Positions 1 through 35,188 of a DNA stretch of 35,188 nt are shown piece after piece. The notes below the pieces were generated by a model. It ran no database searches and was not told where the DNA came from. It saw only the letters and a list, made by a program, of their open reading frames with translations. Numbering within the stretch: the first letter of the stretch is position 1; each line of letters starts with the position of its first letter. Origin of the DNA: an uncultured archaeon (lineage in GTDB: Archaea > Nanobdellota > Nanobdellia > Pacearchaeales > GW2011-AR1). The stretch lies in contig CBDVEE010000001.1 of the NCBI GenBank assembly GCA_965372925.1, forward strand, positions 1 through 35,188, in the 5' to 3' direction. The position numbers were made by a program, and so were the translations under genes.

Positions 1-40
1 TATATGGCTATATATAAACCTTTCGGTTTTGTAAAACAAT

Positions 41-97
41 GGTAACTTACAAATATTTATAAAGGTAAGTTACTTCTATGTGTAAAGGTAAATTACC
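41..97. promoter_or_regulatory. Putative operator array: three phased GGTAA-N-TTAC(C) palindromes downstream of a TATA-like box (tatatataaa, 9-18) and directly upstream of the RHH gene
   Basis: GGTAACTTAC lies at 41-50, GGTAAGTTAC at 64-73 and GGTAAATTACC at 87-97. The GTAA-N-TTAC core is identical in all three. Start-to-start spacing is exactly 23 bp. The last copy ends 3 nt before the ATG at 100. Confidence 0.55.
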
Positions 98-99
98 AA

Positions 100-279
100 A
101 TGACAACAAAACCAAATCAAGTATCAGTTACTATCGGGGAAGAAAATATAAAATTATTAGATGATGCCTTTAAAATTTATGATTGTGGTTCAAGGTCTGA
201 TTTAGCAAAAAAAATAATTTTAGATTGGATTTTTTCAAATAAACCCCTTGTCCTATTACTTAAAAAAAATGGAAAATGA
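100..279 (+). CDS. Ribbon-helix-helix (CopG/Arc-like) DNA-binding protein, 59 aa (not in the ORF track)
   Basis: Hand translation gives MTTKPNQVSVTIGEENIKLLDDAFKIYDCGSRSDLAKKIILDWIFSNKPLVLLLKKNGK*. The pattern is a beta-strand (VSVTI), helix (ENIKLLDDAFK), then helix (SRSDLAKKIILDWI), typical of RHH repressors and antitoxins. The operator-like repeats lie immediately upstream. Confidence 0.6.
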   Translation: MTTKPNQVSVTIGEENIKLLDDAFKIYDCGSRSDLAKKIILDWIFSNKPLVLLLKKNGK

Positions 280-484
280 ATTAAGATTAATGGTAAAAGT
301 TTTTGAAGAAAAAATTAACCAAACAGAAGAGGAATATAAAATAAAAAATAATGGGAATATTGATAAGGAAAAAATGAACAGGTATATTAATAGAAAATTA
401 AAAAGAGAGATTATTATTTTGAATACTGTTAATATAATGCCCTCTGCTCTTGTTTTGAATGCCACCAAAAGATTTAAATACTAA
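269..484 (+). CDS. Hypothetical small protein (71 aa from the ATG at 269; the track ORF starts at a TTG at 248), charged and probably helical
   Basis: The ATG at 269 overlaps the last 11 nt of the RHH ORF, an RHH-plus-partner layout like TA or partition modules. I recognise no family motif. Confidence 0.4.
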   Translation: MENELRLMVKVFEEKINQTEEEYKIKNNGNIDKEKMNRYINRKLKREIIILNTVNIMPSALVLNATKRFKY

Positions 485-505
485 TTATCTTTCCTATTTA
501 CTAAT

Positions 506-757
506 ATGGTTAATCCAATTCCAAAATGGGTGTGGAAGCGTTATGCTTTGCTATGGAAAAAGTTTGGTGATAAACCTTTTACTTTTAAACAGGCAAAGAA
601 AGAACTAAAATTTGTAGATGGAAATGTCGTAAGCGTTATGTTTAATGAATTAAAAAATGCAGGGTGGATTTCCGTTAATCTCGGAGAGGGAGATAGTAGA
701 AAACGAGTTTATAATTTATTAAATCCTGAAATAATAGTGGAGAGTGTTACCAAATGA
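506..757 (+). CDS. Small winged-helix (MarR/ArsR-like) DNA-binding protein, 83 aa
   Basis: Size and pattern fit (FTFKQAKKEL...VSVMFNELKNAGWISV...KRVYNLL: recognition helix plus a beta-wing). The stop overlaps the next gene start (ATGA at 754-757). Confidence 0.5.
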   Translation: MVNPIPKWVWKRYALLWKKFGDKPFTFKQAKKELKFVDGNVVSVMFNELKNAGWISVNLGEGDSRKRVYNLLNPEIIVESVTK

Positions 758-1872
758 TATTAAGACCAACAAAAACAGAACATACAGACAAAAAAACAGG
801 GATGGTTTTGAAAAGAATAGCGACATCAGAATGGGAAACGCATAATCATAAAATTGCAGTAAATAATTCTTTATTTAATGTTGAGAAATCAAGAATAGAA
901 AATAAAAAATCAATTCTTCCTGCTCACTTTCAAATTTATCACATTTTTTTTAATACAAAAAAAAGATTTTGGAATTTTGATAGAATTGCCGAAAGTAAAG
1001 CACACGCTTCAAGAATAGGAAGATTATATTTAGCTTTTCAACAGCGAAGTGCAAAACAATGGAATAATTTAACTTTTCAAGAGGCAGAAGCAGATTTTCA
1101 GGAATTAGTTAATAGAGGTTTAACATTTGTTCCTTATCCTGTTCCATTAGACGCAGATTTAGAAACATGGAAAACAAGAAAGGCAGACGCATTAACTCTT
1201 TTAACTCCAAGCCAAAAATTAGTTCCTATATTCTGCACAAAACACCAAAGAGATTTATTTGGAGAAGTTTTTAATTATGAATTTGAAAATTCAAAATTAA
1301 TTGGTGTTCAATGTTATGGGCTTAATGATGCTAACACCTTACTTAATCTTACAAAAATAAAATTAAGAAATCAAATGTTACAAACAGGCGACGAAGCACC
1401 CCTGCTTATTGGATTAAATTATGAAAAAGTTTTAAAGAGTTTGTCTTGTGTATCAGGTAATTTTGCTTATTCTTGTTATGGTTTTGATATTCTGTCTTGT
1501 AGACAATTAAATATGGAAAATATGCCAACAGAAGCAAGAAGAAAAATGTTGAGCAAGGAAATAGAAGAAATTATGAAATACGACCGAGTTTTAGGTGGCT
1601 TTAATCATTCGGCAGAGCAGGAATTTTGGGATGGAATTAATGTAACAAGAGTATTTTTAGAAAATGTTGATGTTACACAAGGGTTAAGTCCTTATCAAGC
1701 AATACAATGGGCTAATCATAGAGAGCAACAGAAAGATTTTGATTTATTGAATAAGTATATTTTAGAAACCACTTATGATGAAAATGCACTTTTTAATTTT
1801 ATAAATAATGAAAAGGAAAAATGGGCAGTGTTCTATAAAACTAAAATTATGCAGACAGCAAGAGTTATCTAA
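754..1872 (+). CDS. Hypothetical protein, 372 aa, no recognisable motif; translationally coupled to the wHTH gene and to mod
   Basis: Long ORF with the same codon bias as its neighbours. ATGA overlap at the 5' end. TAA at 1870-1872 is followed directly by the mod ATG at 1873. Confidence 0.7.
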   Translation: MILRPTKTEHTDKKTGMVLKRIATSEWETHNHKIAVNNSLFNVEKSRIENKKSILPAHFQIYHIFFNTKKRFWNFDRIAESKAHASRIGRLYLAFQQRSAKQWNNLTFQEAEADFQELVNRGLTFVPYPVPLDADLETWKTRKADALTLLTPSQKLVPIFCTKHQRDLFGEVFNYEFENSKLIGVQCYGLNDANTLLNLTKIKLRNQMLQTGDEAPLLIGLNYEKVLKSLSCVSGNFAYSCYGFDILSCRQLNMENMPTEARRKMLSKEIEEIMKYDRVLGGFNHSAEQEFWDGINVTRVFLENVDVTQGLSPYQAIQWANHREQQKDFDLLNKYILETTYDENALFNFINNEKEKWAVFYKTKIMQTARVI

Positions 1873-3645
1873 ATGGCAAAACCAAATTATTCAAATTGGG
1901 ATAAGAAAGAGTTAATTAAAGAAGTTGAAGCATTAAAGAAAAAGAAAACCTATGGTTTAGTTTGGGAAGAAGATAAAACAAAAGAACTTTTTGATTATTA
2001 TATTAATTGGGATGGAGAAGGAACAAAAGAAACTTTTGGAGAAGAAGAGGGTAAATTCCCTGTTCTAAAAGAGGTTAAAAGTAAATCAATAGATAACCAA
2101 GACCCTAAATATAATATAATGATTGAAGGAGATAATTATCATGCTCTTGCTGTTTTAAATTTCACACACAATAAAGCAATAGATGTTATTTACATAGACC
2201 CTCCTTATAATCGTGGTGGAGATTTCAAATATAATGATAAACTTGTAGATAAAGAGGATGGATATAAACATAGCAAGTGGTTATCTTTTATGAGTAAGAG
2301 ATTAAGATTGGCTAAAGATTTACTAAAAGATGAAGGAGTTATTTTTATTTCCATTGACGAAAACCAATTTGCACAATTAAAAATATTATGTGATGAATTA
2401 TTTGGAGAGAATAATTTTTTAGGGAATTTAGTTTGGAAAAGAAGGGGAGGTATTGGAAGTTTCGCAGAGAAAAATTTAACACAAAATCATGAATATATTT
2501 TAGTATATAAAAAAAGTAAGGGATTTTTGTATCATAATATTATTGGAGAGAAAAGAAGAAAACAATTTCAATATGAGGATAAAAGAGGAATATATAGGTG
2601 GATTGAATTAGTTGGTCCAAGCCAGCAAACAAAGGAGAGAAGACCTAATTTAGATTATGGTATTCTTTATGACGAAGAAAATAAAAAAATAGTAGGATTT
2701 ATAGGAAGAGATAAAAAGAAAAAGTTTTTTGATAAAAAAATATCAAAAAAAATTAAAGAGATATGGTTAGAGGGAAAGGCAACATGGTTGGTGGGGAGAA
2801 ATATTATAGAAAAATATTATAAAAAAGGTTTGATTCAAGTATTTAATAAAAAGAGTAAATTAATCCTAAAAATTAAAAATTATTTGTATGATGAAAAAGG
2901 TGAAATTAATGGTTTAATTCTAAAAAGTATACTTTCTGATAATGATGTTAAAATTGGTATGAATACAGAAGGGACAAAACAAATAAAAGAAATTCTTTAT
3001 CCTAAAGATTATAGTAATATGAAACCTAAACCCATGTCTCTTTTAAGGTTTTTATTACAAACAAAAACCAATAAAGATTCGTTAGTTTTAGATTTTTTTG
3101 CTGGAACAGGAACAACAGGACATGCAGTTATGGAATTAAATAAAGAAGATGGTGGAAAAAGAAAATTTATTTTATGCACTAATAATGAAGGGGGTATAGC
3201 AAGTGAAGTATGTTACCCTAAAATAAAGAATTTAATTAAAGGTTATAAAAATCCTCTTGGAGAATTTGAAGGATATAAAGACAACTTCAAATATTTCAAA
3301 ACCGACTTCGTTGATTCTGCACCAACAGACCAGAACAAAAAAAAGATTGTTGATAAATCCACAGAAATGTTATGTATAAAAGAAAATGCGTTTAAATCTG
3401 TTATTGATAAAAAAGGATATAAAGTATTTCAAAATTCAGATATTCATTTAGGAATAATATTTGATGACGAACAAATAGATAAGTTTGTTAAAGAAGCAAA
3501 AAACATAAAAGGAAAATTCCATGTCTATGTTTTTTCTTTTGATGAGAGTGTTCCAAAAGAAGAATTTAAAAGCATGGAAGGAAGAATTAAATTATGTCCT
3601 ATTCCAGAGGTTATACTTCATGTTTATAGGAGAATATTCAAATGA
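1873..3645 (+). CDS. mod: Type III R-M DNA methyltransferase (Mod), beta-class N6-adenine/N4-cytosine type
   Basis: Catalytic motif IV (VIYIDPPYNRG, about 2197-2208) precedes the AdoMet motif I (DFFAGTGTTGHAV, about 3091-3111). This is the circular permutation typical of Type III Mod. It lies adjacent to res with an ATGA overlap. Confidence 0.85.
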   Translation: MAKPNYSNWDKKELIKEVEALKKKKTYGLVWEEDKTKELFDYYINWDGEGTKETFGEEEGKFPVLKEVKSKSIDNQDPKYNIMIEGDNYHALAVLNFTHNKAIDVIYIDPPYNRGGDFKYNDKLVDKEDGYKHSKWLSFMSKRLRLAKDLLKDEGVIFISIDENQFAQLKILCDELFGENNFLGNLVWKRRGGIGSFAEKNLTQNHEYILVYKKSKGFLYHNIIGEKRRKQFQYEDKRGIYRWIELVGPSQQTKERRPNLDYGILYDEENKKIVGFIGRDKKKKFFDKKISKKIKEIWLEGKATWLVGRNIIEKYYKKGLIQVFNKKSKLILKIKNYLYDEKGEINGLILKSILSDNDVKIGMNTEGTKQIKEILYPKDYSNMKPKPMSLLRFLLQTKTNKDSLVLDFFAGTGTTGHAVMELNKEDGGKRKFILCTNNEGGIASEVCYPKIKNLIKGYKNPLGEFEGYKDNFKYFKTDFVDSAPTDQNKKKIVDKSTEMLCIKENAFKSVIDKKGYKVFQNSDIHLGIIFDDEQIDKFVKEAKNIKGKFHVYVFSFDESVPKEEFKSMEGRIKLCPIPEVILHVYRRIFK

Positions 3646-5831
3646 TAGATTTAAAGGATTATCAAGAAAAAGCAATAGAAAAATTAAAGGTAGAAATAAA
3701 CGAGTTATTAGAATTAGAAGAAAATAAAATCTGTGTGTTTAAAGCCCCGACAGGTTCAGGAAAAACTTTAATGACAGCAGAATTTCTAAAAAGATTAGTG
3801 ACTCATCGGGAGGATAACACCAAATTATCTTTTATTTGGATTTCAGTTAATAAATTACATGACCAAAGTAAAGATAGTTTAGAAAGATATTATGAAGATA
3901 CGAGAATATTAAAGTGTTCTAATTTTGAAGATTTACAAGATAAGACAATAGGAGAAAATGAAATTCTATTTTTTAATTGGCAGAGCATTAACAAAAAAGA
4001 CAATATTTACATAAGAGAAAATGAGCATGACAATAATCTTTCTAACATTATAACAAATACAAAAGATGATGATAGGGAAATTATTTTAGTAATTGATGAG
4101 AGCCATAGAAATACTGATACAGAAAAATCCAGAGAGTTAATAAACGAAATAAATCCAAAAATTACTATTGAGGTTTCTGCCACTCCTCATTTCAAAAGTG
4201 TATCCAGAATCGTGGAAGTTGATTTTAAGAAAGTTCAAGAAGAGGGCATGATTAAAAAAGAAGTTACAATAAATCAAGAGATTGATAAAATAAAAGTAAG
4301 TGGAAAAAGCACAGATGATATTGTTATTGATTCTGCATTAAAAAGAAGATTGGAATTAAAAAAACTTTATGAAAAAGAAGGCACAAATATTAACCCACTT
4401 ATTCTTATTCAGTTGCCAGATAACAGGGCAGGGGTTCTTGATAGGAAAGAGGACATTACAGAAAAATTAAAGAAAAAAGGAATAACAACCGAGAACAGAA
4501 AATTAGCTATCTATCTTTCAGATAAAGATAATAAAATTAATCTTGAGAACATAAGCAAACCAAATAATGAAGTTGAAGTTTTATTATTTAAACATGCGAT
4601 AGCAATAGGATGGGATTGTCCAAGAGCACAGATTTTAGTTTTATTTAGAGATTGGAAGAGTATAGAATTTTCTATACAGACCATAGGCAGAATAATGAGA
4701 ATGCCAGAATTTCATCATTATGATGAAGATGATTTGAATAGGGGTTTTGTTTTTACTAATTTAGAAGATGTCAAAATAGCAGAAGATATAGCTAAAGATT
4801 ATATTACTATCCACGAAGCAAAAAGGAGAGAAGATTATAAAGAGGTTAAACTCAATTCTACTCATTTGAAAAGACAGAGAGAAAAAACAAGATTATCTGG
4901 AGAGTTTTCAAAAATCTTTATAGATATAGCAAAAAAAGAAAAATTAAAAGACAAAATAAATAAAAATCCGTCAGAATCAATTAATAGTTTAATGATTGAT
5001 GGAAAAATAATCAATCTTGATAAAATCCAATTAATTAAATCTCAAAAACATTTAGAAATTAAAAAAACAGCTAAAGAATTACAATATCATTTTGACTTGT
5101 TTATTCGTTCTTCTTGCACTCCTTACGCACCTGTTGATTCAAGTAGGGTTATAAGAACATCACTATATAGATTTTTTGATAAAGAATTAAAGATGGATGA
5201 CTATACAGAAATTCAAAAAATAATTTTAGGAATTGAAAATAATCAATTCTTTATAGATATTCTAAACAAAGCTAAAGAATTTTACGATGAAGAAATAGTT
5301 AAAAAACTAAAAGAAGAAAGAGAAACAGAGGAGTATATTTGGGAAGTTCCAGAATTAGTAATGTATAATAGCAAAGCAAAAGAAGTAGATTATAAAAAAT
5401 CTATAATGAAACCACATTTTACAAAATCTGAAAGTAATCCAGAAAAGGATTTTATTGGTTTTCTTGAAAAATCCGACAATGATGTTGTATGGTGGTATAA
5501 AAATGGAGAAAGTGAAAAGAAATATTTTTCTGTTAAATATAGAGATACTAAAAAAATTCCAAGAGGTTTTTATGTTGATTTTATTGTTTTAACTAAAGAT
5601 GGAAAGATAGGGCTTTTTGATACAAAGGCAGGAAGAACAGCAGAAGATTCAAAACAAAAAGCCGAAGCCCTCGCTAAATACATAAAAGAACAGAATGGAG
5701 AACACAATAAGAAATTATGGGGTGGAATTGTCGTGCCAAAGAATGATAGCTTTAGATATAATTCACAAGACAAATATCAGTTTAATGAAGCAAATTTAGG
5801 AGAAGATTGGAATTTTTTGAGTTTTAAATAA
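3642..5831 (+). CDS. res: Type III restriction enzyme Res subunit (SF2 helicase plus C-terminal PD-(D/E)xK nuclease)
   Basis: Walker A is KAPTGSGKT, motif II is VIDESH, then SATP, and motif VI is QTIGRIMR. The C-terminal FYVDFIVL...LFDTKAG fits D...(D/E)xK. At 729 aa it is short for a Res subunit. Confidence 0.8.
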   Translation: MIDLKDYQEKAIEKLKVEINELLELEENKICVFKAPTGSGKTLMTAEFLKRLVTHREDNTKLSFIWISVNKLHDQSKDSLERYYEDTRILKCSNFEDLQDKTIGENEILFFNWQSINKKDNIYIRENEHDNNLSNIITNTKDDDREIILVIDESHRNTDTEKSRELINEINPKITIEVSATPHFKSVSRIVEVDFKKVQEEGMIKKEVTINQEIDKIKVSGKSTDDIVIDSALKRRLELKKLYEKEGTNINPLILIQLPDNRAGVLDRKEDITEKLKKKGITTENRKLAIYLSDKDNKINLENISKPNNEVEVLLFKHAIAIGWDCPRAQILVLFRDWKSIEFSIQTIGRIMRMPEFHHYDEDDLNRGFVFTNLEDVKIAEDIAKDYITIHEAKRREDYKEVKLNSTHLKRQREKTRLSGEFSKIFIDIAKKEKLKDKINKNPSESINSLMIDGKIINLDKIQLIKSQKHLEIKKTAKELQYHFDLFIRSSCTPYAPVDSSRVIRTSLYRFFDKELKMDDYTEIQKIILGIENNQFFIDILNKAKEFYDEEIVKKLKEERETEEYIWEVPELVMYNSKAKEVDYKKSIMKPHFTKSESNPEKDFIGFLEKSDNDVVWWYKNGESEKKYFSVKYRDTKKIPRGFYVDFIVLTKDGKIGLFDTKAGRTAEDSKQKAEALAKYIKEQNGEHNKKLWGGIVVPKNDSFRYNSQDKYQFNEANLGEDWNFLSFK

Positions 5832-6039
5832 AAAGCCACGCTACTTAACACCAAATTAAAGCCACGAAAACTTAACACTCTCTTGGTTGGGGAAAAATAA
5901 ATTTTCAATATCCAAAAATCTTCCCACGCCCTCTCCAATTTTTGATTATTTTTAGATTGAGACGAGGCGTGAGGTTGTGCGGTGTGCTTTTGCACATAAG
6001 CGTTCTCACAACGAAGTATCAATTAAAAAGAATAAAAAA

Positions 6040-8211
6040 TTACTGATTCTCCGCTAATCCTTTACGTGCCCGAATCTGCCCAATAACTTTCACCTGCATA
6101 TCGTTAGGCAATTTCTTAAAAGTCTGACTGACCAAACTAGAAACTCCCCTGCCTTCCGTCGCACTACGCAAGTCAGAAGTCCATCCAAGCATTTCATGAA
6201 CCGGAATCTCTGCCCTAATCGTAGCCCCCGTTTCATCCTGCTGAACGTCAACCAGAACTCCTCTCTTGGTAGAAATTAAAGACGTAACCGCACCCATAAA
6301 ATCCGTAGGCACCTCAATCTGATGAACCTGAACAGGCTCGTAAATAGTAGGAACCGCCTTAGCAAAAGCTGCCCGAAGACCCTCTCGAATAGCCGGGTAT
6401 ACCTGAGCAGGACCCCTATGAATAGCATCCTCATGCAACTTCAAATCAACCAAAGAAACCTTCAACTTCAAAGTCGGCTCCCTCGCCAAAGGACCTGCCT
6501 TCATAACTTCCTCAAAAGAATCCAAAACCAACTCAATAACCTCACCAATATGAACCTCCCCTTTAGTTTTATCTAAAAAAACATTTCCATTAAAAATATC
6601 CCTATACTGCTGTGACTCATCTCGAGAAATACCAAGTCCAACCAATGTCTCATCCAGTGCTTTGTCTTTCTTTTTAATTCTACCCTTCGGTAAAGCACCA
6701 TCAGCAACCGCCTGGATAATCGCATCCTCCAATGGTTCAACCGTCAAGAAAAAACTATTATGCTTATTAGGCGAACGCCCCTCGGCGACATCACTAAGTT
6801 TCGAAACCGCTTCCCTATAAACAATAATCGGAGGACCCATTTCAATTTCAAGTCCCTTCTCTGTCTTAATTCTATTCTCAATAATTTCCAAATGCAACTC
6901 TCCCATCCCAGACATTAAAGACTCACCAGTCTCCTCGTTAATTTCAATCCTCAACGACGGGTCTTCCTTCCCTACCTGTCTCAAAATTTCAATCAATTTC
7001 GGCAAATCAGCAGTCCTCTTCGCACTAATCGACTTCGTAACAACCGGCTCAAACAAATGACTAATCGCTTCAAACGGCTCAATAGGATTAGTAGAAACAG
7101 TCTCACCGACGACAACATCCTTCAGTCCAACAATGCCAATAATATTTCCAGCAACGACCTCATCAAGCTGAACCCTGCTCGCACCCTTGTAGATCGAAAC
7201 CTGCTGAGCTCTAACTTTCCTTCCGGCAATATTCATATACAACTCATCGCCCTGCTTAATCTTACCACCAAACAATCGACCACAAGCAACCTCTCCAGCA
7301 TGAGGGTCAATCACAATCTTAATCGGCACAAACGCAACCTCACCCTCAATATTACAACTAACCAAATCTTTACCTTCTTTACTTTCCAAATCACCCCGCC
7401 AAATTTTAGGAATCCTATATTTTTGTGCAGTCATAGGATTAGGATGATTATTAACTACCATATTCAAAATAACCTCATGAATCGGTGCCTTCTTCGCCAA
7501 AACCTTATACTCTTCTCCACCAGCCTCGTAAGCATCAATAATCTCCTTAAAAGAAATATTATTTTTCTTCATATAAGGAACACTCAATGCCCAATTATGA
7601 AAAGCCGAACCAAACGCAACCGAACCATCAGCAACGCCGACCTGCCATTTTTGTTTATACTCAGGCTCAGCAATTTCAGCAATTAATTTATTTACATTAT
7701 TAATAATATCAACAAATCTCTTCTGCATTTCCTCGGGGGTCAGTTTAACTTCTCTAATTAACCTATCAACTTTATTAATAAACAAAATCGGCTTAACCCT
7801 TTCTTTCAACGCCTGACGAAGAACAGTTTCGGTCTGAGGCATAATACCCTCGGAAGCGCAAGTCAAAACAATCGCACCATCAACCGCCCTCATTGCACGG
7901 GTAACATCACCACCAAAGTCAACATGCACCGGAGTATCAATTAAATTAATTAAATAATCCTGACCCTCAACCGAATGAACCATAGAAACCGAAGCCGAAT
8001 CAATCGTAATTCCCCGTTCCGCTTCATCCTCGTGAAAATCCAAAGTTCGCGCCTTCCCCGCCAACGCCTCGCTCATCATACCAGCACCAGCCAACAAGTT
8101 ATCAGAAAACGTCGTCTTACCGTGGTCAATGTGCGCACAAATGGCAATATTACGAATATGCGTAGGGTCTCTCTGTAACTCCTTAACTTTTGCCGTCGTA
8201 TCAATTGCCAT
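6040..8211 (-). CDS. fusA: Translation elongation factor 2 (aEF-2)
   Basis: G1 is AHIDHGKTT and G4 is NKVD. The diphthamide-loop motif HEDAIHRG is present. Position after rps7 is conserved. G3 reads DTPVH instead of DTPGH (see findings). Confidence 0.95.
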   Translation of the reverse strand: MAIDTTAKVKELQRDPTHIRNIAICAHIDHGKTTFSDNLLAGAGMMSEALAGKARTLDFHEDEAERGITIDSASVSMVHSVEGQDYLINLIDTPVHVDFGGDVTRAMRAVDGAIVLTCASEGIMPQTETVLRQALKERVKPILFINKVDRLIREVKLTPEEMQKRFVDIINNVNKLIAEIAEPEYKQKWQVGVADGSVAFGSAFHNWALSVPYMKKNNISFKEIIDAYEAGGEEYKVLAKKAPIHEVILNMVVNNHPNPMTAQKYRIPKIWRGDLESKEGKDLVSCNIEGEVAFVPIKIVIDPHAGEVACGRLFGGKIKQGDELYMNIAGRKVRAQQVSIYKGASRVQLDEVVAGNIIGIVGLKDVVVGETVSTNPIEPFEAISHLFEPVVTKSISAKRTADLPKLIEILRQVGKEDPSLRIEINEETGESLMSGMGELHLEIIENRIKTEKGLEIEMGPPIIVYREAVSKLSDVAEGRSPNKHNSFFLTVEPLEDAIIQAVADGALPKGRIKKKDKALDETLVGLGISRDESQQYRDIFNGNVFLDKTKGEVHIGEVIELVLDSFEEVMKAGPLAREPTLKLKVSLVDLKLHEDAIHRGPAQVYPAIREGLRAAFAKAVPTIYEPVQVHQIEVPTDFMGAVTSLISTKRGVLVDVQQDETGATIRAEIPVHEMLGWTSDLRSATEGRGVSSLVSQTFKKLPNDMQVKVIGQIRARKGLAENQ

Positions 8212-8322
8212 AGATAATTAATTGAAATTTCGGTTTAAAAACTTTTAGCAAAAATTTTTCCGTAAAATATTTTGCCCCAAATACCAATAGGCACACTGAG
8301 CAACGCCAATGTTACTCTATAA
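8212..8322 (-). promoter_or_regulatory. EF-2 upstream module: BRE/TATA (GCTAAAAGTTTTTAAACC, minus strand), a covarying hairpin (8248-8275) and a conserved 15-mer (8308-8322)
   Basis: TTTTTAAA lies 23-30 nt upstream of the ATG. The same three-part module recurs upstream of rps12 and rpl41e. Confidence 0.5.
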
Positions 8323-8339
8323 AATCAACCGTTAACAAA

Positions 8340-8732
8340 TTAAGCAACTATATCAACCAATGAACCTTTATATCTTGCTACTTCTCTTAATGGAAACCCT
8401 TTCATGTGATGATAATAATTATAAACAGTTACTACCGTCTGTGTCCACTCCACCCTATTTATATATACACCAAATATTATTCCATACTCTCTATTTATTT
8501 TGAATAAAATATCACTATGTTTCGCCCTTCTAATATTCATTAAATTTTCCGGAACTTCTTCTGAAGAAAGGTATACCGATTCACATAAACTCTTTTCAAA
8601 AAACTTAACCTGCTCTTCTTCTGTCTTCAAACTCTCCAGAAAAGAAAACCCCTTTTTCGGTGCACTCTCTTCAATAACTTTATATGGAACTATAGACCTC
8701 AATGGCCGATAACCAATTATTGTAGCACTCAT
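8340..8732 (-). CDS. Hypothetical protein (130 aa from the ATG at 8732; the track ORF extends to a TTG at 8858)
   Basis: The ORF sits between rps7 and EF-2 on the same strand. I recognise no motif. It looks more AT-rich by eye than the flanking core genes. Confidence 0.5.
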   Translation of the reverse strand: MSATIIGYRPLRSIVPYKVIEESAPKKGFSFLESLKTEEEQVKFFEKSLCESVYLSSEEVPENLMNIRRAKHSDILFKINREYGIIFGVYINRVEWTQTVVTVYNYYHHMKGFPLREVARYKGSLVDIVA

Positions 8733-8895
8733 ACTATTCCAATCGAACTTAATGTTTTTAAGAATTGTTATAATAAAAAGTATAACTCTATATACATTTT
8801 CCAAAGTTTTATTTTCAAAATTATTTCTTCTTTCTAATAACCTAATACCTAACAACAAAGCACCCCAATGCCTAATACCTCAAGATAAATATAGC

Positions 8896-9489
8896 TTATC
8901 TTGCCGCGTCGGCTTGTTTTTCCAAATCATTCCTCTTTCGAACGGCATAACTCTCACCAGAATTTTCGGCCGCCAACATAATTTCTTTTGCCAGAGCCTC
9001 GACGATAGTTGCCTTCTTATTAAACGCCTTATCATAAGCTCCATTAACAAAATATCGCAAAACTAAATTCAATCTCCGTCGTGGCGAAACATCAACTGCC
9101 TGCGGATATCTTGCTCCACCATACTCAACAGCAACAATCTCATCCCTCGGCGCACCATTCTCAATTGCCCTAATAAAAATCTTCAAAGGATTTTCCCCTG
9201 TTTTCTCCTCTATAATCTTAAACGCATCAATAACAATACCTATGCACCGAGTTTGCTTCCCCGTAATCCATCCTGTAATAATTCTATGTTTCTTCCCCCG
9301 CGACCCAGGAACCTGCAACAAATTAACCAGCCTCTCAATAACATTAACCTTCGCCCTCGTCGGATCCCACTTAATTCTCCCGTGCGATTTCAACATCAGC
9401 TTAGCATTCAGATTAATAACTCTCTTCATCCCCGGATCCTCAACCCTAACATCCGAAGCATCAAACAAACCAAAGATTTTCATTTCCAT
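8896..9489 (-). CDS. rps7: 30S ribosomal protein S7 (uS7)
   Basis: The translation MEMKIFGLFDASDVRVEDPGMKRVINL... is typical of archaeal S7. GGAGGT lies 10 nt upstream of the ATG at 9489. The track's N-terminal extension (to 9552) was rejected. Confidence 0.9.
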   Translation of the reverse strand: MEMKIFGLFDASDVRVEDPGMKRVINLNAKLMLKSHGRIKWDPTRAKVNVIERLVNLLQVPGSRGKKHRIITGWITGKQTRCIGIVIDAFKIIEEKTGENPLKIFIRAIENGAPRDEIVAVEYGGARYPQAVDVSPRRRLNLVLRYFVNGAYDKAFNKKATIVEALAKEIMLAAENSGESYAVRKRNDLEKQADAAR

Positions 9490-9575
9490 TTTAAAAATTA
9501 CCTCCATCAAATTGCCCAAGCCCCGACATACCGAACACCGACTGACCGACATACCGCAATAAAATGTTTTGCATT

Positions 9576-9998
9576 TTATCTCCTCCCCTTCTCAATCTTC
9601 CCCGACCAAAGTCGAGCCAGCGGCTGATCATTTACTTTAATAACCTGAAATCTAACTCCCGACAAATCACCCTTCGTCCGTCCCTGCTTCCCACCAATTC
9701 TCTCAATAATAACTTCATCGTGCTCATCAACAAACTTCTGCGCCAAATTTCCGGGAATAAACACCGTCTCTTCCTTGCCATTCTTAATCAATTGTACCCT
9801 GCAACATTTCCTCATAGCCGAGTTAGGTTGCTTAGCTTCTTTCTGAATTTTCTTAGTAACAATCCCCTTCGCCTGCGACGACCTCCCCAAAGAATCAAAC
9901 TTCAGACTAATCCCAAGTCGCTTCTTTTTATCAGGCAACCTATTATCCCTAAACTTCTTTCGTGCTTTCTTCAATTTCCGTCCATTCATTAATCCCAT
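9576..9998 (-). CDS. rps12: 30S ribosomal protein S12 (uS12)
   Basis: The core KQPNSAMRKCCRVQLIKNGKE...IPG is conserved in S12. The start was trimmed to the ATG at 9998 because the BRE/TATA (10021-10038) lies inside the longer track ORF. Confidence 0.9.
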   Translation of the reverse strand: MGLMNGRKLKKARKKFRDNRLPDKKKRLGISLKFDSLGRSSQAKGIVTKKIQKEAKQPNSAMRKCCRVQLIKNGKEETVFIPGNLAQKFVDEHDEVIIERIGGKQGRTKGDLSGVRFQVIKVNDQPLARLWSGKIEKGRR

Positions 9999-10078
9999 CG
10001 TATAAATTAAGTGAAAATTTGATTTAAAAACTTTTGCCAAAAGTTTTTTCGTGAAGCACTTTTAATGTTACTCTATAA
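9999..10078 (-). promoter_or_regulatory. rps12 upstream module: BRE/TATA (GGCAAAAGTTTTTAAATC), hairpin 10039-10063, 15-mer 10064-10078
   Basis: TTTTTAAA lies 25-32 nt upstream of the ATG at 9998. The 15-mer TTATAGAGTAACATT (minus strand) is identical to the copies at 8308-8322 and 35048-35062. Confidence 0.5.
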
Positions 10079-10085
10079 CAATGTC

Positions 10086-10511
10086 CTAAGCAATCCTCAA
10101 CTTCGTTATCCCAAAAAAATTCTTCAAAACATCAGCAATCTCTTTTTCCCTTTGACGACCTCGTCCAATCAAAGCCGCCTTACTCTGACGACCGGCATTG
10201 ACAACAAGAGAATCCCCTCGCATTTCAATACCATTAAATTCAACTGGTGCCACTATATCCCTAATAAATTTCCCAATTCCCTCGTTATCGTCAGTCGCAG
10301 GCATTGCAATAATTTTAATTTTCTTTCGCAAAATCTCATTCAACTTTTTAGCATTAACAGCATCCCTGCCAATCGCAATCGAAACCTTACTCTTTGGAAC
10401 CACAAAAATAATTTGATTATTATAAGAAAAAACCTTCGTTGTCTGAACCCTCGTGGTTTTAGAAAACAAATTGATATACCTCATCATCTGCATATTAATA
10501 ACGCCAGCCAT
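10086..10511 (-). CDS. nusA: Archaeal NusA-like protein (two KH domains)
   Basis: KH-like segments are present (IAIGRDAVNAKKL and ALIGRGRQREKEI). Position between rpl30e and rps12 is conserved. The ATG at 10511 lies 1 nt after the rpl30e stop. Confidence 0.85.
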   Translation of the reverse strand: MAGVINMQMMRYINLFSKTTRVQTTKVFSYNNQIIFVVPKSKVSIAIGRDAVNAKKLNEILRKKIKIIAMPATDDNEGIGKFIRDIVAPVEFNGIEMRGDSLVVNAGRQSKAALIGRGRQREKEIADVLKNFFGITKLRIA

Positions 10512-10512
10512 C

Positions 10513-10746
10513 TTATTTAATAGAAAAAACTTCGCACTCGAAATCAAGATTTAGCTCCTTAGAAATATCTGCCTTAGATTTCAAAACATCAAATTCAATT
10601 TTGGCAGCCTCAAGTTTTTCAACCGTTCCATCTCGAGTATCCTTAGAAATAAAAACCTGCTTCAATTTTTTATTCTTCAATGCTTGCCTAATTCCAAAAA
10701 GAACATTTCCTTTTTCCATTGCTTCCTTAATCTCTTTTATACTCAT
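10513..10746 (-). CDS. rpl30e: 50S ribosomal protein L30e (eL30), short form (77 aa)
   Basis: It occupies the canonical slot after rpoA with an ATGA overlap. The translation is L7Ae/L30e-like (GIRQALKN...VFIS). Confidence 0.75.
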   Translation of the reverse strand: MSIKEIKEAMEKGNVLFGIRQALKNKKLKQVFISKDTRDGTVEKLEAAKIEFDVLKSKADISKELNLDFECEVFSIK

Positions 10747-13700
10747 TTGCCTTTCTTCTCCTTTTTTTCTGCTAACGAGCCAGTAACCTTAACCAAAAGA
10801 CCAGGTAACCCCGTCCCAACAGGCACAGGTTGATTCAAAATAATATTCTCAATCACCGACGCTAATTTATCCTTTCTTCCAATCTTAGTAGCCTGAACAA
10901 ACTGAGGCACAGGAGTTTCAAATGAAGCCTTCGCTAAAATAGAACTCTTATCAGAAATAATTCCCATACGGGTAATTCCCTTGACAACACCCGAGTTCGT
11001 CATTGTATCCGCAACCAATATGGCATGCTTACTATCGACAGCAAGACCCTGCGAACTAATTACTTTATTAATTTCATTAACAATCAACTGCCGAGTCGCC
11101 TCAATACCCAACACCTGCGAAATCTCATGGATATCATTACTCAAAACCCTGTCAGCATCAACGCCCTTAAATGACATAATATCCTTCAAATTAGAACCGG
11201 CAGTCAAGATAACATAATCCTTATTTCGCTTAACAACAAGAACCTGCGAAATATTCTTAACGCCCGTCAAAATAACTTCTTTAATTTTTTCCTTAACTTT
11301 ATAGATAGTCTTAAAATCTTCTTTAGTCATATCAAGTATCATACCTTCAGACAATTTCTTAACATCAAAACCTTTCTCTCCAAGAATTTCGACTACCTTA
11401 TCTAAAGAAATATGAACACTCTTTAGAGCCTTCATATCAACACTAATCTTAATTTTCTTTGAACCAAAATCAATCGCAATATTAGAAATAATTTCTTTTA
11501 ATTTAACTTCCTTAATTTTCTCAGCAACAATTCTGGCATCCTTTTCATTATTATGTTTCTTGTCTAAATAAATTTCCATAGATGGTGTCTTAGGCAACTT
11601 ACGAGCATCCAAAATCTCAATAATACGAGGAAGTCCCTGAGTAACCTGCATCTCTGCAACACCTGCCGCATGAAACACATTTAGAACCATCTGCGTCGAC
11701 GCCTCACCAAAAGACTGAGCAGTCACAATACCAATGGCCTCACCCGGCACAACTTTCTTATTCAAATGTTTGGCCGAAATATCCAAACCATCAGGACCAT
11801 AAGCAAACTGAATAATATTACTCGAAGCATCTCTGACAGTCCCATCGTAAGCCATAATTAAATCCTGCAAAGCATTAGCCAATCGTCTGTATAAATAACC
11901 AGATTTAGGAGTTCTAAGCGCAGTATCCATTAAACCATCCCTACCGGTCATAGCACCAAAGAAAAATTCCTCAGGTTTCAAGCCCTTCATAAACGAACCA
12001 TAAATAAAACCGCCAGCACTAGCTGATAAATCACCTCTCTTGAAAAACGGCAATGTTCTCTCCGTATAACCAAAATCAATCCTACGACCATGCAACACCT
12101 GTTGCCCAACCGAACACGCAATCTGAGTAATATTTAACATACTACCTCCAGCACCCGAACCAATCATCTTGCTTGCTAAATTATCTTTAGGGAAACCCTC
12201 TTTAACCGCATCCCCAATCTCAGTTCGCGTCTCATTCAAAGCATGCAAAATCTTATTCTCCCTCGTCTCCTCCGCACTCTTCCCCGGCAATAATTCTAAG
12301 CTACCATCATAATAACTCTCAATAATCTTCGATGTTTTCTCTTCAGCAACCTCGATAATTTTTGACGTTTTTTTCTTCACGGATTCGGGAACATCTAAAT
12401 CCTCCATCGCAAGCGTAAATCCTGTCCTCGATAAAAAAGTCGTACCAAGTAAAAAAACCTGTCTTAGAAGTTCAACGGCGGATTCACGACCAAGCTCCTT
12501 GTCTATAACTCTTAAAACCTCTCCCCTTCCCGTCTTAAAATTTGTCGCATCAAAACCCTTGCCAGCAATAGACTTAGGCAAAACTTTTTCAAAAACATCC
12601 TTGCCAGAATTAATCTTGTTTAAACTGGGTATCTTAATCCCTATTTCATGTAACAATTGCGAAGCGTCCTCTTTGCTCAATTCAGCCTCACTCAACATAA
12701 AATTACCACTAACCGCGTCTTTAACACAACCAAGAAAATTCATATTATTTTTCGGAGAAAACAAATTAGCATTAACATTCAATAAAATTTTTGCTTCAGC
12801 CCGAGCCTCTTCAGTCTGAGGTGAATGAACATTCATTTCATCACCATCAAAATCGGCATTATAAGGAGCACAAACCGCAGGATGAATTCTAAAAGTCCTA
12901 CCCGAAATTACCTTAACATAATGTGCCATTAACGAAGCTCTATGTAGAGACGGATGCCGATTAAACAATACAATATCACCATCAACAAGATGTCTCTCAA
13001 CGGTATAACCCGGTTCAAGTTCCTCAACCAATTCGTCCCTCAACTCATCAACAATTCTTTTTCTCTTGCCATCAATCCTCAAAATATAATTTGCCATAGG
13101 ATATTCCGTACTAGCAACTAATTTTTTCATTCTTTTTATATTAATAGAAGTTACCCTCTCTGCAACAGTCAAAATTTTAGCAACCTCGTATGGGACACCC
13201 ACCTCATTCAATTTCAAATTAGGGTCCGGCGAAATAACAGTACGCGCCGAATAATTAACTCTCTTGCCAGCCAAGTTTTTTCTAATTCGACCCTCCTTGC
13301 CTTTAATTCTTTCTGTAATTGTTTTCAGGGGTTGACCACTTCTATGTCGAGCAGGCGGAATCTTGGCAATTGAATTATCGAAAAAGGTCGTAATATGATA
13401 CTGCAACAAATCCCAAAGATCCTCAATAATAACCTCAGGCGCACCCGCATTCAAGTTCTCCCAAAGTCTCTGATTTGAACGAATGATATCAGACAGCTTA
13501 TGAGTCAAATCGTCTTCAGACCTCTCACCAGATTCCAAAGTAATCGATGGACGAACCGTAACAGATGGAACAAGTAATGAAGTCAAAATTGCACACTCAG
13601 GTCTCAGAGTCACCGCATTAATTCCCAAAACTTTCAAATCCTCGTCGGGAACCTTAACCAATCTCTCTCTAATCTCTGAAGGAAACAACCTTCTTCTCCC

Positions 13701-14153
13701 ACTCCTAAAAGTAGTCGGCTTTTCCAATTTAGTCTTCTCCTGAATAATTGAACAATGTGGACATTTTTTTCCGTCCTTTGCCTTCTTAATTCTACCAATC
13801 AAATCTTTAGCCAAATCCTTTTCGTCTTTAATTAAAACTTTACCACATGCCTCACAGGTGCTTCGAAGAACTAAATCAATAATAGGCAAATATTTAATGT
13901 GAACAACTGGTCTCGCAAATTCGATTATACCAGGATGACCCAAGCACTCTTTCAATCGCCCACCACAAGTTCGACACCTGACACCTGGATCAATCGCACC
14001 AAGCCTCAAATCCATCAACCCACCGTCGACAGGATAACCATCAACATCATAAAGTTCTGGTGTCACAATCTTCGCAACACTCAATTTCTTAATCTGCTCA
14101 GGGCTAAGCAAAGAAAATCCTATCTCCTTAATTTGTTTTCTAACTGGTTTCAT
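10743..14153 (-). CDS. rpoA: DNA-directed RNA polymerase largest subunit, unsplit A'-A'' fusion (1136 aa)
   Basis: The N-terminal Zn motif is CRTCGGRLKECLGH. The catalytic motif is NADFDGDEMN (about 12832-12861). The A''-type trigger-loop region PGEAIGIVTAQSFGEASTQMVLNVFHAAGV (about 11700-11790) is in the same uninterrupted ORF. Confidence 0.95.
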   Translation of the reverse strand: MKPVRKQIKEIGFSLLSPEQIKKLSVAKIVTPELYDVDGYPVDGGLMDLRLGAIDPGVRCRTCGGRLKECLGHPGIIEFARPVVHIKYLPIIDLVLRSTCEACGKVLIKDEKDLAKDLIGRIKKAKDGKKCPHCSIIQEKTKLEKPTTFRSGRRRLFPSEIRERLVKVPDEDLKVLGINAVTLRPECAILTSLLVPSVTVRPSITLESGERSEDDLTHKLSDIIRSNQRLWENLNAGAPEVIIEDLWDLLQYHITTFFDNSIAKIPPARHRSGQPLKTITERIKGKEGRIRKNLAGKRVNYSARTVISPDPNLKLNEVGVPYEVAKILTVAERVTSINIKRMKKLVASTEYPMANYILRIDGKRKRIVDELRDELVEELEPGYTVERHLVDGDIVLFNRHPSLHRASLMAHYVKVISGRTFRIHPAVCAPYNADFDGDEMNVHSPQTEEARAEAKILLNVNANLFSPKNNMNFLGCVKDAVSGNFMLSEAELSKEDASQLLHEIGIKIPSLNKINSGKDVFEKVLPKSIAGKGFDATNFKTGRGEVLRVIDKELGRESAVELLRQVFLLGTTFLSRTGFTLAMEDLDVPESVKKKTSKIIEVAEEKTSKIIESYYDGSLELLPGKSAEETRENKILHALNETRTEIGDAVKEGFPKDNLASKMIGSGAGGSMLNITQIACSVGQQVLHGRRIDFGYTERTLPFFKRGDLSASAGGFIYGSFMKGLKPEEFFFGAMTGRDGLMDTALRTPKSGYLYRRLANALQDLIMAYDGTVRDASSNIIQFAYGPDGLDISAKHLNKKVVPGEAIGIVTAQSFGEASTQMVLNVFHAAGVAEMQVTQGLPRIIEILDARKLPKTPSMEIYLDKKHNNEKDARIVAEKIKEVKLKEIISNIAIDFGSKKIKISVDMKALKSVHISLDKVVEILGEKGFDVKKLSEGMILDMTKEDFKTIYKVKEKIKEVILTGVKNISQVLVVKRNKDYVILTAGSNLKDIMSFKGVDADRVLSNDIHEISQVLGIEATRQLIVNEINKVISSQGLAVDSKHAILVADTMTNSGVVKGITRMGIISDKSSILAKASFETPVPQFVQATKIGRKDKLASVIENIILNQPVPVGTGLPGLLVKVTGSLAEKKEKKGK

Positions 14154-14461
14154 TTTAAATTTAACACCCTACACGGACATTTATTATAATTTCCTGAACA
14201 ATATTCGTCAAACCACATTGCACTTTTTCGCGATTCAGCACAAATTGGTAATTCTAAACAAAGTTTCTCCATAGAATACCCAGTATTATTAATCGGATAT
14301 ATTACTCCCCTATAATCTAATCCTTCCAAAAATTCCTCAAACTCCACAAGTCCATCCAAAACATGTCTACCTGTATTAGAAACAAAATTTAGACCATCTC
14401 CTCTATGAAGATGCTTCAAAATCTGTACAATTTGATTATTAATTATATTATTTCCCATCAT
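14150..14461 (-). CDS. Hypothetical 103-aa protein with a C-terminal Cys cluster, inserted between rpoB and rpoA
   Basis: ATGA overlaps occur at both ends: with the rpoB stop at 14458-14461 and with the rpoA start at 14150-14153. Strand bias matches the neighbours. I recognise no family motif. Confidence 0.6.
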   Translation of the reverse strand: MMGNNIINNQIVQILKHLHRGDGLNFVSNTGRHVLDGLVEFEEFLEGLDYRGVIYPINNTGYSMEKLCLELPICAESRKSAMWFDEYCSGNYNKCPCRVLNLK

Positions 14462-17400
14462 TCATATTTATTTTTCAATTCAAATTTAGTTAATAAATGC
14501 AACCCTTGTAATTCTTCAATCAGCAACTTGAACGCATACGAAACCTCGACAAACTCAACCTGATTTGAATGGCAAAGCGAACAAACCCTCTTATTATGAA
14601 TTTGGTCGTCGATAACAATGCTCCCACACTTCGAACAAATATTAATTACAACCTTATCTGAATCATAACGCTCTTTCAAAAGAAGAGACGCCCCATGACC
14701 AACCAAAGCTTCCTGCTCCATTTCCCCAAGTCTCAAAGCACCGCCACGAGCCCTACCCTCAATCGGCTGTCTCGTCAACAAAGCAATTTTACCCGAAGCA
14801 CGAGCATGTATTTTATCCGCGACCATATACTTCAACTTCAAATAAAACATATTACCAATAAAAATCTTAATCGGCATCCTCTGTCCCGTAATCCCATTAT
14901 ACATAACTTCCTTACCGCTCTGTCTGAATCCAAGTTTCTTCAAATTGTTTTCCAAACTATCAATTGTCTCTCCTGAAAAAGACGATGCATTAACAATTCT
15001 ACCAGACAAGGCCGCAACTTTTCCACCAAGAATATCCATCAAATAACCAACTGTCATACGAGAAGGTATACCATGTGGATTAAACATAATATCTGGCTTA
15101 ATACCACCAACCGTCCACGGAATATCCTGCTCGGGAGCAATCATACCAACAATACCTTTCTGCCCATGAGGCACCGAAAACTTATCTCCAACCTCAGGAA
15201 CCCTCAGCTCTCTAACTCTAACCTGAGCAAGCCTATTACCCTCTTTATCATGAGTAAGAAAAACAGCATCAATAATCCCCAACTCTTCCTGCTTAATCGC
15301 CGAAGAATTTTCTTTTTTTGTCTGAATTGAAATCTCACGAGCCTCACTCAAAAATTTAGGCGGACTAACCTTGCCAATGACAACCTCGCCCTCCCTTATC
15401 TCAGCCTCGGGATAAACAATTCCATCATCCTCCAAAAATCTATAACTCTCCTCAACTCTATAACCAGAAACATCCTTATCTGGAATACAAATTTCATCCT
15501 GAAGACCACCAGCATAATTCAACTCAACCGAAACATAAGGCTTAAATCGTGAACTCCTACCAAATCCTCTATCGACAGAACCGCTATTCAAAACAGTAGC
15601 ATCCTCCATATTGTAACCCTCATAAGGCATAACTGCCAAAATAACATTCTGTCCAACAGGATGAACATTTAAAGTATCATAAGTAAAACTTCGCACCAAC
15701 GGCTTTTGTGGATAGTGCAACATCGAAACATCATTATCAATCCTCACCGGAAAATTACCAGCATAAAGACCAAGCCCCTGCCTATAAGCCCTCGAACCAC
15801 CCTTAACCATACGCGCTGGAGGATCATGATTACCAAACGGAATTAACGAAACACTAACGCCAAAAATATCCATCTCATCAATCTCCAAATGTGTATGTTC
15901 CTCAGTTAACTCATCCTCTTTAAGACAAATATAACAATCGTCCTCCTCGGCAGCATCAAGATATTCCAAGATTCCCTTTTCAAATAAATTCCTCCAAGTC
16001 AGAGAACCATCCTTAACCATAATCAAATGCTCTTCTTTTAATCTGGGTTTACCATTTTCAACAATAATCAACGGCCTAATTACTCTGCCAATCTCAGAAC
16101 TAATAAAAACTGTATCTAAAAATCTATCAAACCTGATAGACATTTCAATAGGCAAATTTCTATTTCTCCTCTCGCCCCTAACATTCTTCAAAAAAACATC
16201 AGCATCGTCAACAGCTCCAACAAATCGACCATTATAGAAAACATCTAAAGTGCCATCGTCATTCATCCCGCCATTTTTCAAAACTTTTATAACTTTCTCG
16301 TGCTCCATAGTGGTCCTCGTAGAAATCCTCGCTAACAAAGCCAAATTCTTTCTCAAACCAATCTCAGTTCCCTCAGGAGTTTCAATCGGACAGAACCTAC
16401 CATAATGCGTGGGATGAACAGTCCTCGCAGGTAAATTTTCCTGCTCTCCAGGCAAAGTAGAAGTCACCCTCTGCAACTGAGACATAATCGCAAATGAATT
16501 ATTCTTATCCATATTCTGAGTAACACCCTTCCGCTCACCAATCCACGAACCAGTCGCAATCGCACTTTCAACCCGATGAGTAAACAAAGTCGACTTCGCA
16601 ATCGTTTTAATCGAATAAAATTTCCGCCTCTTTACAGTCTTCTGCAAAGTATGCTGAACCTCTCTCAAAAGGATATTAATATTAACCCTAAATAAATCAG
16701 ACAACAAATCGCCTGACAACCGAACTCTCTTGTTGGCATAATGATCCTTATCCGTCATAGACGTGCTAGGATTCTCCCTCGCGATATAAAACTGTTTAAT
16801 AAATTTACAAAGAGTCTTAGCTTTCTCCAACCGCGCATTTTTATCTAAACCAATATGTGGCAAAAAATATAAATCTATCCTCTGATTAACTCTATCAAGC
16901 ATCTCCTTGTTCGTTCCCTGTAACGAACTCTTCTCCGCAATCCACATCAAAGCATCATTCACGCTCACAATATCTGCAAACTCATAAAGATTAACAACCA
17001 AACTATCTGTCTGTTTCTTAATCAACTTAACTATATTTGCATCGCTCGTAATTCCCAACGCCTTCAATAAAACAATAGTTGGTATATCCCTAAAACGCGA
17101 GAATGAGGTTTCCAAAATTCCTTCAGGACTCTCGACTAAAGAAACAGGAATCTTATAAGCACCTCTCTGAGAAAACAATCTAAGCATCAAACGCTTTTTG
17201 ATTTTCTGCCATTCGACAAAAGTCTGATTAGAAGCCAAATCCTCAGCCATAACCATCACTCTCTCATTACCATTAATCAAAAAATAACCACCATAATCTT
17301 TAGGGTCAATATAATTCTTAATCAATTCCTCTTCGCTCATCCCATCAAGATTACAAAATTTACTCTTAACCATAATCGGAATTCGACCAAGCTGAACCTC

Positions 17401-17718
17401 TTCGCTTTCAACCTGCCCCGCATAATTAATTGTCATATCCATCCAAATCGGCGCCGAGTAAGTCAGTTTTCTTAACCTAACTTCGGCGGGAGTAACGAGC
17501 CTCGAAGAACCGTCAGCCTCAATCATATTTGGTTTACCGACCCTGATTTTACCCAACTTAATTTCAAAATCGTCATTAGACAAAGCATCGGACAATTCAG
17601 TAACAATTTCCTGCATACGATTTTCAATAAAATCATTAAACGATTTAATATTAGATTCAACCAGCGAATGATTCTGCAAAAACTTCTTAATCAAAATATG
17701 TTCATTTACCGCAATCAT
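14458..17718 (-). CDS. rpoB: DNA-directed RNA polymerase subunit B (unsplit, 1086 aa)
   Basis: Conserved blocks are present (GEMEQEALVGHGAS and the C-terminal Zn ribbon CSKCGS...CSLCHS). Position between rpoH and rpoA is canonical. Confidence 0.95.
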   Translation of the reverse strand: MIAVNEHILIKKFLQNHSLVESNIKSFNDFIENRMQEIVTELSDALSNDDFEIKLGKIRVGKPNMIEADGSSRLVTPAEVRLRKLTYSAPIWMDMTINYAGQVESEEVQLGRIPIMVKSKFCNLDGMSEEELIKNYIDPKDYGGYFLINGNERVMVMAEDLASNQTFVEWQKIKKRLMLRLFSQRGAYKIPVSLVESPEGILETSFSRFRDIPTIVLLKALGITSDANIVKLIKKQTDSLVVNLYEFADIVSVNDALMWIAEKSSLQGTNKEMLDRVNQRIDLYFLPHIGLDKNARLEKAKTLCKFIKQFYIARENPSTSMTDKDHYANKRVRLSGDLLSDLFRVNINILLREVQHTLQKTVKRRKFYSIKTIAKSTLFTHRVESAIATGSWIGERKGVTQNMDKNNSFAIMSQLQRVTSTLPGEQENLPARTVHPTHYGRFCPIETPEGTEIGLRKNLALLARISTRTTMEHEKVIKVLKNGGMNDDGTLDVFYNGRFVGAVDDADVFLKNVRGERRNRNLPIEMSIRFDRFLDTVFISSEIGRVIRPLIIVENGKPRLKEEHLIMVKDGSLTWRNLFEKGILEYLDAAEEDDCYICLKEDELTEEHTHLEIDEMDIFGVSVSLIPFGNHDPPARMVKGGSRAYRQGLGLYAGNFPVRIDNDVSMLHYPQKPLVRSFTYDTLNVHPVGQNVILAVMPYEGYNMEDATVLNSGSVDRGFGRSSRFKPYVSVELNYAGGLQDEICIPDKDVSGYRVEESYRFLEDDGIVYPEAEIREGEVVIGKVSPPKFLSEAREISIQTKKENSSAIKQEELGIIDAVFLTHDKEGNRLAQVRVRELRVPEVGDKFSVPHGQKGIVGMIAPEQDIPWTVGGIKPDIMFNPHGIPSRMTVGYLMDILGGKVAALSGRIVNASSFSGETIDSLENNLKKLGFRQSGKEVMYNGITGQRMPIKIFIGNMFYLKLKYMVADKIHARASGKIALLTRQPIEGRARGGALRLGEMEQEALVGHGASLLLKERYDSDKVVINICSKCGSIVIDDQIHNKRVCSLCHSNQVEFVEVSYAFKLLIEELQGLHLLTKFELKNKYE

Positions 17719-17719
17719 C

Positions 17720-17914
17720 TTAAATCACGACCCTGTAATACATTTCATTAGCCCGAGAAATTTTAACAATATCACCAGTCTCGCAACCATCTGGAAGCGC
17801 CGGATCTTTTTTAGAAATCTTTGGCAACTGTGCCAACGCAATATTGAACTTGTTAAGAATTATTTTGACTTCATTTTGACTCAATTTTGCGTGCTTCGGT
17901 TGGAGTATATGCAT
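17720..17914 (-). CDS. rpoH: RNA polymerase subunit H (Rpo5)
   Basis: The translation HILQPKHAKLSQNEVKIILNKFNIALAQLPKISKKDPA...GDIVKISR...YRVV fits RpoH. It lies immediately upstream of rpoB (stop, 1 nt, ATG). Confidence 0.85.
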   Translation of the reverse strand: MHILQPKHAKLSQNEVKIILNKFNIALAQLPKISKKDPALPDGCETGDIVKISRANEMYYRVVI

Positions 17915-18126
17915 TTTACGTTTTAGAATATCTCTTTAGATATCAAAAATATCAAAAATGCCTTTAAAAACCTTTTGCTTTTTGTTATTTCAAAGTAGTT
18001 CGTGCCAAAATTTGTTATTTTTTTAGAAAAATTAAAAAGTTTTTACCGAGGAGAAAATATATAACCAAAATATAAACCTATTACAACAAATAGTTTTTTA
18101 AAGTAAATTTTCTCCTAAACTAATAT

Positions 18127-18201
18127 GGCTCCATAGCTCAGCCTGGTCAGAGCACTGGACTTTTAATCCAGGTGTCGGGGGTTCAAATCCCCCTGGGGCC
18201 A
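18127..18201 (+). tRNA. tRNA-Lys (anticodon UUU), 75 nt, no encoded CCA
   Basis: Manual cloverleaf: acceptor GGCUCCA/UGGGGCC, D arm GCUC/GAGC, anticodon arm CUGGA-CUUUUAA-UCCAG, T arm GGGGG-UUCAAAU-CCCCC, discriminator A. Confidence 0.9.
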
Positions 18202-18217
18202 TTTGAACACACGACAA

Positions 18218-18314
18218 GTCGGGGGCGAAAGATTCGCTTTGAGAAAAAAACTAAAACTCAAATTAAAATATTTTTTCGAGATGCAAATCTTGAGTAAAAT
18301 CCCCCTGGGGCCAT
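18218..18314 (+). repeat. Second, interrupted copy of the tRNA-Lys 3' segment (T-stem 5' strand, 71-nt insert, rest of T arm, acceptor 3' strand)
   Basis: GTCGGGGG (18218-18225) equals tRNA positions 18174-18181. AAATCCCCCTGGGGCCAT (18297-18314) is an 18/18 match to 18185-18202. No 5' half is present. Confidence 0.7.
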
Positions 18315-18404
18315 AAAGAATTTTAACCTAATGGTTCAACTATCATTTCAAAGAAACTCGGCAGGAATTCTATAGATTTTTAAAAGTTTATAAAAAACTA
18401 TTTA

Positions 18405-19451
18405 TCACATATTTTCATATTGCTGAACTTCTTCATTTAAAAGCTCAAACTTAACACCAGCTTCCTTAAAAAGATTTTTAGAGTCTTGAGACGCATGATA
18501 ATCTTTAACGGCAACAACTCGTTTTACTCCGACCGTAATAATTAGCTTTGCGCAAACATAACACGGAGTCATGAAATTGTAAAGAGTGGCTCCATCTAAA
18601 GAAATTCCCAATTTGGCTGCCTGACAAATTGCGTTCTGTTCAGCATGAGTAGTTCTTACACAATGATTTGTTATACTTCCATCTTTGTGTATAGTCTCTT
18701 TAAACTGGTGACCAACATCATCACAATGACAACACCCAGGAGGAGAACCGACATAACCCGTTACTAAAATACGTTTATCTCTAACAACTACACACCCACC
18801 CCCACCAGCCCTCGCCCTATCACAAGTAACCCTTTTAGAAACAGCTTCCATAATTCCCATAAAATATTCATCCCATGTTGGACGGATATATTTTTTATTT
18901 TTATCCCTAATCCTACTTAAAACTCTTTCAACCTTCTCGTACAATTCAGCTATTGTCCAATCGTTCTTAAATTTATAATCTGCCATCTCCATACACCTTT
19001 GAAGATTTTGTTTATTCGGATTATTCGAAATCATCTCCCTTTGTTCCTGTGCTACAAATTCATTAAACGAAATTCTGTCTGTTTCGCTTGCCCTCTCAAA
19101 AATTCTCGTATACCGTATCTCAATATCTGCATCAACCGCAAACAAAACAAATTCATCTTTTTCCTTCAATGCTTCAACCTCTCCCGGACATCGTAAACTC
19201 TCAACAACACAATCCCCACCATCACTCTTCGCTTTTTTATACAACTCCTCCACAATATAACTCGGACTAAACTTCCCTCTCAAATCATTTGCAACCAAAA
19301 CCATATTTTCCCGATTAGATTCCATCCCTCTCTTTACAATTTCCTCAACCAAAAAATCCCGCACAGAATAATGTTTAAAATTCTTCTTCAAAAGATACTC
19401 AACAATCGTCCCCTTCCCTGCACCCAAAGTTCCAGTAATTCCAATAATCAT
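18405..19451 (-). CDS. Fusion protein: N-terminal P-loop nucleotide-kinase-like domain plus C-terminal dCMP deaminase
   Basis: The N-terminal Walker A is GITGTLGAGKGT. The C-terminal zinc deaminase motifs are THAEQNAI and PCYVCAKL, ComEB/dCMP deaminase-like. Confidence 0.8.
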   Translation of the reverse strand: MIIGITGTLGAGKGTIVEYLLKKNFKHYSVRDFLVEEIVKRGMESNRENMVLVANDLRGKFSPSYIVEELYKKAKSDGGDCVVESLRCPGEVEALKEKDEFVLFAVDADIEIRYTRIFERASETDRISFNEFVAQEQREMISNNPNKQNLQRCMEMADYKFKNDWTIAELYEKVERVLSRIRDKNKKYIRPTWDEYFMGIMEAVSKRVTCDRARAGGGGCVVVRDKRILVTGYVGSPPGCCHCDDVGHQFKETIHKDGSITNHCVRTTHAEQNAICQAAKLGISLDGATLYNFMTPCYVCAKLIITVGVKRVVAVKDYHASQDSKNLFKEAGVKFELLNEEVQQYENM

Positions 19452-19502
19452 AATATAGAAATTGAATTTAAACTTATAAATATTATTGGGATAGATTGTA
19501 TA

Positions 19503-19928
19503 TTATTCACCTGTACTTCCAAATCCGCCATCTCCCCTTGTAGTCTCGCTCAACTCTTCAACTTCTTCAACCTCCGCCGTCGCAACCGGAGCGATTGCAA
19601 CCTGCGCGACTCCATCCCCCGCCTTAATTTCAAAATCTTCAGCCCCTGTGTTTAAAATAATAACTCCATACTCTCCACGATAAGTCCATTCAATCACACC
19701 ACCAAGAATAGAAATCCCCTTTTTATATGCCAATCCACTTTTCCCCCGAATAGAAGCAAAATATCCCTCAGGTAATTCCATAGCAATTCCCGTAGAAACC
19801 AACTGTCTTTTCCCGGCCAACACAACATAATCCTCTGCAGAAAACAAATCCATCCCAGCATCACCCTCGTGCGCATACCTCGGAACAATCGCATTCTCTT
19901 TTAATTTTTTAATTTTTATTTTAATCAT
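19503..19928 (-). CDS. dut: dUTP diphosphatase (trimeric dUTPase)
   Basis: Motifs are AGMDL, RGKSGL, GGVIEWTYRGE and the C-terminal RGDGGFGSTG. Confidence 0.85.
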   Translation of the reverse strand: MIKIKIKKLKENAIVPRYAHEGDAGMDLFSAEDYVVLAGKRQLVSTGIAMELPEGYFASIRGKSGLAYKKGISILGGVIEWTYRGEYGVIILNTGAEDFEIKAGDGVAQVAIAPVATAEVEEVEELSETTRGDGGFGSTGE

Positions 19929-20022
19929 AATAAATAATCTTATCTAACCTTTATAAATTTTCTATAATCCAAGTAAACAATGCTTACGAATATTTAAAAA
20001 TAATAATGAAATTAACCTATTA

Positions 20023-21255
20023 ATGGAACTGGAAAACGCAAAAAAAACAATTGAAAAGGCGACAGGAAAACTAAATCTCCCGAAAGAAACTCTCGACATA
20101 ATTCTAAACACAGAAAGAGAAGTAAAAGTAAATTTTCCCGTGAAAATGGATGATGGAACACAGAAAATTTTTACCGGCTACAGAATTCAACATAATTCGT
20201 TACTCGGACCATACAAAGGAGGAATAAGATACCATCCGGAAGTAAATCTCGATGAAGTATCTGCCCTGTCAATCTGGATGACAATAAAAACAGCGACGCT
20301 AAATCTTCCACTTGGTGGAGCAAAAGGTGGAGTAATTTGCAATCCAAAAGAACTCTCGGAACAAGAAATTGAAAATTTAACACGAGGATTCATAAAAAAA
20401 ATCGCTCCGGTAATTGGACCGCAAAAAGATATCCCTGCACCAGATGTGTACACTAATTCAAAAATAATGGACATAATCGTCGACGAGTATTTCAAATTAG
20501 AAGATATACCAATTGAAAAAGCAAGAGCCGTTGTCACAGGAAAATCTATAGAGAACGGAGGCTCGCTCGGACGAGACACAGCAACAGCACGAGGCGGACA
20601 ATTTGTTTTAAAACAAGCAATTGAGCAAACCAAAATAATTCCAACGCTAGAAAACACAACCATAGTAATTCAGGGAATCGGAAACGCTGGCGGAAATTTC
20701 GCAAAACTAATATCCAAAGATAACACAAAAATAATTGCCATCTCAGATTCCAAAGGTGCAATCCACAATTCAGAAGGACTAAATATAAACGAAGTTCTCG
20801 AACACAAAAAACAAACAGGTTCTTTAATAAATATTCCAAATACAACCAGCATAACAAATGAGCAGCTCCTTGAATTGAATTGCGATGTTTTAGTTCTAGC
20901 AGCCTTAGCAGGACAAATCACAAAAGAAAACGCAGATAGAATAAAGGCAAAAATAATTTTAGAACTTGCAAACGGACCGACAACACCCAAAGCCGACGAA
21001 ATCCTCGAAGGGAAAAACAAACTAATCCTTCCCGACATTCTCGCAAATGCTGGTGGGGTAACTGTTTCATATTACGAATGGCTCCAAAATATAAATCAAG
21101 AAAAATGGACAGCAGAAAAAGTAGATGAAAAATTAAAAGAAAAAATACAAAAAGCAACGCGAAAAATTTTAGATAAAAAAATAAAATACCAAACCACGAC
21201 GAGAATTGCAGCATATATTAACGCGATTGAGAGGTTGAGTGAGAAACTATCCTAA
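20023..21255 (+). CDS. gdhA: Glutamate dehydrogenase
   Basis: The catalytic-Lys region is GPYKGGIRYHP...LPLGGAKGG. A Rossmann motif GIGNAGG is present. Length is 410 aa. Confidence 0.9.
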   Translation: MELENAKKTIEKATGKLNLPKETLDIILNTEREVKVNFPVKMDDGTQKIFTGYRIQHNSLLGPYKGGIRYHPEVNLDEVSALSIWMTIKTATLNLPLGGAKGGVICNPKELSEQEIENLTRGFIKKIAPVIGPQKDIPAPDVYTNSKIMDIIVDEYFKLEDIPIEKARAVVTGKSIENGGSLGRDTATARGGQFVLKQAIEQTKIIPTLENTTIVIQGIGNAGGNFAKLISKDNTKIIAISDSKGAIHNSEGLNINEVLEHKKQTGSLINIPNTTSITNEQLLELNCDVLVLAALAGQITKENADRIKAKIILELANGPTTPKADEILEGKNKLILPDILANAGGVTVSYYEWLQNINQEKWTAEKVDEKLKEKIQKATRKILDKKIKYQTTTRIAAYINAIERLSEKLS

Positions 21256-21974
21256 TCCCTAACTCCAACTTCCCAAAAAAATTCCTCAACGCTCTTTTTC
21301 AATTCTTTTAAAAATTCCTCACCAATCTCTTTCTCTTTCAAAAAATCAGAATCAATCATTCCTTCTTTATTCTTTTTAAATCCCTGCAAAAAATATCTTT
21401 TTGGTTTTGCATCACAAATTTTATTCAGCCATTTTCCTAAAGCCCTAATAGAGTCCACGTCGTGAAACCGATTAAGAACCGTTGTTCTGAATTCGTAATT
21501 GCCAAATTCATATATTATTTTAACTGACTCCTCAATCTTCTTCAAATCAACCTCAACACCAGCAACCTTAGAATAATCCTCTCGACAAGACTTCACATCC
21601 ATCGCAATATAATCAATCAATCCCAAATCAATCATCTCTCTCAGCCGATTAGGAAACGAACCATTTGTATCAATCTTAATTTTATATCCCAACTCTTTAA
21701 CCTTTCTCATAAAATCAAAATCCAAACTCATTAACGGCTCACCACCCGTAATACAAACTGCATCCAACTTCCCAACTCTTTTTTTCAAAAATTCTAAAAC
21801 CTTCTCTTTATAATAACCCCCTTTAAAATCCCCAATAACCAAATCAGGATTATGACAAAACCCACAACGAAAATTACATCCATGTAAAAAAATTGTGCAC
21901 GCAATCTCGCCCGGATAATCAATCGTTGTTACTTTCTGTAGACCTGCAATTTTCATCCTATCAACACTTCCCAT
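21252..21974 (-). CDS. nrdG: Anaerobic ribonucleoside-triphosphate reductase activating protein (radical SAM)
   Basis: The CX3CX2C motif is CNFRCGFCHNP. It lies adjacent to nrdD and the glycyl-radical mini-ORF. Confidence 0.85.
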   Translation of the reverse strand: MGSVDRMKIAGLQKVTTIDYPGEIACTIFLHGCNFRCGFCHNPDLVIGDFKGGYYKEKVLEFLKKRVGKLDAVCITGGEPLMSLDFDFMRKVKELGYKIKIDTNGSFPNRLREMIDLGLIDYIAMDVKSCREDYSKVAGVEVDLKKIEESVKIIYEFGNYEFRTTVLNRFHDVDSIRALGKWLNKICDAKPKRYFLQGFKKNKEGMIDSDFLKEKEIGEEFLKELKKSVEEFFWEVGVRD

Positions 21975-21998
21975 TCTTTATTTTTCATAATCTAATTT

Positions 21999-22127
21999 CT
22001 ACTCCCTACCATCAGAAACAAACATTTTCCTATCCTCAAACTCTGCTAATTTCCCTTCATTCCATCGATCAGTCGGTCGAAGATAACCTACAACCCTAGC
22101 CCAAACCTCACATTTCGTTCTATCCAT
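21999..22127 (-). CDS. 42-aa mini-ORF encoding the class III RNR glycyl-radical loop (not in the ORF track)
   Basis: Hand translation gives MDRTKCEVWARVVGYLRPTDRWNEGKLAEFEDRKMFVSDGRE*. GAGGTGAT lies 4 nt upstream of the ATG at 22127. The ORF overlaps the last 8 nt of nrdD in another frame and ends 24 nt before the nrdG ATG. Confidence 0.65.
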   Translation of the reverse strand: MDRTKCEVWARVVGYLRPTDRWNEGKLAEFEDRKMFVSDGRE

Positions 22128-24309
22128 TAGTATCACCTCTTAAATTTAGTTTTAAATCCGATACATTATTCCCTCTCATTATCACTTTTTCAACTTCTAG
22201 TATTTCTGGCTTTTGATTTTTTATTACCCCAAAATTCTCGCTAATTTTTTCATCCCTCTTTTCTGCTTCGACAATATCATCAGCAACAGAAATTGGAGTA
22301 ACCTCCGCCTCAGCAATTTCAGCATCGCACTTTGGACAATATTCATGCTCTCCGCTTAAATATCCGTGAATAGGACAAATTGAAAATGTTGGTGAGATTG
22401 TAAAATAGGGCAGATGGTAATTGCCAGAGATTTTTTTAACCATCTTTTTAACTGAATCAACGCTCATTCTCTCCCCAACGAAAGTATGAAAAACTGTGCC
22501 TCCTGTATATTTACATTGTAATTCGTCCTGTAAATCTAATGCTTCAAAAACATCATCAGTAAAATTCACAGGAAGTTGAGTCGAATTAGTATAATATGGC
22601 TTCGCATCCTTCTGATACGCATCTTCATTTGCAACCAAAATTCTACCAAACCTTTTTTTATCCATTCGAGCAAATCTATAAGTCGTTCCCTCCCCCGGCG
22701 TCGCTTCTAAATTATAAATATTTCCAGTTTCTTCTTGATACTCTGTCAACCTATTCCTCATAAAATCTAAAATCTTCAACGCAAAAGCCCGACCTTTCTC
22801 TGTCGTAATATTTTCCCCGGGCAAAAAATTCGTCACCGCCTCATTCATCCCTAAAAGACCAATCGTCGCAAAATGATTTTTCCAATATTCACCAAATTTT
22901 TGATGAACCTGTCTAAGATAAAATTTCGTATAAGGATAAAGTCCCATCTTTGTAAAATTCTCAATCGTTTTTCTCTTAATCTCCAAACTTTCTTTTGCCA
23001 ACTCCATTAACCCATCTAATCTCGCCATAAAATCATCCTCATTCGTCGACACATAACCCAATCTCGCCATATTTATTGTCACAACTCCAATACTTCCTGT
23101 TTGTGGATTCGACCCGAACAAACCACCACCACGTTTTCTTAGTTGTGTATTATCAATTCTAAGACGACAACACATGCTCCGTGAATCTTCTGGTTTCATA
23201 TCTGAATTAACAAAATTTGAGAAATATGGAATTCCATATTTTGCCGTCATCTCCCATATTAAATCATATTCAGGATTATCAAAGTCAAAATCTTTTGTAA
23301 TATTATAAGTCGGAATTGGAAAAGTAAAAACCTGTCCCGTCGCATCACCCTCAAGCATACATTCTGCAAACGCCTTATTAATCATATTCATTTCTTTTTG
23401 AAAATCTCCGTAAGTTTCCATCTGTGGCTGACCTCCCGCAATCACATGTTCCTTCACCATATAGTCAGGTACATCTAAATCCATTGTAATGTTTGTAAAT
23501 GGAGTTTGGAAGCCCACCCTCGTCGGCACCGCCAAATTAAAAACAAATTCCTGCATAGCCTGTTTAACTTGTTCATAATTCAAATTATCATATCTTACAA
23601 ACGGCGCAAGCAAAGTATCAAAATTTGAAAACGCCTGAGCTCCCGCAGTTTCACCCTGCAAAGTATAAAAGAAATTAACCATCTGCCCCAACGCAGTTCT
23701 CAAATGTTTTGGCGGTTTTGATTCAACTTTGCCCTTAACCCCCTTAAATCCAACCATTAATAAATCCTTTAAATCCCAGCCAACGCAGTATGCGCCAAGA
23801 CAACCCAAATCATGAACATGTAAATCTCCTGCTTCATGAGCACGTCTAATAGCCTCGGGATAAATTCTTCTCACCCAATAGTTCGCGATGATTTTCGTCG
23901 CGATATAATTATTCAAACCTTGTAATGAATACCCCATATTAGAATTTTCTTTAACCATCCAATCATCCAAACCAATATAATCTTCGACAGCCTCAATTGT
24001 ATCAAACAAACCCTTAACATCTCTCAACTCTTCGCGACTTTTACGATAAAGAATAAACGCCTTGGCAACCTGAGCATGTCCTTCCTCAATTAAAATCTTC
24101 TCAATTAAGTCCTGAACAATCTCAACCTCCGGGATTCCGTGCAACCCATATGTCTCGTCCAATTTTTTAATAATCAAACCCGCAATCTCCTTCGCACGCT
24201 CTTTATCTTTCCCTCCGACAGCGCGAACAGCTTTCCAAATTGCACCTTCAATCTTTTCCATCTGGAAGAACACAACGCTCCCATCTCTTTTTCTAATTTT
24301 TTTTACCAT
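22120..24309 (-). CDS. nrdD: Anaerobic ribonucleoside-triphosphate reductase (class III) catalytic subunit, lacking the glycyl-radical motif in frame
   Basis: An N-terminal ATP-cone is present (VKKIRKRDGSVVFFQMEKIEGAI). The core is conserved (CCRL, GGGLFG). The C-terminal Zn-site segment is SICPIHGYLSGEHEYCPKCD. A non-conserved 67-aa tail and a stop follow. Confidence 0.9.
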   Translation of the reverse strand: MVKKIRKRDGSVVFFQMEKIEGAIWKAVRAVGGKDKERAKEIAGLIIKKLDETYGLHGIPEVEIVQDLIEKILIEEGHAQVAKAFILYRKSREELRDVKGLFDTIEAVEDYIGLDDWMVKENSNMGYSLQGLNNYIATKIIANYWVRRIYPEAIRRAHEAGDLHVHDLGCLGAYCVGWDLKDLLMVGFKGVKGKVESKPPKHLRTALGQMVNFFYTLQGETAGAQAFSNFDTLLAPFVRYDNLNYEQVKQAMQEFVFNLAVPTRVGFQTPFTNITMDLDVPDYMVKEHVIAGGQPQMETYGDFQKEMNMINKAFAECMLEGDATGQVFTFPIPTYNITKDFDFDNPEYDLIWEMTAKYGIPYFSNFVNSDMKPEDSRSMCCRLRIDNTQLRKRGGGLFGSNPQTGSIGVVTINMARLGYVSTNEDDFMARLDGLMELAKESLEIKRKTIENFTKMGLYPYTKFYLRQVHQKFGEYWKNHFATIGLLGMNEAVTNFLPGENITTEKGRAFALKILDFMRNRLTEYQEETGNIYNLEATPGEGTTYRFARMDKKRFGRILVANEDAYQKDAKPYYTNSTQLPVNFTDDVFEALDLQDELQCKYTGGTVFHTFVGERMSVDSVKKMVKKISGNYHLPYFTISPTFSICPIHGYLSGEHEYCPKCDAEIAEAEVTPISVADDIVEAEKRDEKISENFGVIKNQKPEILEVEKVIMRGNNVSDLKLNLRGDTNG

Positions 24310-24397
24310 TTTCTAATTTGAGTTTATTTAAACACGGTTATCGCCTCATTAAGAGGTTCCCGTGCCCCGAAGGGGTATGACCCTTGTGGTTACCATT

Positions 24398-24841
24398 TTA
24401 TTTTCCTAACTTCCTAATTTCATCTCTGAATTCATTGATATCCGCAAAGTCGCGATATACTGACGCAAAACGAATATAAGCAACCTTATCAATTCGCTTG
24501 AGTTTGTTCATAACAATATCGCCAACTTTTGAACTCTTTATATCCTTATCTTTCGCAATCCGATAAATGCTCGCCTCAACTTCATTGACAATATTATCTA
24601 TCTGCTCACTCGTAAATTGCCTCTTCTGGAGATTCTTGTCAATTCCTTCAAAAAGTTTATCACGCGAAAATTTTTCCCGCCGGCTATCTTTTTTAATAAC
24701 GCTAAGATCCAATTCTACCCTCTCATACGTCGTCCACCGCTTTCCACACTTCAAACATTCACGCCTTCGACGCGCCACCGAACCATTATCACGCTTATCG
24801 GTAACTTTCGTTTCACTCGCAGTACAATATGGACATCTCAT
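24398..24841 (-). CDS. nrdR: Transcriptional repressor NrdR (Zn ribbon plus ATP-cone)
   Basis: The translation MRCPYCTASETKVTDKR...RRRRECLKCGKRWTTYERVE fits NrdR, followed by an ATP-cone (KKDSRREKFSRDKL...). It lies directly upstream of nrdD. Confidence 0.9.
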   Translation of the reverse strand: MRCPYCTASETKVTDKRDNGSVARRRRECLKCGKRWTTYERVELDLSVIKKDSRREKFSRDKLFEGIDKNLQKRQFTSEQIDNIVNEVEASIYRIAKDKDIKSSKVGDIVMNKLKRIDKVAYIRFASVYRDFADINEFRDEIRKLGK

Positions 24842-25087
24842 TTTTTATTTTATAGTGAATACAAGATATAGTATCTCGCACCTCTTTTAACCACAATCGC
24901 TTGTAGTCGCAAAAACATGTCATAAAAAAGACTATTTAAAGATTATTATCATGAAGGATATATTTCTGTTAACAATAGTTAACATTACAAACCAATATTT
25001 ACTTTTTTTCAATAGTTACTCATCTTTAAATAGCCAAAATTTTCCATAAAATTACGATAGAAATGTCGAAGAGAATATTGAGAAATT

Positions 25088-26332
25088 TTAATAAAAACAA
25101 AAACTCTTGCACAACTCTCTAACTTCTCCCCGAATTTTTTCACGAACAGATTCATTAGACATCTGATTTATCACATCCGCAATCCAGTTTCCAACAATTA
25201 TCATCTCGTCTTCTTTCATTCCCATCGTAGTCAAAATCGGGACACCTAAGCGAATCCCAGAAGGCTTGAAGGGAGTTGAAGGATCAAAAGGAATTGTGTT
25301 TGCGTTTGTAATAATTCCTGCTTCTTCTAATGCAATTGCAATTTTTTTACCATGTCCAGCCTCGGCAATTGAAAGTGTTTTAATTAAATCAATCAAAATC
25401 AGATGATTATCAGTCCCATCACTCACCAAACTAATTTTTCTCTTCCTCAGCGTATCGGCAAGCACGGCACAATTCTTAACAATCTGCCGAGAGTATTCTC
25501 TAAATGAAGGTTTCAGTGCCTCACCAAAAGCAATCGCCTTCCCAGCAATGGTATGTTCGTGAGGACCGCCTTGCAACCCCGGGAAAACCGCTTTATCAAC
25601 AGCCTGAGCAAATTCCTTCTTACACATAATAATCGCACTACGCGGACCCCTCAAAGTCTTGTGTGTAGTCGTCGTAACAAAATCAAAATCTGGAAATGGA
25701 CTTGGATGAACACCCGAAGCAACCAACCCAGCAACATGAGAAATGTCCGCCAAACAATAAGCATCAATTTCCTTAGCAATATTAGCAAACTCCTTGAAAT
25801 CAACAACCCTCGGATAAGCAGTCGCTCCACAAACAATCATCTTCGGTCTTTCTTTCAAGGCAATCTCGCGAACTTTTTTCATATCAACCAAACAAGTTTC
25901 TCTCTCGACGCCATACGAAACAAACTCATAATCTTTCCCAGAAAAATTCACAGGCGAACCGTGTGTCAAATGCCCACCATGGCTCAAATCCATCCCAAGA
26001 ATTTTATCTCCTTTTTCAAGCACCGCCATATAAACCGCCATATTTGCAGGACTCCCAGAATTCGGTTGCACATTTACATGCTCCGCCCCGAACAATTTTT
26101 TAGCACGTTCAATTGCTAAATTCTCAATTTCATCACAAAACTTATTTCCCTGATAATACCGACGTCCTGGATAACCCTCCGCATATTTATTACCCAAAAC
26201 CGAACCACACGCTGCCATAACATCTTTTGAACAAAAATTTTCCGAAGGTATCATATTTAGAGTTTCTTTCTGCCTTTGCAATTCTGCCTGAATAATATCA
26301 TTCACCTCTTTATCCGAAATCCAAAAACTCAT
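25088..26332 (-). CDS. glyA: Serine hydroxymethyltransferase
   Basis: The PLP-Lys region is VTTTTHKTLRGPR. Also present are GYPGRRYY and SHGGHLTHG. An ATGA overlap links it to the upstream Tmk-ThyX gene. Confidence 0.95.
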   Translation of the reverse strand: MSFWISDKEVNDIIQAELQRQKETLNMIPSENFCSKDVMAACGSVLGNKYAEGYPGRRYYQGNKFCDEIENLAIERAKKLFGAEHVNVQPNSGSPANMAVYMAVLEKGDKILGMDLSHGGHLTHGSPVNFSGKDYEFVSYGVERETCLVDMKKVREIALKERPKMIVCGATAYPRVVDFKEFANIAKEIDAYCLADISHVAGLVASGVHPSPFPDFDFVTTTTHKTLRGPRSAIIMCKKEFAQAVDKAVFPGLQGGPHEHTIAGKAIAFGEALKPSFREYSRQIVKNCAVLADTLRKRKISLVSDGTDNHLILIDLIKTLSIAEAGHGKKIAIALEEAGIITNANTIPFDPSTPFKPSGIRLGVPILTTMGMKEDEMIIVGNWIADVINQMSNESVREKIRGEVRELCKSFCFY

Positions 26333-28563
26333 ATCAAACTTCTTTTAGCTTCTGTCTTCTCTTCTGCCTTAAGTCGACCAAGCTCCTCCTTAGAATAATT
26401 ACAAATAATATATTTCGATAAAAGTGGATATTCTTCACTCATAATTTCGTATATTTTACGAACAATTTTTCTATATGAATCGTGCGCCATCGGAGTCGTT
26501 CTTAATTTAATAAAATAATGAAGCTCCCTCAAATTCATTGTAATCAAAAATCTCTTTCTAAAACCGAGAGGTAAAAGATATTGAGCCTGCAAAGGATGCT
26601 TTTCCCTAACTTTCTCATAAACTTCTTTGGCTTTTTCCATCGCAAGTCGATATTCCGCCTCAACACCCGCAACAATAATATCATCAGGCACATCATATCC
26701 CAAGTCCGAAGTGAAAACAGGGTTCGTTTGTGTGCAAATTCTATGTCTTTGTAAATCACGAAAAGCCCCATAATCCATCACAATATCAAAACTAAAATAC
26801 TGATGTTCCAACTCCCTCAATGGATGGTCAAACTCTCCCATTTTCCCAAGATAACTATCAATAATTCCCTCTCTGTCAAAAGAATTCATAGATACAACTC
26901 TGCGTTCAGCTTCGGCAAAAGAGCAATTGCCATAACGATATAAAATAGAAGAAATAATCATGTTTTCAGGATCTTTAGGAAAGTTGACAAGTCTGACTTT
27001 TTCCCCATCAAAAGAATTCTCCTTAAAATTAAAAGTTTGCAAATTCTCTTGTGTCTGACAAAAATAATCTTTCTTATCAGAATGTCTCAATAAAGATGGA
27101 ATAACCTTTCCACCTTCCGTTTTTAATTTTTCACCAATTTCATTCATCTCCTTTAGAGGATGAGACAAAAGTTTAGAAATCGCATGAGACAACTGTCGAG
27201 CATTCACCGTCCAGCCAAGACTCGTTTTAGTACAGGTAGGCAACAAATAACGAATCGCGTCAAATCTTCGCGAAGCACAAGCTTTTTTCCACGCCATCTC
27301 CGAAGAGCCCTCTTTCAAGGGAACCATACCTTCAACATATTCCAAAACCGGCTCATGAAGTTTTGTATATGTTTCAAAAAGGAAATCCAACATTTCATTT
27401 ATATCATCGGCATATTCAGAATTTTTCAAAACATCATCCAAATAAAAAGAACTCCTATAAAAAGAAACATATCTCGTGGACTTCTCACAAAAAGAGCAAA
27501 GCCGATTGTCCTCGATAACTTTTGTCGCAAGAATGCTAACTCCCTCCAATCCAAGTCCAACTACCGCCCCCTCCGCAATCGAACTATGACCATAACCCAA
27601 AACCCATTTTTCCATAAAATCTATCGCCTTCTTCTCGGCATACTTAATCGCTGCACCTTGTTTGCTGTTTTTTATTTCATCCACAAGCAAACCAAAATTA
27701 GACTCATCCATTTTCAATAAATCCAAAAAACTCTCACGCAAACCCTCTTCGGAACGACTATATTTAGCTTGCATCAAAGCCCAAACCTCAGGATGAAAAT
27801 TCTTAGTAGCAAAAATTGTACTATCAAGATTCGTAAAAAAATAATCCAAAACCAACTTTTCGTCCTCGCTATATTTCAAGCGTTCCTCTAACTTCTCCCA
27901 CAACTCCTCATGAATTTCTTCTGGCGTTTTCAACGAAGCCATCGTTCCATCAGGTGCACAATTAATCATAATCCAACCATACAACTCCGCCAAATGTAAA
28001 TACGACTCCTCCGCATGTTCCATATGTTTCTTGCACCCTTCGTGTCCATCCAACTTCTCAGCCCCAGGATGAAACTCAGATTTTCGCTCACGTTCCGACA
28101 TCAACTGACGACTAACATCATATGGCATATAAAGAAACACGACAGCATCCGGCTTCGGCAACTGAAAGTTTTCATACTCAAGTTTATGCAACCACTCAAA
28201 AAATTTCTCTCTTTCAGCACGATCACGAATCTTTCCTCCCTGATGCCCCATATTCGACTCAACATATCTATCTAAAATCGTCACATTTCCTTTAGCCAAC
28301 TCGTCGTAAATAAAACCCTTAGACGCAAATCTGTCCTCCGCATAAAAAATAGAAGCAACCTTCGCCGGAATATCATTCGCATGTCCAAACTCCCCATCAA
28401 GATACCGTCGGACAATCTTCCCGGTAGGCGTAGAATAATTCGGAAAATCTAAAGTCACAACTCCCTGATTCAACTTCTTTAATTTTTCAATCAATAAATT
28501 AATCTGTGTAGACTTCCCAGAACAATCGGTCCCCTCAAAAACAATTAGCTTCCCTTCTTTCAT
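26329..28563 (-). CDS. tmk/thyX: Fusion: thymidylate kinase (N-terminal about 230 aa) plus two tandem ThyX-like (flavin-dependent thymidylate synthase) domains
   Basis: Tmk motifs are FEGTDCSGKST and DRY. ThyX-like domain 1 is GHSSIAEG...DNRLCSFCEKSTRY...NARQLSHAI. Domain 2 is HPLRELEH...RHRICTQ...MNLRELHYFIKLR. Confidence 0.8.
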   Translation of the reverse strand: MKEGKLIVFEGTDCSGKSTQINLLIEKLKKLNQGVVTLDFPNYSTPTGKIVRRYLDGEFGHANDIPAKVASIFYAEDRFASKGFIYDELAKGNVTILDRYVESNMGHQGGKIRDRAEREKFFEWLHKLEYENFQLPKPDAVVFLYMPYDVSRQLMSERERKSEFHPGAEKLDGHEGCKKHMEHAEESYLHLAELYGWIMINCAPDGTMASLKTPEEIHEELWEKLEERLKYSEDEKLVLDYFFTNLDSTIFATKNFHPEVWALMQAKYSRSEEGLRESFLDLLKMDESNFGLLVDEIKNSKQGAAIKYAEKKAIDFMEKWVLGYGHSSIAEGAVVGLGLEGVSILATKVIEDNRLCSFCEKSTRYVSFYRSSFYLDDVLKNSEYADDINEMLDFLFETYTKLHEPVLEYVEGMVPLKEGSSEMAWKKACASRRFDAIRYLLPTCTKTSLGWTVNARQLSHAISKLLSHPLKEMNEIGEKLKTEGGKVIPSLLRHSDKKDYFCQTQENLQTFNFKENSFDGEKVRLVNFPKDPENMIISSILYRYGNCSFAEAERRVVSMNSFDREGIIDSYLGKMGEFDHPLRELEHQYFSFDIVMDYGAFRDLQRHRICTQTNPVFTSDLGYDVPDDIIVAGVEAEYRLAMEKAKEVYEKVREKHPLQAQYLLPLGFRKRFLITMNLRELHYFIKLRTTPMAHDSYRKIVRKIYEIMSEEYPLLSKYIICNYSKEELGRLKAEEKTEAKRSLI

Positions 28564-28614
28564 AGTCTAATCAAATTTCAAACCTTTATAAAAAAATATG
28601 GGATGTAATATATA

Positions 28615-29001
28615 TTATTTCAAGTATTCAATAGCATTCTTCAACCACTTAGGAACATCAATATCTCTCAGTTTTTTTCTTGAAACCCAACAAAAAGAAT
28701 TTTGCTCATCACCCAAACTCACATCTCCAGAAACATACTTACATAGGTAGGTCTTCCCGTCAAGAATCAAATCTGCCACTGGTAAATCCAAATGCCACTT
28801 ATTCAAAAATCCGACAATCTCCACAACCAAACCAACCTCTTCTTTAACTTCTCTAATTAATGCTTCCTTGTCACTTTCTCCATCATCCTTTCTACCTCCA
28901 GGAACTTCATATCTGCCTCCTTCAAAATCTTTCGACTCAACAAAGAGATATTCATCTCCTCGAAAAATCAATGCTTTAACAGTTTTAAACCTCCGAACCA
29001 T
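28615..29001 (-). CDS. Nudix hydrolase (MutT-like)
   Basis: The Nudix box is GGRKDDGESDKEALIREVKEEVGL. The start was set to the ATG at 29001 (the track start is a TTG at 29016). A TATA-like ATTATTTATAG lies about 25 nt upstream. Confidence 0.8.
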   Translation of the reverse strand: MVRRFKTVKALIFRGDEYLFVESKDFEGGRYEVPGGRKDDGESDKEALIREVKEEVGLVVEIVGFLNKWHLDLPVADLILDGKTYLCKYVSGDVSLGDEQNSFCWVSRKKLRDIDVPKWLKNAIEYLK

Positions 29002-29038
29002 AAAAGAAAATCTCAAAAGAACTATAAATAATTTCCTA

Positions 29039-29986
29039 TTATTTTAAACATGAAAAAATCTTACACGCACCACAAATCTCGCCACTTGACGGCTCCCCGC
29101 ATTTTTTACATTTTTTAATTTCCCTAATATTTTCACTCCGTAACTTCGGCACTAACTTCTGAAAATTTTCAACAATCTTCATCTTCTCCCCATCACTTAT
29201 ATTGCTCATCCAATCTCTAGTATCAACTCTATATGTCCCAAACGCGCACGGGCACTTGTCATACAAAATATCAAACTTTTTCAACTTAGCATATTTCATA
29301 ATTTCAGACTCTGGAACAAAAAATAACGGCTTAACTCTTTGAACAAAACCGCCTTTTTTTTTCGCAGTCCCCAATCTCCCACTACCAAGAGTCTGCCCCA
29401 ACCAATTGGGTCTGCCCCAACTTGATTTTCCTTTATATTTGTGAGGGTATTTGTTTTGAATTTGTGAGGGTAACTCCGAATCTCTTGTAGCAACTCCCCC
29501 CGTCGCCGGTCCCGAATTCACCCCGAGCAAAATATTCCCCTTTAAGAAATTCATTAAAACATTCTGTGCTTCATCGTCGAGGTTATGTCCGGTCACCAAC
29601 TTATCCGCCCCCATTTTTTTCGCCCACTTATTTAAAATCCACTTCTTAATAGTCCCACAAACCGCACAGCCTGTCAGATTTTTTTGTTTCTTCAAAACAG
29701 CCTTAATAAAACAAATCCCTTGCCCCAATTCTTCTTTCAAATCAACAATCGTTAACAGCACATCAATCTCCCCACAAAACCTAATCATGTTTTTTTTATG
29801 AATCTTCGACCACTTACCTAAATACAAATCAATCATCAACCCCTCAATATTATAGCCCATCTTCTTCAAAATATACAACACCGAAGTCGAATCCTTCCCA
29901 CCCGACAAAGCCACAACTACCCTATCTGACTTCTTAAGTAATTTATATTTTTTAATGGTCTCCGCAACCTTCTGCTCGATGTTCAT
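29039..29986 (-). CDS. PP-loop ATPase, tRNA 2-thiolation family (TtuA/NcsA/TtcA-like), with an atypical internal insertion
   Basis: The PP-loop is VVALSGGKDS. A GHNLDDEAQ block and C-terminal CKKCGE...CGACK are present. The start was trimmed to the ATG at 29986 (MNIEQK). The insertion is described under findings. Confidence 0.8.
   Translation of the reverse strand: MNIEQKVAETIKKYKLLKKSDRVVVALSGGKDSTSVLYILKKMGYNIEGLMIDLYLGKWSKIHKKNMIRFCGEIDVLLTIVDLKEELGQGICFIKAVLKKQKNLTGCAVCGTIKKWILNKWAKKMGADKLVTGHNLDDEAQNVLMNFLKGNILLGVNSGPATGGVATRDSELPSQIQNKYPHKYKGKSSWGRPNWLGQTLGSGRLGTAKKKGGFVQRVKPLFFVPESEIMKYAKLKKFDILYDKCPCAFGTYRVDTRDWMSNISDGEKMKIVENFQKLVPKLRSENIREIKKCKKCGEPSSGEICGACKIFSCLK
29391..29472. 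repeat. Two short tandem duplications inside the TtuA-like gene
   Basis: GTCTGCCCCAAC occurs at 29391-29402 and 29410-29421 (19-nt period). ATTTGTGAGGGTA occurs at 29437-29449 and 29460-29472 (23-nt period). Confidence 0.8.
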
Positions 29987-30036
29987 ACAACTAAAATACC
30001 GAAAACATTTATAAAGAATTGTTTTTTCAATAAAAC

Positions 30037-30987
30037 ATGACAGACGAAAAGAAGAATAAAACTGATTGCAAAAAAATTCTAAAAGATTTATCGAAAAATT
30101 ATTGGACAATTTCTACCGTAGTGTTAGCAGTTTTAGTAATAGTCCTTTTAACCACAAACACATCTTCATGCAACACTACTGAAAACATAATCGAAATAAA
30201 TGAAGCTGGACAAAAAGTATTGGATTTTGCGAACAAGCAAGGTGCAAATGCAGAATTATTAAGAACGACGGATGGAGAATCACTTTACGAAGTGGTTTTA
30301 TCAATTGGCGGGCAAGAAGCTCCAGTTTATGTAACAAAGGATGGCAAAGTTTTAGTTCCTCAACCAATCCCATTAACTGGACAAGTAACAGCGCCAACTT
30401 CAACTCCGGAACCAGCTCCGACGGAAGTTCTAAAATCCGACAAACCTACAGTAGAATTATTCGTTATGACCCACTGCCCTTACGGAACTCAAGCAGAAAA
30501 AGGATTTTTACCAGTTTTAGAAAACTTTGATAAAGCAGACGCAAAAATCAGATTCGTTCATTACTTTATGCACGAGCCAGAAGAAACCGAAACTCCGAGA
30601 GAAGTCTGCATAAGAGAAGAACAATCAGACAAATTCCTTCCATACTTAAGAGAATTCCTTAAAGAAGGAAACTATGAAAATGCAATAACAATAGCAAATA
30701 TTGACGAAGCAAAAATGGATACATGTATCTCTTCTGGAAAATGGGAAGAATACTACAATGTAGATAAAGCTCTTAGTGAATCCTACGGAGTACAGGGCTC
30801 TCCAACGCTAGTTATAAACGGAGTAATTGTACAAACAGGAAGAGACTCTGCAAGTTACCTATCAGCAATCTGCTCCGCATTTAACAGCGCTCCAGAAGAA
30901 TGTAATACACTAACACTTTCAAGCACAGCACCAGCTCCAATGTGGGGATGGGATGAAACTGGAGCTAGCACAAGTGCTCAATGTTGA
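30037..30987 (+). CDS. Membrane-anchored or exported thioredoxin-fold (DsbA-like) protein
   Basis: The N-terminal TM helix is YWTISTVVLAVLVIVLLTT. A Thr/Pro-rich linker follows. The thioredoxin-fold motifs are FVMTHCPYG and GVQGSPTLVINGV (cis-Pro loop). Confidence 0.65.
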   Translation: MTDEKKNKTDCKKILKDLSKNYWTISTVVLAVLVIVLLTTNTSSCNTTENIIEINEAGQKVLDFANKQGANAELLRTTDGESLYEVVLSIGGQEAPVYVTKDGKVLVPQPIPLTGQVTAPTSTPEPAPTEVLKSDKPTVELFVMTHCPYGTQAEKGFLPVLENFDKADAKIRFVHYFMHEPEETETPREVCIREEQSDKFLPYLREFLKEGNYENAITIANIDEAKMDTCISSGKWEEYYNVDKALSESYGVQGSPTLVINGVIVQTGRDSASYLSAICSAFNSAPEECNTLTLSSTAPAPMWGWDETGASTSAQC

Positions 30988-30990
30988 ATT

Positions 30991-31617
30991 TTACAAAACC
31001 AATTCCACAAAAACATATTCTTCATTCGTCTGACTTTCTTTAATCTCCCCATCTACTTTTTCAAAAATAATCAACTTACCACTTCTACGAGGACACACTA
31101 AAACTCCACCATCGACCAAATGCTTATCTGCATAATCCCTAATAATATTTTCCTGTCCTCGCAAAATCCCCGCAGTAAAAATTATCTTATCAAACTTTTC
31201 ATCAACACTTCTGAAATCCTTTTTCAAAATCTCCACATTTTTAATCCACAACTCCTTAATTCTCTCCTCCGCTTTTTCTACCAACTCCTCAACGATCTCC
31301 AAACTTAAAACATCCCCTCTCTCTCTAACAAGATACCCAATTAAACAGGCATTCCAGCCACTCCCTGCCCCAACCTCTAAAACTTTATCTTCATCTCTCA
31401 ATCGCAAAAGTTGTAACATTCGTGCAACCGTCGAAGGCTGAGAAATAGTCTGTCCGTATCCAATTGACATCGCATTATCAACGTAGGCGAACTCTTTATT
31501 TACGTCCATAAAATTCTTTCTATCAATTTTTTCCATTGCCTCCAAAATTCTCTCATCAACATCTCCAAATGAAGATAAATATTTTTCTACGGATTTTAAC
31601 ATCTCCCTTTTGTCCAT
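30991..31617 (-). CDS. pcm: Protein-L-isoaspartate O-methyltransferase
   Basis: Motifs are GQTISQPSTVARML and the AdoMet motif VLEVGAGSGWNA. Confidence 0.9.
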   Translation of the reverse strand: MDKREMLKSVEKYLSSFGDVDERILEAMEKIDRKNFMDVNKEFAYVDNAMSIGYGQTISQPSTVARMLQLLRLRDEDKVLEVGAGSGWNACLIGYLVRERGDVLSLEIVEELVEKAEERIKELWIKNVEILKKDFRSVDEKFDKIIFTAGILRGQENIIRDYADKHLVDGGVLVCPRRSGKLIIFEKVDGEIKESQTNEEYVFVELVL

Positions 31618-31672
31618 ACATAATAAAGATAAAAGAAATATTTAAAGATTGTTAACAACCCATTCCACAAAC

Positions 31673-31798
31673 AATTTTAATTCTTAGCAGACTTAGACAA
31701 GGCGGACGGTTCCGTAGCGTCAGTGTGCCCCAACCAATAAATAATTATATTTGTGAGGGTATCATCCAACGCAGTCCAAGTCGCTAAGAATTAAAATT
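31673..31798. repeat. 126-nt hairpin or MITE-like element with terminal inverted repeats
   Basis: AATTTTAATTCTTAGC (31673-31688) is the perfect reverse complement of GCTAAGAATTAAAATT (31783-31798). The stem extends imperfectly by about 9 bp more. The GC-richer interior shares a 13-mer and a 17-mer with the TtuA-like gene insertion. Confidence 0.75.
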
Positions 31799-32987
31799 CC
31801 TTATCCAAATAAGTAATTTCATCAGAACTAAGTTTCAATCCCTTCCTAATTCCTACATCCCCCAAAATAACTCTCAATAACAAAAAATCTTTCATCGCAG
31901 TTTTCGTCGAAATATGACACATTTTCGCATATTTCTGACAAATCGTTTTCTTCTTCGCCGCTCTCTGATTCTGCAACCAAATCTTCAAAATCCTCGACGG
32001 CTTTTTATACGATACCCACCCGCTCCGATTATATTTCTTCACACTGGCAATGCCAGCTCCCAACAAAAAATACTCATAAACCATAAACCTCCAATGTCTC
32101 TGCCGACGAATCCTCCCTCTAAAAACGTCAGCCAAACTCAACGCCTCAATCGCCCGACACAACTCCTCGCCCTTATACGCCAAAGAAATATTCTCATCAA
32201 TCCACAAAAAAATATCATCAATCGGCATATTAACCTCATCATAAATTCTAATCATCTCGTCATCAATCTTCGCATTTTGAAACACATATTGTAACGCACT
32301 AAAAATAGATTGATCCCTATTCCTGTCTCCAACCTCTTTAATTAATTCCGGCGAATCCATCTTAGATAAAACCTGCAAATCATTCAACGCCGCCCGAATA
32401 TCTCCACGCGCCCTAATCGCAATCGAAGTCAAAACCTCATTCGAAACCACACAATTTTCGCTCTCGCAAACATTGTTCAAAATCCCCAACACAACTTTAT
32501 AATCAACCTCCTTCAACGGAACAATCTCCGCCTTCTTCCTCAACAAACTAAACTTTTTATTCCAAATACCATTCGCAGTAACAATCACAGGAAACACTGA
32601 CCTCTCCAACAAAACCAACAACTCACCGAGCCCTCCCCTATCCTTAGTCGCCGAAATTCCATCCACCTCATCAATCAAAATAACCTTATGTTTCTTAAAT
32701 AAACTTTTCTGCCTACTCGCCGGACCAACAATTTCTAAAATCTTCTCCTTATTCCGAAAATCTGACGCATTCAATTCCATAATCTCGGCATCCATCTCCG
32801 ACGCAATTGCATAAGCCAAACTTGTCTTCCCAATCCCTGGTGCCCCATGCAAAACAATCGCCTTCTTCTTAGGAAAACTCTTCAAAAAAAATCTTATTTT
32901 ATCTATCGCCAAATCCTGCCCTTTAATATTCTCAAACCCCTCGGGACGATACTTCTCACTCCACGGAATATTATCTACATTCATCAT
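31791..32987 (-). CDS. rfcL: Replication factor C large subunit
   Basis: The translation MMNVDNIPWSEKYRPEGFENIKGQD fits. Walker A is GAPGIGKTS and Walker B is ILIDEVDG. The start was trimmed to the ATG at 32987, 1 nt after the upstream ORF stop. Confidence 0.85.
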   Translation of the reverse strand: MMNVDNIPWSEKYRPEGFENIKGQDLAIDKIRFFLKSFPKKKAIVLHGAPGIGKTSLAYAIASEMDAEIMELNASDFRNKEKILEIVGPASRQKSLFKKHKVILIDEVDGISATKDRGGLGELLVLLERSVFPVIVTANGIWNKKFSLLRKKAEIVPLKEVDYKVVLGILNNVCESENCVVSNEVLTSIAIRARGDIRAALNDLQVLSKMDSPELIKEVGDRNRDQSIFSALQYVFQNAKIDDEMIRIYDEVNMPIDDIFLWIDENISLAYKGEELCRAIEALSLADVFRGRIRRQRHWRFMVYEYFLLGAGIASVKKYNRSGWVSYKKPSRILKIWLQNQRAAKKKTICQKYAKMCHISTKTAMKDFLLLRVILGDVGIRKGLKLSSDEITYLDKEF

Positions 32988-32988
32988 T

Positions 32989-33321
32989 TTAATCAACACC
33001 TCTTTTTTTATACTCGTTATGTTTTTGGCAAACTCTAACATAATATTCCCCACAAGTATGAATTCTTCCACCTATCAAAAAATTTGTCTGCTTTGTTATA
33101 TCAATACTCGCCACTGACTCTCGCACACCTTCTTCAAAAAGATGTATAGCTTTTCCTATGTGAAAAATATTATATCCTTCTATATCAAATTTATAAAATA
33201 AACCCTTTTCTATTTTCTCTGGCAAACATTCATTTTCTTCATCAATAGAATTCGGACATTTAAGAGTTAAATCTTTCCTGAATTCTATTCTCGTACCATC
33301 TATGATTAATTCTACTAACAT
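32989..33321 (-). CDS. Hypothetical 110-aa protein inserted between rfcS and rfcL
   Basis: Its ATG overlaps the rfcS stop (TAATG at 33319-33323). Its stop lies 1 nt before the rfcL ATG. Cys/His residues are scattered (CPNSIDEENEC...HTCGEYYVRVC). I recognise no family. Confidence 0.55.
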   Translation of the reverse strand: MLVELIIDGTRIEFRKDLTLKCPNSIDEENECLPEKIEKGLFYKFDIEGYNIFHIGKAIHLFEEGVRESVASIDITKQTNFLIGGRIHTCGEYYVRVCQKHNEYKKRGVD

Positions 33322-34319
33322 TACCCCTCCTCCTTCAACCCGCCAACATTATTCCCAATCCCCGCCATAATAAAAGCCGCAATCAAAGATTCAAGCTGAA
33401 TAAACTCGTCCGCACCCTCGACCAACCGAAACTCAATCTCACCAGTTTTCTCCGTCAGACGAACCTTCAAAGCATTATCAATCGATAAATTCCAAATTTC
33501 TTTTTGAATTGCCTTAATCACATCCTGCCCCGAAATCGACTCTTTCAACATAATATCCAACAACTTTTCCCTAGAGCTCACAAAATCCCCACTCAACGCA
33601 TAATCTAAAACAATCTTAATGTCGGATGGTCTCGCTTTTGAAACAATCGTATTCACCAAATCAGGAGTAATGTTCGGCGAAATCGACGCAGTCGCCTGCA
33701 ACAAATTAATCACTCGACGACAATCTCCCTCACTTGCCTCATACAAAGCATCAAACGCATCAGCATTAATAGACAAACCCTCACTCTCCGCAATCAAATC
33801 AATCCTTTTCTTAATGTCTTTCTTCTCTAAAAGTTGAAACCTAAATACGACCGTCCTCGATTGAATCGGATCCAAAATCTTCGAAGAATAATTACAAGAT
33901 AGAATAAACCTGCACGTACTCGTAAAATTCTCCATGGTCCTCCTCAATGCCTGCTGTGCTTCCCTCGTTAAAGCATCCGCTTCATCCAAAAAAATCACCT
34001 TAAACGGAACATCCCCCAGCGCCTTTGTCCTCGCAAAATCCTTAACTTTCTGCCGAACAACATCAATGCCTCTTTCATCCGACGCATTCAACTCCAAATA
34101 ATTTTCCCTCCAAGACTCGCCAAACAAACTCTTAACGACAATTAGAGCCAAGGTAGATTTCCCAGTCCCCGCCGGTCCGGCAAAAAGCAAATGCGGAATA
34201 TTCATAGAATTTGTCAGCGCCCGAACCCTCTTAAGAATCTCCACCTGCCCAACCATGTCCTCAAACTTCCGCGGACGATACTTCTCCGTCCACACTTCCG
34301 AACTATAATGTTCACTCAT
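33321..34319 (-). CDS. rfcS: Replication factor C small subunit
   Basis: The translation WTEKYRPRKFEDMVGQ fits. Walker A is GPAGTGKST and Walker B is FLDEADALT. The sensor and arginine-finger region is IQSRTVVFRF. Confidence 0.95.
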   Translation of the reverse strand: MSEHYSSEVWTEKYRPRKFEDMVGQVEILKRVRALTNSMNIPHLLFAGPAGTGKSTLALIVVKSLFGESWRENYLELNASDERGIDVVRQKVKDFARTKALGDVPFKVIFLDEADALTREAQQALRRTMENFTSTCRFILSCNYSSKILDPIQSRTVVFRFQLLEKKDIKKRIDLIAESEGLSINADAFDALYEASEGDCRRVINLLQATASISPNITPDLVNTIVSKARPSDIKIVLDYALSGDFVSSREKLLDIMLKESISGQDVIKAIQKEIWNLSIDNALKVRLTEKTGEIEFRLVEGADEFIQLESLIAAFIMAGIGNNVGGLKEEG

Positions 34320-34593
34320 ACATTAAAAAGGATGATTTGGTTTATAAGGATTATTGTGATAAGTTAAATAACATAATGGAAGACATAAATTCTTTTAAAC
34401 AATTTTAAACTAAGCAGTTTATGAACGGAATAAAATTTAATTCACAAGGAGCAAGTTTAGATAACAAGATTTTTGAAAATAGTGAGTTATCATTTCTCTC
34501 TAAAAAAAGACTGTTTCCAGAATTTACAATGTATATAAAACACTTACTGAAAAATATTTCATAGGAACAGAAACCCTTCTGGACATTAAATTT

Positions 34594-34833
34594 ATGGGAG
34601 ACATATCTCACATCAATACTGACTTCAATTTAAATCCTTCATTATGTTATTATCCAATTTTCTGGGAAGAGGGAGAGAAAGTATATCGTCTTGCAAAAGA
34701 AATCAAATTAGAGACAAGAGACAAAAACAAATGGATAGAATTTATAATAGATAGAGAAAGCAGAAAATTTCATAACGGATTTGCATTATCTCTTCCAAAG
34801 AAATACTTTTTAGAAAAACAACTGAACAAATAG
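34594..34833 (+). CDS. Hypothetical small protein (79 aa), weak call
   Basis: Only an ORF in an AT-rich spacer, with no motif and no clear promoter or RBS. Confidence 0.25.
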   Translation: MGDISHINTDFNLNPSLCYYPIFWEEGEKVYRLAKEIKLETRDKNKWIEFIIDRESRKFHNGFALSLPKKYFLEKQLNK

Positions 34834-34870
34834 AATTATTTATTTTTCAAACAATTAAAATTTCCCAAAA

Positions 34871-34981
34871 CTACTTACCTCGCTTAAGTTTTCTCTTTCG
34901 CTTTTCCTTCTTAAGTCTTTTACGTTGCCACTTCCAACGCATCTGCCCTTTCTTTTTCCAACGTCTTGAACTTCTTTTCAT
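34871..34981 (-). CDS. rpl41e: 50S ribosomal protein L41e (36 aa; not in the ORF track)
   Basis: Hand translation gives MKRSSRRWKKKGQMRWKWQRKRLKKEKRKRKLKRGK*. It is extremely basic, with length and composition typical of L41e. The same promoter module as rps12 and EF-2 precedes it. Confidence 0.75.
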   Translation of the reverse strand: MKRSSRRWKKKGQMRWKWQRKRLKKEKRKRKLKRGK

Positions 34982-35062
34982 CGTAATAACTAATCCGAAT
35001 TTTGCTTTATAAAGTTTCCGCAGAAAATTTATCCGTGAAACATTTTCAATGTTACTCTATAA
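34982..35062 (-). promoter_or_regulatory. rpl41e upstream module: BRE/TATA (GGAAACTTTATAAAGC, 35004-35019), hairpin 35023-35047, 15-mer 35048-35062
   Basis: TTTATAAA lies 25-32 nt upstream of the ATG at 34981. The 15-mer is identical to the other two copies. Confidence 0.5.
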
Positions 35063-35071
35063 AATTTTAGA

Positions 35072-35144
35072 TAGCCCCACCAGGATTCGAACCTGGGTCA
35101 CGAGAGTCAGAGTCTCGTATCCTTGACCACTAGACTATGGGACT
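35072..35144 (-). tRNA. tRNA-Gln (anticodon CUG), 73 nt
   Basis: Manual cloverleaf on the minus strand: acceptor AGUCCCA/UGGGGCU (A1-U72), anticodon arm CGAGA-CUCUGAC-UCUCG, T arm CCAGG-UUCGAAU-CCUGG. Confidence 0.9.
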
Positions 35145-35176
35145 AGTTTCACAATTCAAACTCTAATTTGAACTGA

Positions 35177-35188
35177 TAGCCCCACTTG
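35177..35188 (-). tRNA. 3' end of a further tRNA gene, truncated by the window edge
   Basis: TAGCCCCAC... repeats the acceptor 3' end pattern of the neighbouring tRNA-Gln. Only about 12 nt are visible. Confidence 0.3.

What the first reader, a model, noticed from the sequence alone, without database searches (positions are those of the whole stretch)
21999..22330. Class III RNR whose glycyl-radical loop is encoded by a separate, overlapping 42-codon ORF
The nrdD ORF has the ATP-cone, the catalytic core and the C-terminal Zn-site segment (SICPIHGYLSGEHEYCPKCD). It then runs into a non-conserved acidic and Lys-rich 67-aa tail (AEIAEAEVTPISVADD...NLRGDTNG) and stops at 22120 without the glycyl-radical motif that every active NrdD needs.

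Translating the minus strand in the neighbouring frame gives MDRTKCEVWARVVGYLRPTDRWNEGKLAEFEDRKMFVSDGRE (22127 down to 21999). This is the canonical RVxGY...WNxGK..EF..R radical loop. Its ATG is preceded by GAGGTGAT 4 nt upstream, complementary to the archaeal 16S 3' end, and overlaps the last 8 nt of nrdD. A TAA sits 12 nt upstream in that frame, so the loop can only be joined to NrdD by a frame change inside a window of about 20 nt. The mini-ORF ends 24 nt before nrdG, the activase that must install the radical.

Three options remain: (i) a genuinely split enzyme with a free, replaceable radical peptide, analogous in logic to the GrcA/YfiD spare part for pyruvate formate-lyase; (ii) programmed frameshifting; or (iii) an indel error. 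In every case a roughly 200-nt insertion separates the Zn site from the radical loop. The ORF track misses this ORF and instead shows a spurious plus-strand ORF at 21893-22099.
Basis: partly seen in the sequence, partly recalled or inferred. Interest (0 to 1): 0.85.

Follow-up and report, generated by a model that had tools for sequence, protein, structure and literature searches.

The report
Two-gene anaerobic ribonucleotide reductase, separate radical peptide
In this DPANN archaeon the oxygen-sensitive enzyme that makes DNA building blocks is encoded in two pieces, a 729-residue body and a separately translated 42-residue peptide carrying the essential radical glycine; the same split recurs in many archaea, bacteria and viruses and I found no paper describing it.

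Summary
nrdD (22120-24309, minus strand) holds the ATP-cone, catalytic core and Zn site, matching Pfam NRDD positions 1-530. The last 32 profile positions, with RVVGY...WNEGK, lie in a 42-codon ORF (21999-22127) in the +1 frame. That ORF has GAGGTGAT plus ATG and overlaps nrdD by 8 nt.

It is not an error. Six independent assemblies have an identical junction, and all 119 closest NrdD homologues in which the Zn site could be located also end without the loop.

It is not frameshifting. Among the window plus 80 reference-genome loci, 60 are split, using all three frame relations (11/25/24), overlaps or spacers. In Halanaerobiales nrdG lies between core and peptide gene. All 60 peptide genes start with ATG; 43 have a Shine-Dalgarno match (4% of control ATGs). 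dN/dS is about 0.08.

A profile search found 149 small stand-alone proteins among the best 150 hits. The 200-nt "insertion" is a translated, acidic, length-variable tail specific to this clade.

Best reading: an obligate two-subunit class III RNR with translationally coupled genes. The replaceable-cartridge function is inferred. RefSeq annotates such peptides, but no paper I could search describes them. This is a new variant of a known kind.

The parts
24398..24841 (-). nrdR: Zn-ribbon plus ATP-cone repressor, first gene of the nrdR-nrdD-peptide-nrdG array
   Evidence: Pfam Zn_ribbon_NrdR and ATP-cone
22120..24309 (-). nrdD large subunit ORF, 729 aa plus stop. It has the ATP-cone, catalytic core, Zn site and acidic tail, and lacks the glycyl-radical loop.
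   Evidence: NF006126 scores 1048.7 bits over residues 2-672.
24031..24300 (-). ATP-cone domain (residues 4-93)
   Evidence: Pfam PF03477, E = 1.7e-16
22318..23949 (-). NRDD catalytic core (residues 121-664), matching Pfam profile positions 1-530 of 562
23167..23172 (-). Finger-loop cysteines C380-C381 of the SMCCRLR motif. These are the presumed thiyl-radical site that receives the radical from the peptide glycine.
   Evidence: Invariant columns S378 M379 C380 C381 R382 in alignment A3. The role is inferred from established NrdD mechanism.
22327..22377 (-). Zn-site segment CPIHGYLSGEHEYCPKC (residues 645-661). It stays on the large subunit.
   Evidence: It aligns to the Zn ribbons of 8P23 and 4COI.
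22123..22326 (-). Acidic, low-complexity C-terminal tail (residues 662-729). It is translated and probably disordered, and is specific to this clade.
   Evidence: Open in the nrdD frame with 9 and 10 stops in the other frames, and 0.1% of shuffles open. Length varies from 16 to 385 aa in homologues. pLDDT is 28-36 in the model.
22132..22139 (-). Shine-Dalgarno sequence GAGGTGAT of the peptide gene, embedded in the nrdD codons for R-G-D
   Evidence: (A/G)GAGGTGAT is conserved at the nucleotide level across the clade. 43 of 60 split loci have an SD match of at least 5 nt, against 4.3% of control ATGs.
21999..22127 (-). Glycyl-radical peptide gene (42 codons plus stop) in the +1 frame, overlapping nrdD by 8 nt
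   Evidence: Pfam NRDD positions 531-562. The exact protein is present in public collections on 6-7 contigs. dN/dS is about 0.08.
22086..22088 (-). Codon GGT for Gly14 of the peptide (RVVG*Y), the predicted radical site
   Evidence: Direct reading. G14 is invariant in alignment A1. It sits at the tip of a beta-hairpin in the model.
21252..21974 (-). nrdG activase (radical SAM, NrdG2 type). The likely true start is ATG 21956 (MKIAGLQ).
   Evidence: TIGR02495, 196 bits. Homologues start MKIAGLQ or MRLAGLQ.

Best explanation
This is an obligately two-subunit class III (anaerobic) ribonucleotide reductase.

The large subunit (729 aa) carries the ATP-cone, the catalytic barrel with its MCCR finger loop, the Zn ribbon and a disordered acidic tail. 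A separately translated 42-residue peptide supplies the beta-hairpin bearing the radical glycine (Gly14) and the short helix that follows it.

The two genes belong to one nrdR-nrdD-peptide-nrdG array. The peptide gene has its own Shine-Dalgarno sequence and ATG, embedded in the last codons of nrdD with an 8-nt overlap. Ribosomes finishing nrdD can therefore re-initiate on it (translational coupling).

The peptide is inferred to dock non-covalently where the fused C-terminus sits in ordinary NrdD. NrdG is inferred to abstract the Gly14 hydrogen, and the radical is then relayed to the finger-loop cysteine as in other class III enzymes.

Shown here: the separate gene, its conservation, purifying selection and independent start signals. 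Inferred: docking, activation by NrdG, and the benefit. The likely benefit is that an oxygen-cleaved or spent radical carrier of about 5 kDa can be replaced without discarding the 84-kDa body, and that the activase has freer access to the glycine loop.
For: Domain split. Pfam and NCBIfam NrdD profiles are divided exactly between the two ORFs.

Not an artefact. The junction is identical in six independent assemblies, one at 52x coverage.

Clade-wide pattern.
- All 119 best NrdD homologues (72-91% identity) in which the Zn site could be located end without RVxGY.
- Among the window plus 80 GTDB-genome loci, 60 are split.
- The frame offsets are 0, +1 and +2 in 11, 25 and 24 loci.
- Junctions range from overlaps of up to 35 nt to spacers of up to 124 nt.
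- Sister taxa differ in frame, for example L014 versus L015 and L054 versus L061.

Halanaerobiales. In Halanaerobium, Orenia and Halanaerobacter the gene order is nrdD-nrdG-peptide gene. RefSeq lists the 42-49-aa proteins, for example WP_076545482.1, WP_143786648.1 and WP_204702061.1.

Start signals and selection.
- All 60 peptide genes start with ATG.
- 43 of 60 have an SD match of at least 5 nt, against 4.3% of control ATGs.
- The SD is conserved at the nucleotide level while the peptide codons vary synonymously.
- Median dN/dS is 0.08 in the clade and 0.17 across all loci.

Breadth. A profile search of 1.84 billion representative proteins gave 4343 hits. Of the best 150, 149 are proteins of 40-126 aa.

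Structure. In a model of a tail-less virtual fusion the peptide forms a beta-hairpin with the glycine at its tip, then a helix, as in canonical glycyl-radical domains.
Against: There is no expression, proteomic or biochemical evidence that the peptide is made, binds the core or is activated.

The structure predictions give only low to moderate confidence for the peptide segment: pLDDT falls from about 70 to 35 and is 28-45. Because they model an artificial fusion, docking is not demonstrated.

Whether these genomes also hold a conventional full-length nrdD elsewhere could not be checked.

In the window's own clade the offset is always +1 with an overlap. A low level of frameshifted fusion product therefore cannot be formally excluded for this lineage alone.
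Confidence: 0.85

Rival explanations
1. Programmed +1 ribosomal frameshifting, or stop-codon read-through in the offset-0 lineages, joins the two ORFs into one conventional NrdD with a long linker.
For: In the window's immediate clade the offset is always +1 and the ORFs overlap. An SD-like sequence lies just upstream of the nrdD stop, as it does in prfB (the prfB comparison is from general knowledge).
Against: The frame relation changes between sister taxa, and all three relations occur (11/25/24). Spacers reach 124 nt, and in Halanaerobiales nrdG lies between the two parts.

The position of the nrdD stop relative to the ATG varies from 4 to 35 nt of overlap, so no conserved shift site exists. 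Every peptide ORF keeps an ATG at the homologous position. No Rfam recoding element is found.
Confidence: 0.04
2. A sequencing or assembly indel, or a recent pseudogene: the locus is a broken ordinary nrdD.
For: A single-base change near 22120-22140 would fuse the frames.
Against: Six independent assemblies have an identical junction. All 119 closest homologues in which the Zn site could be located, and 60 of the window plus 80 genome loci, have the same architecture. dN/dS is about 0.08 on the peptide ORF. SD and ATG are conserved.
Confidence: 0.01
3. The peptide is a GrcA-like spare part or regulator that serves a full-length NrdD encoded elsewhere. On this view the adjacent loop-less NrdD is a different kind of protein, for example regulatory or inactive.
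For: Stand-alone copies exist without any neighbouring core in viral contigs and in the archaeal virus ANMV-1. The module can therefore function away from its own core gene.
Against: The adjacent core keeps all the catalytic hallmarks: NF006126 at 1048.7 bits, the MCCR finger loop, the Zn site and the ATP-cone. It is 72-91% conserved across the clade and always sits next to the peptide gene and nrdG. The overlap and SD arrangement argues for co-production.
Confidence: 0.08

Closest known systems
Canonical class III ribonucleotide reductase NrdD with activase NrdG (T4, E. coli, Thermotoga maritima 4COI/4U3E, Prevotella copri 8P23)
   Same: It has the ATP-cone, the barrel with finger-loop cysteine(s), the Zn ribbon, the RVxGY...WNxGK radical motif and an adjacent radical-SAM activase. 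Sequence models score far above their cut-offs.
   Different: In every described NrdD the radical glycine is on the same chain, 13-16 residues after the Zn ribbon. Here it is on a separate 42-aa gene product.
GrcA/YfiD, the autonomous glycyl-radical 'spare part' of pyruvate formate-lyase
   Same: It is a small stand-alone protein carrying only the glycyl-radical module of a large glycyl-radical enzyme, presumably activated by the same activase.
   Different: GrcA (127 aa, Pfam Gly_radical) coexists with a complete PFL and replaces its damaged domain. The peptide here matches only the NRDD model, is a third of the size, and its partner has no loop of its own. A 2026 review states that formate lyases are the only glycyl-radical enzyme class with spare-part proteins (PMC13450708).
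Split RNR genes: Pseudomonas aeruginosa class II NrdJa/NrdJb, and the phage Aeh1 NrdA split by a homing endonuclease
   Same: One RNR catalytic chain is encoded by two adjacent genes whose products reassemble. NrdJa/NrdJb is cited in PMC9669993; Aeh1 is from my own knowledge.
   Different: The RNR class and split point differ, and no mobile element lies at the junction here. The small piece here is the radical cofactor itself.
Small subunits of other glycyl-radical enzymes (BssB/BssC, HpdC)
   Same: They are small accessory polypeptides bound to a large glycyl-radical enzyme subunit (general knowledge).
   Different: Those subunits do not carry the radical glycine, which remains on the large subunit.

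Membership tests
Class III RNR catalytic subunit NrdD (PF13597 / TIGR02487 / NF006126) | Catalytic-core sequence model matched above the curated cut-off | tested here: met
   PF13597 615 bits. NF006126 1048.7 bits against a cut-off of 548.
Class III RNR catalytic subunit NrdD (PF13597 / TIGR02487 / NF006126) | Finger-loop cysteine motif and C-terminal Zn site | tested here: met
   SMCCRLR with C380 and C381 invariant. CPIH...CPKC at residues 645-661.
Class III RNR catalytic subunit NrdD (PF13597 / TIGR02487 / NF006126) | Glycyl-radical motif RVxGY at the C-terminus of the same polypeptide | tested here: not met
   The large ORF covers profile positions 1-530 only. Positions 531-562 lie in a separate ORF in another frame. 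The same holds in all 119 closest homologues with a locatable Zn site.
Class III RNR catalytic subunit NrdD (PF13597 / TIGR02487 / NF006126) | Partner radical-SAM activase NrdG | tested here: met
   TIGR02495 NrdG2, 196 bits against a cut-off of 131, directly downstream.
Class III RNR catalytic subunit NrdD (PF13597 / TIGR02487 / NF006126) | Glycyl radical formed and ribonucleotides reduced | not testable with these tools
   Needs EPR and an activity assay.
GrcA/YfiD autonomous glycyl-radical cofactor | Stand-alone small protein consisting of a glycyl-radical module | tested here: met
   A 42-aa ORF with its own SD and ATG. 149 of the best 150 profile hits are 40-126 aa.
GrcA/YfiD autonomous glycyl-radical cofactor | Homology to the PFL C-terminal domain (Pfam Gly_radical PF01228) | tested here: not met
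   Only the NRDD family is matched at E <= 1.
GrcA/YfiD autonomous glycyl-radical cofactor | Coexists with a parent enzyme that has its own radical domain (a spare, not a sole source) | tested here: inconclusive
   The adjacent core has no loop. The rest of the genome could not be searched.
Programmed ribosomal frameshift genes | Frame offset and shift site conserved among relatives, with no independent initiation signals | tested here: not met
   Offsets 0, +1 and +2 occur in 11, 25 and 24 loci. The position of the stop varies. ATG is present in 60 of 60 and an SD in 43 of 60. nrdG intervenes in Halanaerobiales.
RNR genes interrupted by mobile elements (group I intron, intein, homing endonuclease) | Intron RNA, intein or endonuclease ORF at the break | tested here: not met
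   No Rfam match in 21900-24950 at E <= 1. The two ORFs overlap by 8 nt. The tail is coding and has no Pfam domain.

The most novel reading that the evidence does not exclude
The glycyl radical of class III RNR exists in nature as a free-standing, exchangeable peptide cofactor of about 40 residues. This would be the smallest glycyl-radical protein.

The architecture is widespread in DPANN archaea, CPR bacteria, Thermoplasmatota, Omnitrophota and Halanaerobiales. It lets cells renew only the peptide after oxygen damage.

Viruses exploit it. Nineteen IMG/VR contigs and the archaeal virus ANMV-1 carry only the radical module, with no core and no activase. On this reading they plug it into the host's loop-less NrdD to boost dNTP supply.
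Probability: 0.45. Interest if true: 0.9.

Novelty: new variant of a known kind. Interest (0 to 1): 0.8.

Why it matters
Every described glycyl-radical enzyme carries its radical glycine on the catalytic chain. The only known free module, GrcA, is a spare for pyruvate formate-lyase. An RNR whose radical site is an obligatory separate peptide of about 5 kDa would change the textbook picture of class III RNR as a single-chain alpha2 enzyme plus activase.

It would also give a natural minimal substrate for studying how activases recognise and open the glycyl-radical domain. And it would make the 'replaceable radical cartridge' idea directly testable in cultured Halanaerobium and Orenia.

There are practical consequences for annotation. 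Thousands of loop-less nrdD genes look truncated, and the 40-aa partners are easily missed or labelled as full reductases. In ANMV-1 a 144-aa fragment was read as a viral RNR. Orphan peptide genes in viral contigs suggest a new, extremely compact auxiliary metabolic gene.

Tried and rejected
- Indel or assembly error. Rejected by the identical junction in six independent assemblies and by clade-wide conservation.
- Programmed frameshifting or read-through. Rejected by variable frames and spacers and by the intervening nrdG.
- Intron, intein or homing endonuclease in the 200-nt segment. No Rfam hit at the gathering threshold or at E <= 1. The segment is open only in the nrdD frame and has no Pfam domain.
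- The peptide cysteine (KCEV) as a fourth Zn ligand anchoring the peptide. Not pursued to a conclusion. The Cys is near-universal in split forms but is replaced by Pro, Val, Thr or Asp in some stand-alone and fused forms. T. maritima and P. copri lack it.
- Structure prediction of a virtual fusion with the natural tail. The model was poor (mean pLDDT 66, peptide 28-45) because the alignment was shallow.
- An alignment mixing fused homologues with the tailed query (A5). It misaligned the fused C-termini onto the tail and was discarded.
- The tail-less fusion (A6). It gave a canonical hairpin and helix at only moderate to low confidence. It is consistent with the reading but not decisive, and no coordinates were available to measure the Gly-Cys distance.
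- NrdR-box search. One palindrome lies upstream of nrdR at 3 mismatches, which is no more than chance gives.
- Literature searches for a split or two-subunit NrdD or a stand-alone RNR glycyl-radical peptide. They found nothing. The library covers only open-access papers and bioRxiv.
Full report
**What is in the window**

The minus strand carries nrdR (24398-24841) and nrdD (22120-24309, 729 aa). A 42-codon ORF (21999-22127) and nrdG (21252-21974, probable start 21956) follow.

- Pfam places the ATP-cone at nrdD residues 4-93.
- The NRDD model covers residues 121-664 and uses profile positions 1-530 of 562.
- The remaining positions, 531-562, match the mini-ORF (E = 1.2e-9, 37.8 bits, above the 26.2-bit gathering score).
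- NCBIfam NrdD models split in the same way, and nrdG is a TIGR02495 activase.

- the Zn segment CPIH...CPKC;
- the acidic tail ending NLRGDTNG with a TAG stop;
- GAGGTGAT 4 nt before the ATG at 22127;
- the 8-nt overlap;
- the TAA 12 nt upstream in the mini-ORF frame;
- the 24 nt to the first ATG of the nrdG ORF.

The mini-ORF is in the +1 frame relative to nrdD. The radical glycine is Gly14, codon 22086-22088.

The surrounding genes show an archaeal chromosome. They include RNA polymerase Rpb1- and Rpb2-type subunits, EF-2 and an RFC-like AAA+ protein. The nrd genes sit in a dNTP-metabolism neighbourhood with a dCMP-deaminase fusion, glyA and a Tmk-ThyX fusion.

**Not an error**

The exact 42-aa protein is already in public collections. 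Its gene was retrieved from six other assemblies of different samples, one at 52x coverage. In all six the gene calls show the same 8-nt overlap between the nrdD gene and the 42-aa gene, with nrdG called downstream wherever the contig extends that far. The 101 nt around the junction are identical in all seven sequences.

The 120 best homologues of the large ORF are 72-91% identical and are labelled Pacearchaeota, Woesearchaeota or simply 'archaeon'.
- All 119 in which the Zn site could be located end without an RVxGY motif downstream.
- The remaining one is a 649-aa sequence with no recognisable Zn motif.
- After CPKC they carry acidic tails of 16-385 aa (median 66).
- 91 of these tails end in L-N/K-x-R/G-G-D/E.

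At the DNA level that 'motif' is (A/G)GA GGT GAT. This is the Shine-Dalgarno sequence GGAGGTGAT of the peptide gene, followed by its ATG. In many relatives the nrdD frame is closed by the TGA that the peptide's Cys-Glu codons (TGT GAG) create in the -1 frame. More distant homologues end ...WQEQNVRSGAESAVI. By manual back-translation this fits an out-of-frame reading of ...TKCEVWSRVCGY; I did not check it against their DNA.

**Not frameshifting**

A scan of one genome per GTDB species returned 80 loci with relatives of the C-terminal core, at 92-59% identity. Scripted dissection gave the following.

- 60 of the 81 loci, counting the window, have the radical loop in a separate ORF of 38-63 aa.
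- About 20 are fused, with only 8-13 residues between CxxC and the Arg of RVxGY.
- Frame offsets are 0 (with an in-frame stop), +1 and +2 in 11, 25 and 24 loci.
- They differ between sister taxa: L014 versus L015, L054 versus L061, and L036, L038 and L035.
- Junctions range from 35-nt overlaps to 124-nt spacers.

In Halanaerobiales the order is nrdD, nrdG, then the peptide gene. The group includes the cultured Halanaerobium kushneri, H. saccharolyticum, Orenia metallireducens and Halanaerobacter jeridensis. RefSeq lists their 42-49-aa products as 'anaerobic ribonucleoside-triphosphate reductase(-like protein)'.

All 60 peptide ORFs start with ATG at the homologous position. 43 have a match of at least 5 nt to GGAGGTGA at positions -17 to -4, against 4.3% of 9070 control ATGs.

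The 30-codon conserved block shows saturated synonymous change with little amino-acid change. Median dN/dS is 0.08 within the clade and 0.17 over all loci. No Rfam family, whether intron, riboswitch or recoding signal, matches the locus even at E <= 1.

**How widespread**

Split loci come from several groups:
- DPANN archaea (Pace-, Woese-, Nano- and Micrarchaeota, Diapherotrites, Iainarchaeum);
- Thermoplasmatota;
- CPR bacteria (Kuenen-, Falkow- and Saccharibacteria, WS6);
- Omnitrophica;
- Halanaerobiales.

A rough neighbour-joining tree places a mostly CPR fused clade among many split lineages. It is not robust enough to count how many times the split arose.

A profile of 18 mini-proteins was searched against 1.84 billion 50%-identity representatives. 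It found 4343 proteins at E <= 1e-3 and 841 at E <= 1e-10. Of the best 150, 149 are 40-126 aa long, and many match from residue 1.

**The tail**

The 204-nt segment after the Zn site is open only in the nrdD frame. The other two frames have 9 and 10 stops, and only 0.1% of shuffles are open. It is therefore translated.

It is acidic: Asp plus Glu make up 27% of residues in the homologues' tails. It has no Pfam domain and is modelled with pLDDT 28-36. Long tails are confined to the window's clade. Other split lineages have tails of 7-30 aa, also mostly acidic (53 of 60 net negative), while the peptides' N-termini are mostly basic (42 of 60 net positive). This charge complementarity may help capture the peptide, but that is speculation.

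**Mechanism**

Shown: there are two genes, they are co-located and overlapping, each has its own initiation signals, and the peptide is under strong purifying selection.

Inferred from the established NrdD mechanism and structures (T4, T. maritima, P. copri; one search shows the alignment to 8P23 and 4COI):
- the peptide occupies the position of the fused C-terminus;
- Gly14 sits at the tip of a beta-hairpin next to the finger-loop cysteines C380 and C381;
- NrdG generates the radical.

A model of a tail-less virtual fusion, built with fused homologues in the alignment, gives a hairpin (677-682 and 685-688, with Gly684 at the tip) and a helix (694-701). This is the canonical shape. However, pLDDT falls from about 70 to 35 along the peptide, and the finger loop is below 50. 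This is consistent with the reading but does not prove it.

The functional advantage is an inference by analogy with GrcA. It would be cheap replacement of an O2-cleaved radical carrier, or easier access for the activase.

**Comparison with what is known**

Full-text searches for a split, bipartite or two-subunit NrdD, or a stand-alone RNR glycyl-radical peptide, returned nothing relevant. Evolutionary surveys of RNR do not mention it. [quoted passage not shown]

The architecture is therefore visible in automatic annotation but apparently not described. The library covers only open-access papers and preprints, so prior mention elsewhere cannot be excluded.

It is a member of the class III RNR system by every sequence criterion except one defining feature, the radical glycine on the catalytic chain. 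That feature was tested and is not met. It works partly like GrcA but is not a GrcA-family member: it matches the NRDD model, not Gly_radical.

**Seen in passing: viruses**

The mini-protein profile hit 21 IMG/VR contigs. One is a split locus with an adjacent core, and one is fused. The other 19 have the loop in small open frames (45-164 aa). These 19 share three features.
- No NrdD core or NrdG lies within 3.5 kb on either side.
- None is among the 69 viral contigs that hold a core of this subfamily.
- Sampled neighbours include a D5-type primase-helicase, a large terminase and an integrase.

In GenBank, the archaeal virus ANMV-1 (KP703175.1) encodes a 144-aa 'anaerobic ribonucleoside triphosphate reductase'. 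It consists only of a Zn ribbon plus the RIVGY loop, and the 38.5-kb record contains no core or activase. The original paper took it as a viral RNR (PMC4372165).

Free radical modules may thus be used by viruses in trans. This is a lead, not a finding.

**Verdict**

The split-gene reading is supported with a confidence of about 0.85. Frameshifting and error are rejected. I classify it as a new variant of a known kind and rate its interest at 0.8.

Noticed in passing
L082-L099 and L101 (IMG/VR viral contigs); L177/L178 = KP703175.1, 25525-25959: These are orphan glycyl-radical module genes in viral contigs. Small ORFs (45-164 aa) with CEVWSRVVGY...WNxGK have no NrdD core or NrdG within 3.5 kb, and no core was detected on the same contigs. 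Sampled neighbours include a large terminase, a D5-type primase-helicase and an integrase. The archaeal virus ANMV-1 has a 144-aa Zn-ribbon-plus-loop protein, published as 'nrdD', and no core in its 38.5-kb record.
   Followed up: partly
P0210, P0296, P0308, P0291; L094:1633-1725: Larger stand-alone variants (83-126 aa) carry their own CxxC...CxxC Zn ribbon in front of the radical loop. In some lineages the split (or the free module) therefore lies upstream of the Zn site instead of after it.
   Followed up: no
window 21956-21974: The nrdG ORF begins at ATG 21974 (MGSVDRMKIAG...). Homologues start at MKIAGLQ or MRLAGLQ, which corresponds to ATG 21956. The real gap to the peptide gene is therefore probably 42 nt, not 24.
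   Followed up: partly
window 24398-24841 and 24859-24874: An NrdR repressor gene, typically bacterial, heads the nrd array of this archaeon. A palindrome, ATACAAGATATAGTAT, lies 17 nt upstream of its ATG and resembles an NrdR box at 3 mismatches. That is no more than chance gives (3 matches found, 2.3 expected).
   Followed up: partly
window 24330-24390 (minus strand): The nrdR-nrdD spacer contains a G+C-rich patch with a CCCCUUCGGGG hairpin. The predicted fold is -22.2 kcal/mol with a z-score of only -1.7, and there is no Rfam match.
   Followed up: partly
tails of P0023-P0082 and others; window residues around 688-694 (KISENFG): A short motif, [VIL]S[AVDE]F[GSEDK] (typically KKVSAFGE), recurs in 36 of 119 acidic tails. 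It occurs four times in the 385-aa tail of P0032. Its function is unknown.
   Followed up: no
P0019, P0045, P0366, P0379 and about 20 other homologues of 1020-1213 aa; L033: Many close NrdD homologues are about 300-480 aa longer than the window's protein. Some carry intein or LAGLIDADG Pfam domains (PF14528, PF14527, PF14890), so inteins are common in this NrdD clade. The window's copy has none.
   Followed up: no
window 26329-28563 (-), 18405-19451 (-), 10743-14153 (-): There are several gene fusions in the neighbourhood. Thymidylate kinase is fused to ThyX (744 aa), and an AAA_18-type kinase to dCMP deaminase (348 aa). RNA polymerase Rpb1 domains 1-5 lie in a single 1136-aa ORF, whereas many archaea split this subunit into A' and A''.
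   Followed up: no
window 1873-5831 (+): An N6/N4 DNA methylase (590 aa) is followed, with overlap, by a type III restriction Res-type helicase (729 aa). This is probably a type III restriction-modification system.
   Followed up: no
L002, L004 and other Pacearchaeota-like loci at the junction; window 22108-22116: The conserved Lys-Cys-Glu codons of the peptide (AAA TGT GAG) create a TGA in the nrdD frame. In many relatives this closes the nrdD frame, giving tails that end ...GENEM. It explains why the long tails always end at or just inside the peptide gene.
   Followed up: partly
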